64,000 nucleotides of DNA, taken from contig OZ220741.1 of assembly GCA_965116885.1 (NCBI GenBank), positions 1,280,001 through 1,344,000 of the forward strand, in the 5' to 3' direction. The stretch's first letter is position 1; each line of letters starts with the position of its first letter. The stretch is from Candidatus Latescibacterota bacterium. GTDB lineage: Bacteria > Latescibacterota > UBA2968. Positions 1-64,000 of the stretch are shown one piece after another. Under the pieces are notes generated by a model. The model had not been told where the DNA came from. It was given only the letters and a program-made list of their open reading frames with translations, and made no database searches. The translations under genes and the position numbers were made by a program.

Positions 1-296
1 CACACCGCGACAATTTGATTTTTACACTTGATGACAAGGCTGTACATCAATTCGCGTCCCAGGGCCAACTCAAAACCGTTCTCCTTTCCTGGAAACTGGC
101 CGAAGCAACATTTTTAGAGCAACAAACCGGGTGGCGCCCTGTTTTGCTGATGGACGATGTGTTTTCAGAACTCGATCCCAATCGGGCAAAAGCTGTATTG
201 AACCTGATCCCCGATTTTGGGCAGGTGGTCGTAACCTCAGCACGCGATCCGGATTTGGATTTTGAAGCCCAGGGGTTTCGGCTGTTGAAATTGTGA
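1..296 (+). CDS. recF: DNA replication/repair protein RecF, C-terminal part (truncated by window edge)
   Basis: FASQGQ signature and PVLLMDDVFSELD Walker B/D-loop; directly upstream of DUF721 and gyrB. Confidence 0.93.
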   Translation, partial: HRDNLIFTLDDKAVHQFASQGQLKTVLLSWKLAEATFLEQQTGWRPVLLMDDVFSELDPNRAKAVLNLIPDFGQVVVTSARDPDLDFEAQGFRLLKL

Positions 297-664
297 ATAA
301 CGTTATGGATGCCGAGATTGATAGACGCAAGAGTGGTGTTTACAAATATCGGGCTGGTGGGACATCCGAGCCGGTTTCCGCAGGTGATGCCATTCGCCAG
401 TTGGTGAATAATCTGGGAATTGCGGAAAAATTAAAACAACAACGCGTGTTGTCACTATGGGAAGAGATCGTTGGAAAAGATATTGCTTCTGTAACGCGAG
501 TCGAGGGGTTTCGAGGGGGGCAATTAACGGTCTCAGCACAAAACGCCACCCAGAGTAATTGGTTGCGCTATCAATGCGATACTATACGTCAAAATTTGAA
601 CCGCGAGGTTGGCGGTGAGGTTGTAAAAATAATCCGGTTAAAAGTTGATCCGTCTATTCGTTGA
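293..664 (+). CDS. DUF721 / DciA family protein
   Basis: LWEEIVGKDIASVTRV...LTVSA...LRY pattern; canonical position between recF and gyrB; overlaps recF stop. Confidence 0.85.
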   Translation: MNNVMDAEIDRRKSGVYKYRAGGTSEPVSAGDAIRQLVNNLGIAEKLKQQRVLSLWEEIVGKDIASVTRVEGFRGGQLTVSAQNATQSNWLRYQCDTIRQNLNREVGGEVVKIIRLKVDPSIR

Positions 665-2687
<2,023 letters not shown>

Positions 2688-2732
2688 AAACTGGCGACTG
2701 GCGACAGATAATACCAAGGAGACGATAAGACA

Positions 2733-5369
2733 ATGATGATAGAACGATCGCGAGTGATCCCTGTTGAAATTGGTGACGAGTTAAAAAAATCCATGCTCGA
2801 TTATTCGATGAGCACACTGGTCAATCGCGCATTGCCGGATGTGCGCGATGGAATGAAGCCATCGCAAAGACGCATTTTAGTGGCAATGAATGACCTCGGC
2901 CTGGGCGCAAACCGGCAGCATCGAAAATGCGCTCATATTGCCGGTCACGCTTCGGGCAATTACCATCCGCACGGTGAAGACATTGTCTATCCAACGCTGG
3001 TGCATCTGGCGCAGGATTTTAAGCTGCGTTATCCACTCGTAGATGGACAGGGTAATTTTGGCTCCATCGACGGATATCCTCCCGCTGCGATGCGCTACAC
3101 AGAAGCGCGTATGGCAGGACCGGGGCAGGAAATGTTGAACGACCTCGAGAAGGAGACCGTTGATTATCGCCCCAACTACGACGAGCGCCTGGAAGAACCC
3201 AAAGTATTGCCTTCTGCATTTCCAAACATGGTTTGCAACGGTGCTGTAGGCATTGCCACGACAATGGCGACGGCAATCCCACCGCACAATTTGCAGGAGG
3301 TCGTCGATGGTCTTGTCGCATTGATCGATAATCCCGAATTGGATATCGCTGAGCTGATGGAATATATCAAAGCACCCGACTTTCCAACCGGCGGCACCAT
3401 TTATGGCATAGGTGGCGTTTTAGACGCCTATCAGACGGGACGCGGGCACCTGCGGATCCGGGCAAAAGCCGATATAGAAGAAGACAAAACCGGTCGAGAA
3501 ACCATTATCATCACAGAAATTCCCTATATGGTGAACAAGACAACGCTATTGGAAAAAATGGCGGATCTGGTGCGCGAAAAACGCATTGAAGGGATTTCAA
3601 ATATTCAGGACGAATCCGACCGCGATGGGCTGCGCATTGTCGTGGAACTCAAACGCGATGTGGTCGGAGATGTAATTTTGAACCAACTCTACAAACACAC
3701 CCAATTGGAATCGACATTTGCGGCCAATATGGTTGCACTGGTCAACGGTCGGCCGCAACAAGTGACCTTGAAGCACATGTTGCAGTGCTATATCGACCAC
3801 CGCCACGATGTCGTAAAGCGACGCACGGAATACGAACTGCGGGTGGCTGAAGATCGCGCACATATCCTGGAAGGATTGATACTCGCGCAGGACAATATCG
3901 ACGAAGTAATCCGCATTATCCGCGGTTCAAAAGATACCAATGAAGCGCGGCGTGCGTTGACACAAATCGAACTGGAACTGGCTGGAGACCAAGACTCTTT
4001 GGCTGTAGAAAAACGCCGATTATCCGAACGCCAGGTACAGGCCATCTTGTCCATGACATTACAGCGATTGACCAACATGGAGCAACAAAAGATAGAAGAC
4101 GAATACTCCGACCTGACGCAAGAAATTGAACGCTTGCGCTCTATTCTGGACAACCGCGAATTGCGTATGAATATTGTCAAAGACGAATTGGGTGCGATGC
4201 GCGAAAAATATGGCGATGAGCGGCGGTCAGAAATCGTGTTCGCGGCCTCTGAGTTCAGTATTGAAGATTTGATCCACGAAGAAGATATGGTCATTACAAT
4301 TTCTCACAACGGGTACATCAAACGCATTCCCGTATCCACCTATCGCGCACAAAACCGGGGGGGGCGTGGGATCACGGGAATGGGAACCAAGGATGAAGAT
4401 TTTGTAGAAAGCTTATTCGTGGCTTCCACGCACAGTTATATCCTCGTATTGACAGACCGCGGGCACTGCGTGTGGTTAAAAGTGCATGAAATTCCGCGGG
4501 GCACGCGTCAAGCGCGCGGTCGCCCCATTGTCAATGTGGTAGATATCCCCTACGGGCATAAGGTAGCCGAAGTCGTGCCAGTACGCGAATTTGATGAAAA
4601 TCGCTATCTGCTGTCTATAACCCGAAAGGGGCTAACGAAAAAGACCGCGCTGTCTGCTTATAGTCGCCCGCGCAAGGGTGGCATTATTGCGATGAATGTG
4701 CTGGAAGACGACCAGTTGATCAAAGCCGCGATTACAGGGGGAGATGACCGGGTGGTCATTGCTACAAAGCGCGGTCAAGCTGTGTACTTTGACGAAAACA
4801 AGGTGCGGGCTATGGGGCGCAACTCACAGGGGGTGCGCGGTGTGTCCTTGCAAGGCGATGATGTGGTAGTGGGCATGGTGGTCGTTAAACCTGAAGAGGT
4901 AGAGCAGTCTCATTTATTGACGGTATGTGCCAATGGATATGGCAAGCGCACGCCGGTCTCGGAGTATCGCCTGACAAACCGGGGTGGCAAAGGCGTGATC
5001 AACATCAAGACCACAGATCGCAATGGTCCTGTGGTATCGATGATGGGCGTGATGGAAGACAGCCGCGACGATATGGTGATTGTAACACAGAATGGCATCT
5101 TGATCCGGCAAAAAGTAGCGGAAGTGAGCGTGATTGGGCGCAATGCACAAGGCGTGCGTTTGATCAATCCGGATGACGGCGATCAGGTAATTGATGTGGC
5201 ACAGGTGATCAATCAGGATGAGGAAGAAACAGAAGGAGAAGAAGGCGAAAGCGCGATAGACCCAACATCTGAAGAAGTAAGTGAAAGTGGGAATGAGAAC
5301 ACTGCTGAGGAGAACGGAACGATGAAGACGTTATGGCGCGAGGTGCAAAAGCGAACGGGATGGAAGTGA
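2733..5369 (+). CDS. gyrA: DNA gyrase subunit A
   Basis: RALPDVRDG, YHPHG, AAMRYTE (catalytic Tyr), GyrA box QNRGGRG, C-terminal pinwheel repeats, acidic tail. Confidence 0.97.
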   Translation: MMIERSRVIPVEIGDELKKSMLDYSMSTLVNRALPDVRDGMKPSQRRILVAMNDLGLGANRQHRKCAHIAGHASGNYHPHGEDIVYPTLVHLAQDFKLRYPLVDGQGNFGSIDGYPPAAMRYTEARMAGPGQEMLNDLEKETVDYRPNYDERLEEPKVLPSAFPNMVCNGAVGIATTMATAIPPHNLQEVVDGLVALIDNPELDIAELMEYIKAPDFPTGGTIYGIGGVLDAYQTGRGHLRIRAKADIEEDKTGRETIIITEIPYMVNKTTLLEKMADLVREKRIEGISNIQDESDRDGLRIVVELKRDVVGDVILNQLYKHTQLESTFAANMVALVNGRPQQVTLKHMLQCYIDHRHDVVKRRTEYELRVAEDRAHILEGLILAQDNIDEVIRIIRGSKDTNEARRALTQIELELAGDQDSLAVEKRRLSERQVQAILSMTLQRLTNMEQQKIEDEYSDLTQEIERLRSILDNRELRMNIVKDELGAMREKYGDERRSEIVFAASEFSIEDLIHEEDMVITISHNGYIKRIPVSTYRAQNRGGRGITGMGTKDEDFVESLFVASTHSYILVLTDRGHCVWLKVHEIPRGTRQARGRPIVNVVDIPYGHKVAEVVPVREFDENRYLLSITRKGLTKKTALSAYSRPRKGGIIAMNVLEDDQLIKAAITGGDDRVVIATKRGQAVYFDENKVRAMGRNSQGVRGVSLQGDDVVVGMVVVKPEEVEQSHLLTVCANGYGKRTPVSEYRLTNRGGKGVINIKTTDRNGPVVSMMGVMEDSRDDMVIVTQNGILIRQKVAEVSVIGRNAQGVRLINPDDGDQVIDVAQVINQDEEETEGEEGESAIDPTSEEVSESGNENTAEENGTMKTLWREVQKRTGWK

Positions 5370-5398
5370 ACAACACAATCTTTTGAATTGAAATACGC

Positions 5399-5429
5399 AG
5401 CGGCAGAGATTTTTCTCTGCCGCTTTTTT
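5399..5429. terminator. Intrinsic terminator between convergent gyrA and hom
   Basis: AGCGGCAGAGA/TCTCTGCCGCT stem followed by a T run. Confidence 0.8.
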
Positions 5430-5443
5430 GTTTTCTCATCCTC

Positions 5444-6739
5444 TCATGGATGCAAAATCCGAATAATCTGCGGTTTTTCTGTCACAGCGGACAAATTCCC
5501 GATGCGCGTGATGGCGCGTTGCATCGCTGCTTCGGGAGCATCGTGTGTGATCATGATCAGGGGAACCGTGCCACCTTCTGTTTCCGAGCGCCCGTGCTGA
5601 ATGACCGTTTCTATACTGATGCCTTCTCCGGCAAAGAGTGCTGCAACCTGCGCCAGAACGCCGGGTTTGTCGTAAACAGTAAGCCTACAATAGCTGCCAG
5701 TCTGAATATCGCCGATGGGAACGAGGTCGGCTTCGGGCAGCGGAGCAAGCGGTGCTCCCGCAGGGCCAAGACCGGCTTTGCGCCGCTCGGCAATGGCGAC
5801 GAGATCGGCGACCACCGCACTGGCTGTGGGCAATTCGCCGGCGCCTTTGCCGTAAAAGACCTGGGCGTCAACCGCACTGCCGACAATTTCCACAGCGTTA
5901 AATTCATTGCGAATATCGGCCAGGAGTGCATCGTGAGGCACAAAGGCGGGATGTACGCGCGCCTCAATGCGATTGCCCACCACGCGGGCTATGCCGAGCA
6001 ATTTTATGGTATAGCCGAGTTCGCGGGCAAAGTCGATATCTAACGCAGTGATGTGAGAGATCCCCTCTTTGAGAATATCGCCGGACGAGACGCGCTGGCG
6101 AAAGGCGAGGCGACAGAGAAGCGCGAGCTTTTGAGCCGCATCCGTGCCGTCGATATCCATGGTGGGATCGGCTTCGGCAAACCCTTTGTCCTGTGCTTCT
6201 TTGAGCATGGGACCAAAGTCCTCTCCGGCTTCTGTCATGCGGGTGAGAATGTAGTTCGTCGTGCCGTTGAGAATGCCGTAGAGCGATTGAATATTGTTGG
6301 CCACCAGCCCCTGGCTGAGCGTTTGGATAATGGGAATACCACCGCAGACACTGGCTTCAAAGCCGAGTCCTACATTGTTTTTTACCGCAGCCTCAAACAG
6401 GCTGTCCCCGCGTTCGGCAAGAAGGGCTTTGTTCGCCGTAACCACATCTTTGCCATTTTGAAGCGCCGCGAGAACGAGATCATAAGCCGCATCAACACCG
6501 CCCATCACCTCGACCACAATCTGGGTTTCAGGGTCAGCAACCACATCCATGGGATTGGTCGTGAAACGGTCGGAAAGCAAGTCAATTGCGCGAGGTTTGG
6601 ACAGATCCCGCACAGCGATTTTGCGAATGTCGAGGTCAAGGCCCCGAACGTGTTTGAATTCGTGTTCCCGATCACAAAGGATGCGAGCTACGCCGCCACC
6701 GACAACACCCATGCCAATCAAGCCGATACCAATTGCCAC
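5444..6739 (-). CDS. hom: Homoserine dehydrogenase with C-terminal ACT domain
   Basis: GxGxVG, VVTANKAL, EASVCGGIP, NGTTNYIL, GKGAG, ACT motif DKPGVLA. Confidence 0.95.
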   Translation of the reverse strand: MAIGIGLIGMGVVGGGVARILCDREHEFKHVRGLDLDIRKIAVRDLSKPRAIDLLSDRFTTNPMDVVADPETQIVVEVMGGVDAAYDLVLAALQNGKDVVTANKALLAERGDSLFEAAVKNNVGLGFEASVCGGIPIIQTLSQGLVANNIQSLYGILNGTTNYILTRMTEAGEDFGPMLKEAQDKGFAEADPTMDIDGTDAAQKLALLCRLAFRQRVSSGDILKEGISHITALDIDFARELGYTIKLLGIARVVGNRIEARVHPAFVPHDALLADIRNEFNAVEIVGSAVDAQVFYGKGAGELPTASAVVADLVAIAERRKAGLGPAGAPLAPLPEADLVPIGDIQTGSYCRLTVYDKPGVLAQVAALFAGEGISIETVIQHGRSETEGGTVPLIMITHDAPEAAMQRAITRIGNLSAVTEKPQIIRILHP

Positions 6740-6845
6740 TTTTGCCTCATAAAGTTAGAGATGAAAATTTTTGCGTTTTTCTTTATACTGTCAAACTGTT
6801 AAAGTGTATCCTAACGTCTTTCTCTTGTCAAGAAAAGGATTCGAT

Positions 6846-7928
6846 ATGGGTGATCTGCCAAAAACAATGCCCGTAGTAATGTGCCGCGCGCCCGAAGATT
6901 ATCGCCTGGAAGAATACGCAGTGCCACAGGTAGATGCGGGTGAGGTTCTCATTCGCGTGCAATCAGTCGGTATATGTGCAAGTGACTTGAAGTGCTATCT
7001 GGGAGCACCCATGTTTTGGGGCGACTCCCGCCGCGAGGGCTATTGCCAGGCACCGATTATTCCCGGGCACGAATTTGTCGGAGAGGTCGTTGCTCTTGGT
7101 GACGGAGCGGGTGATAAATACGGGTTGGCGATTGGCGACCTCGCCGTATCGGAGCAAATCGTGCCATGCGGCGCGTGTCGTTATTGCTTGCGTGGGCAAT
7201 ACTGGATGTGCATGGTACACGATATTTACGGCTTTCGCCAGGCCACATTTGGCGCAATGGCCCAATATTGCAAATTGCCCGCCAACGCCTTGAATTATCG
7301 CGTGCCAAAATCTATTCCCGCCGCGCATGCGGCGTATGTAGAACCCCTCGCCTGTGCGATTCACGCTGTCGAACGCGGCAATATTCAGTTAAATGACACC
7401 GTTGTAATTGCCGGTGCGGGACCGCTGGGCCTGGGTATGGTCGCTGCTGCGCGAATGAAGAATCCCGCTTTGCTAATTGCGTTAGACCTAAGTGATAGGC
7501 GGTTGGAAATAGCCAGAGCCTGTGGGGCAGATTTGGGATTGAATCCAAATTCGGTGGATGTGATTGACGAAGTGCATAAATTGACAGAGGGTTATGGTTG
7601 CGATGTGTACATTGAGGCGACCGGACATCCCGCAGCAGTGGAACAGGGACTGCTTATGATTTGCAAACTCGGCACATTTGTCGAGTTCAGCGTGATGCGC
7701 GAGCCCGTGACAACGGATTGGACGATTATTGGAGATACAAAAGAACTCAATATTCACGGCGCGCATCTGAGTCCGCATTGTTATCCCATTGCCATTCGAA
7801 TGCTGGAACAAGGTCTTCTCCCAATGGACCAGATCGTAACCCATCAATTGCCACTTGAGGATTTTCATAAAGGAATTGACCTCGTCGCAGACGGAACGCA
7901 GTCCGTAAAGGTGACATTGAGACCATAG
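6846..7928 (+). CDS. Zn-dependent polyol dehydrogenase (erythritol/L-threitol dehydrogenase-like)
   Basis: GICASD, GHE, structural Zn cysteines CGACRYC...C, GAGPLG; substrate is an inference. Confidence 0.85.
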   Translation: MGDLPKTMPVVMCRAPEDYRLEEYAVPQVDAGEVLIRVQSVGICASDLKCYLGAPMFWGDSRREGYCQAPIIPGHEFVGEVVALGDGAGDKYGLAIGDLAVSEQIVPCGACRYCLRGQYWMCMVHDIYGFRQATFGAMAQYCKLPANALNYRVPKSIPAAHAAYVEPLACAIHAVERGNIQLNDTVVIAGAGPLGLGMVAAARMKNPALLIALDLSDRRLEIARACGADLGLNPNSVDVIDEVHKLTEGYGCDVYIEATGHPAAVEQGLLMICKLGTFVEFSVMREPVTTDWTIIGDTKELNIHGAHLSPHCYPIAIRMLEQGLLPMDQIVTHQLPLEDFHKGIDLVADGTQSVKVTLRP

Positions 7929-7999
7929 GGACGGCACAGGGGCCGTCCCCTACGATGATATGTTATCCGGTCTGTAGGGGCGACCCCCTGTGGTCGCCC
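7928..7999. repeat. Pair of inverted GTAG-type REP-like palindromes
   Basis: GGGACGGCACAGGGGCCGTCCCCTAC (7928-7953, reverse) and GTAGGGGCGACCCCCTGTGGTCGCCC (7974-7999). Confidence 0.8.
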
Positions 8000-8031
8000 T
8001 CTGATTTGATTGCTGACCACTGGAGAAAAAT

Positions 8032-8811
8032 ATGTCAGAAATATATGTAATGGATTTATTTCGATTGGATGGAAAGGTTGCGTTAATTACAGGAGGGTCC
8101 AAAGGGTTGGGCGCATCCATGGCGATGGGATTGGCGCAGGCCGGTGCAAAAACCGTCATTTGTTCGCGGACGCAGGCAGATTGTGACCGCGTGGCCGCAG
8201 AGATCGCAGAAGAAACAGTACAAGAGAGTATTGGTATCGCTGGAGATGTAACCCGTGAAAAAGATGTGGATCGGGTATTTGATACAGTCATCGAGAAATA
8301 CGGCAAGCTGGACGTGTTGATCAACAGCGCGGGGATTAATATTCGGCATCCCGTAGAGGATTTTCCCCTCGACGAGTTTAAGCAAGTGATCGATATCAAT
8401 CTGACTGGCGTATGGTTGTGTTGTCGAGCAGCTGCCCGGGTTATGAAGCCACAGGGATCGGGTTCAGTGGTAAACATCGCGTCGGCATTAAGCGGCGTCG
8501 GATTAAGAGAGCGCTCGGCCTATTGTTCGTCAAAAGCGGGATTAATCGGCATGACAAAAACGATGGCTCTGGAATGGGCAGAGTCCAATGTGCGGTGCAA
8601 TGCGTTGTGTCCCGGACCCTTTTTGACAGAGATCAATGTGCCGCTTCTCAAGACGCCCGAGAAAGTGAAGTCGTTGTTGGAATTGACCGCGTTAAATCGC
8701 TGGGCAGAGTTGCATGAAATTCGTGGCGCAGCGTTGTTTTTGGCGAGCGATGCGTCCAGCTTTATGACGGGAGCATCGCTATATGTAGATGGCGGATGGA
8801 ACGCCCAGTGA
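8032..8811 (+). CDS. Short-chain dehydrogenase/reductase (gluconate 5-dehydrogenase-like)
   Basis: TGGSKGLG, NSAG, YCSSK, VDGG motifs. Confidence 0.9.
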   Translation: MSEIYVMDLFRLDGKVALITGGSKGLGASMAMGLAQAGAKTVICSRTQADCDRVAAEIAEETVQESIGIAGDVTREKDVDRVFDTVIEKYGKLDVLINSAGINIRHPVEDFPLDEFKQVIDINLTGVWLCCRAAARVMKPQGSGSVVNIASALSGVGLRERSAYCSSKAGLIGMTKTMALEWAESNVRCNALCPGPFLTEINVPLLKTPEKVKSLLELTALNRWAELHEIRGAALFLASDASSFMTGASLYVDGGWNAQ

Positions 8812-8820
8812 ACAACTATT

Positions 8821-9294
8821 TTGAGGAAAATCAAAGTGATAGAAAAAATCAACGAATCGGAAATAGAGGAAATAGCGCGCCAATCGCGCACAGGCAAATA
8901 CGGTTTGTCTCGAAAGGATATTTCCGGAGCATTGGAAACTTCAGGACAACCTTTTGAGGTCGAATGGGTGCGCTTGCCGCCGGGAAAGACAAATTTTCCG
9001 TGCCACGCACACCAGGTACAGTGGGAATTTTATATCGTGCTCCAGGGCCAGGGCACTGTGCGCCGCAACGATCATACATTTGAGGTGGGAGCAGGCGACG
9101 CATTTGTTCAGCCACCCGGCACCGCGCATCAGATTCGCAATACAAGTGAGACAGAAGATCTGATTTATTACGTCATTGCCGACAATCCCGTAAGTGACCC
9201 GGTCTATTATCCGGACTCGGATAAATGGGCGATTCGTCCACCGGGCAAATTGGGCCGCCTGACCGAGACGGAATATTACGATGGGGAAGAATAG
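8821..9294 (+). CDS. Cupin domain protein
   Basis: HAHQVQWEFYIVLQG and PPGTAHQIRN cupin motifs; start codon uncertain. Confidence 0.85.
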   Translation: MRKIKVIEKINESEIEEIARQSRTGKYGLSRKDISGALETSGQPFEVEWVRLPPGKTNFPCHAHQVQWEFYIVLQGQGTVRRNDHTFEVGAGDAFVQPPGTAHQIRNTSETEDLIYYVIADNPVSDPVYYPDSDKWAIRPPGKLGRLTETEYYDGEE

Positions 9295-9308
9295 AGGAAA
9301 GGAGCAAT

Positions 9309-10721
9309 ATGGACAGACCAAATTTTATGTTGATAACAGCGGATGACATGAACTGGGACGCTGTGGGGGCATTTGGTTGCCCAACAGCGGGGACAACGCC
9401 AAATATTGACCGATTGGCCGCGGGGGGATTGCGGTTTAACCACGGACATGTGACAATAGCAGTATGCCAACCGAGCCGCTCGGCATTGATGACCGGGCGA
9501 TATCCGCATCTCAGCGGGGGCGAGGGATTTTACCATTTGCGACACGAAGGCGTCCCCATACTACCCGATATCTTGCGCGGTGAAGGCTATGACGTGGGCA
9601 TTTTGGGCAAAGTGACACACTCGACACCTTATGCGGCATTTCAATGGGACATGGCGCATGATCAGATCGACTTGGGACAGGGACGAAATCCCGACGCGTA
9701 TTATCAACATACCAAAAACTTTGTTCAATCTGCCGTAGATGGTGACCGTCCATTTTTTCTCATGGCGAACTCCCACGATCCCCATCGCCCGTTTTACGGC
9801 AATGACAAGCCCGAATGGTACAGCGAACTCGATCCGCCTGCGGTACCACCCTCGCGCACATTTGACCCAGAAGAAGTGGTCATTCCCGAGTTTTTGCCCG
9901 ATATACCGGATGTGCGTCTGGAAATTGCCGAGTATTACAACTCTGTTCGCCGCTGTGATGATACTGTGGGCCGATTACTCGATGTGTTAGACGAAGCGGG
10001 CGTGGCGGAGAACACACTGATAATGTTCTTATCCGATAATGGCATGGCATTCCCCTTTGCAAAAACAAATTGTTACTTAAACAGCACGCGCACACCCTTT
10101 TTGGCGCGATGGCCCGCGGTCATTCAAGCCGGGCGCGTGGATACCGAGCATTTTATTTCCGGAGTAGATTATTTGCCCACAGTACTGGATGCGATTGGGG
10201 TAGATATCCCGGACGGCGTCAATGGCAAATCGCGTCTGCCCGTATTAAGGGGTGAAAAACAGGATGGATGCGAACAAGTGTTCACGCAATTTCACCAGAC
10301 CTCGGGGCGGCGCAATTACCCAATGCGATGCGTGCAAAATACGCGGTTCGGCTATATCTTCAACCCCTGGTCTGATGGCGAACGAGAATTTCGAAATGAA
10401 TCCCAGAGCGGTCGGTCCTGGCAAGCGATGAAAGAAGCAGAAGCCAACGACCCGGAATTGGCTGCGCGAAACCACTTGTTCAGCTATCGCGTACTCGAAG
10501 AATTTTACGATTTTGAGAACGATCCCAACGCGCTGAACAACCTGATTGATGATCCCAACTACGCCGATGAAATTCAGGACCTGAGAAACGCGCTCGATGA
10601 ATGGATGGTGGAAACAAACGACCCGGCGCTCGACGCATTTCGCGGTCGCTCATCGCGGCAGGCACTCGACGATCTGATGGATCACCTCGCGGATACAATT
10701 GGAAAACGTCCCAATGAGTAG
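9309..10721 (+). CDS. Sulfatase (sulfamidase/SGSH-like)
   Basis: ITADD, CQPSR formylglycine motif, DPHRPF, SDNG; ATG 9309 behind AAGGAG. Confidence 0.9.
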   Translation: MDRPNFMLITADDMNWDAVGAFGCPTAGTTPNIDRLAAGGLRFNHGHVTIAVCQPSRSALMTGRYPHLSGGEGFYHLRHEGVPILPDILRGEGYDVGILGKVTHSTPYAAFQWDMAHDQIDLGQGRNPDAYYQHTKNFVQSAVDGDRPFFLMANSHDPHRPFYGNDKPEWYSELDPPAVPPSRTFDPEEVVIPEFLPDIPDVRLEIAEYYNSVRRCDDTVGRLLDVLDEAGVAENTLIMFLSDNGMAFPFAKTNCYLNSTRTPFLARWPAVIQAGRVDTEHFISGVDYLPTVLDAIGVDIPDGVNGKSRLPVLRGEKQDGCEQVFTQFHQTSGRRNYPMRCVQNTRFGYIFNPWSDGEREFRNESQSGRSWQAMKEAEANDPELAARNHLFSYRVLEEFYDFENDPNALNNLIDDPNYADEIQDLRNALDEWMVETNDPALDAFRGRSSRQALDDLMDHLADTIGKRPNE

Positions 10722-10813
10722 ATAGATCTGTGCATCCCAGCCTCGAGTTCAGAGGCTACGCTGATGTGTTTTGTCGTGTTACATGGCGGACTTCACAGAG
10801 AGGAATATTAGTC

Positions 10814-11104
10814 ATGCAAAATGATAAACTCGCGGAAACTGTTGCGGAGCAGGATTGGAAATACGGCGACATGCTCCGGGATCTGGGCACTTATTTTTTG
10901 CGGAATCCGAAACGATTCAAATTTGCGTTAAATCGCATGTCCCACAGACTTGATCTTCGTGAACTTGAGCAGTTACAGAAATTGAGTCAAGACCGAACAA
11001 TCGAAAATTCGGGGACATTTGAAGATCGGTTTGAGGAAATCTGCTGGGCAAAAGATCCCGTAGAAAAACGCGAACTGGTACGGCGGATGCTCCGGCACAT
11101 GTAG
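10814..11104 (+). CDS. Hypothetical helical protein
   Basis: ORF between two sulfatases, GAGG upstream of ATG 10814; no recognised motif. Confidence 0.6.
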   Translation: MQNDKLAETVAEQDWKYGDMLRDLGTYFLRNPKRFKFALNRMSHRLDLRELEQLQKLSQDRTIENSGTFEDRFEEICWAKDPVEKRELVRRMLRHM

Positions 11105-11125
11105 GTTTTATTACAAGGAGATGAA

Positions 11126-12397
11126 ATGGCACAGTTGCCAAATATTCTGGTAATCCTGGGCGACGATCACGGTTACGGCGATATCTCGGCACATCGGGGA
11201 CCGCATATTCAAACGCCGAATATCGATCGCATTGCTGAAAACGGCATTCGCATGACGCAGTTCTACGCAAATTCATCCGTGTGTTCTCCCAGTCGCGCGG
11301 CATTGATGACCGGGCGGTATCCAGATCGAGTTGGCGTGCCGGGCGTGATTCGCACTTACCCCGAGAGTAATTGGGGCTATTTCAGTCGCGATGCCATAAC
11401 ACTGCCGTCAATGCTGAAACAAAAAGACTATCACACATCCATTATTGGGAAATGGCACCTGGGCCTCGAACCAGAAAACCACCCGTGTAAGCGCGGATTT
11501 GATCATTTCCACGGTTTTCTGGGCGACATGATGGACGACTATTACACGCATTTGCGGCACGACCAGAACTACATGCGGAAGGACCTCGAGGTAATTGATC
11601 CGCGAGGACACGCGACGGATTTGTTTACAGAATGGGCGGTCGAGGTAATTCACGGACACGCCCATTCATCACAGCCGTTCTTCCTGTATCTGGCATATAA
11701 TGCGCCACACACGCCCATTCAACCGCCAGAGGATTGGATAGAAAGGGTGCGCCAGCGCGAGCCTGATGCCTCGCCCGAACGGGTGAAATACATCGCACTG
11801 GTCGAACACATGGATGCGGGCATTGGTCGGGTCCTGGACACGCTTGAGCAAACTGGACAACTCTCCAATACACTTGTGGTTTACACGTCAGACAATGGCG
11901 GCCAGCTAAATGTGGGCGCAACCAACGGCGATCTAAAAGGCGGAAAGGGACAGATGTATGAAGGCGGCATTCGGGTACCCACCTGTGCAATGTGGACAGA
12001 TGGAATCGAAAAGGGCAATGTGTGTGACAACGTTGCGATGCTAATGGACCTGTTCCCCACAGCCTGCGAAATAGCAGGTGCATCGGTCAACCATGAGATT
12101 GAGGGCCAGTCTATTTTGCCAACGCTGAGAGGAGAAAGCCAGGATTTCTCTGATCGCGCAATGTACTGGGTTCGAAAAGACGGGGGTCCCTCCTTTCTCG
12201 GACTAAACCAGCACGCGGTTCGGCGCGGCAACATCAAATTGCTGCACAACAGTCCTTTTGAACCACTGGAACTTTATGACCTGGGCAATGACCCTCAAGA
12301 GACATCCGATCAGGCAAAAACAGGCGCATTTCGGGAGATGGGTGAATTGTTACAAACGGAAATGCAGCAAAATGGCAGTATCCCCTGGCAAGCATAG
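11126..12397 (+). CDS. Arylsulfatase family protein
   Basis: DDHGYGD, CSPSR, GKWHLG, APHTP, SDNG, YEGGIRVP. Confidence 0.92.
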   Translation: MAQLPNILVILGDDHGYGDISAHRGPHIQTPNIDRIAENGIRMTQFYANSSVCSPSRAALMTGRYPDRVGVPGVIRTYPESNWGYFSRDAITLPSMLKQKDYHTSIIGKWHLGLEPENHPCKRGFDHFHGFLGDMMDDYYTHLRHDQNYMRKDLEVIDPRGHATDLFTEWAVEVIHGHAHSSQPFFLYLAYNAPHTPIQPPEDWIERVRQREPDASPERVKYIALVEHMDAGIGRVLDTLEQTGQLSNTLVVYTSDNGGQLNVGATNGDLKGGKGQMYEGGIRVPTCAMWTDGIEKGNVCDNVAMLMDLFPTACEIAGASVNHEIEGQSILPTLRGESQDFSDRAMYWVRKDGGPSFLGLNQHAVRRGNIKLLHNSPFEPLELYDLGNDPQETSDQAKTGAFREMGELLQTEMQQNGSIPWQA

Positions 12398-12409
12398 AAG
12401 GAGATCCAA

Positions 12410-13381
12410 ATGGCAATAAAAATGGTATTGCAGCGGGCGTTGGAAGATGAATACATGCAACAGATCCGCGACCTGGGTGTGGAAACAGTCGTGGTGAAGT
12501 CCGAAGAAGACATCTTGTCGGAAATTGGCGATGCAGATGCGTATTTTGGCGGTATGTCCCCGCAAATTTTGAAAGCGGCGAAAAAACTGCGGTGGGTGCA
12601 GGCGACGAGCGCCGGACTGGATGGATATTATTTTCCAGAACTGCGAGAAAGCGATTTGACGGTAACGAATATCCGCGGAATATACAGCGATGTGATTGCC
12701 GATCATGTATTTTCAATGGTCATGGCATTTGCCCGCGGATTGCATCACTATATTCTCAAACAGTCAGAGGGAAAATGGGAAAAAGGCGCACCGGTTATCC
12801 ATCTTGCGGGAACGACATTGGGCGTCGTCGGTTTGGGAGGCATTGGTCTGGCTGTTGCCGAGCGAGGCCCGACATTTGGCATGCGCGTGCTGGGGATGGA
12901 TCCAGCACCAAAGGGAAAACCCGATTTTATCGCGCGTATTTATTCCCCAGATGAACTTTCGGATATGGTCGGAGAGTCGGATTTTGTGGTAATTTGCGTA
13001 CCGCATACAGCACAGACCGAAGGGTTATTCGACACGGATATGTTTCGCGCAATGAAAAATACGGGCATTCTGATCAATATCGGCCGCGGCAAGGTAGTCC
13101 AATTGCACGCACTGACCAGCGCATTGCAATCCGGGCAAATCGGTGGGGCAGGCCTCGATGTCTATGAAGAGGAACCGCTGCCGCAAGATCACGCCCTGTG
13201 GTCCATGGAAAATGTAATTCTGACGCCGCATGTGGCTGGTGTTTCGCCCGAAATTGACAAGCGCAGAAAGGCATTAATCGTGGAAAATGTGCGTCGATTC
13301 TGCGCGGGAGAACCCCTGTTAAATGTAGTAGATAATCAGAAGGGGTATGTCGTAGATGCGACATCGATTTGGAATACCTGA
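12410..13381 (+). CDS. D-2-hydroxyacid dehydrogenase
   Basis: GLGGIG, INIGRG, LDVYEEEP, LTPHVAG. Confidence 0.92.
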   Translation: MAIKMVLQRALEDEYMQQIRDLGVETVVVKSEEDILSEIGDADAYFGGMSPQILKAAKKLRWVQATSAGLDGYYFPELRESDLTVTNIRGIYSDVIADHVFSMVMAFARGLHHYILKQSEGKWEKGAPVIHLAGTTLGVVGLGGIGLAVAERGPTFGMRVLGMDPAPKGKPDFIARIYSPDELSDMVGESDFVVICVPHTAQTEGLFDTDMFRAMKNTGILINIGRGKVVQLHALTSALQSGQIGGAGLDVYEEEPLPQDHALWSMENVILTPHVAGVSPEIDKRRKALIVENVRRFCAGEPLLNVVDNQKGYVVDATSIWNT

Positions 13382-13396
13382 ATAAAGGAGAAAAAA

Positions 13397-14404
13397 ATGG
13401 CAAATTTTAAAGCTGGTGTTATTGGTTGTGGAGGTCGTGGAAAAGCGCACGCACGCGGATGGACCGCGTCGGACGACGTCGCGATAGTAGCGTGTGCCGA
13501 TCCGTTTGAGGATCCGCGTTCGGCGTACATGGCGGAATTTGGTGTTGAAAATGGCTACGAAGACTATCGCGACATGCTGGAGAAGGAAGACCTGGACTTT
13601 GTAAGTGTGTGTACCTGGACCGGATTGCATCACGACATGATTGTAGATGCGGCGGGCAGTGGGATTCAGGCGATTCACGCAGAAAAGCCCATGGCACCGA
13701 CCTGGGGAGAAGCAAAATCGCTGTATCAGGCCTGCGTGGATAACAACGTGGTCATTACATTTTGTCATCAGAGGCGGTTTGCCGGACAATTTATAAAGGC
13801 AAAGGAGATTGCAAAATCTGGCGCCATTGGCGAACTGCGGCGTTTTGAGGGCAATTGCCCAAACATGTTCGATTGGGGCACGCACTGGTTCGATATGTTT
13901 TTCTTTTACAATGACGATGAACCCGCCGAGTGGGTAATCGGGCAAATTGACGCAGAAGGTGGACGCGAGGTTTTTGGGACCCCGGTGGAAGGCAGCGGGA
14001 TTTCCTGGATTCGGTATCAAAATGGGCGCGAGGGGTTGTTGGTAACAGGTATTACCAGGATGCAGGGCGTTGCGAATCGGTTGGTCGGGAGCGAAGGGTT
14101 CATTGAAATTGGGGGCCGCGATGCTCGCCCACTCCGCGTTGTATCGGGCACCCAGGAGGTAGATGTGGATCTCAGCGGCATGGTGAGTCAGCGCGATGCG
14201 ACAACCGTTGCCGTGCTGGACCTCGTCGATGCCGTGAAAAACGGACGCGAACCCGAACTTTCAGGGCGCAAAGCACTGCAAGCAACAGAATTGATTTTTG
14301 CAACTTATGAATCGAGCCGTCGTCGGGGCAGAGTTGTACTACCTCTAAACGTGGATGATTCGGCACTGTTGAGCATGCTGGAAGATGGTACGGTCAAACT
14401 ATGA
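13397..14404 (+). CDS. Gfo/Idh/MocA family oxidoreductase
   Basis: GVIGCG, EKPMA, DWGTHWFD. Confidence 0.9.
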   Translation: MANFKAGVIGCGGRGKAHARGWTASDDVAIVACADPFEDPRSAYMAEFGVENGYEDYRDMLEKEDLDFVSVCTWTGLHHDMIVDAAGSGIQAIHAEKPMAPTWGEAKSLYQACVDNNVVITFCHQRRFAGQFIKAKEIAKSGAIGELRRFEGNCPNMFDWGTHWFDMFFFYNDDEPAEWVIGQIDAEGGREVFGTPVEGSGISWIRYQNGREGLLVTGITRMQGVANRLVGSEGFIEIGGRDARPLRVVSGTQEVDVDLSGMVSQRDATTVAVLDLVDAVKNGREPELSGRKALQATELIFATYESSRRRGRVVLPLNVDDSALLSMLEDGTVKL

Positions 14405-15489
14405 AACACGTAACCGTGTACCGAGAAACGGAGCGGTTTGCGGGTTGGCCCGCAAATTACGGGGTGTGGTCCTGGGGTGACGAGATCGCACTGGGATTTA
14501 CGCTGGGATATACAGATCTCCAGGGCGGTTTTCACGCGCGAGACAAAGAGCGTCCATTTGTAAACATGCAGGCCCGGAGCATGGATGGCGGCGAAACCTG
14601 GAAAGTAATACCCATGCCGTGTAAAACCCCGGGAAATCGCGGATTATCAGCCGACGAACACATGAATGAGGGATTGCGCGTAGGTGAAGCTCTGGACGGT
14701 GAACACGGGCCGACGGATTGTCCGGGCAATGTGGATTTTTCGCATCCCGACTTCGCATTGATGTGCGCCAAGACGGGCCTGGGTCCGGGAGTCTGTTCCT
14801 TCTGGTACTATTCACAGGACCGATGCCAGTCGTGGAACGGGCCTTTCTATCTCCCAATGTGGGGACAGACCGGGATTGCTGCGCGAACGGATTATCTGGT
14901 GGATAGCGCGGATCAATGTACGCTGTTTCTAACGGCGAATAAGCGCAATGGACTGGAAGGCCGCGTATTTGCTGCGCGGTCTTATGATGGTGGGCACAAA
15001 TTTGGTTTTCTATCGTGGCTGAGTGAGGAGCCTGCGGGTTTTCAGATCATGCCAGCGAGCTTGCGTCTAAGTGACGGAAGTATTCTCGTCGCTGTGCGCT
15101 GCACGGAGCGCGGAGAATTTACAGCGTCTAAACACTGGATTGATACGTATTTATCCGAAGATGATGGGCTGACCTGGGTACATGTCGGTCGTCCCGTACC
15201 GGCTTCTGGTCAGGGGGGGAACCCGCCGACATTGACGCTTCTGAAGGATGGGCGGATCGTTCTAACTTACGGTTATCGCGCAGCACCTTATGGTATTCGC
15301 GCGAGGATCAGTGATACGACCGGAACCAATTGGAGCGAGGAAATCGTCTTGCGCGACGACGGAGGCAATGCGGATATCGGGTATCCGCGCACCGTTTTAA
15401 GGCCCGATGGATCACTTGTAACAGCCTATTATTATAACGATACGCCAGAAGGCGAACGCTATATCGGCGCGACCATCTGGAAACCCTGA
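14401..15489 (+). CDS. BNR/Asp-box sialidase-like protein
   Basis: Asp boxes SMDGGETW, SYDGG, SEDDGLTW and C-terminal DIGYP. Confidence 0.8.
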   Translation: MKHVTVYRETERFAGWPANYGVWSWGDEIALGFTLGYTDLQGGFHARDKERPFVNMQARSMDGGETWKVIPMPCKTPGNRGLSADEHMNEGLRVGEALDGEHGPTDCPGNVDFSHPDFALMCAKTGLGPGVCSFWYYSQDRCQSWNGPFYLPMWGQTGIAARTDYLVDSADQCTLFLTANKRNGLEGRVFAARSYDGGHKFGFLSWLSEEPAGFQIMPASLRLSDGSILVAVRCTERGEFTASKHWIDTYLSEDDGLTWVHVGRPVPASGQGGNPPTLTLLKDGRIVLTYGYRAAPYGIRARISDTTGTNWSEEIVLRDDGGNADIGYPRTVLRPDGSLVTAYYYNDTPEGERYIGATIWKP

Positions 15490-15491
15490 AC

Positions 15492-16850
15492 TTACGCTTC
15501 CCAGACGTTTACACCTTCACTGTCAAACGCCGGGAGCAGGACAAAGTGATCCTCTGTCTCAATCATGCGCTCGCACAGCAAGCGATGATGGTGCGCGACC
15601 TGGTCGCGGTAATTGGGATCATCCACCAGATTATTCATTTCTCCGGGATCGTTTTTCAGGTCAAAAAATTGCCAGGGCCTGCCGCCCATGTTGTTCCCCT
15701 TCACGGTATATTTGTAATCCCGCGTGCGAAATCCCCGCCAGACTTCATCAAAAAATGGTGGCCGTTCTCGCAGCTCCGCAACAAATTCGAGCAAAACACC
15801 CTCGCGATCAAGCGCATTGACATCCCCGTGAATGAGGGGCGTTAAGTTCGTCCCCTGCACCTTGTTTTTGGGAACCAATCCCGCCAGACCCAGTAGCGTT
15901 GGAAACAAATCTTCGGTACACGTCGGATCTTTAATCACCGTTCCCGCGCGTTCTCCTACACGAGGGTCCCACACCATGAGCGGAATCCCCACAGATTCTT
16001 CATAGGGCCACTGCTTCGCACGCAAACCGTGTGCGCCCGCCAATTCGCCGTGATCGGATAAAAAGACCACGACTGTATCATCCAATAATCCCTCTGCTTT
16101 GAGAAAATCCATCATATTTCCGACATTGGCATCCAGATTCTCAACCATGGCATTGTAGCGCTTGCGATTGAGAATAAAATTTTCGCGCTCCGCAGGGTCT
16201 GTCACATTAAAATTTTCGGGTAGTACAATATCTCTCGCTTCCCAGGCGGATTGCACATCTTTGGGAGCTACAAAAGGATCGTGAGGGGGTTCCACGGAAA
16301 TGACCATACAGAAGGGGCGATCATCCGTGCGGTCTTTTATATAGTCCATACTAATTTGAAACAAGCCATCGGTCTGATACCCTTCAATTTTTTTCGGCGT
16401 GGGATTGTCGTCCTCAAAATAACAGGTATCAAAGGGATCATTGCGCAGTTCAAACCCGTACCATTTTTGCCACCGCCCCTGGCGAGAACGCGGCACCCGC
16501 GTGCGGTTGACCTGCACAGCAGATCCCAACCGCCCGTGCCCGCCATCGAGATGCCATTTGCCCACATAAATGGTTTCATACCCCGCTTCATTAAACTCAT
16601 CTGCCAGCGTGCGCTCTTCAGTGGACATTGCGTATTCAATGCCCGGAACTTTGCGGACATGGGCATATTCGCCAGTCATTAGTGTAAATCGAAAAGGCAC
16701 GCAGATCGGATACGTGGAGCACGCATTGTCAAATCGAACCCCCTGTTGTGCAAAGGCATCCAGATGCGGTGTGCGCGCATCCGGATCACCGTGAATTCCG
16801 AGAGCCTGTCGGCGCAACTGGTCACTCAATAAAACGATCAGGTTTGGCAT
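15492..16850 (-). CDS. Sulfatase
   Basis: SDQLR, CVPFR, GKWHL, PPHDP, SDHG, YEESVGIP; start set at ATG 16850 behind GGAGCGG. Confidence 0.9.
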   Translation of the reverse strand: MPNLIVLLSDQLRRQALGIHGDPDARTPHLDAFAQQGVRFDNACSTYPICVPFRFTLMTGEYAHVRKVPGIEYAMSTEERTLADEFNEAGYETIYVGKWHLDGGHGRLGSAVQVNRTRVPRSRQGRWQKWYGFELRNDPFDTCYFEDDNPTPKKIEGYQTDGLFQISMDYIKDRTDDRPFCMVISVEPPHDPFVAPKDVQSAWEARDIVLPENFNVTDPAERENFILNRKRYNAMVENLDANVGNMMDFLKAEGLLDDTVVVFLSDHGELAGAHGLRAKQWPYEESVGIPLMVWDPRVGERAGTVIKDPTCTEDLFPTLLGLAGLVPKNKVQGTNLTPLIHGDVNALDREGVLLEFVAELRERPPFFDEVWRGFRTRDYKYTVKGNNMGGRPWQFFDLKNDPGEMNNLVDDPNYRDQVAHHHRLLCERMIETEDHFVLLPAFDSEGVNVWEA

Positions 16851-16882
16851 AATCCGCTCCATTTATACATGAAAATTTATCC

Positions 16883-17509
16883 CTATAATTCAAGTGCCCG
16901 CCACATGTACCAGCTTCCCACTGAGCGATAAGGTCTCCACCGCTCGCAATAGACCACCATTTCCTTCTCTGCTGGCAACTCGTCCAACCCATAAGTAAGC
17001 ATAAATCCTTTGCGTACCCCCAGATCTTTTGTCGGGAGTACATCTGGCCTACCGAGATGAAACATCAGAAGCATTTGAACAGTCCACTCTCCAATGCCCC
17101 GCACTTGTGTGAGATTTTCTACAATATCGGCATCCGACATTTCCCGAAGGCGTGAACCCGGGGGAATTACCCCATCCATAGTTTTTTGTGCGAGATCATT
17201 TACTGCGGCTACTTTTGCCCGGGACATGCCCGCATTGCGAAGCACCTGGTCATCCATCGCAAGTACTTGATTTGGGTTGATCTTTCCCCCAGAAAACAGG
17301 GCACGCACCCGTTTGTGAATCGCGGCAGCTGCTTTTCCTGAGAGTTGTTGATAGATAATCGACCGCAGAAGCGCATCAAAAGGGTTTACTTGTTCTGGTA
17401 AATCAAGGGTTATTGGCCCTGCCTGCTCAATTAATCGACCGAGTGTGCGATCATTTTTGCCCAATACACGCATTGCTTTTTGAGAATCATAACTCTGCAC
17501 CTCTATCAT
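16883..17509 (-). CDS. DNA-3-methyladenine glycosylase II (AlkA/HhH-GPD family)
   Basis: IIYQQLSGKAA, HhH motif VRGIGEWT, DVLPTKDLGVRK, WRPYRS; start uncertain. Confidence 0.9.
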   Translation of the reverse strand: MIEVQSYDSQKAMRVLGKNDRTLGRLIEQAGPITLDLPEQVNPFDALLRSIIYQQLSGKAAAAIHKRVRALFSGGKINPNQVLAMDDQVLRNAGMSRAKVAAVNDLAQKTMDGVIPPGSRLREMSDADIVENLTQVRGIGEWTVQMLLMFHLGRPDVLPTKDLGVRKGFMLTYGLDELPAEKEMVVYCERWRPYRSVGSWYMWRALEL

Positions 17510-17630
17510 CTCCTGTAAATAATTGTTGAGATAGCCTACCTGACGACATAGAACAATAATAAACATATTTACAAAAAAATAGAAAATTCTCCGTCAACCT
17601 GATATACCTATCAACAGCAGATTTCCCCAA

Positions 17631-17990
17631 TGTGGATAACTCAATTCCCTCACCGTTAAATAAAAAAATTAAAACTCATTGATTTTTAAAGAGAAAGATG
17701 GCCTGTGCACAGATCTGTGCACAAGTTTTGGGATGTGGAAAAGAATCTGGATATATTGTGGATTATTTGTGTAAAAAAGATATCCACATGCTCAAGTGTG
17801 GAAAACCACACTATTTTTCCACACTTTTTGCACACAGAAATACACAATGTCAAATTGGCAGAATTTTTTTATCCCCCTGTTTTCCCGCGGGTTGTTCTTT
17901 TTTTTTCACATTTTCCACAGAATTCACAGTGTTATTATTATTATCGTATATTACAGCCTATATTTTTATTCTATTAAAAATATAAACAGA
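17631..17990. other. Probable chromosomal replication origin (oriC)
   Basis: Perfect DnaA box TGTGGATAA 17631-17639; further boxes at 17734, 17757, 17780, 17797, 17815, 17911; tandem boxes 17911-17928 then TTATTATTATTAT (DnaA-trio-like, 17932-17944) and an AT-rich tract; adjacent to dnaA. Confidence 0.85.
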
Positions 17991-18040
17991 AATTGTGAGT
18001 AAATCACGACCTGGACATCTAAAACAGGAATATAATGAAT

Positions 18041-18075
18041 AAAAATAAACCCCAGACGCTCATAGAGATCTGGGG
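18041..18075 (-). terminator. Probable dnaA terminator
   Basis: CCCCAGA/TCTGGGG stem preceded by an A-rich run on the + strand. Confidence 0.55.
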
Positions 18076-18122
18076 CATATATTTAAATTTATAGGCTTAT
18101 GCCATTACTCGGCTATTACTCC

Positions 18123-19505
18123 TTAACTTACGATATGATCTTGTAGTTCACTGACAAGATGTTCAAATTCTGGATCTGATGATATTTTGTTCTCGACGCT
18201 CCGACAAGCGTGAATAACTGTGCTGTGATCCCGATTTCCAAATTGTACACCAATGGTTTTAAGTGGAGCACCTGTAAGAGATTTGCTCAAATACATGCTC
18301 ACATGCCGGGCTGTTGCCACATCTTGCTTTCGAGTCGCACCAATCAGTTTATCTAAAGGTATTTCAAAAAAGTGAGCCGCAGCTTTTTGAATGCTCTCAA
18401 TAGTAACAGTTGGTTTGGTCTTTTGCGGCGGGCTTAGAAGAGTCTTTCGCGCTGTTTCAATCGTAAGTGGATAGCGTTGTAATTTAGTAAAGGCCACCAG
18501 GCGTTTTAATGCACCTTCAAGCTCGCGGATGTTGGTATGGATCTGTTCAGCTAAGAAACTGGCAATTTCGTGAGACAATGAAATACCCATTTCTTCTGCT
18601 TTCCGCATTAAAATTGCCACGCGCGTGGAAAGGTCCGGTGCTTCAATATTTGTAACCAGACCCCATTGAAATCGAGAAATCAACCGATCTTCAAACCCTT
18701 TGAGATGAGATGGCGGGCGATCGGAACTGATGATGATCTGTTTATCCGCTTGAAATAGGGCATTAAATGTATGGATAAACTCTCTTTGGCAACCTTCGGT
18801 TTTCACATAATACTGGATGTCATCAACCAGCAACACATCCGCCTGACGATAGATTTGATAGAAATTAGAGATTGTTCCGCGATTGACTCCTTCTAAATAG
18901 TCCGTGAGAAACTGTTGTGCAGTAACATAAACCACCCGTTGAGCTGTCCCCATTTCGATACAGTATGCACCAATAGCCTGTAGCAGGTGGGTTTTTCCCA
19001 ATCCAACACCGCTATAAAGGACAAGGGGATTAAAAGCTGTTTGTCCAGGCGACTCTGCTGTGGCTTTTGCAGCGGAAAACGACACTTCATTGCTTTCGCC
19101 AACAACAAAATTGTCAAACCGATACCGTGGGTTGAGTGGAAATACGGGTTGGACAGGTCCAGGCTGAAGAGAAGGTCCAGCAGATACAGGATCAAGAGAT
19201 GTTTCCTCCATGAATTCGGGACCCTGTGTCACGGGAAGTGCCATTTGTTGATGAGTATCACCAACGGCAAAACTTATGCGTGGATTCCAGGTAAAAACTT
19301 CCTGGATGGTCGTTTTGATCAACCCGATATAATTTTGTTCTAACCAATCGGCATAAATTCTCTCGGGCACCACCAGAATAGCTTCTTCGGAGGTAAATTG
19401 CCGCGCCGTAATTGGAGCGAACCAGGTTTCAAAACTTTGAACCTGTATTTTTTCCTGGATGGCGTGGAGACACCGGTTCCATAAGTTAGAAGAGCGTTCA
19501 TCCAT
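18123..19505 (-). CDS. dnaA: Chromosomal replication initiator DnaA
   Basis: LNPRYRFDNFVVG, Walker A GVGLGKTHL, LLVDDIQ, NIRELEGAL, RDHSTVIHA. Confidence 0.97.
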   Translation of the reverse strand: MDERSSNLWNRCLHAIQEKIQVQSFETWFAPITARQFTSEEAILVVPERIYADWLEQNYIGLIKTTIQEVFTWNPRISFAVGDTHQQMALPVTQGPEFMEETSLDPVSAGPSLQPGPVQPVFPLNPRYRFDNFVVGESNEVSFSAAKATAESPGQTAFNPLVLYSGVGLGKTHLLQAIGAYCIEMGTAQRVVYVTAQQFLTDYLEGVNRGTISNFYQIYRQADVLLVDDIQYYVKTEGCQREFIHTFNALFQADKQIIISSDRPPSHLKGFEDRLISRFQWGLVTNIEAPDLSTRVAILMRKAEEMGISLSHEIASFLAEQIHTNIRELEGALKRLVAFTKLQRYPLTIETARKTLLSPPQKTKPTVTIESIQKAAAHFFEIPLDKLIGATRKQDVATARHVSMYLSKSLTGAPLKTIGVQFGNRDHSTVIHACRSVENKISSDPEFEHLVSELQDHIVS

Positions 19506-19870
19506 AGTGCGAATATCCGTCTATGGCTCGCAAACACGCGCCAACTAAGGGAAATACCATGAGAATGGTTAAAGCGTTGGAAACCGTTGTCTGAGGAATC
19601 CGAATATAAGGGAGGTTGATTTCGGTTCAGAACCCGAAGGCTCTCAATTGAGGGGGGAAATTGAAAGTATTCTGAAATTTTGAAATCGAAATATTTCGGT
19701 TATTCTTAACAGCAGACTACGGTGGGGGAATCCACTTCAAAAGTGAATTTCAAAAGATTCTGAAAGCTAATCGAAAACTAAGCAATGAAATAAATGGTGT
19801 CAAGAGTGTTTTGATGGAAGACAAATAATAATAAACATTTGAAAAATAGTAAAATAATAGTAAAAAGTCA

Positions 19871-19905
19871 ATATATAGTGTACAAAAAAAGTGTACACTA
19901 TATAT
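19871..19905. promoter_or_regulatory. Perfect 14-bp inverted repeat in the dnaA/rpmH divergent promoter region
   Basis: ATATATAGTGTACA-N7-TGTACACTATATAT. Confidence 0.55.
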
Positions 19906-20030
19906 AGTAGTGTAACCAGAGGACTGTCCTATCAAAATGAAATCCCTTGACAAAGCAGATATGCACCTCTATATTCCAAACTCTCTGTCGATATAGATAA
20001 TTGAAATTTTTGTAGATACGGAGTAGTTTG

Positions 20031-20165
20031 ATGAAACGCACGTTTCAACCACATAATCGCAAGCGCAAAAATAAACACGGTTTTCGCGCTCGCATGAGTT
20101 CTCCCGGTGGTCGCCATGTGCTGAATAGACGGCGCCGAAAGGGTCGCAGGCAGCTATCGCACTGA
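20031..20165 (+). CDS. rpmH: 50S ribosomal protein L34 (not in ORF track)
   Basis: Manual translation [44 protein letters not shown]. Confidence 0.97.
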
Positions 20166-20179
20166 TATGTAGGTGTGTT

Positions 20180-20509
20180 ATGGGAACACCCAACCTACGC
20201 ATTCGACGCGAAATTGCGAAAATTCGACAGCACGGTCAAATTTTTCGTGGGCGTTGGGTTCATGTTCGGATTGGTACTTCCGAGATGGATCTAACGCTCA
20301 TTTCAATTCGGAAAAAATTTGGAAACGCAGTTCGGCGCAATCGCATCCGCCGACAAGTACGAGCAATATGTTCCGAACTAATACCTTCAGGTCATCCTCA
20401 CTGTCTGATGAGTATCTCTATAGGAGATCACGCTTCCGGTGTCTCTTATGGCCAACTCCGTCTTGAACTACACCTCGCATTTCAAAAACTCGGTCTTATC
20501 GACCCCTGA
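20180..20509 (+). CDS. rnpA: Ribonuclease P protein component
   Basis: KKFGNAVRRNRIRR RNR motif; follows rpmH. Confidence 0.9.
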   Translation: MGTPNLRIRREIAKIRQHGQIFRGRWVHVRIGTSEMDLTLISIRKKFGNAVRRNRIRRQVRAICSELIPSGHPHCLMSISIGDHASGVSYGQLRLELHLAFQKLGLIDP

Positions 20510-20562
20510 TTCGTTTTTGCAATCCCTTCCTTTATTATTCTCTGTTTAGAAAGACTGAATTT

Positions 20563-22254
20563 ATGGATAGACGTACGGTATTTGCCTTTGCCTTAATCGG
20601 CCTGATCTTGATACTGATGCCGTATTACATGCAATTCTTTCAAGGTGACACACCTCCTGTAGAAAAATCCGCTCCTCGCCAGATTGAGCCACCGCAGATT
20701 ACTGATACATCTCCCGAACCTCGACCCGCACAACAATCCGAACCTCAACCACCTCCTATCCAGGACAAAAGCCCAGCCTCTACATCGACGTTTCTGGAAC
20801 GTGATATTGTCATAGATGCGGAACTCTACCGCGCTGTCATCTCCACGCGCGGTGGCGTGATTACCAGTTGGCAGCTCAAGAGCTATTTTGATGACAAAGG
20901 CAATTGGCTGGAATTGATCCCACCAAACGGTGCTGGACTTGGTGCTACTGTTGCGAGTGAGTCCCTAAATGGTCTCGAATTTACTCCTGATCGCGATCGC
21001 CTTGACATTTATGGTGATACGCAAGATCTGATCGTGTTTCGTGCTCAATCTCCGCGTGGTCCAGTCGAGAAACGTTTCCGATTTCAGGGAAACCGGTATC
21101 GCATTCACGTTTCCGTCATAGCTGAAAGTCTTGCTCGAGATGATAAATTAGGGATAACATGGGATGGAAGTCTCGCTGACACAGAAAATAAGCGCGGGAC
21201 TTCAGAGAGTTTTTACGAAGGTGTTTACGAACAAATCGTTACCTACATGGGAGGGGAAGTTGAAACATGGGATACAGACCGCCTTCAAGATAAAGAGACG
21301 CCGCCAAGTGGTCAACTGACCTGGATCGGCGTGAGAAATAAATACTTTCTCGCCGCGGTTATCCCCAATGAAGGTCGTTATGACCTTGATCTTTACGGTG
21401 ATAATAAGATTGATCCATTTGGCTTTTCTTATCGCGAATTTGCTTTTGATATGTATGCTGATTCTGGACTTAATACTATCAATTACTCCGCGTATATTGG
21501 TCCAATTTCCTATGACATTTTACGTGCTCAAAATCGCGATCTCGATGGACTTGAACGAGAACTGGACCTCGATGACTTTGTCGATTACGGCCCTTATTTT
21601 GTCCGCTCTATTCTCAAGCCAGTTACGATTTTAATTCTTAAAGCCTTTCTCGCCATGCACGCTCTGGTTCCCAATTACGGCGTGGTCATAATCCTTTTTT
21701 CTATCCTCGTCAAGGTCGTTGTTTTCCCACTTACGCACAAGAGTCTCGAATCCACTGCCAAGATGCAGACGCTCCAGCCCAAAATTACCGAACTTCGCGA
21801 GCGTTATGCCAACGACCAGAAGAAGATGAACGAGGCCATGATGAGACTCTATCGGGAAGAGAAGATCAATCCCATCGGTGGATGCCTACCCATGCTCTTA
21901 CAGATGCCGATACTGTTTTCTCTTTTTTCTCTGTTTCGCGGGACTATTGAACTCCGACAAGCTGGGTTCGCTTTCTGGATTACCGACCTTTCCCAACCAG
22001 ATACCATCCCCATTGGTGGTTTTGACCTGCACCTCTTGCCTCTTTTAATGGGGATATCGATGTTCATTCAGCAAAAGATGATGATGAAAGATCCCAAACA
22101 GGCTATTCTCGTCTATATCATGCCCATCTTTCTCACCTATATTTTCTGGAGTATGTCCTCTGGCCTCGTCTTTTATTATACACTCTACAATGTGCTGACC
22201 CTCGCCCAGCAGATCATCATGGAAAAAACCAAATCGATGTTGGGCACGTCCTGA
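20563..22254 (+). CDS. yidC: Membrane protein insertase YidC
   Basis: N-terminal TM, periplasmic domain, NYGVVII, GGCLPMLLQMP, WITDLSQPD. Confidence 0.95.
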   Translation: MDRRTVFAFALIGLILILMPYYMQFFQGDTPPVEKSAPRQIEPPQITDTSPEPRPAQQSEPQPPPIQDKSPASTSTFLERDIVIDAELYRAVISTRGGVITSWQLKSYFDDKGNWLELIPPNGAGLGATVASESLNGLEFTPDRDRLDIYGDTQDLIVFRAQSPRGPVEKRFRFQGNRYRIHVSVIAESLARDDKLGITWDGSLADTENKRGTSESFYEGVYEQIVTYMGGEVETWDTDRLQDKETPPSGQLTWIGVRNKYFLAAVIPNEGRYDLDLYGDNKIDPFGFSYREFAFDMYADSGLNTINYSAYIGPISYDILRAQNRDLDGLERELDLDDFVDYGPYFVRSILKPVTILILKAFLAMHALVPNYGVVIILFSILVKVVVFPLTHKSLESTAKMQTLQPKITELRERYANDQKKMNEAMMRLYREEKINPIGGCLPMLLQMPILFSLFSLFRGTIELRQAGFAFWITDLSQPDTIPIGGFDLHLLPLLMGISMFIQQKMMMKDPKQAILVYIMPIFLTYIFWSMSSGLVFYYTLYNVLTLAQQIIMEKTKSMLGTS

Positions 22255-22266
22255 CAGGTTATTTCT

Positions 22267-23613
22267 ATGTCCGACAACGATACCATCGCGGCAATTGCCA
22301 CAGCTCCTGGTGAAGGTGCGATTGGCATCATCAGACTCAGCGGACCAGATGCCATCTCAATTGGAGAACGTCTCTTCAGAGGTCAAACCCCCCTCCACAA
22401 CCTTCCTTCTCGCCAACTATCTTTTGGACATCTCTATATTCAGGGCCGGAATTTTGACAAAGTTCTGGTCTCGGTCATGCGTGCGCCTAATTCTTTTACC
22501 GGTGACGATACAGTTGAATTTAACTGCCATGGGGGACCTTTTCTACTCAGACGGATTATGGAAGCAGTATTTCAAGAAGGTGGTCGGCCGGCTGGTCCAG
22601 GAGAATTCACCAGGCGAGCTTTTCTCAACGGCAAGATAGGTCTCTCGCAGGCAGAAGCAGTTTCTGATATGATCACTGCGAAATCTGATCTGAGCCTCCA
22701 ATCTGCTTTTTTTCAACTCCGAGGTGGATTTCATCGCCGTTTCGAAAAAATGGCAGAATCTATTCGTCAGGCGGCCACGCTTCTCGAAGCTAATTTAGAT
22801 TTTTCTGAGGATGTAGAGATAGATGTCGAGATGATTAAGCCACCACTCTCTCAGGCTTTAAAGCATATTGAAGAGCTCATTCTTTCCTATGAACGCGGAA
22901 AAATTATTCGCGAAGGTGCCGTCGTCACCCTCGCTGGTCAACCCAATGTGGGAAAATCCAGTCTTCTCAACCGACTTCTCGAAGAAGACCGTGCGATTGT
23001 TACAGATATTCCCGGTACAACGCGAGACACAATTGAAGAGCAAATAGATCTCAATGGAATTGCTGTTACACTGGTTGACACAGCTGGTATTCGCGATACC
23101 GACGATCCGGTGGAAAGAGAGGGTACGCGTCGGTCTCAGCAATTCATAGACCGCGCAGCTATTGTTCTCTATATTGTAGATGGATCGCATCCACCACATT
23201 CCCAGGATCTGGACAACATCAGTCGTTATAATCAGGCGTTTCTTGTTCTCAATAAGAGCGATCTGGGTATTTACACTGGGTGGCAAAGCGTTCAGCCTTG
23301 CCATCCCCAAATCATTCTTTCAGCCAAAACGGGCGATGGCATCGCCACTTTGCGTGGTCGCCTTCGTGAGACTCTCCTGGGAAAGAGCGACTTGCCTGAC
23401 GAAATCGTCACCAAAGAACGGCATGTTCTCGCACTTCAGCAAGCTGCAACGGGACTCTCCCAGGCTCTGAAGAGCCTTGAATTCGGCAATCCGGGGGAAA
23501 TTATTGCCCTTGACCTCCGCGTTGCCCTGGACGCGCTTGCCGCAATCATTGGGAAGACTACCCCGGATGATGTTCTCGATCGAATCTTCCAAACCTTTTG
23601 CATCGGCAAATAA
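22267..23613 (+). CDS. mnmE: tRNA modification GTPase MnmE
   Basis: DTIAAIATA, GQPNVGKSS, GTTRD, DTAG, NKSD, C-terminal FCIGK. Confidence 0.97.
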   Translation: MSDNDTIAAIATAPGEGAIGIIRLSGPDAISIGERLFRGQTPLHNLPSRQLSFGHLYIQGRNFDKVLVSVMRAPNSFTGDDTVEFNCHGGPFLLRRIMEAVFQEGGRPAGPGEFTRRAFLNGKIGLSQAEAVSDMITAKSDLSLQSAFFQLRGGFHRRFEKMAESIRQAATLLEANLDFSEDVEIDVEMIKPPLSQALKHIEELILSYERGKIIREGAVVTLAGQPNVGKSSLLNRLLEEDRAIVTDIPGTTRDTIEEQIDLNGIAVTLVDTAGIRDTDDPVEREGTRRSQQFIDRAAIVLYIVDGSHPPHSQDLDNISRYNQAFLVLNKSDLGIYTGWQSVQPCHPQIILSAKTGDGIATLRGRLRETLLGKSDLPDEIVTKERHVLALQQAATGLSQALKSLEFGNPGEIIALDLRVALDALAAIIGKTTPDDVLDRIFQTFCIGK

Positions 23614-23636
23614 TGTTGAACTGGGATACGACCAGT
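23613..23636. repeat. Left arm of 24-bp perfect inverted repeat flanking rsmG
   Basis: ATGTTGAACTGGGATACGACCAGT is the exact reverse complement of 24513-24536. Confidence 0.85.
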
Positions 23637-23643
23637 GGTAAAA

Positions 23644-23659
23644 TGTTCCACGTGAAACA
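23644..23659. other. parS centromere site
   Basis: TGTTCCACGTGAAACA matches the TGTTNCACGTGAAACA consensus. Confidence 0.9.
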
Positions 23660-23754
23660 TCGGTGAGACGTGAAACGTAAGAGGGGTTGGGCGGTCGTCT
23701 CACCTTTTACGTCTTACGTCTTACTTCTTACCGCCTTTTCTAAAGGTATATTCA

Positions 23755-24393
23755 ATGGAACCAGATGAAGCCATTGAGCTTGCGGAGAGATCCTTTGGCC
23801 TTTCTTTTTCCAATAAACAGGTCGTGTTGCTCAAGCAATATGTCGATTTGCTTACCGATTGGTCGGGTCGCGTTCGATTGATCTCCCGCAATGATCGCAA
23901 TTTTATATGGGAACGTCATATTCTCGATTGTCTCTCGCTGGTACCGCACCTTCCAGGAAATGGACCTCTCCTGGATTTGGGATCAGGTGCTGGTCTGCCG
24001 GGTATTGTGATCAAGATTATGAGGTCCGATCTCGAAGTTTATCTCCTTGAACCCACCCGCATGAAAAACCTCTTTCTCCAGGAAGCTATTACCGCGCTCG
24101 GCCTTCAAAGTGCTTTCGCTATCAGATATCGCGCTGAGCACCTTGTTGAAGATTCCTCGTTCGCTGGTAAATTTCTGATTGGTACAGCCCGTGCAGTTGC
24201 ACGACTGCCCCAACTTTGGAATTGGACAGAACCTTTTCTCGCCTCTCAGGGAGTACTTATTTCAATGAAAGGCCCAGATTCTCTCTGCGAGTTCACAGGC
24301 GGTGTTCCACGCGATATCTATGCTACTGAAACCTCTTTGACCTTACCCATTACACGACGAAGACGGTCTTTTGTCTTTCTTAAAAGACGTTGA
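23755..24393 (+). CDS. rsmG: 16S rRNA m7G527 methyltransferase RsmG
   Basis: RHILDCL, LDLGSGAGLPGI, ARAVA. Confidence 0.92.
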   Translation: MEPDEAIELAERSFGLSFSNKQVVLLKQYVDLLTDWSGRVRLISRNDRNFIWERHILDCLSLVPHLPGNGPLLDLGSGAGLPGIVIKIMRSDLEVYLLEPTRMKNLFLQEAITALGLQSAFAIRYRAEHLVEDSSFAGKFLIGTARAVARLPQLWNWTEPFLASQGVLISMKGPDSLCEFTGGVPRDIYATETSLTLPITRRRRSFVFLKRR

Positions 24394-24441
24394 ACTGGTC
24401 CCGTGTAGAACCATCATGGGATGACAGGGCCAGCTATACAT

Positions 24442-24457
24442 CGTTCCACGTGAAACG
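24442..24457. other. parS centromere site
   Basis: CGTTCCACGTGAAACG, parS palindrome with compensatory terminal bases. Confidence 0.8.
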
Positions 24458-24536
24458 GTGTATGAAGGCGAGTGAGCGGTGTACAACTGCGCCAGCAGTT
24501 CAATCGAGCATGACTGGTCGTATCCCAGTTCAACAT
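24456..24536. repeat. Composite hairpin element (module in forward orientation); includes right arm of the 24-bp inverted repeat
   Basis: CGGTGTATGAAGGCGAGT-[GAGCGGTGTACAACTGCGCCAGCAGTTCAAT]-CGAGCATGACTGG...CCAGTTCAA. Confidence 0.75.
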
Positions 24537-24585
24537 AAGTTAGTAAAAAGAAGATTAGATTAACGAATTATTTATCACATAACCA

Positions 24586-24628
24586 GAGAGAAAGCCCGCT
24601 TCTCGCGTTGAGAAGCGGGCTTTCTCTC
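24586..24628. terminator. 19-bp perfect hairpin, probable bidirectional terminator
   Basis: GAGAGAAAGCCCGCTTCTC-N5-GAGAAGCGGGCTTTCTCTC between convergent rsmG and XRE genes. Confidence 0.75.
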
Positions 24629-24653
24629 ATTATTAATGCGATTTATTACCAGA

Positions 24654-25157
24654 TCAGGTTATGCCAGCAAAAGCTTTTGCTGTACTGAGCAATGTTTGCC
24701 ATTGTTGGGGGGGGATCTGGGTGATGATCTTAATGAGTTCGGGAATATCCCGGTCTGTAGTAGAAGCGCTCGCGTTCAGGGCTTCGCACCACTGCTTGTT
24801 CTTGAGTACCTTGCGAATATCAGGGCTCTGGAGTGCTTTGACAATGCCTGCATTGAGGATTTTGGGGTTGGAAATAATCTGGCTGATGACGGGATCTGTT
24901 ATCAGCTTTTCCATCTGGGTAAAAAGTTTGCGGCCTTCGGGTGTTTTCTGTGCGCGTTCTTTGTAAGCTAAAAAAAGAAGCCTTTGAGGGTCGAGATCGA
25001 GTGTTTTTGCAAGATTCGTACACACGTCGTCAGATGGTATGCGTTCGCCTTTTTCTATTTGATAAATATAAGTACCCCACACCCCAATACTTTCCCCCAA
25101 AGCCTGCTGGCTAAATCTTCCATTTCGAGCTTGTTTTATTATTTCACCAAACCTCAT
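24654..25157 (-). CDS. XRE-family helix-turn-helix regulator
   Basis: FGEIIKQAR...SQQALGESIGV...YIYQIEKGERIPS. Confidence 0.85.
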   Translation of the reverse strand: MRFGEIIKQARNGRFSQQALGESIGVWGTYIYQIEKGERIPSDDVCTNLAKTLDLDPQRLLFLAYKERAQKTPEGRKLFTQMEKLITDPVISQIISNPKILNAGIVKALQSPDIRKVLKNKQWCEALNASASTTDRDIPELIKIITQIPPQQWQTLLSTAKAFAGIT

Positions 25158-25603
25158 ACACCCCTCCCAAAAGATCGGTCGCGTTTAAAAATCTGATAAC
25201 ATAATATGAATTGAAAAGAGCAGCGAGGCAAGCTAAATCCTTAAGAAACAGACAGGTTAAATGAAAATATTTACTCTTGACAACACAAACTTGACAGTGT
25301 ATATTTGGGTAGTTGCATTCTGGCACTCCCCATACAGAAAGCAACACACACACACTTGTTTGTGTGTGTGTAGGGCTTAAAGTCCTGGAAAATAAAGAGA
25401 AACGCAATTCAGTTAAATTCTAATTCCCCTGAATTTAAGTCTCTCTTTATTGGGTGGGGAGGGTAAACCGATCTTGCTCTGATTCCCCTTTCTCCCCAGA
25501 TCGTCAGGCTTATCCTCCCCATTTCCCCTTTTTCTCCCCTTTTTTTTACATTCAAGTGCGGGTATTCTTTCGTACTCCATCTGTCTTTTTTAGGAATTCG
25601 CCC

Positions 25604-25954
25604 ATGGCCCTTGATGCTGGCGAACTCGATCTCATTCGAGAAACCGTTCACAATGCCATTGAGTCTTCGCAAGAAAACTTTGCTCAAATGGTCGCCAGGC
25701 AGTTTGTGGAAGTTCGATCTGATATCCAAAATGTGCAGGACGCAATTCGCAAAATAAGCACACGTCAGGCTCAGGTCGAGGCCGATATATCAGAAGTCGG
25801 CCACATATGCGAACAGCTAAAGCGCAGGCTTTCGATCATACACGATGGCATGGGTACTGCTGATCGGCTGTTGCACGAGCGTGAAGTTTCACTCAGATTG
25901 GATCATCTCGAACGCGAGTTGGCAGAATTGCGGAGCCGTTTGCCCTCTGTTTGA
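25604..25954 (+). CDS. Hypothetical coiled-coil protein
   Basis: Heptad-rich ORF, ATG 25604 behind AGGA; divergent from the XRE gene. Confidence 0.65.
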   Translation: MALDAGELDLIRETVHNAIESSQENFAQMVARQFVEVRSDIQNVQDAIRKISTRQAQVEADISEVGHICEQLKRRLSIIHDGMGTADRLLHEREVSLRLDHLERELAELRSRLPSV

Positions 25955-26015
25955 TTTCCCTCCCCCAATATCCAGGTCCCTATAAGCGTAGTGTCCCCTG
26001 TAATTTTGGGATAGC

Positions 26016-26876
26016 TCAATCTGAAACAACCGGATTTTCGAGTCGCCCCAGTCCATCAATTTCACATATTACATGGTCGCCGTGTTTGAGCCAGAGTTGT
26101 GGCTCACGTCCCATACCCACACCGGGAGGTGTGCCGGTAAAAATCAAATCTCCGGGGGCAAGTGTGAATACATGTGTGAGATAAGCAATGAGTTTGGGGA
26201 CGCCGAAGATCAGTTGAGATGTATTGGAATCCTGTACTGTTTCGCCATTGAGAATACAGCGAATGCCCAGGTTATGAGGATCGGGCACATCGTCTGTTGT
26301 GACCAGGTCAGGTCCTATTGGAGCAAATGTGTCAAAAGTTTTGCCCATCATCCATTGTGCACCCGGTTTTTCAAGCTGGTAATCACGAGCACTCACGTCG
26401 TGTCCAACCATGTAGCCTGCAACGTGGTTGAGGGCATCTTCTTCAGAGATATTGCGACCGCGTTTGCCAATAACGACAACAAGCTCGACTTCGTAGTCAA
26501 CCTGGGAACTCGCGCTGGGAGCCACGATATTCTCATCTGGGCCGATGATGGATGACGCATATTTGGAAAAGACAATGGGTTCGTCGGGAATGGGCATACC
26601 GCTCTCGGCGGCATGGTCGGCGTAGTTGAGACCTATGCAAATAATTTTTTCTGGATTGTCGATGGGAGCATGAATGCTGACACCTGTTTCAGAAATGGCA
26701 TGGTCTCCTCTATCAATCACTGTCCTGGCTCTGGAAATGGCGTTATCACCTGCTTCGAGAAATTCTCTCATGGTGGAGGGAATCGAAGGATCGGCAGCAC
26801 TGAAGTCAATGATCGAATCGCCTGATCGGGCACCGAGCCGACGCAGTCCCCGGTGCGAAAATGTCACAAGTCGCAT
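26016..26876 (-). CDS. Fumarylacetoacetate hydrolase family protein
   Basis: ICIGLNYADH, DYEVEL, DVSARD, GKTFDTF, TGTPPGVG. Confidence 0.93.
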   Translation of the reverse strand: MRLVTFSHRGLRRLGARSGDSIIDFSAADPSIPSTMREFLEAGDNAISRARTVIDRGDHAISETGVSIHAPIDNPEKIICIGLNYADHAAESGMPIPDEPIVFSKYASSIIGPDENIVAPSASSQVDYEVELVVVIGKRGRNISEEDALNHVAGYMVGHDVSARDYQLEKPGAQWMMGKTFDTFAPIGPDLVTTDDVPDPHNLGIRCILNGETVQDSNTSQLIFGVPKLIAYLTHVFTLAPGDLIFTGTPPGVGMGREPQLWLKHGDHVICEIDGLGRLENPVVSD

Positions 26877-27085
26877 AATGATGTTGTCCTTGGGAATGTG
26901 GAGGTTTGTGTTGTTCCGCGAACAATAAAACGTCGAGAAGAACCACTGTCAAGGAAGATTTGGGGGTGTTTTTTTTCTCTTAAAATGTGCAAATGGATTG
27001 TTGTCTATGATGAGCGTCTGGGCTTATATTTAGAAACAGTACATAATATACCAGGCGGTGTTGTTTTGGTTAAGGAGAACTGTCT

Positions 27086-27769
27086 ATGAAACGATTTGTT
27101 TTTTTGGGGCTATGCCTTTTGATAGCGGCCTGTGGAGGTAGCGGAATGGAAGATTTAAAACAAGCCAATGAGAAGTTGAACAATGAGAATCGGTCGTTGA
27201 AAAGCTCTTTGAACAAGGCGCAAAACCAGATTAAGCGGGCTGGCGAGGTCGGAGGCCGAATGCTATTTCTGGTAAAGCAGATTCGGGATGTGAGCGCGCG
27301 TATCGCGACGAATATGGGGGATATTGAATTGAAGTTCCATCCCGAAAAGGCACCTGTTCATTGTTTTGCCTTTATCGCGCGGGCAGAAAGCGGGTTTTAT
27401 AACAATACCAAGTTTCATCGCGTAATTAAAAATTTTATGATTCAGGGCGGCGATCCAAATTCAAAGGACGATGATCCATCTGATGATGGAACGGGGGGAC
27501 CCCTCGTGCATATCCCTCATGAATTTAATGATATAAAACACGTACCGGGCATTCTTTCTATGGCACGCATTTCAGATGTGTCGGCTGGTGCCGGGTCACA
27601 ATTTTTTATTATGCATGGGTCTTCGCCCAATTTGGACAACCAATATACTGCTTTTGGAGAAGTGACAAAGGGAATGGATGTGGTTAACAGTATTGCAATG
27701 GTCGAAACCGCACCAGGGGATCGACCTCTAAAACCCGTGGTGATCAAGCGCATAGATGTGTTTCGATAG
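27086..27769 (+). CDS. Cyclophilin-type peptidyl-prolyl isomerase, lipoprotein with N-terminal coiled coil
   Basis: Lipobox IAAC; FHRVIKNFMIQGGDP, LSMAR, GSQFFI. Confidence 0.92.
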   Translation: MKRFVFLGLCLLIAACGGSGMEDLKQANEKLNNENRSLKSSLNKAQNQIKRAGEVGGRMLFLVKQIRDVSARIATNMGDIELKFHPEKAPVHCFAFIARAESGFYNNTKFHRVIKNFMIQGGDPNSKDDDPSDDGTGGPLVHIPHEFNDIKHVPGILSMARISDVSAGAGSQFFIMHGSSPNLDNQYTAFGEVTKGMDVVNSIAMVETAPGDRPLKPVVIKRIDVFR

Positions 27770-27796
27770 ACAGGTGTGAAGAGATGAGATGGGCAA

Positions 27797-27880
27797 GCGG
27801 TGTACGAAGGCGAGTAATGAACTGCTGATGAACCGCCGCAGTTGTACGCCGCTCCGAGCATGACAGTGTCGCAGTTCAAT
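27797..27880. repeat. Composite hairpin element (module in reverse orientation)
   Basis: GCGGTGTACGAAGGCGAGT-[AATGAACTGC...GCAGTTGTACGCCGCTC]-CGAGCATGAC...CAGTTCAA. Confidence 0.75.
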
Positions 27881-27952
27881 ACAGAACGTTGTGCTGCGTG
27901 TGCGTGGCATGACTGCGACAGCAGATCATCAAAGGAGACGTGTCGCATTGAA

Positions 27953-28057
27953 TGTGGAAAAGTGGATAATATTATCAACAATTTAAGTAGTTGATTTTAT
28001 TTAAGAACGGAATAACTTGGTGTGGGGATATGAAAGTTATCCACACATTTTTCCACA
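27953..28057. promoter_or_regulatory. Second DnaA-box cluster
   Basis: TGTGGAAAA 27953, AGTGGATAA 27961, TTATCAACA 27972, perfect TTATCCACA 28037, TTTTCCACA 28049. Confidence 0.7.
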
Positions 28058-28223
28058 CTTTGTCTCAGATTTTTCAACGCTGAAATACAGGCATTTTGGG
28101 TTGTTTTTCGGCCTGTGCGGAAGGGATATTTCGCTTGCTACACCTACAGAATTGGCCTATATTTGGATTTGTTATAGCATTAGAAAATTCAAATAAAAAC
28201 TTCACTATCTGTGGGGTTTAACA

Positions 28224-28817
28224 GTGATTGAAAAAGTTAAAGATGATGTTGCCGAGATTTTGGCACCTTCTACAGAATATCTCGTCGAAAAACGCTTTAC
28301 TCCCGATTTGTTGACGATGATCGGGTTTATTTTCAATATAGGTGCCGCCGTGCTCTTCGGCTTTGGATTGTATATGTGGGCCGGGTTGACGGTGCTTGTT
28401 GCGGGTATTTTTGATTTTCTCGACGGGCAGGTGGCGCGCAAGGGTAAAACAGAATCCAAATTTGGTGCGCTTCTTGATTCTACTGTTGATCGATATTCCG
28501 AAATTTTCATCTGGTTTGGCATCGCGATCAGTTTTATACGGGCTGATGATCTCTGGACAAGCTCGGCGGTCTTTTTTGCACTGGCAGGATCTCTGATGGT
28601 GAGTTATGTGCGCGCGCGCATTGAGGGTCTTGGGGCGGAGTGCAAAGTTGGGTTTATGCAGCGCCCCGAGCGCGTTGTTGCCATTGGTGCTGGTGGGGTG
28701 ATCGTACCTTTGATTGGGGATATTGGTTTGATCGTTGTGGTCTGGGCAATTGCTCTGTTGGGAAATTTTACTGCGATGGAGCGGGTAATTCACTTTCGAA
28801 AACTGACAAAATCATAA
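28224..28817 (+). CDS. CDP-alcohol phosphatidyltransferase (PgsA/PIP synthase-like)
   Basis: DFLDGQVAR...G.LLDSTVDRY signature, SYVRAR. Confidence 0.92.
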   Translation: MIEKVKDDVAEILAPSTEYLVEKRFTPDLLTMIGFIFNIGAAVLFGFGLYMWAGLTVLVAGIFDFLDGQVARKGKTESKFGALLDSTVDRYSEIFIWFGIAISFIRADDLWTSSAVFFALAGSLMVSYVRARIEGLGAECKVGFMQRPERVVAIGAGGVIVPLIGDIGLIVVVWAIALLGNFTAMERVIHFRKLTKS

Positions 28818-28844
28818 GGCCTGGTTGTCGAATACAGGATGACA

Positions 28845-28876
28845 AAACCCGGGGGTACCGCCGGGTTCTTTTTTTC
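28845..28876 (+). terminator. Possible intrinsic terminator/attenuator before tmk
   Basis: AACCCGG...CCGGGTT stem followed by a T run. Confidence 0.55.
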
Positions 28877-28899
28877 CTTACAGAAAAACGTGGGAACAA

Positions 28900-29970
28900 A
28901 TGTCCGGTATTTTCATATCATTTGAAGGTATTGATCAAAGCGGGAAAAGCACCCAGGCCAAGTTGCTATTTGATCATTTGCAGGAGCGTGGGCACGAGGT
29001 TGTATTTACTTATGAGCCGGGCGATACAGAACTCGGTCAAGAAATTCGGCGTCTCGTACTCGAAAGGAAATCGCAAGGCGAGATTGATGCAACCGCCGAA
29101 ATGTTCTTATTTTCAGCGGATCGCGTACAGCATGTCAACGAATTGATTCGGCCATCGCTGGATGCGGGCAAAGTGGTAATTTCAGATCGTTACGTCGATT
29201 CTACATTGGCCTATCAGGGCTATGGTCGCGGGTTGAATCTCGATGACCTGAGAATGGTTCAAAACGTGGCCACGGGTGGTTTAAAACCAGATATTACAAT
29301 CTGGATAGATGTTGATTTGCAGACGGTTCAAAAACGGGAATTGCCACTTTTTTCAGACCGCATTGAATCAGAAGATAGAGGAGGAGAGAAAACATTTTTT
29401 CAAAGGGTTCGGCAGGGTTTTAAAGAAGCGTGTCAATCTGAACCCAACCGCATTTTCAGGGTGGATGGAACGCGAGCCATCGGTACTGTATTTAAGGATG
29501 TTAAAAAGACCGTTGTTAATCAGATCTCGGTCAGGGATTTATATAAGATTAACTTGAAAGACTGGGTATTTAGTACCATTGAGAAGGTAGAAAACGGGAC
29601 TGCTTGGAACTATGCGTGGCAAGAGACATATTTCGAGTTGGGAGGCAAGAGCAAAGAAAGCGGACGTAAATTCTCACCTATGAACGGCACAGAGATCCTG
29701 TATCGACTGGGAAGAATAAAAGGCAGTAGAAAGCCTTTTCGAAATCCAGAATTGAAAGAGATATGGAACGGTTCAACGAATGGAGCCTATGCAATTCTGG
29801 CGTTGGAATACATTTTAGAAAAGTCCGATATTTCTCGGTCCGAGTTGTGGTCCAGAATACAAGAGCGTATTCGTTCTGAATTGGGTGAGGAACCCGCAAG
29901 GTTCAATCAAGGTGCTCCCACAGTTGCATATAAGCTGTGGCATCTCGGACTGATCATGCACGACAAATGA
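28900..29970 (+). CDS. tmk: Thymidylate kinase fused to an extra ~145-aa C-terminal domain
   Basis: FEGIDQSGKST, DRYVDSTLAYQG, DRIE; kinase domain ends near residue 210. Confidence 0.88.
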   Translation: MSGIFISFEGIDQSGKSTQAKLLFDHLQERGHEVVFTYEPGDTELGQEIRRLVLERKSQGEIDATAEMFLFSADRVQHVNELIRPSLDAGKVVISDRYVDSTLAYQGYGRGLNLDDLRMVQNVATGGLKPDITIWIDVDLQTVQKRELPLFSDRIESEDRGGEKTFFQRVRQGFKEACQSEPNRIFRVDGTRAIGTVFKDVKKTVVNQISVRDLYKINLKDWVFSTIEKVENGTAWNYAWQETYFELGGKSKESGRKFSPMNGTEILYRLGRIKGSRKPFRNPELKEIWNGSTNGAYAILALEYILEKSDISRSELWSRIQERIRSELGEEPARFNQGAPTVAYKLWHLGLIMHDK

Positions 29971-30011
29971 GTTTGCTGTAAGAACCCGTTACCACAAACT
30001 GGAGGCGCCCC

Positions 30012-31922
30012 ATGTTTCTCCGAAGAAGATTCGCCATTTTTATAACTTTAATTGGTGTTTTAGGTGTTTATCTGGTGCTCGATTCCCGGTTGGTGACCGG
30101 CGAAGATACTTATGAGCAATTGGGGCGCGGTTTTGATGAGATTAACGAAGCCTACCGCCTGCTCTTCAACCAGTATGTCGATGAGCTGAAGCCAGGGGAT
30201 TTGAGCAAGGCTGCCATTTCCGGAATGTTGTGGGATCTGGATCCTTATACGACCCTTTTTGATAGCAGTGACCTCAAGCAACTTCAGATCGAAACACAGG
30301 GCAAATTTGGTGGGCTGGGCATTATGATCAGCAAGCGAGGAAAGGATGATGGGCCTCCGGTTGTGATGAGTGTTATTGAAGGCACGCCTGCCGACTCCAC
30401 CAGGCTCGTTGTGGGAGATCGCATCGTCGCGATTGACGGGGATCCGACTTTTGACAAGGATCTGCGCGAAATTGTCGATGTTTTGCGGGGTGATCCTGGC
30501 GCTGGCGTGACCATTAAAATTGAGCGACCAGGGATGGTGGAACCCTTTGATCAGCCAATTATTCGAGCGCGCATTGACATTTCAAGTGTACAAATTCCGG
30601 GCGAAGTCGATCCCGATATCGGTTATATCTCCATGTCCTGGCTCAGTGCTTCTCGATTTACTGAACGCACAGGAGGAGAGTTGCAACAGGCATTGATAAG
30701 ATCGCTCAATAATGGTGCTACGGGGATTATCCTGGATTTGCGCGGCAATCCGGGAGGCTTACTCAACGCGGCGGTTGATGTGGTCGATAAATTTTTGCCA
30801 TCTGATCGCCTGGTCGTGTCAACCAGAGGTCGCCTTTCGGATCAGAGTCGCAGTCACAAAACGCGCGACGACTCTATATTGCCCGCCGAAATTCCACTCG
30901 TGATCCTGGTTGACGAGCGCAGTGCCAGTGCATCAGAAATTGTCGCAGGGGCAATTCAGGATTGGGACCGGGGGGTTATAGTGGGCACGCAAACATTTGG
31001 AAAAGGCTCTGTACAAACCGTGCGCCAACTGGGACATCAGGGCGATAAGGCTTTGAAGTTGACAACAGCAGCCTATTATACGCCGAGTGGGCGCAGCATT
31101 CACAATGCTGAGAAGCGCCGATATCGCGGTGGGCCCATTGAGATTACTGTGGGAAATTCAACACAGGTCTCGGCGTATGAACTCTTTGGTATTATTGGTC
31201 AGGCTGAACGGCGCGAAGATGTTATTACGGAACTCGAGGAGAGATTTGATCTGGACAAGGACCTGGCTGAAGAAGTACTTGGCATGCGGTTGGAAGGGTT
31301 GTTGGGTTTGGCTACCAAAGAGCATAATGGGCCTGAAGATATCGATCCCGAAAAGGTATTTACAACGCGCGTGAATAAGCGCAAAGTTTATGGCGGCGGT
31401 GGGATTAAGCCCGATGTGGTGGTTGAACAAGAACGCAGGCCACGGCTGGTGATAGCATTATTGCGCGAGGGGTTGATTTTTGATTTTGCGGTTGATTTTG
31501 CAACAAGGCAATCATTTCCCAATCGGTTTGAAGACTACACCTTGCCCGAAGATATTGTTGCTCAATTCTGGACTTTCATGGCAGATTCAGCCAATGCCGA
31601 GGGTTTTGACTATAAAACGGATACAGAAATTCAAGTGCAAGAGGTCAAGAAATCACTAAAAGAGAAGGATGTATTGACAGACGAGACCATAGCCGCACTC
31701 AATCAATTGTCACAGGCTGCCGAGCGCGAGCGCGAAGCCGATTACAATAAGGCCGAGCCGTATATCCGTCTGGAGATTGAACGGGCATTAGCCAATCGCG
31801 TGTGGGGCACCAAGGGCAAAATTTTAGCGACGCTGAAGGGTGATAAGCAGTTTCAGGAGGCTGTTCGTCTGTTAAAGGATCGGGCTGTTTACGCTCAAAA
31901 ATTGGCGTTGGTGGAAGAGTAA
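30012..31922 (+). CDS. S41 carboxyl-terminal processing protease (PDZ)
   Basis: LDPYT, GGLGI PDZ loop, DLRGNPGG, SASASEI, TFGKGSVQ, YYTPSGRSI. Confidence 0.93.
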   Translation: MFLRRRFAIFITLIGVLGVYLVLDSRLVTGEDTYEQLGRGFDEINEAYRLLFNQYVDELKPGDLSKAAISGMLWDLDPYTTLFDSSDLKQLQIETQGKFGGLGIMISKRGKDDGPPVVMSVIEGTPADSTRLVVGDRIVAIDGDPTFDKDLREIVDVLRGDPGAGVTIKIERPGMVEPFDQPIIRARIDISSVQIPGEVDPDIGYISMSWLSASRFTERTGGELQQALIRSLNNGATGIILDLRGNPGGLLNAAVDVVDKFLPSDRLVVSTRGRLSDQSRSHKTRDDSILPAEIPLVILVDERSASASEIVAGAIQDWDRGVIVGTQTFGKGSVQTVRQLGHQGDKALKLTTAAYYTPSGRSIHNAEKRRYRGGPIEITVGNSTQVSAYELFGIIGQAERREDVITELEERFDLDKDLAEEVLGMRLEGLLGLATKEHNGPEDIDPEKVFTTRVNKRKVYGGGGIKPDVVVEQERRPRLVIALLREGLIFDFAVDFATRQSFPNRFEDYTLPEDIVAQFWTFMADSANAEGFDYKTDTEIQVQEVKKSLKEKDVLTDETIAALNQLSQAAEREREADYNKAEPYIRLEIERALANRVWGTKGKILATLKGDKQFQEAVRLLKDRAVYAQKLALVEE

Positions 31923-31929
31923 ATATCTT

Positions 31930-33225
31930 ATGATGTCATTGCCCAATATTATTTTTATTCTTTGTGATGATATCGGCTATGGCGATCTGGGTTGTTATGG
32001 GCAAAAGGTTATTCCCACCCCCCGCTTGGATCAGCTTGCGTCGGAATCTATGCGGTTCACGCAGTGTTATACCGGGTCTCCTATCTGCGCGCCATCTCGG
32101 GCGGTTTTGATGACGGGTTTGCACAGTGGACACACGAGGGTGCGCGACAATATGGGCATTGTGGGCGGCGTTGGAGAGCAGAAACGGGTGCCGCTCGAGC
32201 CGGAGGATTTTACGGTTGCCGAGATGCTCAAGGAGGCGGGATATACCACTGGGATAACTGGCAAATGGGGATTGGGTGAACCCGATACGACGGGTATTCC
32301 CACCCGCAAGGGATTTGATGAATGGTTTGGCTATCTCAACCAGCGCAACGCGCATTCGTATTATCCGCCTTTTTTGTGGCACAACGAAGAGAAGGTCATT
32401 CTCAAAGGCAATCTGGACGGCCAGGAGAACGACTATTCTCACGATATGATTTTTGACTTTGCCCGTGACTTCATTCGCAACAATAGCGATGGTCCGTTTT
32501 TTTTGTACCTGCCGTGGACATTGCCGCACGGAAGATATGAGATTCCCGATGCGAGTGCCTGGGACGATAAACCCTGGACAGATGACGAGAAAGTTTATGC
32601 GGCGATGATTACAAAAATTGATACGCAAGTTGGACAGATTGCGGATTTGTTGCGCGAACTGGGGATAAAGGATAATACGCTTTTGTTTTTTGGTTCTGAC
32701 CATGGCGCCGCGCGCCGGTGGGAACCATTTGGCAGTTGTGGTGCTTTGCGCGGGCAAAAAGGGACGATGTATGAAGGCGGTTTGCGCACGCCGATGATTG
32801 TGCATTGGCCAGCGCGTATTCCGGCAGGTACTGTGAGCGATCAGGTGTGGTATTATGCCGATTTTATGCCTACGGTTGCAGACGCGATCGGCATGGATGC
32901 GCCAGATAATATGGATGGCGTGAGCATATTGCCGACGCTTTTGGGTGAATCACAGGATCTTGGGGAGCGCTTTTTGTACTGGGAGCGCTTTGGTGGAGGA
33001 TTCAAACAGGCTGTGCGCTGGAAAAACTGGAAGGCCGTGCGCAATCCATCGCCGCGGTTGCTCGACGAACCGCTTGAGTTGTACGATCTGGACGGGGATA
33101 TTGGCGAGGAAAACGATGTCGCTGCGGATCATCCGGATGTGATCGCCGAAATCGAGAGCTTTATGAAAGGTGCGCGGACAGACTCCCCTAATTGGCCGAT
33201 TGGCGTCAAGGGGTCTCAGGGGTGA
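31930..33225 (+). CDS. Arylsulfatase
   Basis: DDIGYGD, CAPSR, GKWGLG, YEGGLRTP. Confidence 0.92.
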   Translation: MMSLPNIIFILCDDIGYGDLGCYGQKVIPTPRLDQLASESMRFTQCYTGSPICAPSRAVLMTGLHSGHTRVRDNMGIVGGVGEQKRVPLEPEDFTVAEMLKEAGYTTGITGKWGLGEPDTTGIPTRKGFDEWFGYLNQRNAHSYYPPFLWHNEEKVILKGNLDGQENDYSHDMIFDFARDFIRNNSDGPFFLYLPWTLPHGRYEIPDASAWDDKPWTDDEKVYAAMITKIDTQVGQIADLLRELGIKDNTLLFFGSDHGAARRWEPFGSCGALRGQKGTMYEGGLRTPMIVHWPARIPAGTVSDQVWYYADFMPTVADAIGMDAPDNMDGVSILPTLLGESQDLGERFLYWERFGGGFKQAVRWKNWKAVRNPSPRLLDEPLELYDLDGDIGEENDVAADHPDVIAEIESFMKGARTDSPNWPIGVKGSQG

Positions 33226-33401
33226 TTTCTTTATTCGGTTAATTTCGATCAGGCCTTCCGGCAATATGAAATGACAAATGACAGGTGTCATTGCGGCATG
33301 ATTTTAGCCGCAATCCAGCTATCATTTTTAAAAAGAGTAAAACGCTTTGGTGTTATGCCAGAGCGTTTTTGTTTTCTGTTTACAAAGTTGACGATTCAGT
33401 A

Positions 33402-35153
33402 CTATTGGATACGTGCCTTAATTTCCTTCCAAATTACGTTTGCCCGTGCCTTAAGGTACTCCTCATATCGGTCCTTAACCGTCCCGTTATCCTCTATAAG
33501 TTCGTCATAAGGGACAAAATGGGACTCAATACGGTTCTTCAACTGCTCATCCGTTAGCTGATCATTCTTTTTTATATCGTCCAAGTACAATGCAGGTTCT
33601 TTTCCGCCCAGTATGATGTTGGTGGATTTTCCAATCAGGACAGTATTGAGACCATGATTGATGAGATCAGAACCAACTATTCCACCGTCCACCAGCACCT
33701 TTCGTGGAAATACATGATGTTTGTCAAGTTGCTTTTCTTGCTCTAAATCTCTGATTTGGCCAAGTGTCAATCGTACTTCCGTAATCCAATCCAAGGAACG
33801 ACCATTATCGATGGTAAGGGCTATAATAGCCTTACCAGAAGAAGATGATCTTCCAATAGGCTTATTCTGATTACATAAGTCTTTCTCTCCAATCACCTGC
33901 GTGTCCTTAAATATGCGCGCATTTCTTTTTATTTTTTTTCCCTCTTTTATATCTTTAAGATTTTCTCGAAGATCTTTGAAGTCTTCGTATAAACTATCGT
34001 TCGCCTGTTTTTCATAGCGGTCTGAAAAGAAAGACCACCAAAGATACTTAGTTAGAAGTTTTCTAGCTGCTGCCTTATTAATTGTATGAATACTATCAAA
34101 TTCGTCGTATAAAGCGGCGATTACATAGACGGGTGGCATACGTGGAAGTATGCCTTTAGTTGGAACGCCGTTGTCTTCCAAAAACTGTAGTGTAGTGTCA
34201 AGATTAGACTCGACCATATCCGCGTTCTCTGTTCCGGTAATAAAAAGATAATCCAGTGCCTTGCGAAAGTTGTTGTCCTTGGGGGGCAGACCACCCTTCA
34301 AACACGCAATCTTCAATAGGCAATCGCCTATCTCTGGAATCCAGCGTTCTTTATCATTATAAAAGTAGTGTTTAATCCTATCACGCTCTTCGTGGAATCG
34401 CTGAATGCGTTCTCTCAGTTTAATGTCTGTTCTAATATCCAGTGCTTGTGCAACAGCTAAGTCAAATGCCGTAACTATGACTGACGAACTGTTTGTTTGA
34501 ACAAAAATAGAGGCAGCCTCATCAACACCAATCCCTTTGAACTTGGCGAACCAGATTTTGTACTCTTCCAGTGGTGTTTTTAATTCATTTTCTATAGAAC
34601 GTCGCAGATCTCCAGCACTTGAGGAATCTTTGGGTATGGCCTTTTCGCACCACTCTTCTACACCAGACTTTGAGTCGTGGGCTGGCGGGTCATAGAGAAT
34701 ACTCACGGGGATTACGTTGTCCGAGAACTCGTCTTGCGGATTAATATCTTCCTCAGAACTCTCTGGTCGATGTATCACCTCTTTTATTTTCATATTCTCG
34801 TTTTGCAAATCTTTAACTTTTATGTAAAATCGTCTTTTACCTTCCCCCATAAGTCCTTGCCAGAGTGATGTTAGCCGCTGTTGACCGTCCAAGATAAGAT
34901 TTTTGGCGTTCTCTATGTAGACGTCATTGCCTTGTATTTCTCGCTTACCGAATTCAGGTCCCGATTCGACCAGCAATATGGTCCCTGTTGTTTGTCCTCG
35001 AAGGACAGCTTTCAGAAAGCGTGCTGTTCGCATGTCGTCCCAGACGCGACTCCGCTGGAAATCGGTGAGGGCGAGTTCGCCCTCCGCCATTTCGTCCATC
35101 CAGTCTTTGACCGTCTTGTCTGTATAGTCTGGATTCATCATAGTGTTCTCCAA
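33402..35153 (-). CDS. GmrSD/SspE-like protein: DUF262 NTPase domain plus C-terminal HNH-like nuclease
   Basis: DFQRSRVW, LILDGQQRLTSL, F..TN; C-terminal DKHHVFP...N...N. Confidence 0.85.
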   Translation of the reverse strand: MENTMMNPDYTDKTVKDWMDEMAEGELALTDFQRSRVWDDMRTARFLKAVLRGQTTGTILLVESGPEFGKREIQGNDVYIENAKNLILDGQQRLTSLWQGLMGEGKRRFYIKVKDLQNENMKIKEVIHRPESSEEDINPQDEFSDNVIPVSILYDPPAHDSKSGVEEWCEKAIPKDSSSAGDLRRSIENELKTPLEEYKIWFAKFKGIGVDEAASIFVQTNSSSVIVTAFDLAVAQALDIRTDIKLRERIQRFHEERDRIKHYFYNDKERWIPEIGDCLLKIACLKGGLPPKDNNFRKALDYLFITGTENADMVESNLDTTLQFLEDNGVPTKGILPRMPPVYVIAALYDEFDSIHTINKAAARKLLTKYLWWSFFSDRYEKQANDSLYEDFKDLRENLKDIKEGKKIKRNARIFKDTQVIGEKDLCNQNKPIGRSSSSGKAIIALTIDNGRSLDWITEVRLTLGQIRDLEQEKQLDKHHVFPRKVLVDGGIVGSDLINHGLNTVLIGKSTNIILGGKEPALYLDDIKKNDQLTDEQLKNRIESHFVPYDELIEDNGTVKDRYEEYLKARANVIWKEIKARIQ

Positions 35154-36013
35154 ATACGATTAAGCAGATCGTCTACCAGTTCGCCAATCTCTTCGAACTC
35201 CAAGACGCCAATCTCTCTGGACGCAGCGATGTTGCTGAATCGGCGCAGTACTTTTGTCAATCTGCTGGCAGTTCGTAAAGGCGTTTTTGGTTTCGCCTTA
35301 AAGTGCTTCGCCAAGCTGTTGACGAAAGCGTCCTGTACATCTACTGATCCAAACACTGATCCTCTGGACACAATCATAGTGACCAGATTTTCCCAGTATT
35401 GCTGATTGGTTCGAACAACATCCAATAATGCTGCCCTATCCTCGACACCATCCCGTTTAAGGATCCGGGCAACTATTCGTTCCCGCCACCATGCACGTCC
35501 GAATGAAGGATTCACAAAGACGCTTTTGTTCCCACGTGCCCCAGGCAATCCGCTCATTCGTCTGATTACAGTTCTTACACAGTCATCAATGCCCTTAGCA
35601 TCCTGAGTAACAAGAGCTCGGTCAATTCTCTCGTCTCCACCCTCAGTCCTCCCTCCATTCGCTGCAAGCCAGTACGGTTCAATCCCATCTGATCTAATGT
35701 GTTGCAACGTGACTCCAGCCCAAAAGGAAATCCGGCAAGCTATCCTTGGAGGTACGTGAGACCATATTTCATACGCCGCTTGTTCCTGGTCTCTGGTCAG
35801 ATCCTTAAAAGATTGTTCAGTAAGGGGACCGGGAAATAGCTCCACGATTTCACCAGAAGTTTTGGAAACTTCTTTATCCATGAAGGACAAAAAATCTTCG
35901 CTGTCTTTCACTGCAACGAGGAAGTCACGCTGGTAGTCACTACCTTTTTCGGACAGCAGATTTTTATGCAGACGGGTGAATTCACCTTCATTGAGTTCCG
36001 CATAATTAGTCAT
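35138..36013 (-). CDS. Uncharacterised protein (DUF6339-like by recalled pattern)
   Basis: Coupled ORF in operon; FWAGVTL and GRAWW motifs; family call unverified. Confidence 0.55.
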   Translation of the reverse strand: MTNYAELNEGEFTRLHKNLLSEKGSDYQRDFLVAVKDSEDFLSFMDKEVSKTSGEIVELFPGPLTEQSFKDLTRDQEQAAYEIWSHVPPRIACRISFWAGVTLQHIRSDGIEPYWLAANGGRTEGGDERIDRALVTQDAKGIDDCVRTVIRRMSGLPGARGNKSVFVNPSFGRAWWRERIVARILKRDGVEDRAALLDVVRTNQQYWENLVTMIVSRGSVFGSVDVQDAFVNSLAKHFKAKPKTPLRTASRLTKVLRRFSNIAASREIGVLEFEEIGELVDDLLNRIWRTL

Positions 36014-36015
36014 CT

Positions 36016-36876
36016 TTATTCTATGTCTCCATCGGTAACTTTATGTGGATAAAGAGTCGTTGCTACGAATTCTGGATCAAAGTCAGCATTTGCCCAGTGT
36101 CCCAATTCTTTTGATTCCAGTGATTCTGTGAGCGCACGTAAATTGGGATAAGACTCCCACCCTTCTTCTCCATCGTCCTTGGCAAAATCCTTTTTCAAAT
36201 GGGCAAGAGCAGCTGAGACAATATGTGTCATGATATTCGCGCGTGATGTCTCTTGTCTGTGATGTTGTAGTTGGGCAAACAAATTTTGGGAAAGATAAAC
36301 CTTGAACTTGAAACCATCCAAGCTACTTGGTTCAACTTTGAACACACCGGATTCATAGTCTTCCCTCGGGCAGAAGTCCAGGAGTCCAAGGACACCGGAT
36401 TTTAGTGCGAATGTTGAACAGACCGCTACCCTCGAACCCTTTGGCAGTTGTAATGTCTTGCCGTTCCAGAGTGGGTTCACACCATCTGTTTCTGCATCAA
36501 TAGTGTGTTCGATGTCAGAGCCACTCACGATCATCGGGGTGAACAGAGGGTGTGCGCCGAGATCGTCAGGGTCCCATTCAATCATTTGCATCGGCACATC
36601 AGAAACATGGAGTTCTCTATATGCAGAGACAGGTGCTGCCACCGAGCAAACAAAACGAACCTTACCTGTATGGATCCAGTTTGTAATCAACCCTGCACCC
36701 TCAACTTCATGAGTCAGTGAAAATGACCGGCCCGGCTCTTTGTGTTCCAAACTAACCGAATAGACACCATTCTCAAAGCTACTGTTTCCCGCCTCCAAAA
36801 CAGGCCAAGAAAAGGCACGAGTCGCTGATGCCGGATCCGATGTCCGAATACTAATTTGCATTGCCATTTGAGGCAT
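36016..36876 (-). CDS. Uncharacterised protein of the defence-like operon
   Basis: 286-aa ORF overlapping the upstream ATPase gene; N-terminal WPVL motif, beta-rich N-half, helical C-terminus. Confidence 0.7.
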   Translation of the reverse strand: MPQMAMQISIRTSDPASATRAFSWPVLEAGNSSFENGVYSVSLEHKEPGRSFSLTHEVEGAGLITNWIHTGKVRFVCSVAAPVSAYRELHVSDVPMQMIEWDPDDLGAHPLFTPMIVSGSDIEHTIDAETDGVNPLWNGKTLQLPKGSRVAVCSTFALKSGVLGLLDFCPREDYESGVFKVEPSSLDGFKFKVYLSQNLFAQLQHHRQETSRANIMTHIVSAALAHLKKDFAKDDGEEGWESYPNLRALTESLESKELGHWANADFDPEFVATTLYPHKVTDGDIE

Positions 36877-38869
36877 TCCTTTCGCTTATAGATTGAGGTC
36901 GATGCAAATCTACTCTAAGCACGGGAATATCTACCGCGTTTTCGATATCTTCTGGCAGTTCGTATTCGACCACTAATTCATAATTTATCCCTGCCGATAG
37001 TCCGTGTATTCGTATAGACCTTCCATCGTCTTCCAACTTCCCGCTTGGTTCTGGTGTCCCGTTTGTGTTAAATTTAAACGATTTAAGTAGCACATTTTCA
37101 TCTGTCCAAATCCGATCACAGGTCGCATCTATGTTTTCGTCGATACGCAAAGTCAGATCCACTTCGTCAAATGATTCAATACACTCTAACGAAATGATAT
37201 GTTTCCCAGCACCATCAGGGATGACCGTTGAACGAAATGGTAGCGGACGAGATCTTGTTTGGCTATTCTTGCTGCTACTCTTTTTGTTATTTCCGCCTTT
37301 GTTCCCCTTGCCATCTCCTTCAGGTTCGTCTTTTTCTCCGTTTGGCGTAAATTGTCTTTGGCTAATACGCGGACGTTGAACCACAACGGGCGTACCCCAC
37401 ATCGAAAACTGTTCTGTGCCGGAACCGTTGCTGTTGCCCCCGGTTGCTACCCAGAGATAATCGTCTGGTGTGTATTCCTCAGTCCCGATTTCAGGTATTT
37501 GATCTCTGATTTTATCCGCAATTTGTTGTATTGCCGCTTTTAAGCGTTCTTTTTCTTCTCGTGACAAACGGCTGAATGCGAGTTCATCGTGCATTGGCCC
37601 TTCAGCATTGCGGACAAGGCGGTGCAAGTTTTTGCCTTCTTTCGCATTTAATGCCAGAACTGCGTGAAATGGCTGTCGGTTGGTAAAGTCTGCCCGACTC
37701 AAGCCTTGGATATAGTCGGTGATCCACATGCCATTGCGGAAAAGGTCAACACGAGTGTTTTCTGTTGGCGAGGGTATGAGCAATCTGACATCTACATCTC
37801 CCTCTTTAGTGTGGACCAGGAGCCGTTCTCCCTGTAGCGTCTGATAAGCTGAGTAGGCGTTTTGTCCAGATGGCCTAAGTCCTTCAAAAAAAGAGCCTTT
37901 TCTGTCCGCCCGAACGCGGTCCTTGCTTTGCTCCAAGACATCACTAAGGGTATCTTTGTTAAGTCGCTGGATGCCGCGTTTTTTATTTTTTTTATGTTTC
38001 TCCTCCACCTCTACGACGAGGTGCCCTTGAAAGATGGCGGCATTGAAGTTATAAGCCGCAACCCTTGACACGATATCCCAAAGCGATAAATCGTTATCAT
38101 CGCCGAAGTAGTTGAATGCAGGGATCACAACGATAGAGCCATGTCCCCACTTAGATTTAATTTTTCTTAGATCCGCGGCAATTCCTTTAGGGATATATCT
38201 ATCACTTATAAAGTTGTAAATTTTGCCATCTTTCCCACTCCCAAATCCTTTGACGAGATAGCCTTGTGCTGCATACGGAAGTTTCTTACCCGAACGACTC
38301 GCTAATACCGCGCATCCTGAAACGGTGCGTTGACCGCTTTTCAAAACTCCTCCATAAAGCACATATCGGAGAGCAGATGCAGGTATTGATGCAAGATGCC
38401 CAACCCCATAGGAACCGGATGCCTCTGTAGATTTGGCACTCGCCCCTTGGCCAAGTAGCGAAGTCATTCTCTTCTCGTCGAGACCGATCCCATTATCAAG
38501 AATCGACAAGGAATAGTGCTTATTTTTTTTCAGCCGATCCAGTGCATCTTCAATGTTATTGACCACTTGTTGCGCCGCGTCGGATAACTCACCGTTCCCT
38601 TTGTGATCTTCGACTGCTGCTCTAAAGTGTTCCTCATATCCTTCAATGTCAGGGATGTCGCTTCTACCGATTTTAGTAACTCGAAATCGAACAACCGCTG
38701 TCTTCTCACCTGCCTCTACTGCGGCGTCCAAAGAGTTTTGAATAAGTTCTCTGACGATTCGAGATGGACGAAGGTCGTTAAACGATGCCGTGTCGAGTCC
38801 GGTGAATCCCGTCATTGATGTCGTCGAACCAAATTTTAGTTTTGGACCTCTTCTTTGTCTGCGTTTCAA
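36851..38869 (-). CDS. GHKL/HATPase-like ATPase domain protein
   Basis: N box RELIQNSLDA, G1 box DNGIGL, G2 box GSYGVG; TTG start 3 nt after the desulfurase stop. Confidence 0.8.
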   Translation of the reverse strand: MKRRQRRGPKLKFGSTTSMTGFTGLDTASFNDLRPSRIVRELIQNSLDAAVEAGEKTAVVRFRVTKIGRSDIPDIEGYEEHFRAAVEDHKGNGELSDAAQQVVNNIEDALDRLKKNKHYSLSILDNGIGLDEKRMTSLLGQGASAKSTEASGSYGVGHLASIPASALRYVLYGGVLKSGQRTVSGCAVLASRSGKKLPYAAQGYLVKGFGSGKDGKIYNFISDRYIPKGIAADLRKIKSKWGHGSIVVIPAFNYFGDDNDLSLWDIVSRVAAYNFNAAIFQGHLVVEVEEKHKKNKKRGIQRLNKDTLSDVLEQSKDRVRADRKGSFFEGLRPSGQNAYSAYQTLQGERLLVHTKEGDVDVRLLIPSPTENTRVDLFRNGMWITDYIQGLSRADFTNRQPFHAVLALNAKEGKNLHRLVRNAEGPMHDELAFSRLSREEKERLKAAIQQIADKIRDQIPEIGTEEYTPDDYLWVATGGNSNGSGTEQFSMWGTPVVVQRPRISQRQFTPNGEKDEPEGDGKGNKGGNNKKSSSKNSQTRSRPLPFRSTVIPDGAGKHIISLECIESFDEVDLTLRIDENIDATCDRIWTDENVLLKSFKFNTNGTPEPSGKLEDDGRSIRIHGLSAGINYELVVEYELPEDIENAVDIPVLRVDLHRPQSISERNASNGNAN

Positions 38870-38871
38870 TT

Positions 38872-40023
38872 TTAGGCTCCTATCATAGTTTTAAGCGCAC
38901 GGCACAGTATCTGACTCGCCGTGTCAACTTGTTCTTGTGTCGTGAAGCGCCCCATGCTAATCCGAACACCACTGGAAGCGATTTCTGGACCAACGCCAAG
39001 TGCCATCAGTACGTGGGATGGCTTCGCTGAACCCGTGGAACAAGCGGCTCCCGTCGAGATGGCAACCTTATCCGAGACCACATCTACAAGATGTTCTGCC
39101 AGTATTCCGGGAATACCTATGTTCAGGTTCCCCGGAATACGGCGTTCCTTATGGCCGAATATCAACAAATCGGGAAAGTTTTTAGACATCTTCGATTGGA
39201 GACGTGCGGTTAGGCTACATAGATGCTGGGCATCCTTGTAATACTCGGCATCAGCAATCTCACATGCCTCACCGAGTCCAACCACAAGCGGAGTCGCAAC
39301 AGTCCCTGGGCGTATTCCACGTTCTTGTGATCCGCCCGTTAGAACAGGTTCTATACTCAGATCGGGACGATTGCGAATATACAACGCGCCGACTCCATTG
39401 GGACCATAGATTTTGTGCCCAGAGAGACTCAGCAAATCAACCCCCAGTTCGTCCACATCAACCTTGATCCGACCTACCGCCTGAGTAGCGTCTGTATGGA
39501 TAATTGCTCCGACAGCGCGACAGCGCGCGGAGATTTCAGTAAGTGGCTGAATGACGCCAATCTCATTGTTGGCCAGCATCACTGATACCAGCAACGTCTT
39601 GTCACTTAGCGCGTTTTCCAACACGGACAGATCAAGTAAACCATCATTCAGAACAGGTAGGATTTCGACATCAAACCCATGGCAGCCGAGCCATTGAACA
39701 GTATCCAAAACGGCCGGATGCTCCGTCGCCAGTGTGATGATTTGTCTGCGTTTGTTGGATGCTGCCGCAATTCCACGCAACGCAAGATTGCAAGATTCAG
39801 TAGCCCCGGAAACAAAAATAATCTCATTGTCATCCGAACCAATGAGATTAGCCACTTGGCTTCGTGCAAACTCAACAGCTTCTCGCGCTTCCCATCCAAA
39901 GGTATGCCCTTCGGAGTGGGGGTTGCCAAAAGTCTCTGTCCAATAGGAGGCCATAGCATCCCGCACGCGGGGATCCAATGGAGTCGTCGCTTGGTAGTCC
40001 AGGTAAATTGGCATCTTCGACAC
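38872..40023 (-). CDS. Cysteine desulfurase (IscS/DndA-like)
   Basis: YLDYQATTP, NNEIG, DATQAVG, SGHKIYGP (PLP Lys), STGAACS (catalytic Cys); 383 aa without the IscS C-terminal tail. Confidence 0.93.
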   Translation of the reverse strand: MSKMPIYLDYQATTPLDPRVRDAMASYWTETFGNPHSEGHTFGWEAREAVEFARSQVANLIGSDDNEIIFVSGATESCNLALRGIAAASNKRRQIITLATEHPAVLDTVQWLGCHGFDVEILPVLNDGLLDLSVLENALSDKTLLVSVMLANNEIGVIQPLTEISARCRAVGAIIHTDATQAVGRIKVDVDELGVDLLSLSGHKIYGPNGVGALYIRNRPDLSIEPVLTGGSQERGIRPGTVATPLVVGLGEACEIADAEYYKDAQHLCSLTARLQSKMSKNFPDLLIFGHKERRIPGNLNIGIPGILAEHLVDVVSDKVAISTGAACSTGSAKPSHVLMALGVGPEIASSGVRISMGRFTTQEQVDTASQILCRALKTMIGA

Positions 40024-40029
40024 GTTGTA

Positions 40030-41379
40030 TTACTCAGTGCAATCGCAAGGCAGAACAGTATTGGCAAAACGAGAAAGATCATCCCCTGTCTTGCTGCTGT
40101 CAGCTAAAATATCGTAGGAAAACTCACTCGATGCACCGAAGAACCCGATGAAACTTGTCGCGTCAGGGTTCTTCCGCTCTCGATTCTCAAGTTCCAGGTC
40201 TCGCCCGTACTTGTTTTCCATACTCGCCCACCAATCAATTGTGCATGGCGTATCAATAGTCGGCCCGAAGTCTCTAATCTCGCGCTCTTTTTGATTTTCC
40301 ATTGCTTCGTGTATTTGCGTCAGATTGCCAATGCCTTTGAGAAAACAATAGACACAATTAGAAAGTGCGCCATTTGGAGAGAGTTCCAAACCCCAACCTT
40401 GTTGTTGCCAAAAATCATTAACATCTTCTCGCCCTATGTGCATCTTTGTAAATGGCATATAGACGTGTTCACCTTCGTATCCTTTGTTCGCGTGAGGATT
40501 GGATGACCTGGATTCTACTCTGGCGACTCGCAGTTGTTCGTCTCCACGCAAACCAATGAAAGCAACATATTCAATACCCCCATCGCCGAACCACGCTTTC
40601 TGCCCGAATACTTTGTCCTTAAGCAATGCGTTTTCAAAGGGACTCGCTGGTGCAGAGAAGTCACGATAATACTGTTTCGGACGGCAGGTTGGTCGGCTCA
40701 ATACGAATCTTTTCTTTTGAAGAAGCACATCTTTAGGCACACCGCCCCCATTACGTATATGGCTTTTGTGCATTTGGTCAGTGTCAACCTGCGATTCTGG
40801 AAGCCCATGTCCCAAACGCGGGATGCTTTTCTTGCTTGCAAACCAGTCTCGGAGAAACTGACGGGTAATTTCCAGCTTGAGGGATAGTGTGCAAACGCGG
40901 GTAAACTGATTCGGCAAATATGCTTTGTTTGAAAGCATTTCCTCAAAAGCCTCACCGCGCCACTGGAAGCCATCCGGATTAGTCTCTGAGAAGGGATGCT
41001 CATTGACTAGGCGGTAGGAGGAGATGCGGCGCCATTCTCCCTGCCGTGCGTCTTCGTAGGTTTGGAATTGGATGAAGAAGAAGGGGATACCGGCTGCTTC
41101 TACGCGCTTTTTGCACTCAGCGGCGAACTTGTAAGTCTCAGGGTGTTCGCACGAAGTGTTGTTGAATACCACTACATCACCGCGCTCTTGCTTAAGAAAT
41201 CCATTTTCTAATAAGGTGAAAAGTAGCATGCCACTGGAACGTCCTCCAGAAAACTTAACGACATGCGGGAGTTCTTGGTGGTATTTGGAACGATAACGAA
41301 AGGAGTAGGTTTTATCAGGATCATAGTGTTTGGATTTTTGTAATTTTCTCGATATTGAGAGTTTAGGAATAGCCTGCAT
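40030..41379 (-). CDS. PAPS-reductase / PP-loop adenine nucleotide alpha-hydrolase family protein with Cys clusters
   Basis: PP-loop FSGGRSSG, FNNTSCEHPETY, RVCTLSLK, IGLRGDE, NCVYCFLK, C-terminal PCDC. Confidence 0.85.
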   Translation of the reverse strand: MQAIPKLSISRKLQKSKHYDPDKTYSFRYRSKYHQELPHVVKFSGGRSSGMLLFTLLENGFLKQERGDVVVFNNTSCEHPETYKFAAECKKRVEAAGIPFFFIQFQTYEDARQGEWRRISSYRLVNEHPFSETNPDGFQWRGEAFEEMLSNKAYLPNQFTRVCTLSLKLEITRQFLRDWFASKKSIPRLGHGLPESQVDTDQMHKSHIRNGGGVPKDVLLQKKRFVLSRPTCRPKQYYRDFSAPASPFENALLKDKVFGQKAWFGDGGIEYVAFIGLRGDEQLRVARVESRSSNPHANKGYEGEHVYMPFTKMHIGREDVNDFWQQQGWGLELSPNGALSNCVYCFLKGIGNLTQIHEAMENQKEREIRDFGPTIDTPCTIDWWASMENKYGRDLELENRERKNPDATSFIGFFGASSEFSYDILADSSKTGDDLSRFANTVLPCDCTE

Positions 41380-41694
41380 TTATGCCCCCTTCTGAGAAAA
41401 TAAAACATTGAAAATCAAATAATTTAGAAGATTTTCTGATGGCACGATAAGACCATCTTTTAATAAGCTAATACCCAAATTAAAATGGGTCAAGATAAAA
41501 ACGTTCACAACATTCGGCTAAAGTCAAGCACCCTCAAACATGCAATCCGTGCTGTTTGCCAAAAATTAGCACGGTTTTTGAGCTTGTAAATTACCTTCTG
41601 TTGTGGTTACTTAATGTTCTTGGCGAAGGCGCATAGGAAGGTATCAGTCAAATGGACGAAGGTATGGAGGAACTTACCAAGAAGGGGACTTGTA

Positions 41695-41943
41695 ATGGCG
41701 ACATATTCAGAGATTGTAGAATGGGTCTATCGGAAGTATAGGCTGAAGATACACAAACCTTGCTACATTGCCCATTGTAAGGAATTGGCCGATCTCAATC
41801 CGAGCAGGGCGCCGAATCGTAAGGGAAACGGGAGGGTGTACCATTGTCCAGATAAGTTGCGCGAGCCGATCTTTGAGGCGTTCAAACACTTTAGGATGAT
41901 TCCTGATGACACGCAAATCCGCTTACCTTGGGGTGATGATTGA
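41695..41943 (+). CDS. Small basic hypothetical protein
   Basis: ATYSEI..V..KY...YIAHCK...CP......I.EAFKHF.MI; resembles, from memory, the C-terminal extension of some RlmD-type methyltransferases; GGGG RBS. Confidence 0.65.
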   Translation: MATYSEIVEWVYRKYRLKIHKPCYIAHCKELADLNPSRAPNRKGNGRVYHCPDKLREPIFEAFKHFRMIPDDTQIRLPWGDD

Positions 41944-41989
41944 TACGAGCCATTTCACAATCAATATTGTATATAATCCCAAAAATAAT

Positions 41990-42018
41990 TTGACATTGCC
42001 GCTTATATAGGATAATTT
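41990..42018 (+). promoter_or_regulatory. Sigma70-like promoter
   Basis: TTGACA 41990-41995, 17-bp spacer, TAATTT 42013-42018 (GATAAT at 42011 is an alternative -10). Confidence 0.55.
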
Positions 42019-42088
42019 GTTCATTAACATGACCCATCGAACCGTCGCCCGTATAGGGAATTAACGTGTGTTCGATTATTTTTACCCC

Positions 42089-42118
42089 CAGGGACGCCAA
42101 GTGCGTCCCTGTTTTTTT
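42089..42118 (+). terminator. Intrinsic terminator immediately upstream of the NYN gene RBS
   Basis: CAGGGACGC-CAAGT-GCGTCCCTG followed by T7. Confidence 0.8.
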
Positions 42119-42128
42119 GGAGAATACT

Positions 42129-42758
42129 ATGTCAGAAGACAGTTTAGCCACCCCTCCACGCTACCGAGTAAGGATATTCGTGGACTTTTGGAACTTCACG
42201 CTTTCGATGCGAGACACAGAGCAAGATTTCAGTACTGACTGGAAAAAGCTTGGCCCCGTGCTAACTCGTGTAGCTACAGAAACTGTCAGCTACGAGGCAA
42301 TCGGCGAATATCAGGGTCTGAATTTTTACGGCTCGTACGATCCGGCAAGTGAGAATGAGAAAAAAATGTACCAGTGGGTGACAACTGTCGTAAGTACGTT
42401 TCCGGGGGTCAATGTTTCGATCGTTCCAAGACAGAAGAGACGTTCTCTGCCAAAGTGCCCAATTTGCTACAATGAAATCGAGAAATGTCCATCTTGCAAC
42501 GCTGACATGAGAGGCACAGAAGAAAAGGGCATAGATGTGCGTATGGCTACGGCGATGATAAGCCTTGCTTGGGAGGACAATTACGATATTGCTGTACTGA
42601 TTTCGTCAGACCGGGATTTCGTGCCGGTGGCTGAATTTCTGGAAACGAAAGGTATCAAGGTCGTGCATGGCGCGTTTCCTCGAAAAAGTGCCCAACTTAC
42701 CCAAAAATGCTGGGCCAGTATTAACCTTGCCGATATTCGGGAGGAATTCCGTTATTGA
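42129..42758 (+). CDS. NYN (PIN-like) domain RNase with inserted Zn ribbon
   Basis: IFVDFWNF, EKGIDV, ISSDRDFVP, GIKV; CPIC...CPSC insertion. Confidence 0.88.
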   Translation: MSEDSLATPPRYRVRIFVDFWNFTLSMRDTEQDFSTDWKKLGPVLTRVATETVSYEAIGEYQGLNFYGSYDPASENEKKMYQWVTTVVSTFPGVNVSIVPRQKRRSLPKCPICYNEIEKCPSCNADMRGTEEKGIDVRMATAMISLAWEDNYDIAVLISSDRDFVPVAEFLETKGIKVVHGAFPRKSAQLTQKCWASINLADIREEFRY

Positions 42759-42781
42759 AGGAGCGTATTTTATGAAAGCCT

Positions 42782-43024
42782 CTATTCCCGGAAATCTTCG
42801 AGCGGTTCGTCGAATTCATCGCTTATATGAACAAGCCCTTTGGCACTTCCAGGTCGCCGTCGTCGCTTTGTTGGATCTGTTGGTACAGTTGCATCCTGCT
42901 CAATAGCCACAAATTTGACTACGGGCTGATTGCGCTCTGTAATAATGATATTTTCGCCACGTCTGGCTCGCGCAACGAGTTCAGGGAACCGTTGCTGTGC
43001 TTGATCCAACTCAAAACAATTCAT
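42782..43024 (-). CDS. Phd/YefM-family antitoxin with DUF2281-like C-terminus
   Basis: AQQRFPELV.RARRGENIIITERNQPVVK and RRPGSAKG..HISDEFDEPLEDF. Confidence 0.82.
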   Translation of the reverse strand: MNCFELDQAQQRFPELVARARRGENIIITERNQPVVKFVAIEQDATVPTDPTKRRRRPGSAKGLVHISDEFDEPLEDFRE

Positions 43025-43131
43025 TACACAATCCTCCTTTTATATTCAAAATTACTATACCCAACCATAAAATTCAACCAATCGCTCATTGAGGGGTGTG
43101 CATATTGTCTGTGCGATGGTGGATTTAGATG

Positions 43132-44364
43132 TCAGATCAAAATACCAGCAATACAGGCAGTCATCATCATTGCAAGTGTGCCGCCGATCATGGCGCGTAT
43201 GCCGAGGATGGCTAATTCTGTGCGGCGTTCTGGGGCAATGCCGCCAATGCCGCCGATTTGGATGCCCACGCTGCCAAAGTTGGCAAAGCCGCACAATGCA
43301 TAAGTCAGGATCAAGGTGCTTCGCTCGCTCAAGACCACGCCGGAATCGGGCTGGGACCATTCCATCATTTGTGCATAGGCGATAAATTCGTTGAGTACCA
43401 TCTTCTTGCCCAGTAATTCTCCAGCATAAAAGCAATCGACCCAGGGGATGCCCAGCAGGTAGGCGAATGGTGCAAAGACATAACCGAAAAGTGCGGCGAG
43501 GGACCAGTGCCAATTGTATCCAAGGAGCGCGCCAACCCACCCACCAACCAGACCCAGAGCAGCATCGACCAGTGCGACGAGGGCGAGGAAAGCGATGAGC
43601 ATTGCGACGACGTTGAGGGTTAGTTTCATGCCGTCTAATGCCCCGTTGGTCGCTGCATCTACGATATTGGCGTGTTTTTCATCCACACTTAATTCAACAT
43701 GTCCCCTGGTCACGGATTGCTCGGTTTCGGGAATCATCAGTTTGGAAATCAATAGTGCTGCAGGTGCGGAAATGACCGACGCGGCTACGAGGTGTCCCGC
43801 GTCAATGCCCATGCCCACATAGGCGACCAGGACGCCCCCGGCAATGGTTGCAAAGCCACCGACCATCAATGCCATGAGTTCCGATTTTGTCATGCTGCTT
43901 ATGTATGGGCGCACCATTAGCGGGGCTTCAGTTTGCCCGACAAAAATATTGGCTGCGGCTGCGAGTGTTTCCGATCCGGAAGTGCCCAATGTGCGTTGCA
44001 TGACCCATGCAAATGCTTCAACGACTTTTTGAATGATGCCGAGGTAATACAGGATTGACATCAATGAAGAAAAGAAGATGATGGTGGGCAATACTTTGAA
44101 GGCGAAGAAGTGGTGGACGTATTCTTCTCCAAATACCAGGCTTGTGCCCGCATCGACAAAGCCCAATGTGGCGGTGAAAAAATCTCCGATGCTTTGAAAT
44201 ATGGCCGCGCCGATTGATGTTTTCAGAATGAATAACGCGAGGGCAAGTTGCAAAAACAGCCCGCCCCATATCACGCGAAGGTTCACCTGCTTTTTATGCT
44301 CACTCATAGCCCAGGCCAAGGCCATCATGACCACCAGACCCAGCAGGCTGATTACGCGCTCCAT
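43132..44364 (-). CDS. NupC-family concentrative nucleoside transporter
   Basis: FAFKVLPTIIFFSS, NIFVGQTEAP, GFATIAG, NEFIAY, LCGFANF. Confidence 0.95.
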   Translation of the reverse strand: MERVISLLGLVVMMALAWAMSEHKKQVNLRVIWGGLFLQLALALFILKTSIGAAIFQSIGDFFTATLGFVDAGTSLVFGEEYVHHFFAFKVLPTIIFFSSLMSILYYLGIIQKVVEAFAWVMQRTLGTSGSETLAAAANIFVGQTEAPLMVRPYISSMTKSELMALMVGGFATIAGGVLVAYVGMGIDAGHLVAASVISAPAALLISKLMIPETEQSVTRGHVELSVDEKHANIVDAATNGALDGMKLTLNVVAMLIAFLALVALVDAALGLVGGWVGALLGYNWHWSLAALFGYVFAPFAYLLGIPWVDCFYAGELLGKKMVLNEFIAYAQMMEWSQPDSGVVLSERSTLILTYALCGFANFGSVGIQIGGIGGIAPERRTELAILGIRAMIGGTLAMMMTACIAGILI

Positions 44365-44478
44365 ATACCCTCCTTTAACGGTTGCCGATGTGTATAAATG
44401 CTTTTAAATTGATTCGTTGCTTTTAATATAAGACGATAAAATAGTTCACAATGCTTTTTTTCATTCAGATAATGAGAT

Positions 44479-44676
44479 ATGAAAGTACGATACTTTTCCG
44501 ATACCGATACGGCACTGGTTAAATTTGTAAATAGAAAAATTTTTGAGACCAGAGAAATCAATGAAAACATCTATGTCGATCTCGATGAAGAGGGCAATCT
44601 GGTAAGTATGACAATTGAGCACGCCAAAGCCAATGCAGGGCTCCGAGAATTTTCATATCAGGAAGTGACCGCATAA
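44479..44676 (+). CDS. DUF2283-like small protein
   Basis: MKVRY..DTD...YVDLDEEGNLVSMTIEHA. Confidence 0.8.
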   Translation: MKVRYFSDTDTALVKFVNRKIFETREINENIYVDLDEEGNLVSMTIEHAKANAGLREFSYQEVTA

Positions 44677-44718
44677 CCATTTTTTGTTTCTTACAACTTT
44701 TTATGAAAGGTTGACACA

Positions 44719-45591
44719 ATGGGTATTGAAGTTATTCGGGATGAGATGGCCGATCTGGTCGATCCCGAGGCAGAACCAGAATTGGTTGCAGATGGGTTTC
44801 AGTTCACCGAAGGCCCGGTCTGGGATCCGGCACAAGTCTGTTTGTTTTTTTCGGATATTCCGGCAAATACCATTTTTAAGTGGACGCCAGAAGGGGGTGT
44901 GGTCGCCTATCGCCAACCGAGTTATCATTCAAATGGATTGACATTGGATGGACAGGGGAGACTTCTTTCGTGCGAACACTCTGGACGACGGGTGAGCATT
45001 GAGGCGGATGGCGAATTGAAGACGGTGGTGGATTCTTTTCAGGGCAAAAAGCTAAATTCGCCCAATGATCTGGTTGTATGTCAGAATGGAGACATCATTT
45101 TTACGGATCCACCTTATGGTCTATCGGGCAGACACGGTGTACCGGGAGAACAGGAATTGCCGTTCCTGGGGGTATATCGCCTGCCTGTAGGCGAACCAGA
45201 ACCCGTTCTTTTGATCGATGATTTTGAACGCCCCAATGGGTTGGCGATAACAGCCGATGAAAAGACCCTGTACGTCGATGACACGCATCGAGGCCATATC
45301 CGCGCATTTGATGTGCAGGATGATGGCTCTCTCGCAAATGGCAGGGTATTGGCGGAACTAAAAGGCGATGAAGATGGGGCACCCGATGGCATGAAGCTGG
45401 ACCGCAATGGGAATATTTATTGCACGGGACCGGGTGCTGTGTGGGTGTTTAATCCTGCGGGCGATCTCCTCGGAAAAATTAAACTGCCTCTTCCCGCTGC
45501 GAATTTGAACTGGGGCGGCGAGGACCGGAAGACGTTGTTTTTTACCGCGAGAACAGATGTTTATCGCGTGGCGTGCAAAGTGGGAGGATAA
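44719..45591 (+). CDS. SMP-30/gluconolactonase family protein
   Basis: FTEGPVW, SNGL, NSPNDL, PNGLA, PDGMKLD. Confidence 0.93.
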   Translation: MGIEVIRDEMADLVDPEAEPELVADGFQFTEGPVWDPAQVCLFFSDIPANTIFKWTPEGGVVAYRQPSYHSNGLTLDGQGRLLSCEHSGRRVSIEADGELKTVVDSFQGKKLNSPNDLVVCQNGDIIFTDPPYGLSGRHGVPGEQELPFLGVYRLPVGEPEPVLLIDDFERPNGLAITADEKTLYVDDTHRGHIRAFDVQDDGSLANGRVLAELKGDEDGAPDGMKLDRNGNIYCTGPGAVWVFNPAGDLLGKIKLPLPAANLNWGGEDRKTLFFTARTDVYRVACKVGG

Positions 45592-45592
45592 T

Positions 45593-46738
45593 ATGAAGAT
45601 CACAGCGATCAAGACGTTTATGGCGAGCATGGGACAGCGGTCTCGTGCGCTGGTAAAGGTCGAAACCAATGAGGGTATTTACGGATGGGGGGAGTGCTAT
45701 AGTCCCGGTCCCGATCTGGCAATTGGCCCAACGATGGATTATATTTTTGAGCTGGTTAAAGGCGAAGACCCGCGGCGGATTGAATATATCATGCTCAAGC
45801 TGTTTCAGCAGTTCAGATTTCCACCAGGAGCAATAGGTCTTTCCGCTATGTCGGGTCTGGACCACGCGCTTTGGGATATCAGTGGCAAAGCTGCGGGGTT
45901 GCCGGTTTATATGCTGTTGGGCGGTGCTGTGCGCGACCGCATTCAGGTTTATCGGAGTGTTGGTGGAAAAGACGGCAGGGAAGCGGCAAGAGTTGCGCGC
46001 CAGCTAAATGAAGCGTACGGTATTACGGCATTTAAGACCAGTCCGTTTCGCCTGGATCCCAGCGCGGATCGATGGGGTCGGGTCTGTGCGGCTGCCGCCG
46101 ATTATTTCGAGGCATTGCGAAAGTATTCGGATGACAATTGGGAATTTGCATTTGATCCGCACGCCAAAATTTTTGAGCCAATTCGCGCATTGCAACTGGC
46201 CAACGCCCTTGCGCCTTACGATCCGCTTTTTTATGAAGAACCATTAAGGCCCGAGAACAGCGATGCGTGGGCGCGCTTGCGTTCACAAATGCAGGTTCCG
46301 TTGGCAACGGGCGAATCTCTGTACACGAAGTTTGAGTTTTTGGATTTGTTATCGAAAGATGGCGCGGATATTATTCAGCCAGATGTTTGTATATGTGGTG
46401 GGTTATTGGAGATGCGAAAGATCGCTGCGATTGCACAGGCGCATTATGTGACGGTGGCACCACACAACCCGATGGGACCATTGGCTACAGCGGTCAACGT
46501 CCAATTTGCCGCGGCCACGCCCAATTTCAAAATTTTGGAATATCACCTGCCCGATGAGAGCAATGCGCTGAATTGGTTGGACGAACCCTATTGGCCCGTA
46601 AATGGCTATTTGGAATTGAGGCCAGACCGTCCCGGTTTGGGTGTGGAAGTGAATGAAGAAGTGATCAGGGCTGGGGAATACGTCCACTGGGAACGGGGGA
46701 GTACCAAAGCGCCCGATGGTTCGACGAATTATATTTAA
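45593..46738 (+). CDS. Mandelate racemase/galactonate dehydratase-like enolase-superfamily enzyme
   Basis: ALWDISGK, EEP, ATGE, IIQPD, APHNP, RPGLG. Confidence 0.88.
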   Translation: MKITAIKTFMASMGQRSRALVKVETNEGIYGWGECYSPGPDLAIGPTMDYIFELVKGEDPRRIEYIMLKLFQQFRFPPGAIGLSAMSGLDHALWDISGKAAGLPVYMLLGGAVRDRIQVYRSVGGKDGREAARVARQLNEAYGITAFKTSPFRLDPSADRWGRVCAAAADYFEALRKYSDDNWEFAFDPHAKIFEPIRALQLANALAPYDPLFYEEPLRPENSDAWARLRSQMQVPLATGESLYTKFEFLDLLSKDGADIIQPDVCICGGLLEMRKIAAIAQAHYVTVAPHNPMGPLATAVNVQFAAATPNFKILEYHLPDESNALNWLDEPYWPVNGYLELRPDRPGLGVEVNEEVIRAGEYVHWERGSTKAPDGSTNYI

Positions 46739-46752
46739 TAGAGGAGGGCGAA

Positions 46753-47529
46753 ATGACACCAGAAGAACGGTTTATGTTTGATCTCGATGGATATTTGATC
46801 ATTAAAAATGTGTTGACGCCTGAGGAAGTCAAACGGCTCAATGAGGTTGCGGATGCGACATTTGTGCGGGATTACGACGATCCGGGCAAGGACTCAAAGG
46901 GGCGAGCAGGTCGCCGACAGGTGGGGCGCGTGTCTGCGTGGTCGGCAGAGACACAGGCTCTGATTGATCACCCGCGTATTTTGCCGTATTTAATTGAGTT
47001 GCTCGGTCCGGGTTTTCGGCTCGATCACGACTATTGCATCTTTATGAGGCCGGGAGCTGCATGTGGTCGCCTGCACGGTGCGCCCGGCGGACATACGGGC
47101 AGTCAACGCAAGTACCTGTATATAGAAGGTGAGATGTTGAATGGGTTGAGTGTGGTGACTTTCTTTTTGGCGGATGCAAAGGCGGGAGATGGTGGCTTTG
47201 CCTGCATTCCCGGGAGCCATAAGACCAATTTTGGACAAAATGTGCCACCCGAAGTGCGAAATTTTGAACGCGTTCCCGATTATATGGTTCAACCCGAAGT
47301 GGAAGCAGGCGATGCATTGATTTTTACAGAGGCGCTGATGCACGGCACGATGCCGTGGCGAACAAGCCATGAACGCCGCGCATTTCTGTATAAATACGCG
47401 CCGGGCCATCTGGCGTATTCCAATAATTTTTACAATGCGGATGACTACACCAATCCATCAGATCAACAGCGGCGTATCTTAACGCCGCCATCAGCGGGAA
47501 GACGCCCGGCGGTGATTCAGGAAGTGTGA
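46753..47529 (+). CDS. Phytanoyl-CoA dioxygenase (PhyH) family protein
   Basis: FDLDGYLI, IPGSHK, AGDALIFTEALMHG. Confidence 0.85.
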   Translation: MTPEERFMFDLDGYLIIKNVLTPEEVKRLNEVADATFVRDYDDPGKDSKGRAGRRQVGRVSAWSAETQALIDHPRILPYLIELLGPGFRLDHDYCIFMRPGAACGRLHGAPGGHTGSQRKYLYIEGEMLNGLSVVTFFLADAKAGDGGFACIPGSHKTNFGQNVPPEVRNFERVPDYMVQPEVEAGDALIFTEALMHGTMPWRTSHERRAFLYKYAPGHLAYSNNFYNADDYTNPSDQQRRILTPPSAGRRPAVIQEV

Positions 47530-47550
47530 TCCGCAGAAAAAAACGCGAGT

Positions 47551-47584
47551 GAGCGGTGTACAACTGGTGTCAGGCCAGTTCATT
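47551..47584 (+). repeat. Hairpin element copy inserted in an AAAAACGC...GCGTTTTT stem
   Basis: GCGAGT-[GAGCGGTGTACAACTGGTGTCAGGCCAGTTCATT]-TGAGCG. Confidence 0.75.
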
Positions 47585-47607
47585 TGAGCGTTTTTCGCAG
47601 ATAAATG

Positions 47608-47631
47608 GTAGGGGCGAAAAACCTTTCGTCC
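47608..47631 (+). repeat. GTAG-type REP-like palindrome
   Basis: GTAGGGGCGAAAAACCTTTCGTCC. Confidence 0.6.
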
Positions 47632-47649
47632 GTTGTGAAGGGAGATCCC

Positions 47650-49089
47650 ATGAATATTGTCCTCATTATCATTGATACAATGCGCTATGACTATATTGGC
47701 GCGAATGGAAATGACTGGATTGAGACGCCCAATCTCGACCGCTTGGCCGCGCAATCGTGGTGTTTTGACCGCGCTTTTGCCGCCAGCTTTCCCACTATTC
47801 CCTATCGCACGGATGTTATGACCGGAAAATACGGCAGTCCTTTTCACACCTGGAAGCCCCTGCCTTTTGACACGCGGTCTCTTCCCTCTGTGCTGGGCGA
47901 AGCGGGATACGCGACACAGCTCATTCACGATACACCCCATCTCGTCAACGGTGGGCACGCATTTGATTATCCCTTTCACACGTGGACGTTTATTCGCGGC
48001 GCAGAAGTTGACCGCGCATGGATGGACGATGAAGCGCAGTGGCCGAGCAACTGGTGCAGAGATCCTTTATTCGATGTTTTGGGCGAAGATGCGGATCTGA
48101 CAAAACACAATTACACGTATGCCCGAACCAACCGGGGACGCACAAATTTGGACGACTGGAATTGCGCGAAGTTGTTCAATACGGCAGCCCAATTCTTGCG
48201 GGATAATGCGCGGCGGGAAAATTTCTTTCTCTGGATTGATTGCTTTGATCCCCACGAACCGTGGGACGTGCCCCCGGCTTTTATGTGCAAATACGACAAG
48301 ACCCCGGGTTACGATGGACGGCTTGACCCTCGCGCTTTTCAGGGGTCGCGCAACAATCCCAATTTGCCCGATGAAGCCAGGGCTCGCATGAAAGCGAGTT
48401 ACGCGGCCAAGGTCACCTGGATGGATCACTGCTTTGGGCGGTTTCTCGAAGCTTTTGACGCCACTGGTTTGAGCAAAAATACCGCGATTATCGTCGCGGG
48501 CGATCACGGTACTAATGTAGGTGAGCGCGGGCGCTTTGGCAAGTCCGCGCCTGTGTACGAGCAGGAAATCCACATTCCGCTCATTATCAAAACGCCCGAA
48601 GATGACGGGGGACGCAGTTCAGCTATTTTTCAACCCCAGGATTTTTTCGCTACTGTTGCCAACCTGGCCGGTGCGTCCGTTCCGGGGGACATAGACAGTC
48701 AGGATATCCTCACCGCCGCACGAGAAGGGAGTGCAGGGGTGCGACAACTCGCGCTGGCTGGCACTGCCCGGGGGTGGGCAAAACAGCGTGGGTTTTTCAC
48801 TGTTTTCGACCAGGATGGGTACCTGGAATGGCAACCCGAGGCAGCAGACTGCATGCTCACGCCTTATGGGTCGCTGGATAACACGGCGGCGGAACATCCC
48901 GACCGCGTCCAGAACCTGCATGCCGCTGGTCTTTCTGAACTCGAGCGCCGAGGTGCTGATCCCCTATTGATCGCTTGGCTCAAAAATGGCGCAGAGGGCC
49001 AGGTGCCTCAGAATTGCCGCCTTTTCGATGGCTGGCCCGGGCCAGAAGGGTTCCAGACCTATTTTGCGAGGGCTTATGGGGGGGCGTGA
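47650..49089 (+). CDS. Sulfatase/alkaline-phosphatase superfamily hydrolase with Thr at the nucleophile position
   Basis: IIDTMRYD, TPNLD, TIPYR, DPHEPW, GDHG; ATG 47650 behind GGAG. Confidence 0.85.
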   Translation: MNIVLIIIDTMRYDYIGANGNDWIETPNLDRLAAQSWCFDRAFAASFPTIPYRTDVMTGKYGSPFHTWKPLPFDTRSLPSVLGEAGYATQLIHDTPHLVNGGHAFDYPFHTWTFIRGAEVDRAWMDDEAQWPSNWCRDPLFDVLGEDADLTKHNYTYARTNRGRTNLDDWNCAKLFNTAAQFLRDNARRENFFLWIDCFDPHEPWDVPPAFMCKYDKTPGYDGRLDPRAFQGSRNNPNLPDEARARMKASYAAKVTWMDHCFGRFLEAFDATGLSKNTAIIVAGDHGTNVGERGRFGKSAPVYEQEIHIPLIIKTPEDDGGRSSAIFQPQDFFATVANLAGASVPGDIDSQDILTAAREGSAGVRQLALAGTARGWAKQRGFFTVFDQDGYLEWQPEAADCMLTPYGSLDNTAAEHPDRVQNLHAAGLSELERRGADPLLIAWLKNGAEGQVPQNCRLFDGWPGPEGFQTYFARAYGGA

Positions 49090-50825
49090 TGGTGTGCTTT
49101 CACACGCACGGTTACAATATCCGTGTCGTGATATTGCTGGTGGCGCACAGATGACGCGAGATGTCTCAATAGCCGAAGTGAAACTTCTCGCTCACTGGAC
49201 AATTCGTCCGCCTGCTCGCTGAGCAACGCAATCTGATCCTGAAGATTTTCCTCTCCGGATGCGACAACGAACTCGAGGACTGCGTCGCCTTCTTCTCTGT
49301 GCGCGGTAAGGCGCAAGCGCCGTCGGTCGTGTTCTTCTTCATCTTGCGGGATGAGTGTCAGCAATGTTTCCTCAGCGGCGGCGTCCAGGCGGTTCGCCAT
49401 TGCTGTGTCCCAATTATTGCGGGATGCGAATGCGCTGAGAAAGTCTCTGATTTTTGGCAGGGCAGAAATATCGAACTCGGTCTCTATCCGGCTGCGGCGA
49501 GGCTCTGTTAGTTCCACGAATATCGTCATGAGGATGGCTGTGAAACCGCCCGCGCTCATCCCATTCTCTAAAAGACCACCTGCAAATTTCGAGATGTATT
49601 CGGGAAATATCAGGCCGCTCTGGAAGCTAACTCCTACAAAGAACGCGATGCCGACGATCATGCCGTTGCGATAGTCGATGCCATCCTGAACGAGTATCTT
49701 TATTCCGACTACGAGGAGTGCTGATAGCAGTACGGTGAGATAAGCTGCGATGACGGGACCTGGTATCGCCAGGATTAGAGCGAGTACTTTCGGAAGAAAC
49801 GCCATAGCAATGAACACTACCCCGGTGGCAACCCCGACGCTGCGGGCACCCACCCCGGTGAGTTCGGTCACCGATACGCCCACCGTATAGGCTGTGTTTG
49901 GCATTGTCCCCGCGAGACCGGAAATCAGGGTACTCATACCATCCACGGTCATCGCACCCTGCACCGCCCTAAAATCCACTGCCCGGCTCTGGCGCCACGA
50001 GATGCGCTGGATGGCGACGGCACTGCTGATCGTTCGGATGGTATTGATTACGGCGACGAGTAAGAATGCCGGAAGCAGTGCCCAGAATGTCGGTCCAAAA
50101 TCGAGATCGAAGCCCGGCCATTCGTTCGTCGGCAGGCCGATCCATGAAGCCGAGGCGACGCGGCCTGTGTCGTATAGACCGAAGAAGCCGCCAATTACCG
50201 AGCCGACGACAACTCCGATGACAGGTGCCCACAGACGCAACGCCCCGGTCGCCTTTAGCGCGATGCCGCTGATGATGATTATCGTTGCAAGCGCACTCAG
50301 CGGAGCAGATAGGACCGGGGTCCCGGGTGGTGTGGCTGATAGCAGGTTCAAGATGGCTGGCATTACTGTGATCGGTATCAGCATGATGACTGTTCCAGCC
50401 ACAGTCGGTGTTAAGAGCCGCTGGAACAGTGAAAGCCGATAGGAAAGTACAAGCGGGACGAGCGATGTGATGACGACCAGAGTGGCGAGCATCGCCGGGC
50501 CGCCTTCGGCAACCGCTGTGATGCAGACCGCGATAAAGGCCGCAGAAGGCCCCATAGCGAGTATGTAACCCATACCAATTCGGCCGATGCGGACAGCTTG
50601 TAGAATTGTGGCTGCGCCGCCGACTGCGACCGCGGTACAAACGGCCCATGACAGATAGGCTTCGGTCGTACCCGCAGCGCGCATCACGACTGTTGGGATC
50701 AATATGATGCCGGCTATACTGAGAACGGCGATTTGGAAGCCAAGGCCAAGGGAGAGGGGGGCCGAGAGCCTGTCGTCGGGCTGGTAGCGGATGCGTGAAG
50801 AACCGCCGGGGTTATTGGTGCTCAT
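49074..50825 (-). CDS. NCS2 xanthine/uracil-permease-like protein with soluble C-terminal domain (SupE-like)
   Basis: Multiple TM helices, RYQPDD.L, TPTVAGTVI, IPGPVI; position in sup-type cluster. Confidence 0.8.
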   Translation of the reverse strand: MSTNNPGGSSRIRYQPDDRLSAPLSLGLGFQIAVLSIAGIILIPTVVMRAAGTTEAYLSWAVCTAVAVGGAATILQAVRIGRIGMGYILAMGPSAAFIAVCITAVAEGGPAMLATLVVITSLVPLVLSYRLSLFQRLLTPTVAGTVIMLIPITVMPAILNLLSATPPGTPVLSAPLSALATIIIISGIALKATGALRLWAPVIGVVVGSVIGGFFGLYDTGRVASASWIGLPTNEWPGFDLDFGPTFWALLPAFLLVAVINTIRTISSAVAIQRISWRQSRAVDFRAVQGAMTVDGMSTLISGLAGTMPNTAYTVGVSVTELTGVGARSVGVATGVVFIAMAFLPKVLALILAIPGPVIAAYLTVLLSALLVVGIKILVQDGIDYRNGMIVGIAFFVGVSFQSGLIFPEYISKFAGGLLENGMSAGGFTAILMTIFVELTEPRRSRIETEFDISALPKIRDFLSAFASRNNWDTAMANRLDAAAEETLLTLIPQDEEEHDRRRLRLTAHREEGDAVLEFVVASGEENLQDQIALLSEQADELSSEREVSLRLLRHLASSVRHQQYHDTDIVTVRVKAHHHAPP

Positions 50826-50854
50826 TGTGAAGAGTGAAGTATGAAGTGTGAAAT

Positions 50855-50886
50855 GGTGTACAACTGGTCGCAGTCCAGACCAGTTT
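50855..50886 (+). repeat. Hairpin element copy preceded by TGAAGNN heptamer repeats
   Basis: GGTGTACAACTGGTC-GCAGTCCA-GACCAGTTT. Confidence 0.65.
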
Positions 50887-50932
50887 ACTGTGAAGGTTGA
50901 ATAAGCGGAACCTTCATCGAATCCCCATAAAT

Positions 50933-50966
50933 CAACAGGCCCCGAATTTCCATCCAGGGCCTGTTG
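50933..50966 (-). terminator. Possible terminator downstream of the ACP gene
   Basis: CAACAGGCCC...GGGCCTGTTG stem. Confidence 0.55.
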
Positions 50967-51001
50967 TGTAAGAAGCGTACGTTCTCCGGCTGGAGAGGAT
51001 T

Positions 51002-51244
51002 TTAGTTAGCTGCGTCCAGCCGCTCAACCAGTTCCTGTACGCTTTTGACATCACCACAATCTTCAAGCGTAAATTCAACGTTGAATTCCTGTGCGACTAC
51101 TTTCGCGAACGCGACGAGATCTACGGAGGAAATCCCAGCCTCCTGGAGGCTGATGTTCAGATCATCGGGCAACGCAATTGGCTGTCCATCGACTTCCAGG
51201 TTTTCCGCGATGAGGTTTCTGATACGTTCTGCGGTTGAAGCCAT
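51002..51244 (-). CDS. Stand-alone acyl carrier protein (SupB-like)
   Basis: 80 aa, acidic, GISSVDL phosphopantetheine site, directly downstream of the PKS; AGGAG RBS. Confidence 0.88.
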   Translation of the reverse strand: MASTAERIRNLIAENLEVDGQPIALPDDLNISLQEAGISSVDLVAFAKVVAQEFNVEFTLEDCGDVKSVQELVERLDAAN

Positions 51245-51334
51245 TGTTACTCTCCTTTCGTAAGGTAGATGGTTGAAACCGAAAAGATAGTGCTCGGCAG
51301 GCGTAAAGTCAAATTTTTTTTGTGGCCGTTTTAG

Positions 51335-54300
51335 CTATTGAATCCAGTAGTGCTGACGCTGGAATGGATAGCTCGGCAGCGAGATGCGGCGGCGCGTTTC
51401 TCCCGCAAATAGCCCGGGAAATGAGACCGAAAGTCCCGCTTCATACGCTTTTGCTACTGCTTCTATAAAACCGTTGTCTCCCAGACTCGACAATACAACG
51501 GGTGGATTCGCGTCGCCTTCTATCGGTCCCGGCACCGCGTTCGGGCCGATCTCGATGAGCACATTGACCCCCAGATTCACAAGCTTCTTCGCGCATTTGT
51601 CGAATGCCGTCGGTTCCTGAGGTTGCCGACGCCAATACGCCGCGTCGAGGACTTCGACGCCCCCTGTCACACTGCTCACAAGGACCAGAGATGGCGATGC
51701 GATTGTGACGTCTGTGAGGGTGGCTTCCAGATTGCCCGTATCCCATTCCAGTGCAACCCGCAATCCATCCTCCAGGCTAAAGACGCCCGCCGCTTGCGCC
51801 GCTGCAATTTCTCCTATACCGTGCCCGACCACCACGCTGGGCTGAATCCCCACGCTCGACCACAATGCCGTAAGCGCGGACTCCATTGCATAGATGGCTG
51901 GCAGGTCAGATAGATCGCCGGTCTGGCCGAACATCGCGTCCAGCAAGGAGGTGTTTCTCTCTTCCCGAAGTACTTTGTCGCAACGGTCCAGAACGGCTCG
52001 GACTACCGGCTCGCTTTCGTAGAGGTCTTTCCCCATGCCGATCCACTGGCTGCCCTGTCCGGTGTACGCAAAGGCGATTTTTGTCGTTGCGCGCAGTTCT
52101 GGTCTTTCTCCTATTTCTGAGAGTGCCTGTAGTTTTTCTCGCAGCGATTCGACATCCTGGAATACGATGCCCGCACGGTGATCGAAATGGCTGCGTCCCA
52201 CGCCCGCTGTCCACGCCATGTCGGCAAGCAGGTCCACATCTTCGGAGGCAAGCTCATTGATCCAGGACAGATAGCGTCCTGTCAGGTCTCGAAGTGCTTC
52301 ATCGGTTTTTCCCGATAGGGGCAGAAGCCGGGTCTGGCGCGGGGCGAACGCTTCTTCCTCGCCTATGAGATCTACCGACTGGGAAACGGGTTGTGCTGAT
52401 CCCACAGGCGTTGTATCCGGGCTGTCATATCCTTCTACGACAACATGGGCATTTGTCCCCGATATCCCGAAGGCGCTGACTCCCGCTCGCGGCGGGCGAT
52501 TGGGATGGCTGGGCCAGTCCGTCAGGGCTGATGCCACTTGCACTGGTAACCGGTTCCAGTCTATATGCGGACTCGGTTCCTCAAAGTGCAGGTGCTTTGG
52601 TATCTTCCCCTGTTTCATGGCGAGTACTGCCTTGATCAGGGCTGCAACGCCAGCAGCTGGCTCCAGGTGACCGATGTTTGTTTTTACGGAGCCGATCAAA
52701 AGCGGGCGGTCTGCTTCGCGGCCCTTGCCGTAAACAGCAGCCGCTGCCTGAATTTCGATCGGGTCTCCCAACTCCGACCCACCCCCGTGGGCTTCCAGAT
52801 AATCTACTTCTGATGGAACGATACCCGCTCGCGACAGTGCCTCTTCAATTACTCGCTCCTGCGCTGGCCCGTTTGGCACGGTTGGTCCCGCGCTGGCCCC
52901 GTTCTGGTTGACCGCAGACCCGCGGATCACGCCCCAGATGCGGTCGCCATCGGCTTCTGCCTCGCTCAGCCGTTTGAGGACGACCATCCCACAGCCCTCG
53001 CCGCGCGTGAAGCCATCCGCAGAGGCATCAAAGGGCCTGCTCTGTCCCTCTCGTGACAACATGCCCAGGTCCGCCATTTCTCTGGTTAAATCAGGTGACA
53101 GAACTGCGTGTGTCCCTCCAACCAGAGCCATATCTACTTCGCCCTGCCGCAATCCCATCACTGCCTGGTGTACCGCGACCAGTGATGACGCGCAGTTGAG
53201 TTCCACCGGTATCGTCGGTCCCTCCAGACCAAGGAGAAAAGAAATTCGCCCGACCGTCATGCTCGCGGCAGTGCCCAGATAACTGATGCCGTATTCGCTG
53301 GCTGTCATCAGGTCCCGGTATTCGCTGGTGGCGATGCCGGCGTATAGCCCAGTGCGGCTGCCTCTCAATACGTCTGGATCCATCCCCGCATCCTCAATCG
53401 CTTGCCAGGTCGTCTCCAGCATCATGCGTTGCCGCGGGTCCATCAGGCGCGCCTCAATCGGCGAAATCCGAAAGAATCTCGCGTCAAATTGATCAATGCC
53501 CTCAACAAATCCGCCCCGGCGATAAGCGGCGTATTTGGAGGGAAGGTCTTTGGCGAGATTGTTCCATGATCCGGGATCCTGGCGTCCGTCGGTCACCGCG
53601 TCCACTCCTGCTTCGAGCTGGTGCCAGAAGGTGGAAAGATCCGAAGCGCCGGGGAAGTGGCAGGCCATGCCCACGATCGCAATACCGTCATCCTCGCGCT
53701 GCACTATTGGTTCTGGTTCGGGTTGCACCTGAGGCTGAGGGGCGGGCGCATCGCTGACTTCGCCGAGTTCCTCGACCAGATGGCGGGCGAGACTGGCGAT
53801 GTCCGGGTAGTCAAATACCACGGTGTTGGGGACCACGTACTCATCGGCAAATGCCCGGTTCAGGCGATTCCGCAACTCTACCGCCATCAGCGAGTCCATC
53901 CCCAAATCGAAAAATCCCACTGTGGGTTCCGGCGCTGTCGGCAACCTCAGCACGGCCTGTACCTCCTGCTGCAGGAAGGATACAAGCAGGTCCTCGGGTG
54001 CCGCTGCAGGTGCCTCTCGCAGTTGGGAAAGCAGGTCCTTTGACGAGGCCGAGGCGTCGGCTTCGTCGTCCGCATCGGCGGACAGCAAGTCCTCCAGGAA
54101 GAGAGGACGATCTTCGACCGCCTCTTCGAACACCGACCAGTCCATCGACATCACCACGGAAGTCGTGGCGTCCTGACGCACCAGTTGATCGAATGCCCGG
54201 ATACCCTGCTGTGGGGTGAACCAGCGGCCGCCGAGCGCTGACCGCTGTTGGTCAATCCGCTCCCGCTGTTCCGCTGCTTCGCCGATCTCCGACCACGCTC

Positions 54301-57300
54301 CCCAGGCTATGGCCTGCCCGGGCAACCCCATCGCGCGGCGGTGCCCGGCGAGTTGATCCAGAAAAGCATTGGCTGAGGCGTGGTTTGCCTGGCCCGGATT
54401 GCCCATGACGCCAACCCGGCTCGAAAAGAGGACAAACATGTCCAGATCGCGATCCAAAGTCGCCCGATGCAGATGCCAGGCACCCAGTACCTTTGGCCAC
54501 AGAACGGTTTCGAATCGCTCCCAACTCTGGTTGGTCAGCGCGCCGTCCGACAGCACGCCCACGCTGTGGATCACGCCTCCGAGCGGCGGTAGCGTCTCAT
54601 CTATCCGCGCTATCATCTCATCTATTGCGACGGCATCCGTCACGTTTGCGATCTCTACCTGCACTTTCACACCGCGTTCCCGCAGCCTGTGGATCACCTC
54701 CTCAGCCTCGGGGTCCGGTGCCCGGCGTCCGTTTAGTGCTATTGCGCCCGCACCGCGATCCGCCAGCCAGTCTGCTACGGCGCATCCGATCCCACCCAGA
54801 CCACCCGTTACCAAATAGGTGCGGTCCTGTCGCAACTTGCCCTTCAGGATCGGTGGTGTCGTTACGACGATCTTTCCTATGTGCCGGGCGGCGCGCATGA
54901 AGCTCAACGCGGCGCCAGCTTCGGCGAGCGGCCACCTGCTGTGGGTGATTGTTTTCAGTTCTCCCGACGAAAGGCGCGCCATTACGTCCCGCAGGACTCT
55001 TCCCACCCACGCCGGGTCGGTTTTTTTCAGAACATCTAATTCCAGGATGTCGTAGGCCACGTCTGGACGCACAGCCGCCATCTCTTCCTCGCTCAAGATG
55101 TCCCGCCTGGCCAATTCCACGAATCGGCCGCCGTGCTTGAGGCAGGACAGGCTCGCGTCGATGAAGCCCTCTCCAGTGAGGCTGTTCAGCACCACATTGA
55201 TGCCCTCTCCATTTGTAGCTTCGAGAATCTCTTTTCCAAATGCTGTCTGGCGGCTGTCGAAGATGTGTTCCACGCCCAGTGATCGGAGATATGCCTGCTT
55301 TGGCGCGCTCGCGGTGGCAAAGACCTCCGCGCCCGCGGCTTGTACCAATTGGATTGCCGCCAATCCCACACCGCCCGAACCCGCGTGAATCAGTACCCGA
55401 TCGCCGGCCTCCAGTCCCGAGAGTTCGAAAGACAGTGCGGCGGATACGAATGCGCTCGGCACCGTGGCAAGTCCAGTGACCGAGAATCCCGATGGTGCGG
55501 GCGCCACCAACTCTTCTCGCGTGACCATTTGCGCCCCGAATGCCCCAAATCCCAATCCAACCACATGGTCGCCGACGGAAATGGTCGAGACATCGGAACC
55601 CACTTCGAGGATGTAACCGCACATCTCCCTGCCCAGATTCCCCTCCTCAATAAAGCCGAGTGAACGAAACACATCCCAGAAATTGAGCCCGGAGGCTTCG
55701 ACTGCGACGCGAACTTCGCGCGGTTCGAGAGAAGGTGCCGGTAGCGGCTGGACATACGGTCTCTCGAACACGCCGTCCGGATCCGGAGCCAGCACCCATT
55801 CCGACTCTTCCGGCAAGGTCAGGCGCTCTACTCCGGCGCCCATCCGAATCAGGCGGGCTACGCGGCGGGCATCCCCGCGGTACGCGATGTGATTCTCGGG
55901 ATCGGGATATAAGAGTTCATTGACGAGGTCGGGTGCCGGTGCCATCTCGCCGGGGTCCAGATCGATCATCCTCGGCTGTAGATGCGCCGCTTCTCGGGCT
56001 ACTGCTTTGCCGAAGCCCCAGAGTGCTGCGCCAGCGAGTTCTCCGCCTCGCTCTCGCTCCAACACCTGCGCTCCGCGCGTGATAAACCACACGCCCTTTT
56101 CAGGTGTCACATCGGAATCAGAGACGCCCTGTACCAATGCCAGTGCGCTCGCTCCCGCTCGTCGTACATCCTCCGCTATTTCTCCGGTCGTTGCCTCTGC
56201 CCCGTGACCATCCAGAGCCGCGAGATGCACAACGCCGCTGAGCGGCACATTGTCCGGCAGTTCCTTAAGGAGCGATCGCCACGACTCGCGTTGCTCCATA
56301 TCTATGGTTTTTCTGATAACTTCAGAGCCTTCCTCCACCTGCGGGTCATCGCTGCAGGCCAGCACGACCGTCTGGTTTTGCGCCGCGAGTTCTGCTGCGA
56401 GTTCTGCCGCCGCGCCTCCCTGGTCTGCAGCCAGAACCCACGCGCCTCCCTGCTCTGCCACCACCGCTGGCCCCTGCGCCACGATCACGCCCTTATCCAG
56501 CATCCTGGTGGAATCGGACTCATCTACTCCCAGGACTTCTACTTCCTCAAAGCCCACATTGCCGAGCGCCCCCCGCCACACCACAGGCCCGGCGAGGGCG
56601 TGGTGCGGGCGGAAACTGTCGGCAAATCGCCACCAGCCGTCCAACTGTCCGAAAGTCAGGTCCATCCAACCCAGACCGCGAAGGTTCTCGAGAGCAATTA
56701 ACTGTCCCGATGGCGCGAGAAGGTCACGACAGTGCGCGAGCGTTTCCTCTAGGTATCGCGTGGCGTGTAGCACATTAGACGCGATCAGCAAGTCATAACC
56801 ATGGGCGTCAAAGCCCTGGGCGATCGGGTCCTTCTCGATATCCAACGGACGGTACTCGATGCACCCTCCGCCATCGCCGAATCGCGCCTCGGCTTCTGCA
56901 AAGAAGCCCGCAGAAATATCCGTGTACATGTAGTCGAATCGTCCTTCCGGAAGTTCTGGCAATACGGACGCGGTCGCCGATCCCGTACCCGCTCCGACCT
57001 CGATCACTCTGAGGCGTCGTCCCTCTGGCAACGCGGCTACGAGTGCTCGCACCGCGTCTCCCAGCATACGGTTCGCCGCTCGCGCCACGGGTGCTTTCAG
57101 ATATAGATCGGCCGCGGTCGGTTCTCCGCTACTAAACAGAAGTGTCAGCGGATCCTCGTGACCGCGAAGCACCTCGGCCAGAGCGCTACCAGATCGCCGA
57201 AACAGCCCGATCTCGGTCAAGCCGTGCGGGTATAGCCCGGTCATCCGGGTGGCAAATTCCTCAAGATCTCCAGGCATTTCTTTCGGCAATGGATCCTCGG

Positions 57301-60300
57301 GTCCTACGACTACGACAAAGCCATCGCCCGCCTCCTCTAAAACCCCCGATTTGGCGAGCATTTCGAGCATTCGGCGGAAGAGGCGCTTGTGTTCCTCCGT
57401 GACCTGCAGGCGTTGTCGCAAGTCTTCGGGATCCACGGTCTCGCCTGCCCTGCGCTGCCAACCCAGCTCTTTTAGTGTCGCAAGGGCGCGGGACCACGAC
57501 CACCGCTCCAGGTCCGCGAGCAGAGCGTCCCTGCCTTCGGGATCAACGCCCGCATCCGTCAGGTAACCAGCGAACGACTGCGAACTCTCCGCGACAGTTG
57601 TCGGACCTGGGAAGAAATCCGCAGGTGTTATTCCGGGTGGAAGATCGCGCTCGCGCCACACCACCTCGTACAGGAGGTCCTTCACCCCTTCGACTGCCGA
57701 GAGCAGTGCTTCCTGCGTCGCCCGCTTCACTGTGTACCCACTCAGGCGGCCAAGCGGAACGCCGTTTAGATCGTAGATGTTCAGTTCACCGCTCAGGACT
57801 TCCGGAGGTTCGTCCGTTTCCAGTCCCTGAGAAGCCTCACTCAAGCGCACGTGACAGACGACCCGGTCCGGTAGCCGTCCCGTCAGCCACAGCCGCTCCC
57901 AGCCAAACGGCAGATATGTGGTTTCGCTCCCGGACCCCTCCAGGTTACGCGCCGCACCCACGACCTGAAAACAACCGTCCAGGACGAGCGGATGGACATC
58001 CAGTCCGTGTCCGGTCAGGGTTTCCGGCAGAGACACCTCGCCCAACGCCTCGCCCGCCCGGGACCAGACCTTCCCCAGCGTGCGGAAGAATGGACCGAGA
58101 TCGACCCCGGTACTCGCTCTGTGGCGGTAGTAGTCCGCTACGTCCATCGGCGACAGGCCAGCCTTGAGACTTTCCAGATCGATCCTCTCACCTGCTTCCG
58201 GTATAGGGACACCCGATGACACGCGACCCTCCACGTGTACCGTCCATTCCCCTTCACTCCCTTTGCTGAATATCTGGACTTCGCGCGACGATGCCTGCTC
58301 AGAGGCGTCGAGCGCGACCTGCATCTTCCTGCCTTCTTCATCGTTCCCATCTTCCTCCTCGAAGACCATTGCGTTGTGTAGTTGCAGGTCCTCCACGGCT
58401 ACTGATCCGCTCTCTTCGAGGAACGCCGCCGCGCACGCCATGGCTCCGTAGAGCGCGCCGGGCGCCACGATCCGGCCGAATACCTTGTGGTCGTTCAGAT
58501 AGGATGGATCCGAGGGAAACACTTCTGTCTCGAAGGTGATTTCTCCTCGGGCTGATTCGTGCCGGGCACCCAGCAGCGGATGGTCGGAACTCCGGCGCTG
58601 ACGCTTCGGTGGCTCAAGCCAGTGGTGTTTGCGCTGGAATGGATAGCTGGGCAGCGAGATTCGCCGCCGCGTCTCCCCTGCGAAGAGTCCCGCGAAACGA
58701 ATCGGGAGTCCCGCCTGGTATGCCTGTGCAATCGCCCCCACGAAACCGTCGGCGCTTTCGGTCTCCGCTGCGTTGTCCGATGGCGGAGAGAGGCTCGACA
58801 GCACTACCGGCGCCGGTGTCTGCGGCGACTCTGGCCAGGCGGAGGCCGCCATTGGAGCCAGCACGGATCGCGGGCCGATTTCCAGCACCACATCTACCCC
58901 GAGATCCGCCAATGTCTTCACCCCCTGGGCGAATGCCACAGGCTCCCGGGCATGCCGTCTCCAGTAGGCTCCGTCCTGTGTCTGGCCCGGTTCTACGGCA
59001 CTACCTGTCAGGTTGCTGACCACGGTAAGAGCAGGAGGCTGGATCGCCACGCCGTTGAGGGACGCCTCCAGTTCGTCCAGGATAGGCTCAACAAGGGCGC
59101 TGTGGAACGCTTTGGCTGTATTCAGTCGCCTGACCCGTATGCCTTCCTGTTCGAATCGCTTTGAGATCGCTTCAATTTGCGCAATTGGGCCGCTGACCAC
59201 TTGGTGGGTACCGTTGTATCCCGAGATGCTCAACCCGACAGCAGAGGAGGCTGCGTTTACTTCCTCCAACACCAGTGCCACGCGATCTGCTGGTGCGAAG
59301 ACCGCGGCCATGCCGCCCTCTTCCATCTGCGACATCAGCGCGCCCCGTAAGGCGGCGAACCGCATCCCATCCTCCAGGCTGAACACGCCTGCCGCCTGCG
59401 ACGCCGCGAGTTCCCCGATGCTGTGTCCGACGACCACATCGGGACGGATGCCGACGCTCGACCAGAGCGCTGTCAGTGCGCATCCCAGCGCGTAGAGTGC
59501 AGGCTGCTCCCACGCCGTGTCGCCGAGGTCCTCTTCTCCTTCGGACCGACCGAACATCACGTCCAAAAGCGAGGTGCCTCTTTCCCGAAGAAGGACTGCC
59601 TCGCAGCGGTCCAGAACCGCCCGTGCCACTGGCTCGCGCTCGTAAAGCTCCTGTCCCATGCCGACCCACTGGCTTCCCTGTCCGGTGTAGGCGAACGCCA
59701 CCCGGGTGGGTGTCCGCGACGACGCGCCCCCATCTGCTTCACTTAGATCACGGAGGCGCTCTCGCAGCGATTCCGCGTCGTGGAAGACAATGCCCGCGCG
59801 GTGATCGAAGTGGCTTCGTCCAATGCCCGCTGTCCACGCCATGTCCGCAAGTATTGCCTCATCTTCTTCGGCGTGTTCGTCGAGCCATGAAAGGTACCGA
59901 CCCGCTATGTCCCGAAGTGCCCCATCGGATTTTCCCGACAGCGGAAGGAGACGGATCCGGCGTGGCTGGACCTCCTGCTCCTGCAGCGGCAGATCCCCCA
60001 TGGTCGCCGGTAGCGAGACTGCCACTGACTTCGCGGAGCCAACAGCTGTAGATGCACTGTCTGAGGCCCGGTATTCCTCCATTACAATGTGGGCATTTGT
60101 CCCGGATATTCCGAAGGAGTTCACTCCCGCGAGTCGCGGTCGGTCGGGACGGTGCGGCAAGTCCATCATTGACGATGTCACCTTCAGCGGCAGACGGTCC
60201 CAGTCGAGACTCGGGTTGGGATTCTGGAAATGGAGGTGTTTTGGAATCACACCCCGCTTCAGTACCAGCGCGGCTTTGATCACTCCGGCTACGCCCGCGG

Positions 60301-61399
60301 CCGACTCCAGATGGCCGACATTGGTCTTCACTGAACCGATGAGAAGGGGGTGGTCAGAGGAACGCCCCTTCCCGTAAACATTGGCCACAGCGTTGATCTC
60401 GATTGGATCGCCCACCGTCGTTCCAGTCCCGTGCGCCTCCAGGTAATCTACGTCCGATGGGGGAATTCCCGCATCGGACAGCGCTGTCTCGATCACTTCT
60501 TCCAACGCGGGTGTGTTCGGCACCGTTAGCCCCGTACTGGCTCCGCCGTGGTTCACCGCTGCGCCCCGGATTACTGCCCAGATTCGATCGCCGTCCGCCT
60601 CAGCCTCGCTCAGCCGCTTGAGGACGACGACCCCGCAGCCTTCACCTCGCACGTAACCGTTCGCCGACGCGTCAAAGGTTTTGCACTGCCCATCTGGAGA
60701 CAGCATCATCGCATCCGCGCGCAGTTCGTAGATGCGACCGTTCAGGATCGCCTGTACGCCGCCCGCGATGGCCAAATCCGCCTTGCCCTGCTGCAGGTCT
60801 GCCACCGCGTCGTGGACTGATACCATGGATGACGCGCACGCGGCATCTACTGCCTTTGCCGGTCCTCTTAGTCCCAGCACAAAAGAGACCCGCCCGCTGG
60901 CGCCGTTGAGGTTGGTGCCGCTGAGGGCGTAGAGACAACTGGCAGCCTCGGCGGGCTTGCTCGAGTCCACGACCAGCATTCGGTATTCATCGTTGCTGAT
61001 CCCGGTGTACACGCCGGTGTGGCTCTCTCTCAATCCCTCTGGATCGATTCCCGCGTCCTCAAGAGCCTCCCAGCTCGTCTCCAGCATCATGCGCTGCTGC
61101 GGATCCAGCAGTTCTGCCTCCACTGGGGAAATCCGAAAGAAGGTGTCGTCGAACTGGTCAATGTCATCGACGAAGGCGCCGAAACGACACCCTTCGCTCT
61201 GCACTGTGTCGTCGGGAAAGAGCAAGCCCCAGCGTCCTACGCCTGAGCCCGGGACTCCTTCGCTGACGGCATTCCCGCCATCTTCGAGCAGACGCCAGAA
61301 GGCAGAGATATTCGACGCACCGGGGAATCGGCACGCCATACCTATGATCGCTATTGGTTGGTCTGATACGGAAGGACCGAAAGATTTGTCCGGTTTCAT
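51335..61399 (-). CDS. supA: Type I PKS/FAS, KS-AT-DH-cMT-ER-KR-ACP-KS-AT(inactive); SupA-type
   Basis: KS DAACASS/HGTGT/GHLE; AT GHSIG + AFH; DH H...PGA; MT EVGAGTG; ER HAGSGGVG; KR TGGLGGIG; ACP GMDSL; KS2 ELNCASS; AT2 GHGIG. Confidence 0.88.
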   Translation of the reverse strand: MKPDKSFGPSVSDQPIAIIGMACRFPGASNISAFWRLLEDGGNAVSEGVPGSGVGRWGLLFPDDTVQSEGCRFGAFVDDIDQFDDTFFRISPVEAELLDPQQRMMLETSWEALEDAGIDPEGLRESHTGVYTGISNDEYRMLVVDSSKPAEAASCLYALSGTNLNGASGRVSFVLGLRGPAKAVDAACASSMVSVHDAVADLQQGKADLAIAGGVQAILNGRIYELRADAMMLSPDGQCKTFDASANGYVRGEGCGVVVLKRLSEAEADGDRIWAVIRGAAVNHGGASTGLTVPNTPALEEVIETALSDAGIPPSDVDYLEAHGTGTTVGDPIEINAVANVYGKGRSSDHPLLIGSVKTNVGHLESAAGVAGVIKAALVLKRGVIPKHLHFQNPNPSLDWDRLPLKVTSSMMDLPHRPDRPRLAGVNSFGISGTNAHIVMEEYRASDSASTAVGSAKSVAVSLPATMGDLPLQEQEVQPRRIRLLPLSGKSDGALRDIAGRYLSWLDEHAEEDEAILADMAWTAGIGRSHFDHRAGIVFHDAESLRERLRDLSEADGGASSRTPTRVAFAYTGQGSQWVGMGQELYEREPVARAVLDRCEAVLLRERGTSLLDVMFGRSEGEEDLGDTAWEQPALYALGCALTALWSSVGIRPDVVVGHSIGELAASQAAGVFSLEDGMRFAALRGALMSQMEEGGMAAVFAPADRVALVLEEVNAASSAVGLSISGYNGTHQVVSGPIAQIEAISKRFEQEGIRVRRLNTAKAFHSALVEPILDELEASLNGVAIQPPALTVVSNLTGSAVEPGQTQDGAYWRRHAREPVAFAQGVKTLADLGVDVVLEIGPRSVLAPMAASAWPESPQTPAPVVLSSLSPPSDNAAETESADGFVGAIAQAYQAGLPIRFAGLFAGETRRRISLPSYPFQRKHHWLEPPKRQRRSSDHPLLGARHESARGEITFETEVFPSDPSYLNDHKVFGRIVAPGALYGAMACAAAFLEESGSVAVEDLQLHNAMVFEEEDGNDEEGRKMQVALDASEQASSREVQIFSKGSEGEWTVHVEGRVSSGVPIPEAGERIDLESLKAGLSPMDVADYYRHRASTGVDLGPFFRTLGKVWSRAGEALGEVSLPETLTGHGLDVHPLVLDGCFQVVGAARNLEGSGSETTYLPFGWERLWLTGRLPDRVVCHVRLSEASQGLETDEPPEVLSGELNIYDLNGVPLGRLSGYTVKRATQEALLSAVEGVKDLLYEVVWRERDLPPGITPADFFPGPTTVAESSQSFAGYLTDAGVDPEGRDALLADLERWSWSRALATLKELGWQRRAGETVDPEDLRQRLQVTEEHKRLFRRMLEMLAKSGVLEEAGDGFVVVVGPEDPLPKEMPGDLEEFATRMTGLYPHGLTEIGLFRRSGSALAEVLRGHEDPLTLLFSSGEPTAADLYLKAPVARAANRMLGDAVRALVAALPEGRRLRVIEVGAGTGSATASVLPELPEGRFDYMYTDISAGFFAEAEARFGDGGGCIEYRPLDIEKDPIAQGFDAHGYDLLIASNVLHATRYLEETLAHCRDLLAPSGQLIALENLRGLGWMDLTFGQLDGWWRFADSFRPHHALAGPVVWRGALGNVGFEEVEVLGVDESDSTRMLDKGVIVAQGPAVVAEQGGAWVLAADQGGAAAELAAELAAQNQTVVLACSDDPQVEEGSEVIRKTIDMEQRESWRSLLKELPDNVPLSGVVHLAALDGHGAEATTGEIAEDVRRAGASALALVQGVSDSDVTPEKGVWFITRGAQVLERERGGELAGAALWGFGKAVAREAAHLQPRMIDLDPGEMAPAPDLVNELLYPDPENHIAYRGDARRVARLIRMGAGVERLTLPEESEWVLAPDPDGVFERPYVQPLPAPSLEPREVRVAVEASGLNFWDVFRSLGFIEEGNLGREMCGYILEVGSDVSTISVGDHVVGLGFGAFGAQMVTREELVAPAPSGFSVTGLATVPSAFVSAALSFELSGLEAGDRVLIHAGSGGVGLAAIQLVQAAGAEVFATASAPKQAYLRSLGVEHIFDSRQTAFGKEILEATNGEGINVVLNSLTGEGFIDASLSCLKHGGRFVELARRDILSEEEMAAVRPDVAYDILELDVLKKTDPAWVGRVLRDVMARLSSGELKTITHSRWPLAEAGAALSFMRAARHIGKIVVTTPPILKGKLRQDRTYLVTGGLGGIGCAVADWLADRGAGAIALNGRRAPDPEAEEVIHRLRERGVKVQVEIANVTDAVAIDEMIARIDETLPPLGGVIHSVGVLSDGALTNQSWERFETVLWPKVLGAWHLHRATLDRDLDMFVLFSSRVGVMGNPGQANHASANAFLDQLAGHRRAMGLPGQAIAWGAWSEIGEAAEQRERIDQQRSALGGRWFTPQQGIRAFDQLVRQDATTSVVMSMDWSVFEEAVEDRPLFLEDLLSADADDEADASASSKDLLSQLREAPAAAPEDLLVSFLQQEVQAVLRLPTAPEPTVGFFDLGMDSLMAVELRNRLNRAFADEYVVPNTVVFDYPDIASLARHLVEELGEVSDAPAPQPQVQPEPEPIVQREDDGIAIVGMACHFPGASDLSTFWHQLEAGVDAVTDGRQDPGSWNNLAKDLPSKYAAYRRGGFVEGIDQFDARFFRISPIEARLMDPRQRMMLETTWQAIEDAGMDPDVLRGSRTGLYAGIATSEYRDLMTASEYGISYLGTAASMTVGRISFLLGLEGPTIPVELNCASSLVAVHQAVMGLRQGEVDMALVGGTHAVLSPDLTREMADLGMLSREGQSRPFDASADGFTRGEGCGMVVLKRLSEAEADGDRIWGVIRGSAVNQNGASAGPTVPNGPAQERVIEEALSRAGIVPSEVDYLEAHGGGSELGDPIEIQAAAAVYGKGREADRPLLIGSVKTNIGHLEPAAGVAALIKAVLAMKQGKIPKHLHFEEPSPHIDWNRLPVQVASALTDWPSHPNRPPRAGVSAFGISGTNAHVVVEGYDSPDTTPVGSAQPVSQSVDLIGEEEAFAPRQTRLLPLSGKTDEALRDLTGRYLSWINELASEDVDLLADMAWTAGVGRSHFDHRAGIVFQDVESLREKLQALSEIGERPELRATTKIAFAYTGQGSQWIGMGKDLYESEPVVRAVLDRCDKVLREERNTSLLDAMFGQTGDLSDLPAIYAMESALTALWSSVGIQPSVVVGHGIGEIAAAQAAGVFSLEDGLRVALEWDTGNLEATLTDVTIASPSLVLVSSVTGGVEVLDAAYWRRQPQEPTAFDKCAKKLVNLGVNVLIEIGPNAVPGPIEGDANPPVVLSSLGDNGFIEAVAKAYEAGLSVSFPGLFAGETRRRISLPSYPFQRQHYWIQ

Positions 61400-61437
61400 G
61401 ATTTAATCCTCCATGTTCGGACGGGTTTTACAAAGAC

Positions 61438-61464
61438 GGGCGGGCACGGGGACGCCGCCCCTAC
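61438..61464 (-). repeat. GTAG-type REP-like palindrome
   Basis: Reverse strand GTAGGGGCGGCGTCCCCGTGCCCGCCC. Confidence 0.7.
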
Positions 61465-61489
61465 AATTTTCCCCTGTTTGCATAGGGTT

Positions 61490-62416
61490 TTACAACAGGT
61501 CATTGCTCTCGAGAAATTCCCGAACCAACTCAACGCATTCTTCTGGTTTTTCCAATTGAAGAAAGTGCGTTGTTTCAGGGACAAAATCGTAATCTACAGT
61601 CAGAATGTCACCGAGGTCAATTGTCGGCAGGAATGTATAAGGCAGGGTGGGATCGGACCCGATGACTTTTGTCGGACAAGGGAGTGTTTCAAAATCCATC
61701 AATGCGGAGAAGCTTCTCATATAATCGACGATCTGCGCTTCGTAGTCGCGGGGACATCGAAGCTCATAACCCTGCCCATCGGCGGCCTTTCGAAGGGTTG
61801 TTCTCGCCATGAGTTCCCGAACCCCGGGAACGAGGCGCGAGAAGCCGGGTAGATAGCTGAGGAGTTCTGAAAAATCCTCTTCTGTTTGGAACAGATACCC
61901 GCGGCGGCGGGTAACGTCGGCTGCGTATTCGGCAGCCTCATCAAATTCGATCTGGCTATTGCCGGGCTTGCACAGGGGGGGGTCAAATAGTATCATCGCC
62001 GATAAATGGTCGCTTTGGGCAGATGGCCCGAGGTCTGCCATAGTCGTTAGTGATAGGAGTGTTATCAGTGCAGAAGCAGAGTGAAATATACCGATTTTTG
62101 GTTTGTTTTCGTAGTGACGATCAATGGCTTCAAAAATACAGAGATGGTCGCGGACCAGCGTTGGAACATTGTGATTTGCGCGTGGGCCAACGGTATTCCA
62201 GCCGTGGTTCCTGAAGTCGAAGATGATGAGGTCGAAATCCTCGGCGAGCAGTGACCAGAAGGGGTAATAGAGGTCACTTGCGAGACCATTGCCGTGGCTC
62301 AGAACGAGGCGGGGTCCCGCGGGATTTCCATGTCGGCGCAGAATGGTGACGGTATCGTCGTCGAGCTGGACTTCACAGGTCGAAAGTGGCTCGGGTACTT
62401 CCCATACATTATTCAT
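61490..62416 (-). CDS. Alpha/beta hydrolase (SupD-like)
   Basis: SHGNG, DFRNHG, nucleophile elbow FHSAS, THFLQLEKP; start uncertain (ATG 62416 chosen). Confidence 0.82.
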   Translation of the reverse strand: MNNVWEVPEPLSTCEVQLDDDTVTILRRHGNPAGPRLVLSHGNGLASDLYYPFWSLLAEDFDLIIFDFRNHGWNTVGPRANHNVPTLVRDHLCIFEAIDRHYENKPKIGIFHSASALITLLSLTTMADLGPSAQSDHLSAMILFDPPLCKPGNSQIEFDEAAEYAADVTRRRGYLFQTEEDFSELLSYLPGFSRLVPGVRELMARTTLRKAADGQGYELRCPRDYEAQIVDYMRSFSALMDFETLPCPTKVIGSDPTLPYTFLPTIDLGDILTVDYDFVPETTHFLQLEKPEECVELVREFLESNDLL

Positions 62417-62746
62417 AACAGGGTTTCCAATGGCATTCGTACTAAAGAATGGCACGCACCCACGACACAAATGCATCGAGGACGAGCGTGCCAATAGAAA
62501 TATCATTCTCGGAGGTGTTCACGTGGCCGTTACATCAAGGTATGCAGTTACAGAAAGTCGTGCAAGGATATTTTTATATTACCAGTTGTTAAAAATAAAA
62601 AACAAAACACGGAATAGCCCTTGACAGAATGTTTGGAAAGGGGTTGTTTTACAGAGTGTTAGTGGTAAGAAGTAATCATGGATTAACGGTAGGCCCGTTA
62701 TCGCTTTGCTGTGCCTGTAAATAGGTTCTTACACGGAGGCGTTTCC

Positions 62747-63964
62747 ATGCGTATCCTCATGATCACCTTATCAATTTCCTCGCTCTTCCTGACGGGCAGT
62801 GGCTTTGCTGCCGATTGGCCGCAGTGGTTTGGTCCCAATCGCGATGGGATTTCCTTTGAGACAGGTGTGCTCAAAAATTGGCCTGATTCCGGGCCTGCTG
62901 TTCTCTGGCGAACACCGCTGGGCGAGGGTTTCTCGGGCATTGCGATTGCGCGGGGCGCAGCTTACACTATGTTTGCTGAAGGCAAAGATGAGTACGCGGT
63001 ATGTCTGGATGCCGCTACAGGGGAAGAGCGTTGGCGCGTTAAGACGGGAAGCAATTTTTCGGACTGGCAGGGTGGGAATGGTCCCAGAGCGACTCCCATA
63101 ATTGACAAAGAACGGGCCTTCTTTTTGGGTGCAAACGGGCAACTTTATGCACTCAATGTTGAGGGCGGAGAAACGGTATGGTCTCACCATTTACAGACTG
63201 AATACATAAGTGATCCCCCTCACTGGGGCTTTTCTACTTCCCCTTTGATAGAAGGTGACTTGCTGATTGTCGAGGTTGGGGGTTCCTCTGGAAAATCTTT
63301 TATTGCCTTTGATAAAACCACCGGCAATGTCGCCTGGGCTTCTCAAGATGACGCGCCTTCGTATGCTTCACCCATTGCAATTACTGTATCTGATGTCCGG
63401 CAAATCGTCTTTTTTCCAGCCTCTGGCCTGGTTGGTGTCGCTGCCAAAGATGGCCGATTCCTGTGGCGATATCCCTGGCAAACGGGTCCCGATGTCAATG
63501 CCGCGACGCCTATTTTTCTCCCTCCAGATAGACTTTTTATCTCTTCGGGTTATGGCAAAGGCGCGACGGTGATCCAGCTTATTTCCCAAAACGACCAATT
63601 TGTAGTAAAAAAAGTATGGTTCAATCGCAGTATGAAAAACCATTTTGCCACGTCTATTCATCACGAGGGGCACCTCTATGGGTTTGACAACGCCATTCTC
63701 AAGTGCATTGCCGCGGATACCGGGCAGGAGCAATGGCGCAAACGCGGCTTTCAAAAGGGGTCCCTCATCTTTGCGGACGGGCTTTTGATCGTCCTGGGCG
63801 AACAGGGTAAGCTGGCTCTGGTAGAAGCTACACCTGAAGCGTACATAGAAAAAGCCAGTGCCCAAGTTTTGTCGCCCCGCTGCTGGACGCCACCCACGCT
63901 GGCTAATGGCAGGCTTTATCTTCGAAATCACAATGAGATGGTCTGTTTGGATTTGAGCCGTTGA
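62747..63964 (+). CDS. Secreted PQQ-binding-like beta-propeller protein
   Basis: Signal peptide, DWPQWFGPNRDG, repeated LDA.TG...W units, WTPPTLANGRLYLR. Confidence 0.88.
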   Translation: MRILMITLSISSLFLTGSGFAADWPQWFGPNRDGISFETGVLKNWPDSGPAVLWRTPLGEGFSGIAIARGAAYTMFAEGKDEYAVCLDAATGEERWRVKTGSNFSDWQGGNGPRATPIIDKERAFFLGANGQLYALNVEGGETVWSHHLQTEYISDPPHWGFSTSPLIEGDLLIVEVGGSSGKSFIAFDKTTGNVAWASQDDAPSYASPIAITVSDVRQIVFFPASGLVGVAAKDGRFLWRYPWQTGPDVNAATPIFLPPDRLFISSGYGKGATVIQLISQNDQFVVKKVWFNRSMKNHFATSIHHEGHLYGFDNAILKCIAADTGQEQWRKRGFQKGSLIFADGLLIVLGEQGKLALVEATPEAYIEKASAQVLSPRCWTPPTLANGRLYLRNHNEMVCLDLSR

Positions 63965-64000
63965 TCGCAGCCTTATTTTCCTATTGCTACCCAAACATCT

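Follow-up and report, generated by a model that had tools for sequence, protein, structure and literature searches.

Six minus-strand genes at positions 33402..41379 of a 64,000-nucleotide stretch from Candidatus Latescibacterota bacterium (hereafter the window) form a conserved cassette, which we tentatively interpret as a modular, mobile defence system dependent on sulfur modification of DNA. It would comprise three parts: a sulfur module (g1 and g2), a trio of genes that includes a GHKL ATPase (g3, g4 and g5), and an accessory nuclease (g6). ORF calling on the window returned exactly the limits given by the first-pass annotation and confirmed the co-directional genes with tiny gaps or overlaps that it had reported, the junctions from g1 to g6 being, in order, a 6-nt gap, a 2-nt gap, a 26-nt overlap, a 2-nt gap and a 16-nt overlap.

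The 234-nt intergenic region upstream of g1 (41380..41613, minus strand, from the ORF coordinates) is the expected place of the operon promoter; a sigma-70 scan gave no promoter site there, and the whole region holds 8 such sites, fewer than shuffled sequences (mean 11.8). At the other end, between the g6 stop and a convergent sulfatase gene, pattern matching located a hairpin (33339..33369) with a 14-bp stem and T runs on both sides, likely a bidirectional terminator closing the operon. The first-pass annotation had also described the composition of the block as distinct from its flanks, which does not hold: GC is 0.43-0.51 at 33-41 kb versus 0.45-0.53 at 28-33 kb and 0.43-0.52 at 41-47 kb, and the sole compositional shift is a sign change of the GC skew, as expected from the switch of coding strand. 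No flanking repeats of an inserted element were found around the block.

Comparison of 80 related loci, bearing 12 phylum labels, revealed that the gene order recurs across genomes, as the first-pass annotation had proposed to check. The genes g3, g4 and g5 follow g1 in this order in 70 loci, g2 lies directly after g1 in 68, and the full order from g1-g2 to g3-g4-g5 is present in 62, so that, of the downstream genes, g3 to g5 are indeed linked with the sulfur pair as had been proposed. Five loci contain g1 without the trio, among them L080, which consists of g1, g2 and a DUF262 gene only. The arrangement of g1 with the trio is beyond chance, and the two are co-inherited: distances between g1 proteins track those between g3, g4 and g5 proteins (Mantel rho 0.61-0.69 on 25 of the 80 loci, a level reached by 0 of 500 permutations). 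In the g1 tree the 12 phylum labels are intermixed (29 changes versus a minimum of 11), and the flanks vary from locus to locus. DndB-family genes adjoin 8 of the 80 loci and PbeA adjoins 8 (with PbeC in 5); DndB-family or Pbe neighbours are present at 16 loci in all, L023 having both. In 43 loci at least one of DUF262, a DndB-family gene or PbeA/C is found no more than 10 kb away. Among 100 immediate neighbours hand-picked from 176, 90 had no PADLOC match at 1e-5. The closest relatives are surrounded by housekeeping genes, which indicates that many loci lie outside obvious defence islands.

The first gene, g1 (40030..41379), encodes a 449-aa PP-loop ATP-pyrophosphatase of PAPS-reductase-like type, predicted to be the sulfur-inserting enzyme. 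Its PADLOC matches are SspD (4.2e-9), over about 84 of the 449 residues, and BrxP (1e-5); the Pfam PAPS_reduct match (residues 39-95) reaches 18.9 bits, under the cut-off of 22.5, and about 170 additional residues separate the two matched parts. All of 20 family members match SspD and BrxP (best 1.2e-6 for the latter), and five match DndC weakly. Across all libraries scanned, DNA phosphorothioation enzymes were the only consistent matches; the ThiI, MnmA, TtcA and TtuA models of Pfam and NCBIfam gave none, and no relative was found in the PDB by sequence or profile search. In ORFs from the related loci, the motifs SNCxxC and terminal Cys-x-Cys are present in 76 of 76, and SGGxxS in 73 of 76. 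Judged from these sequence comparisons, g1 represents a new PP-loop family with SspD, BrxP and DndC as its nearest relatives. The second gene, g2 (38872..40023), encodes a 383-aa PLP cysteine desulfurase of the IscS/NifS/DndA/SspA type and predicted sulfur donor, with matches to Aminotran_5 in Pfam (9.3e-86), to SspA (3.5e-145) and DndA (3.9e-145) in PADLOC, and to IscS (TIGR02006, 448 bits) and DndA (TIGR03235, 386.7 bits), both under their equivalog cut-offs. Among 60 homologues, all retain S-x-HK and 55 the Cys loop. Both family calls made at first pass stand.

The product of g3 (36851..38869; 672 aa) was rightly recognised as a GHKL (Bergerat-fold) ATPase, with matches to HATPase_c_3 (Pfam, 6.7e-5) and PDC-M33A (PADLOC, 1.3e-36). 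The motifs ExxQNxxDA, DxGxG and Gx[YF]GxG are found in 70, 71 and 65 of 72 homologues, and the protein also has a middle region that is conserved, followed by a low-complexity linker and a C-terminal domain in which the acidic stretch DENxDATCD is conserved. MORC and paraMORC proteins offer a parallel, in that a GHKL ATPase stands in an operon with DNA-modification genes (PMC2292703, in the sections drawn on here); the g3 profile, however, gave only non-significant matches to MORC3 and MutL (E 0.13-0.8), and none of the terms PAPS, PP-loop, desulfurase and Dnd turned up in a search of the available text of PMC2292703.

The two following genes had been left as unknowns, which is accurate for g4 (36016..36876; 286 aa) in that it belongs to no named family in Pfam or NCBIfam, but this partner of the GHKL gene does match PDC-M33B (2.8e-9), and g5 (35138..36013; 291 aa, all-helical) can be placed as a divergent member of DUF6339. 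This assignment has the Pfam model as its basis: g5 itself scores 22.2 bits against a cut-off of 23.2, 30 of 49 family members match (best 1.6e-9), and direct hhalign comparison with plasmid DUF6339 genes was non-significant. The g5 family has invariant positions and many conserved Arg and Trp residues. The structure search proposed at first pass gave confident models for both proteins, with a pLDDT of 92.5 for g4 (beta-rich towards the N-terminus, helical towards the C-terminus) and 92.4 for g5; at E <= 0.001 the g4 model had no match in the PDB or BFVD, and the g5 model none in the PDB. Neither a nuclease nor any other effector domain emerged from Pfam searches of the three trio proteins, or from comparison of the g4 and g5 models with the PDB.

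The last gene, g6 (33402..35153), encodes a 583-aa protein with an N-terminal DUF262 (ParB-like NTPase) domain and a C-terminal His-Me-finger-like motif, predicted to be a variable accessory nuclease. The GmrSD-like family assigned at first pass is correct (GmrSD_N 1.1e-15, 58.8 bits, over the cut-off of 33.2), with further PADLOC matches to PDC-M55C (1.5e-10) and HEC-05 (2.1e-9), but the gene is not a fixed member: a DUF262 homologue is found in 29 of the 80 loci, at several positions, including between g2 and g3 in 8. SspE, which the first-pass annotation had named beside GmrSD, is the less similar of two PDB entries, the g6 family profile being nearer to 7p9k (6.9e-14), which we take to be BrxU, than to SspE 6jiv (0.73); the window protein has no SspE match, and 3 of 21 family members match SspE at 2e-4 or weaker. 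As in GmrSD-family type IV enzymes, the N-terminal DUF262 domain carries DGQQR (25 of 28 homologues; HH[VIL]FP in 19 of 28). Unlike them, g6 stands in an operon with a modification pair, its 7p9k match is limited to the first ~100 residues, and Pfam detects neither DUF1524 nor HNH.

Assembling these elements, we propose that g2 would draw sulfur from cysteine as a persulfide and pass it to g1, whose invariant C-terminal Cys-x-Cys is the likely acceptor, SNCxxC being a likely pair of Fe-S ligands; a cysteine dyad in DndC has likewise been proposed as sulfur acceptor in the sections of PMC10853773 consulted. With ATP, g1 would adenylate a site in host DNA and then replace oxygen by sulfur, the product most likely being a backbone phosphorothioate. 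The GHKL protein is expected to dimerise and clamp DNA, working with g4 and the Arg/Trp-rich g5, and the trio would be an engine complete in itself for surveillance and effector action, able to partner various marking enzymes. In this cassette it would read the sulfur mark and attack unmarked incoming DNA, while g6 would be an optional DUF262 and His-Me nuclease adding DNA cutting; the trio may also be required for loading g1 on DNA, as in BREX. The sub-cut-off Pfam score of g1, the short SspD coverage, the lack of a recognised effector domain in g3 to g5 and the position of many loci away from obvious defence islands count against this interpretation.

A possible, though rather unlikely, alternative is that g1 to g5 are all modification machinery, the GHKL protein replacing the P-loop ATPase (DndD, SspC, BrxC) and g4 and g5 replacing the DNA-binding or nicking partners DndE and SspB; only variable neighbours such as the DUF262 nuclease, the Pbe module or others would restrict, and loci lacking them would be orphan modification systems. 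The first-pass annotation had similarly seen the GHKL protein and the two unknowns as substitutes for DndD/E or SspB/C. That the modules are separable speaks otherwise. A GHKL gene, a ~287-aa gene and a DUF6339 gene occur without g1 and g2 in 16 plasmid records, with the three-gene order of the window in Lactococcus and Ligilactobacillus plasmids. In five loci inspected, with gene names taken from the record annotation, the contexts include a co-directional trio that immediately follows genes for an S subunit and an N6 methylase, in a record listing no HsdR (Ligilactobacillus plasmid, L084), a trio near a C5 methylase and vsr (L081), and one beside AlwI and AbiG genes (L082). An N6 methylase paired with its S subunit needs no additional ATPase to methylate. 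The plasmid GHKL genes are distant from that of the window (25-27% identity), yet hhalign relates g3 to those of Lactococcus and Ligilactobacillus with a probability of 99.5%, and g4 to their partner genes at 96.7% and 78.5%, respectively. As far as sequence relationships go, the trio is an autonomous, exchangeable module related to the PADLOC candidate PDC-M33 (A, GHKL; B, ~289 aa), listed there as a defence candidate in its own right; searches of the literature returned no paper on either PDC-M33 or DUF6339. The five loci with g1 and no trio, and the sufficiency of TdpC alone for phosphorothioation (PMC12914056, as far as drawn on), also disfavour an all-modification role. It is favoured by the coupling and co-evolution of g1 with the trio, the lack of a recognisable nuclease in the latter, and the candidate nucleases or regulators that adjoin 43 loci, and would fit the statements in parts of PMC12914056 that all validated phosphorothioate systems except Tdp require an NTPase for synthesis, a PAPS-reductase-domain protein with an NTPase being the rule in dnd, ssp and brx, and in parts of PMC10853773 that Dnd modification modules are often decoupled from restriction.

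Even if the division of labour is as we favour, g1 could thiolate a DNA base, adenylating its carbonyl oxygen once the base is flipped out, in the manner of PP-loop enzymes that thiolate tRNA; we judge this improbable. That DNA is the substrate of the g1 family, as the first-pass annotation assumed for the sulfur pair, is indicated by natural fusions: P0292 couples a complete C5 DNA methyltransferase (M.HhaI 9.2e-35) with the whole of a g1-like domain (35% identity, 2e-79), and in P0280 and P0276 a g1-like domain is preceded by GNAV, the motif with which C5 methylases end, although these proteins come from a library lacking genomic context and could be gene-calling read-throughs. A base-flipping cytosine methyltransferase as fusion partner would suit thiolation of a base, as would the weak and partial likeness of g1 to SspD, BrxP and DndC and its extra residues. 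Also in its favour, RNA thio-bases are made by PP-loop enzymes with a desulfurase (ThiI, MnmA, Ncs6, TtcA; PMC12914056, in the sections used). Against it stand the g1 matches, consistent only for DNA phosphorothioation enzymes, the phosphorothioate-associated neighbours at 16 loci and, to our knowledge, the lack of any known thio-base in bacterial DNA. Least of all do we expect a chance or loose juxtaposition of uncoupled parts (a sulfur pair whose target is tRNA or a metabolite, a system resembling PDC-M33, and a restriction enzyme of type IV): the parts do occur singly, as the plasmid trio, as g1 without it, and as DUF262 proteins that are commonly stand-alone (the HEC-05 matches), but their order is kept in 62-70 of 80 loci with differing flanks, the junctions are tight, the modules co-evolve, and the fusion links g1 to DNA.

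Comparison of the six genes with system libraries found no described system that fits as a whole. PADLOC models of DndB, DndD, DndE, SspB and SspC had no match among the six proteins, and Pfam identified no methyltransferase in them, nor any DNA methyltransferase in 23 ORFs of the flanks (15.5-50.8 kb), both absences having been read correctly at first pass. One of these flanking ORFs encodes the rRNA methyltransferase GidB/RsmG. The closest parallel to g1 in defence libraries is SspABCD-SspE, which combines DNA phosphorothioation on a single strand with a DUF262 protein serving as sensor and nuclease; it shares the desulfurase and, at the end of the operon, a DUF262 protein whose C-terminal part bears a His-Me-like motif, but the cassette has the GHKL trio instead of SspB (DUF4007) and SspC, its g1 matches part of SspD only, and g6 is hardly SspE-like. 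DndABCDE with DndFGH/PbeABCD resembles it in the DndA-like g2, a PP-loop enzyme with conserved cysteines, and the DndB-family and Pbe genes near related loci; it differs in its DndB, DndD and DndE and in the weak DndC matches. The logic of BREX type 4 (BrxP/BrxC), a PAPS-reductase-like enzyme with an ATPase-centred marking and defence engine, may coincide (PMC12914056 and PMC12839542, in the sections drawn on), and BrxP is matched throughout the g1 family; the cassette, however, lacks BrxC, PglZ, BrxL and DUF4007, and its ATPase is GHKL, not P-loop. Tdp, known here through parts of PMC12914056, offers the precedent of one PAPS-reductase-type protein sufficing, via an adenylated intermediate. 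PDC-M33 with a DUF6339 third gene on Bacillota plasmids shares the order of the trio, and lacks g1 and g2.

Literature searches found no description of the cassette. Since it joins a sulfur-inserting pair to an ATP-driven module known beside DNA methylases, it probably represents a sulfur-based system of DNA marking and defence of a kind not described before, and the cassette is a true unit that has spread horizontally among uncultured bacteria.

The six open reading frames of the cassette were confirmed on the minus strand, with limits identical to those of the first-pass annotation: g1 (40030-41379, 449 aa), g2 (38872-40023, 383 aa), g3 (36851-38869, 672 aa), g4 (36016-36876, 286 aa), g5 (35138-36013, 291 aa) and g6 (33402-35153, 583 aa). 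Between g1 and g2 lie 6 nt and between g2 and g3 2 nt; g3 and g4 overlap by 26 nt, g4 and g5 are 2 nt apart, and g5 overlaps g6 by 16 nt. A hairpin with a 14-bp stem and T runs (33339-33369) lies 3' of g6, before a convergent sulfatase gene. The block had also been described as distinct in composition, which could not be upheld: its GC content is 0.43-0.51 against 0.43-0.53 in the flanks, and the GC skew alone changes sign at the block, together with the coding strand. No repeats or tRNA genes bounding an island were found around the cassette, and a promoter scan of the region gave a result no better than shuffles. The surroundings are chromosomal, with dnaA, yidC, mnmE, rsmG, sulfatases and transporters.

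Several other features of the window were recorded. A replication-origin neighbourhood is present at 16883-24393, where dnaA (18123-19505, minus strand) is followed by yidC, mnmE and rsmG, and GC next to dnaA is as low as 0.40-0.42 (17-20 kb). Three sulfatase genes occur within 34 kb (15492-16862, 31930-33225 and 47605-49089). Upstream of the operon and divergent from it are, immediately adjacent, an ORF of 109 aa without family (41614-41943, plus strand) and a NYN-domain gene for a predicted RNase (42066-42758, plus strand). A type I polyketide synthase of 3,354 aa (51335-61399, minus strand; KS-AT-DH-MT-ER-KR-ACP-KS) is encoded in a region with a GC content of about 60%, far above the 43-53% of the remaining window; its domain order is presumably similar to that of the 'Sup' synthases of sponge symbionts.

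The first two genes form the sulfur pair. The product of g2 is a cysteine desulfurase of the IscS/NifS type (Aminotran_5, 9.3e-86), which matches the PADLOC models SspA (3.5e-145, residues 7-379) and DndA (3.9e-145) and is thus a desulfurase of the type used by Dnd and Ssp; it does not reach the NCBIfam equivalog cut-off of any of IscS, NifS and DndA, its score for DndA TIGR03235 being 386.7 bits where the cut-off is 480. For its part, g1 is a PP-loop enzyme, from a family that has no curated model. Its match to Pfam PAPS_reduct (PF01507) is limited to residues 39-95 and, at 18.9 bits, lies under the gathering cut-off of 22.5. The PADLOC match to SspD has an E-value of 4.2e-9 but is confined to residues 266-349 of 449, that to BrxP (1e-5) covers the PP-loop stretch only (residues 39-106), and the PADLOC DndC model gave no match at E <= 0.01. 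All 20 family members tested match SspD (best 6.6e-11) and BrxP, and five match DndC (best 3.8e-4). Among 76 g1-homologous ORFs, SGGxxS is found in 73, SNCxxC in all 76, and a Cys-x-Cys forms the extreme C-terminus of every one.

No relative of g1 was found in the PDB by sequence and profile searches, and the search of plasmids returned three weak partial matches. Phages gave 67 records, none of them spanning 80% of the query (best 32% identity over 61%); these matches, annotated as PAPS reductase or NinC-like, are distant relatives only. The nearest g1 relatives in cultured material are the phage records H20-H39 ('PAPS reductase / NinC-like'), which share about 30% identity with g1 across 61% of its length or less.

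Searched against 1.84 billion cluster representatives, the g1 profile retrieved 1,262 relatives at E <= 0.001, of which 602 pass 1e-10 and 162 pass 1e-30, and four of the best 150 are longer than 520 aa. One long relative, P0292 (823 aa, a library protein without a locus), is a complete C5 DNA methyltransferase fused to a full g1-like domain: the methylase part matches M.HhaI (9.2e-35) and contains the FxGxGG, PCQ, ENV and GNAV motifs, and the g1-like domain shares 35% identity with g1 (2e-79), terminal Cys-x-Cys included. In two further library proteins, P0280 and P0276, what by eye is the C-terminal half of a C5 methylase is joined to a g1-like domain, and GNAV is the sole one of the four methylase motifs found; the fourth long relative, P0312, has none of these motifs. 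No C5 methylase was found in the 80 related loci or in the window. These predicted C5 methyltransferase fusions link the g1 family to DNA.

The following three genes, g3, g4 and g5, make up the trio. The product of g3 is a GHKL ATPase (HATPase_c_3, 6.7e-5, with Pfam scores slightly under the cut-offs), and the Bergerat motifs that characterise this class are kept in its homologues, with ExxQNxxDA in 70, DxGxG in 71 and Gx[YF]GxG in 65 of 72. Beyond the ATPase domain, conservation extends to a middle region and to an acidic stretch within the C-terminal domain of g3, and its profile found only weak Hsp90, MORC3 and MutL matches in the PDB, on the ATP-binding motifs. In PADLOC, g3 matches PDC-M33A (1.3e-36) and g4 matches PDC-M33B (2.8e-9); as the two genes are neighbours with a 26-nt overlap, they constitute the adjacent A and B pair by which PDC-M33 is defined. 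PDC-M33B is the only named match of g4. A family profile search, in which the 8,000 candidates with the most words in common were scored, gave at least 235 relatives, with no named protein among the 120 listed, and its look-alikes in the Atlas are unnamed clusters only. The third protein, g5, is predicted to be a divergent DUF6339 protein: the window sequence scores 22.2 bits against the Pfam model, whose gathering cut-off is 23.2, and 30 of 49 relatives match the model at E <= 0.01 (best 1.6e-9). A GAP1-N1/N2 identity, proposed by Atlas scores of 0.88-0.90, was rejected since no GAP1 model matched any of the 49 family members. Confident AlphaFold models were obtained for g4 (pLDDT 92.5), which combines beta-rich and helical parts, and for the all-helical g5 (pLDDT 92.4). 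At E <= 0.001, Foldseek matched neither model to a PDB entry, nor g4 to one in BFVD, and the TM scores of both were 0.27 or less.

The last gene, g6, encodes an N-terminal DUF262 domain (GmrSD_N, 58.8 bits against a cut-off of 33.2), corresponding to the NTPase domain of GmrSD. Of 28 homologues, 25 carry the DGQQR motif and 19 a C-terminal HH[VIL]FP, and residues H480, P483 and N503 are invariant. No Pfam model of a DUF1524/HNH nuclease domain matched g6; in our judgement the HH[VIL]FP region may be His-Me-like. The family profile matches 7p9k in the PDB (6.9e-14), the value for SspE (6jiv) being 0.73, and the PADLOC SspE model is matched by 3 of 21 family members, at 2.1e-4 or weaker, and not by g6 of the window.

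Species-representative genomes were scanned with the g1 profile, giving 146 relatives (counted as matched stretches), from which 80 loci were kept, and gene order was read by tblastn of the six window proteins. The genes g3-g4-g5 follow in order on the same strand as g1 in 70 of these loci, and g2 comes directly after g1 in 68 and is absent beside it in the other 12. The complete order g1-g2…g3-g4-g5 recurs in 62 of the 80, which bears out a linkage of the sulfur genes to the next three of the four downstream genes, a check that the first-pass annotation had named. Of the ten loci that lack the ordered trio, two (L010 and L026) are truncated at contig ends and one (L055) where the fetched stretch stops, and five (L037, L041, L064, L078 and L080) have none of the trio genes. 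Homologues of g6 occur in 29 of the 80 loci, 16 just after g5 (including L001), 8 between g2 and g3, and 5 elsewhere.

In the 25 of 80 loci that passed length filters, the pairwise g1 distances are correlated with the corresponding g3, g4 and g5 distances (Spearman 0.61-0.69), and none of 500 permutations gave values as high. The flanks of the cassette vary among loci, with housekeeping genes flanking the closest relatives. A g1 tree of 81 rows, built by quick maximum likelihood, requires 29 changes of phylum label, the minimum being 11, and the best-supported small clade containing the window (17 rows, support 99) spans Pseudomonadota, Chloroflexota, Acidobacteriota, Latescibacterota and two more groups. 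Because gene order is kept, distances correlate, flanks differ and the g1 tree mixes phyla, the cassette is one inherited unit that moves horizontally.

The g1 tree also divides the loci into two subtypes, one a clade of 18 (L038-L078) and the other made up of 62. In the former g2 is often missing, and all 8 loci with a DUF262 gene between g2 and g3 belong to it, this gene being distinct, with 26-28% identity to g6; DUF262 is found in 20 of the remaining 62 loci, mostly after g5. Five locus titles name what we take to be sponge-symbiont lineages (Poribacteria, Entotheonella, Porifericomitales and, twice, Poriferihabitaceae).

Neighbouring ORFs were clustered and cluster representatives (17 and 10 proteins) were scanned with Pfam and PADLOC. 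A DndB-family gene (PF14072, 6.3e-27) was found in 8 loci, in 7 of which it is accompanied by a gene for an uncharacterised protein of about 170 aa; PbeA (4.8e-151) was found in 8, PbeC (6.5e-45) in 5 and a protein of about 160 aa in 4. Transposases neighbour the cassette in 6 loci, and a DUF262, DndB-family or Pbe gene lies within 10 kb in 43 of the 80. From the 176 immediate neighbours 100 were hand-picked, leaving aside clusters already scanned and loci that had not been printed, and 90 of them had no PADLOC match at 1e-5, which counts against a general 'defence island' picture. Among the 10 that matched are additional DUF262 genes as well as genes for a type IV enzyme, a dGTPase, a Cas9 and a further GHKL protein resembling PDC-M33A. 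A second, paralogous gene of this GHKL type adjoins the cassette in L065 (3851-19217), where it is accompanied by its own partners of about 282 and 293 aa, and in L046 (17980-20151). In L060 (4443-17732), a Cas9 gene is directly upstream of g1, and four additional genes (PLD-like, helicase, MzaB-like) are placed between g2 and g3.

The trio was also found on plasmids. With g3 as tblastn query, 16 plasmid records were obtained (Ligilactobacillus 9, Lactococcus 6, Deinococcus 1), and five of these loci were inspected, with gene names as annotated in the records. Lactococcus plasmid pS127 carries a GHKL gene, a gene for a 286-aa protein and an annotated DUF6339 gene, adjoining AlwI and AbiGI/GII genes; a second Lactococcus plasmid has the same AlwI neighbourhood with two adenine methylases, the stretch ending at the record end. 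On a Ligilactobacillus plasmid (L084, 4537-10497), genes for an S subunit, an N6 methylase, a small ORF, the GHKL protein, a 287-aa protein and a DUF6339 protein are co-directional, and no HsdR is listed in the record annotation within the 15 kb shown; the arrangement resembles a type I-like modification pair for which the trio stands in as restriction subunit. The same arrangement, interrupted by a group II intron, is seen in L083, and in Deinococcus the trio is annotated near a C5 methylase and vsr. With hhalign, g3 aligned to the GHKL genes of two plasmids with 99.5% probability for both, and g4 to the corresponding genes with 96.7% and 78.5%; the g5 profile against the two single plasmid DUF6339 genes was not significant. 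Since the plasmid loci pair the trio with different DNA-marking enzymes, and hhalign supports homology of the GHKL gene and g4, the trio is an autonomous module that accompanies different DNA-marking enzymes.

The view that no known system accounts for the operon as a whole held against the definitions of Dnd, Ssp, BREX-4 and Pbe, none of which it satisfies. Unlike Dnd, it has no DndD ABC/SMC-like ATPase and no DndE, in the six proteins or in 23 flanking ORFs; unlike Ssp, it has no match to SspB (DUF4007) or the SspC ATPase among the six proteins, and g6 does not qualify as the SspE sensor-nuclease. BrxC, PglZ and BrxL of BREX type 4 are absent from the cassette, where g1 has a partial match to BrxP, and the PADLOC PDC-M33 candidate covers only the g3/g4 pair. 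Literature searches on PAPS-reductase/desulfurase/GHKL combinations, phosphorothioation, DUF6339, PDC-M33, sponge symbionts and TdpC found no description, nor did term searches of the accessible portions of PMC10853773, PMC12839542 and PMC2292703. The supplements of PMC10853773 and PMC12914056 contain lists of gene neighbourhoods, in which this arrangement may figure. PMC12914056 (2026) recognises four established phosphorothioate systems (dnd, ssp, tdp and BREX type 4), and its search for new ones demanded a P-loop NTPase beside the PAPS-reductase gene, so that a GHKL-linked system would have been out of its reach. The cassette appears to belong with sulfur-based DNA modification and defence, in a combination that is apparently undescribed.

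Judging from family chemistry, g2 would form a persulfide, and g1 would take over the sulfur, adenylate a DNA oxygen and substitute sulfur for it. The terminal Cys-x-Cys of g1 would fit the proposal, made in PMC10853773, that a cysteine dyad in DndC is the sulfur acceptor. The modularity of the trio suggests a portable, ATP-driven engine that would tell marked from unmarked DNA, with g6 as an optional nuclease; we favour this reading of the trio tentatively, at slightly less than an even chance. The main rival, in which the trio serves the modifying machine as its ATPase arm, draws on PMC12914056, according to which dnd, ssp and brx each need a PAPS-reductase-domain protein and an NTPase, and on the lack of a recognisable nuclease in the trio. 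However, according to the same paper TdpC acts alone, and the methylase-plus-S context of the trio on plasmids favours the discriminating engine; we consider the rival rather unlikely. Improbable, in our estimate, is the far-reaching version in which g1 founds a family that thiolates a flipped-out DNA base, placing sulfur on the base and not the backbone as the first thio-base self-mark in bacterial DNA, a GHKL clamp and two new-fold partners read the mark, this engine plugs onto sulfur, N6-adenine or C5-cytosine marking modules, and the cassette has swept horizontally through many phyla of uncultured bacteria.

Record titles mark all 80 loci as metagenome-assembled genomes, all of them from uncultured organisms. 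As a system that marks DNA with sulfur, the cassette would be the fifth of its kind, bringing a new enzyme family (g1) and a new ATPase engine, two of whose proteins lack structural relatives in the PDB. The methyltransferase fusion offers a direct handle on the substrate of the g1 enzyme, and the cassette itself would provide a clean test of whether the GHKL, PDC-M33B and DUF6339 trio is portable between different DNA marks as a module for restriction or surveillance.

Follow-up and report, generated by a model that had tools for sequence, protein, structure and literature searches.

The locus studied here raises the question of what is modified by a PP-loop enzyme that is neither a canonical DndC nor a canonical CysH, and with which partners it acts. 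The gene, termed P, was found at positions 40030..41379 (minus strand) of the window, the whole 64,000-nucleotide stretch of Candidatus Latescibacterota DNA that was analysed, as a single ATG-start ORF encoding a 449-aa protein of the PP-loop ATP-pyrophosphatase fold that belongs to a divergent SspD-like clade.

Motifs, fold and relatives of P

Reading the translation of P located the PP-loop SGGRSSG (residues 44-50; nt 41230-41250), RVCT(LSLK) (residues 161-168; RVCT at nt 40888-40899), IGLRGDE (residues 275-281), NCVYCFLK (residues 341-348; nt 40336-40359) and, just ahead of a final TE and the stop codon, PCDC (residues 444-447; nt 40039-40050), all on the minus strand. In an alignment of 39 homologues (32-80% identity), the invariant residues included S44, G45, G46, R47, S49, R161, C163, T164, K168, G276, R278, E281, N341, C342, C345, K348, C445 and C447, so that the motifs reflect family conservation rather than chance, and the set singled out in the preliminary description of this DNA (SGGRSSG, RVCT, NCVYC and a terminal PCDC) was borne out. 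A motif census was taken over two sets, 120 close database matches and 60 window and metagenome members of at least 380 aa, and gave SGGR[ST]S in 116/120 and 59/60, R.CT in 120/120 and 55/60, NC..C[FPH].K in 120/120 and 55/60, and a terminal C.C in 118/120 and 53/60, respectively. The complete cysteine set is not universal, since one clade (L047, L049, L050 and L053) lacked both RxCT and the terminal CxC, with the partner genes G, B and D (see below) retained.

The long insert remarked on earlier between RVCTLSLK and IGLRGDE was also confirmed. When P was aligned with SspD and two phage NinC-like proteins, ~80 residues between LK(L)E and GLRGDE (residues ~185-268; nt ~40576-40827, minus strand) had no counterpart in any of them. 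A second, smaller insert (residues ~100-140) formed a long beta-hairpin in the AF2 model (pLDDT 91.1), and these two inserts account for the greater length of P compared to SspD (~280 aa).

The best solved folds for the P model were PAPS/APS reductases (2oq2, Z 11.3, rmsd 3.7, 200 residues aligned; 7rge, Z 10.4; 6vpu and 2goy, both Z 10.1), with 184-200 residues aligned across the set, followed by two tRNA thiolases of the Fe-S type, NcsA (Z 9.5-9.6) and TtuA (Z 8.9-9.4). Foldseek against the PDB gave no match to the model at E ≤ 1e-3, and PDB searches with the P sequence and with a P profile returned nothing relevant. The P cysteine positions resemble CC...CxxC, the cluster site of APS reductase, and, as in CysH, a reactive cysteine would sit on a C-terminal tail. 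The reductase folds (Z 10-11.3) would suit a sulfate-assimilation enzyme, either an APS/PAPS reductase or a sulfurylase subunit. At the sequence level, however, P was not a member of that family: Pfam PAPS_reduct (PF01507) reached 18.9 bits, short of its gathering cut-off of 22.5, and covered residues 39-95, the PP-loop, only (19.4 bits in a search of the whole genome), and hhalign against CysH gave a probability of 0.5% (E 0.11). P is also double the length of CysH and lies in a different gene context. A regular CysH was encoded elsewhere in the window genome (PF01507, 1.4e-46), Pfam and NCBIfam detected no sulfate-assimilation genes in the P operon, and the P family occurred in 2 of 21 genomes of the genus. 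A role in sulfate assimilation can be discounted for practical purposes, and the identification of P as an APS/PAPS reductase is effectively refuted by the sequence models, hhalign, the genome's own CysH, context and distribution.

In profile-profile comparison (hhalign), P matched SspD with a probability of 98.7% (E 2.8e-16, 184 columns), and the match of DndC to SspD was weaker (E 1.7e-10); P and DndC aligned with a probability of 50.9% (E 1.6e-4). By this measure SspD, which had previously been named merely as one comparator, is the closest characterised relative of P. The alignment paired SGGRSS with SGGRDS, LPNxxxRxCTxxLKL with LPSxxxRWCTRQLKL, GLRxDE with IRADEE, and SNCxxCF with SGCTFCF, and the two proteins shared an SGGR-type PP-loop, RxCTxxLK, (G/I)RxDE, (N/G)CxxCF and a cysteine pair at the extreme C-terminus (CLAC in SspD). 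The presence of SGGR rather than SGGK had been put forward as a distinguishing feature of P, and this does not hold, since SspD itself carries SGGRDS. The homology is distant only, with P lying outside the SspD model and clade: the PADLOC SspD model scored P at 4.2e-9 without any single stretch passing, and gave no match to P at 1e-3 when run over the window genome. The SspD profile also matched PDB entry 21fy, 'PptA' (8.2e-11), which was not matched by the P profile, was absent from the P fold lists and yielded nothing relevant in a literature search. P thus fails curated models (Pfam PAPS_reduct, PADLOC SspD), an observation that counts against an SspD-like enzyme.

In the tree, P formed its own cellular clade (SH-aLRT 93), separate from the clades of SspD (100) and of phage NinC-like proteins (98) and apart from DndC and the APS/PAPS reductases. 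The references compared were DndC, SspD, CysH and phage NinC-like proteins; the BrxP model matched only CysH cross-hits among the relatives and so supplied no reference. The DndC model TIGR03183 gave 0 matches in the window genome at E 1e-3 (its cut-off was passed in 7 of 61 related genomes). Taken with the PAPS_reduct score, the separate clades and the CysH encoded elsewhere, this agrees with the earlier view that P is not a canonical DndC or CysH, and the phylogeny with DndC, SspD, CysH and phage homologues placed it accordingly. DndC shares with P the PP-loop fold family, an RWCT-type motif, a desulfurase partner (DndA) and a setting in patchy DNA-modification islands, but it has the loop SGGKDS rather than SGGRSS, and its partners DndD (an ABC ATPase) and DndE had no match among the window operon proteins in Pfam, NCBIfam or PADLOC. 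The available text of PMC10853773 describes a DndC 4Fe-4S centre on three cysteines plus a cysteine dyad, which resembles the 3 + 2 cysteine pattern of P.

The motif set had also been called typical of phage proteins, which was correct in so far as phage NinC-like 'PAPS reductases' carry it. These proteins (phrog_424, 7.5e-30 in two stretches; 31-35% identity; examples occur in Burkholderia phage vB_E436 and Microcystis phage Mae-JY30) contained FSGGRTSG, YLPNxxxRxCT, G(I/L)RxDE, GNCDLCFLK, WWxxME and a C-terminal cysteine, nearly as in P, and 3 viral structures (BFVD) matched P at E ≤ 1e-3. However, they are ~280 aa long, lack the ~80-aa insert, form a separate clade and are encoded amid phage replication and recombination genes without G-B-D or a desulfurase. 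The P family itself is cellular: only 3 remote relatives (24-29% identity) were found in 2.9 million viral contigs (IMG/VR), and the 67 phage records matched by P were all below 60% identity, with 0/67 covering at least 80% of P. No relative of G was found in viral contigs, no match for P or G in plasmids and no phage genes around the window operon. The P family comprised 1360 clusters at 90% identity (910 representatives at 50%), with 70-80% identity between proteins whose source names were from different phyla.

The operon and the conserved GHKL ATPase trio

The genes downstream of P in the window operon, all on the minus strand, begin with A (38872..40023; 383 aa), which starts 7 nt downstream of P and encodes a class-V PLP cysteine desulfurase of the IscS/NifS/DndA/SspA type (Pfam Aminotran_5, 9.3e-86). 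PADLOC scored A as SspA (3.5e-145) and DndA (3.9e-145), and the NCBIfam IscS, NifS and DndA models all matched it, each below its equivalog cut-off. G (36851..38869; 672 aa) is a GHKL (Bergerat-fold) ATPase of the PADLOC PDC-M33A type (1.3e-36), with the invariant residues E41..Q44 N45..D48, D125 N126 G127 x G129 and G152 SY G155 x G157 H158, a Pfam HATPase_c_3 match below cut-off (6.7e-5) and weak profile matches in the PDB to Hsp90, MORC, Top6B and MutL. B (36016..36876; 286 aa), the first 26 nt of which lie within the end of G, is of the PDC-M33B type (2.8e-9) and of no known family; sequence searches of Pfam, NCBIfam and the PDB gave no match, the ESM Atlas contained it in unnamed clusters only, and P25, Y39 and H56 were invariant. 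D (35138..36013; 291 aa) is an all-alpha protein assigned to the DUF6339/PDC-M33C type through matches of its family members, DUF6339 being found in 8 of 24 (best 1.1e-8) and PDC-M33C in 3 of 24 (best 3.4e-8); the window's own D reached no PDC-M33C model in PADLOC. Its invariant residues were W98, R147, R160 and W176, and its AF2 model (pLDDT 93.5) resembled nothing convincingly in the PDB (best Z 6.5, confined to the last 100 residues; Foldseek, none at E ≤ 1e-3). An ESM Atlas link of D to GAP1-type families was a weak lead (scores ≤ 0.91, low recognition) and was not relied on.

The last gene, E (33402..35153; 583 aa), starts within the end of D (16-nt overlap) and encodes a GmrSD-family protein with an N-terminal DUF262 domain (Pfam GmrSD_N, 1.1e-15), a weak match to BrxU (7p9k, 2.7e-4) and matches to PADLOC PDC-M55C and HEC-05; no SspE model in PADLOC matched it. 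The C-terminal motif 'DKHHVFP...N', read from the sequence, is presumably the His-Me finger of DUF1524, and E is likely to be a modification-sensing nuclease. Between E and a convergent sulfatase gene, a consensus scan found a 14-pair hairpin with A and T runs on either side (33339..33369; no strand assigned), which may terminate transcription from both sides at the operon's 3' end. This reading is weak because the region held 14 terminator-like sites, cf. 9.1 ± 3.5 in shuffles; a promoter scan of the region gave 9 sites, fewer than in shuffles (13.1).

The operon resembles Ssp in having an SspA-like desulfurase (A) alongside P and a DUF262-type protein (E) that closes it in the place of SspE. 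It differs in the remaining partners, which in Ssp are SspB (DUF4007) and SspC (AAA+) and here are a GHKL ATPase and two proteins of no assigned function; G, B and D had no SspB, SspC or DUF4007 match in Pfam, NCBIfam or PADLOC. That P is accompanied by partners other than SspB/SspC or DndD/DndE is an observation against an Ssp-like role, and for this reason the cassette falls outside the rule 'PAPS-reductase domain plus P-loop NTPase' used for phosphorothioation (PT) systems in the available text of PMC12914056. The same text reports an isolate in which a PAPS-reductase gene adjoined an ATPase and no PT was detectable.

A total of 82 loci were examined and P was called in 75, of which 45 carried the complete set P, G, B and D, arranged as P-(A)-G-B-D or as G-B-D-P-(A). 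P was accompanied by a partial trio in 13 loci, mostly at contig ends, and stood alone in 17, just one of which (with a partial P) extended for at least 5 kb on both sides. Across the 75 P loci, G was present in 60, B in 51, D in 50 and A in 14 (10 of the 45 complete cassettes); E was present in 7 loci. A G-centred search of the phylum detected G in 4 of 168 genomes, with P ~1.2 kb away in 4/4. The conserved partner of P is therefore the GHKL ATPase trio (PDC-M33 A-B-C) and not the desulfurase, so that the direct desulfurase coupling proposed earlier describes the window, where A lies directly downstream, but not the family. Patchy occurrence of the desulfurase is normal for such systems, as DndA is present in only 32% of Dnd taxa according to the available text of PMC10853773. 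A full-text search of openly available articles returned no account of a PAPS-reductase-like enzyme associated with a GHKL ATPase, DUF6339 or PDC-M33.

The best reading of P-(A)-G-B-D is an Ssp-like DNA sulfur-modification cassette, undescribed and situated in a variable hotspot. Components A, B and C of PDC-M33, which is a candidate system only, correspond to G, B and, through the three family members above, D, whereas the PADLOC models include neither a PP-loop enzyme nor a desulfurase. A trio defined without P would fit an independent effector rather than a P helper.

Such an effector would make the locus a two-module restriction-modification system, in which P (with A or IscS) would be the sole writer, as is reported for TdpC, and G-B-D would read DNA and attack what is unmarked or foreign; only the role of the trio would differ from the Ssp-like reading. 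We regard this arrangement as unlikely, though deserving of real weight. The trio is by itself a PADLOC candidate defence system, neither E nor a PbeA-family gene was found in 36 of the 45 complete cassettes within the stretch covered, and P without the trio was seen fused to a methylase within an ICE-like setting (neighbours ParB_N, topoisomerase III and DUF3577) of the sort typical of orphan protective modification enzymes. Moreover, tdpC alone suffices for PT synthesis (PMC12914056, available text). Against this, Pfam, NCBIfam, PADLOC and PDB/fold searches assigned neither a nuclease nor any further effector domain to G, B or D, and known PT writers except TdpC require an ATPase and a DNA-binding partner (PMC10853773 and PMC12914056, available text). 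Homologues of G (712 clusters) were also not more numerous than those of P (1360) in the same database, and all 4 G genes of the phylum adjoin P. A complex prediction for B, D and P(27-449) gave weak support (median 0.52 from runs of 0.06, 0.75 and 0.52; best control 0.00; contact agreement of at least 81% and partner pLDDT of at least 79) and was not counted as evidence; when calibrated, the method passed its mark for 116 of 157 solved complexes and for 2 of 215 mismatched pairs, and scores of ≤ 0.60 comprised only 18 of the 157 solved complexes plus both mismatches.

Island status and links to DNA

The gap between the sulfatase gene and nupC measured 9907 bp in the window genome. Among 18 genomes of the same genus that carried both genes on one contig, it was 57-126 bp in 8 and 0.6-6.7 kb in the other 10. 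The operon thus occupies a variable insertion hotspot or mobile island; a repeat search found no flanking repeats marking its ends. Within the genus, 6 of 20 genomes carried DndC, 10 of 20 gave strong SspD-like matches and 1 of 20 had a member of the P family (2 of 21 in another count).

Several fusions and neighbours connect P with DNA. A C5 cytosine DNA methylase was fused N-terminally to the P domain in two loci (L056 and L064; PF00145, 2.2e-76) and in 3 of 6 long database representatives tested, and these fusions nested within the P clade of the tree. PbeA and PbeC gene families lay downstream of the cassette in five loci (L005, L006, L007, L013 and L045), with homologues scored in L006 and L045 (4.2e-150 for PbeA and 2.6e-42 for PbeC), and an N6/N4 DNA methylase adjoined the cassette in four others (L071-L074). 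The C5-methylase fusions, the PbeA/PbeC-like neighbours and the GmrSD-like neighbours together point to DNA as the target of P.

By contrast, a role for P in thiolating RNA (tRNA or rRNA) or in producing a small molecule that contains sulfur, with an incidental link to defence genes, is very improbable. The fold of P is common to tRNA thiolases, the SspD profile weakly matched MnmA (6.6e-4), and tRNA thiolation just as typically involves a desulfurase. Yet P is fused to DNA methylases, has Pbe, GmrSD and DNA methylase genes nearby, is obligately tied to a DNA-clamp type of GHKL ATPase and shows a patchy, island-like spread (2 of 21 genus genomes, with an empty site in 8 relatives) unlike that of a housekeeping RNA modifier.

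Within DNA, the target indicated by the methylase fusion could just as well be a base as the backbone. P would then adenylate a base carbonyl, in the manner of ThiI, MnmA, TtcA and TilS, to give a thio-base or the product of another nucleophile, with the trio or the fused methylase presenting a flipped base. Such a reaction would accord with the nature of the N-terminal fusion partner, a base-flipping C5 cytosine methylase, and with the fold scores of NcsA and TtuA, which come within ~1-2 Z units of those for PAPS reductases. Enzymes of the GmrSD family are chiefly known for reading modified bases, which also favours a base. One GmrSD-like system, GrwAB, recognises 7-deazaguanine-modified DNA (PMC12137116, available text). 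We nevertheless consider base modification improbable, as SspD, the closest characterised relative of P, is a backbone phosphorothioation enzyme, and the PbeA/PbeC-like neighbours are part of a module originally reported alongside PT systems. We know of no thio-base in bacterial DNA. The Pbe argument is a weak one, because such modules also pair with cytosine methylases (PMC10853773, available text).

Proposed mechanism and meaning of the cassette

On balance, and with confidence only a little better than even, we favour P as a sulfurtransferase of the PP-loop type, divergent and SspD-like, whose target is most likely DNA and whose reaction is probably phosphorothioation, the exchange of a non-bridging phosphate oxygen for sulfur. 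In such a scheme, A would take sulfur from cysteine as a persulfide, a task that would fall to a housekeeping IscS-type enzyme where A is missing, and P would bind ATP at the SGGRSS loop, adenylate the target oxygen and deliver sulfur to the target by means of its invariant cysteines. C163, C342 and C345 appear to be placed as the Fe-S cluster cysteines of APS reductase and DndC-type enzymes are, and the terminal C445-x-C447 would sit on a flexible tail, like the catalytic tail cysteine of PAPS reductase. G, B and D would either recruit P to its DNA target, in the way of DndD/DndE or SspB/SspC, or act as a reader of the mark, and E would be an add-on nuclease analogous to SspE. The fold, the five invariant cysteines (compatible with a 4Fe-4S cluster, though no proof of one) and the gene context would all agree with the earlier suggestion of an Fe-S-dependent nucleic-acid thiolase that works by adenylation. 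What the analysis establishes is the fold, the homology to SspD, the conservation of the operon, the fusions and neighbours that tie it to DNA, and its place on a mobile island; ATP use, the Fe-S cluster, sulfur transfer, DNA as substrate, the kind of mark and the part played by each member of the trio are inferred.

The gene content suggests that the P operon, widespread though so far undescribed, is probably a novel form of an established bacterial defence system in which DNA is marked. More tentatively, and with slightly less than even confidence, we propose that P-(A)-G-B-D constitutes a further class of DNA sulfur-modification system, in which an SspD-like writer with two family-specific inserts would work with a GHKL clamp ATPase (not an SMC-like or AAA+ one) and two proteins without a recognised solved fold (D by folding and searching, B by sequence only), and which would be mobile across many phyla and served by interchangeable readers (GmrSD-like or Pbe-like). 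In a bolder form of this proposal, the mark would be a new sulfur-containing DNA modification and not the known Rp phosphorothioate.

DNA phosphorothioation is, to our knowledge, the sole natural modification of the DNA backbone, and the described PT writers that we know of (Dnd, Ssp, BREX type 4 and Tdp) all use a PAPS-reductase-like enzyme. The P family matches no curated model, and it is therefore annotated as 'hypothetical' and invisible to surveys that look for DndC or SspD together with a P-loop NTPase. If P writes PT or another sulfur mark, censuses of PT epigenetics would be incomplete, especially for marine and symbiont communities. The PADLOC candidate PDC-M33 would gain a mechanistic handle, and the motors of DNA-modification machines, so far SMC-like and AAA+ ATPases, would come to include a GHKL ATPase, with the recurrent C5-methylase-P fusions offering a simple two-domain form for biochemistry.

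The P operon and its conserved unit

The minus strand of the window carries six tandem genes that overlap or lie a few bases apart: the PP-loop protein under study (P, 41379-40030), a cysteine desulfurase (A, 40023-38872; SspA and DndA models ~1e-145), a GHKL ATPase whose ATP-binding motifs are intact (G, 38869-36851; PDC-M33A 1.3e-36), B (36876-36016; PDC-M33B 2.8e-9 and no further family), D (36013-35138; DUF6339 in 8/24 members, PDC-M33C in 3/24) and E (35153-33402; GmrSD N-terminal domain, 1.1e-15). The model of D was all-helical (pLDDT 93.5), and structure comparison returned no convincing solved relative (best Z 6.5, last 100 residues only). L001, a locus in a same-genus genome, carries all six genes in identical order. 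In the same-genus copy, a genome search reported a single in-frame TGA within the stretch matched by G (G018:C1:3076328-3078292, a place shared with L001).

Script-called ORFs were clustered across 82 loci, namely 80 metagenome loci from a family-profile search, the window and L001. P was called in 75 of these, accompanied by G in 60, B in 51, D in 50 and E in 7. Complete P+G+B+D sets occurred at 45 loci, in the order P-(A)-G-B-D or G-B-D-P-(A); a further 13 had P with part of the G-B-D trio, mostly cut by contig ends, and 17 had P alone, only one of which extended at least 5 kb on both sides and encoded a partial, 310-aa P. When the phylum was searched for G first, it was found in 4 of 168 genomes, with P ~1.2 kb away in all four. 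Based on these counts and on the phylum G genes, the conserved unit is P plus the GHKL trio, with the desulfurase optional. The preliminary description had coupled P directly to a dedicated desulfurase; A does follow P directly in the window, but it was present at only 14 of the 75 P loci. This optionality resembles that of Dnd systems, in which DndA was reported from 32% of taxa (accessible text of PMC10853773). At 13 loci (e.g., L031:346-558), a conserved ~71-aa gene without family lay directly upstream of P, in one clade with P-G-B-D order and no desulfurase.

Relationship of P to known PP-loop enzymes

All motifs previously listed for P were present in the translated 449-aa ORF (SGGRSSG, residues 44-50; RVCTLSLK, 161-168; IGLRGDE, 275-281; NCVYCFLK, 341-348; PCDC, 444-447). 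Against Pfam PAPS_reduct, P scored 18.9 bits (cut-off 22.5) over the PP-loop only; NCBIfam gave stray PRK13795 matches only, PADLOC gave SspD (4.2e-9, without any one stretch passing) and BrxP (1e-5), and PHROGs gave phrog_424 "PAPS reductase" (7.5e-30). No PDB chain matched by sequence, with the family profile included. The AlphaFold2 model (pLDDT 91.1, pTM 0.92) aligned best with 2oq2 (Z 11.3, rmsd 3.7, 200 residues aligned), followed by 7rge (Z 10.4) and 6vpu, 2goy and 1sur (Z 10.1 each). Since PAPS and APS reductases led this structural alignment, with the Fe-S tRNA thiolases NcsA and TtuA, GMP synthetase and TilS next (Z ~9-9.5), P is predicted to belong to the PAPS-reductase branch of PP-loop ATP pyrophosphatases, ~200 of its 449 residues lying in the shared core.

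A search of a 90%-clustered protein collection returned 1360 relatives of P, the best 120 of which aligned end to end at 68-80% identity. Nearly all are named "hypothetical protein", and the few source names include Gemmatimonadetes, Chloroflexi and Gammaproteobacteria. When all 50% representatives were scanned with HMMER, P matched 910 at E ≤ 1e-3 and 139 at E ≤ 1e-30. Invariant in a 39-member alignment (32-80% identity) were S44, G45, G46, R47 and S49 of the PP-loop and five cysteines (C163, C342, C345, C445 and C447); a motif census of 244 members agreed with this except for one small clade (L047, L049, L050 and L053) without RxCT and the terminal CxC. The P genes of this clade encode 384-385 aa, keep SGGR[ST]S and NCxxCFLK, and still lie within G-B-D-P operons, adjoining rimP; the presumed Fe-S site may be dispensable for these proteins.

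Reference sequences were drawn from related genomes with curated models (DndC TIGR03183, SspD PADLOC, CysH PF01507); TIGR03183 passed its cut-off in 7 of 61 genomes, the window's genome not among them. Profile-profile comparison of P gave a probability of 98.7% with SspD (E 2.8e-16, 184 columns), 50.9% with DndC (E 1.6e-4, 152 columns) and 0.5% with CysH (E 0.11, 43 columns), the yardsticks being DndC with SspD (96.9%, E 1.7e-10, 119 columns) and DndC with CysH (81.1%, E 1.2e-5, 98 columns). Every listed P motif has an SspD counterpart in the alignment: SGGRSS corresponds to SGGRDS, LPNxxxRxCTxxLKL to LPSxxxRWCTRQLKL, GLRxDE to IRADEE, and SNCxxCF to SGCTFCF. A Cys pair, CLAC, is found at the end of SspD as well. 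SspD differs in being without two inserts of P (~residues 100-140 and ~185-268), the second of which is the long insert remarked on earlier. PDB 21fy chain C ("PptA", 270 aa) matched the SspD profile (8.2e-11), with a variant loop, SCGAPS, replacing SGGxxS, an EEHPD that resembles CEHPE of P, and NNNCVGC; among solved structures, this one may lie closest to P's superfamily, and our literature search found no paper on it.

A rapid IQ-TREE phylogeny was built from 51 rows (29 P-family, 8 SspD, 7 DndC, 5 CysH as outgroup and 2 phage). Every group formed one clade (SH-aLRT: P 93, SspD 100, DndC 99, phage 98), and the tree did not resolve the order in which the clades branch. P fell inside neither DndC nor the APS/PAPS reductases, and its family thus stands apart from both, as had been proposed. 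The further suggestion that its motif set is typical of phage proteins held only distantly: IMG/VR contained three remotely related loci, none of 67 phage records covered at least 80% of P, and no plasmid matched. Two proteins found by tblastn in Burkholderia phage vB_E436 and Microcystis phage Mae-JY30 (a "NinC-like" protein) have motifs even closer to those of P (FSGGRTSG, GNCDLCFLK, WWxxME), at ~280 aa and without the long insert.

A variable island around the operon

From the end of a sulfatase gene (33225) to the start of nupC (43132), the window holds 9907 bp. Eighteen same-genus genomes have both genes on a single contig; the gap measured 57-126 bp in 8 of them and 0.6-6.7 kb in the remaining 10. 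The interval (33226-43131) is a variable island and insertion hotspot, at which neither flanking repeats nor an integrase were seen. G018 is the only relative that carries the cassette; its copy lies elsewhere, and the site described here is empty in it. Between the operon and nupC lie a 109-aa ORF without family (41614-41943, plus), a gene for an NYN-domain protein (42066-42758, plus; 4.2e-14) and a Phd/YefM-like antitoxin fragment just under cut-off (42782-43024, minus), for which no toxin partner was called within 41614-43024. The genes dnaA, yidC, mnmE and rsmG (gidB) occupy 18123-24393, 9-22 kb from the operon's near end, which places the island close to the likely replication-origin region. 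A single 3354-aa ORF fills 51335-61399 (minus), where the DNA is much richer in G+C (56-63%) than at 16-48 kb, the part bearing the operon (45-52%).

DNA as the probable target and a proposed mechanism

A complete C5 cytosine DNA methylase (PF00145 2.2e-76) precedes the P domain as an N-terminal fusion in L056 and L064, as also in 3 of 6 long database representatives tested; these fusions nest inside the P clade of the tree. The fusion is without G-B-D and has ParB_N, topoisomerase III and DUF3577 genes around it (L056:289-9550), a setting that looks like a conjugative element and suggests a protective "orphan" modification enzyme. Three extra gene families follow the cassette in L005, L006, L007, L013 and L045, scored on L006 and L045 as an HTH protein and homologues of PbeA (4.2e-150) and PbeC (2.6e-42). 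The original description of Pbe genes was as the restriction arm in a phosphorothioation system. A caution given in PMC10853773 is that cytosine methylases, too, are partners of such genes. An N6/N4 DNA methylase adjoins the cassette in L071-L074. E, which matches BrxU weakly, is a member of the GmrSD family, whose nucleases are modification-dependent. Together, the fusions, the Pbe-like and methylase neighbours and E point to DNA as the target of P; the methylase fusion would suit a base and the backbone equally well as the site of modification.

Of the readings of the cassette, the best supported is that it inserts sulfur into DNA in an ATP-dependent reaction like that of Ssp and Dnd. A, or housekeeping IscS, would make the persulfide, P would adenylate the target oxygen at its PP-loop, and sulfur would be handed on via P cysteines. 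We take C163 (RxCT) and C342/C345 (NCxxC) to be placed like the CC...CxxC cluster ligands of APS reductase. DndC is described as having a 4Fe-4S centre on three cysteines and a separate Cys dyad (PMC10853773), and the terminal CxC of P could be such a dyad or a fourth cluster ligand. The trio may load and position P on DNA, like DndD/DndE and SspB/SspC. Alternatively, the cassette may consist of two modules, with the trio as reader/effector, as PADLOC models the trio without P and P occurs alone as the methylase fusion; however, a nuclease or other effector domain was not found in G, B or D, and G homologues are not more numerous than those of P (712 vs 1360 clusters).

A PAPS-reductase domain plus a P-loop NTPase has served as a rule for calling phosphorothioation systems, and the partners of P break this rule. 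In one isolate, whose PAPS-reductase gene adjoins an ATPase, no phosphorothioation was detectable (accessible text of PMC12914056). No description of the P family or its GHKL ATPase pairing was found in the main text of openly available papers, and the accessible text of PMC12839542, PMC10853773, PMC12914056, PMC12137116 and PMC2292703 does not cover the family. Among 20 genomes of the genus, DndC occurred in 6, strong SspD-like matches in 10 and the P family in 1, a distribution that fits interchangeable systems of one functional kind. On the present analysis, we class the locus as a putative cassette for DNA sulfur modification, Ssp/Dnd-like in kind and new in its writer clade and its partners.
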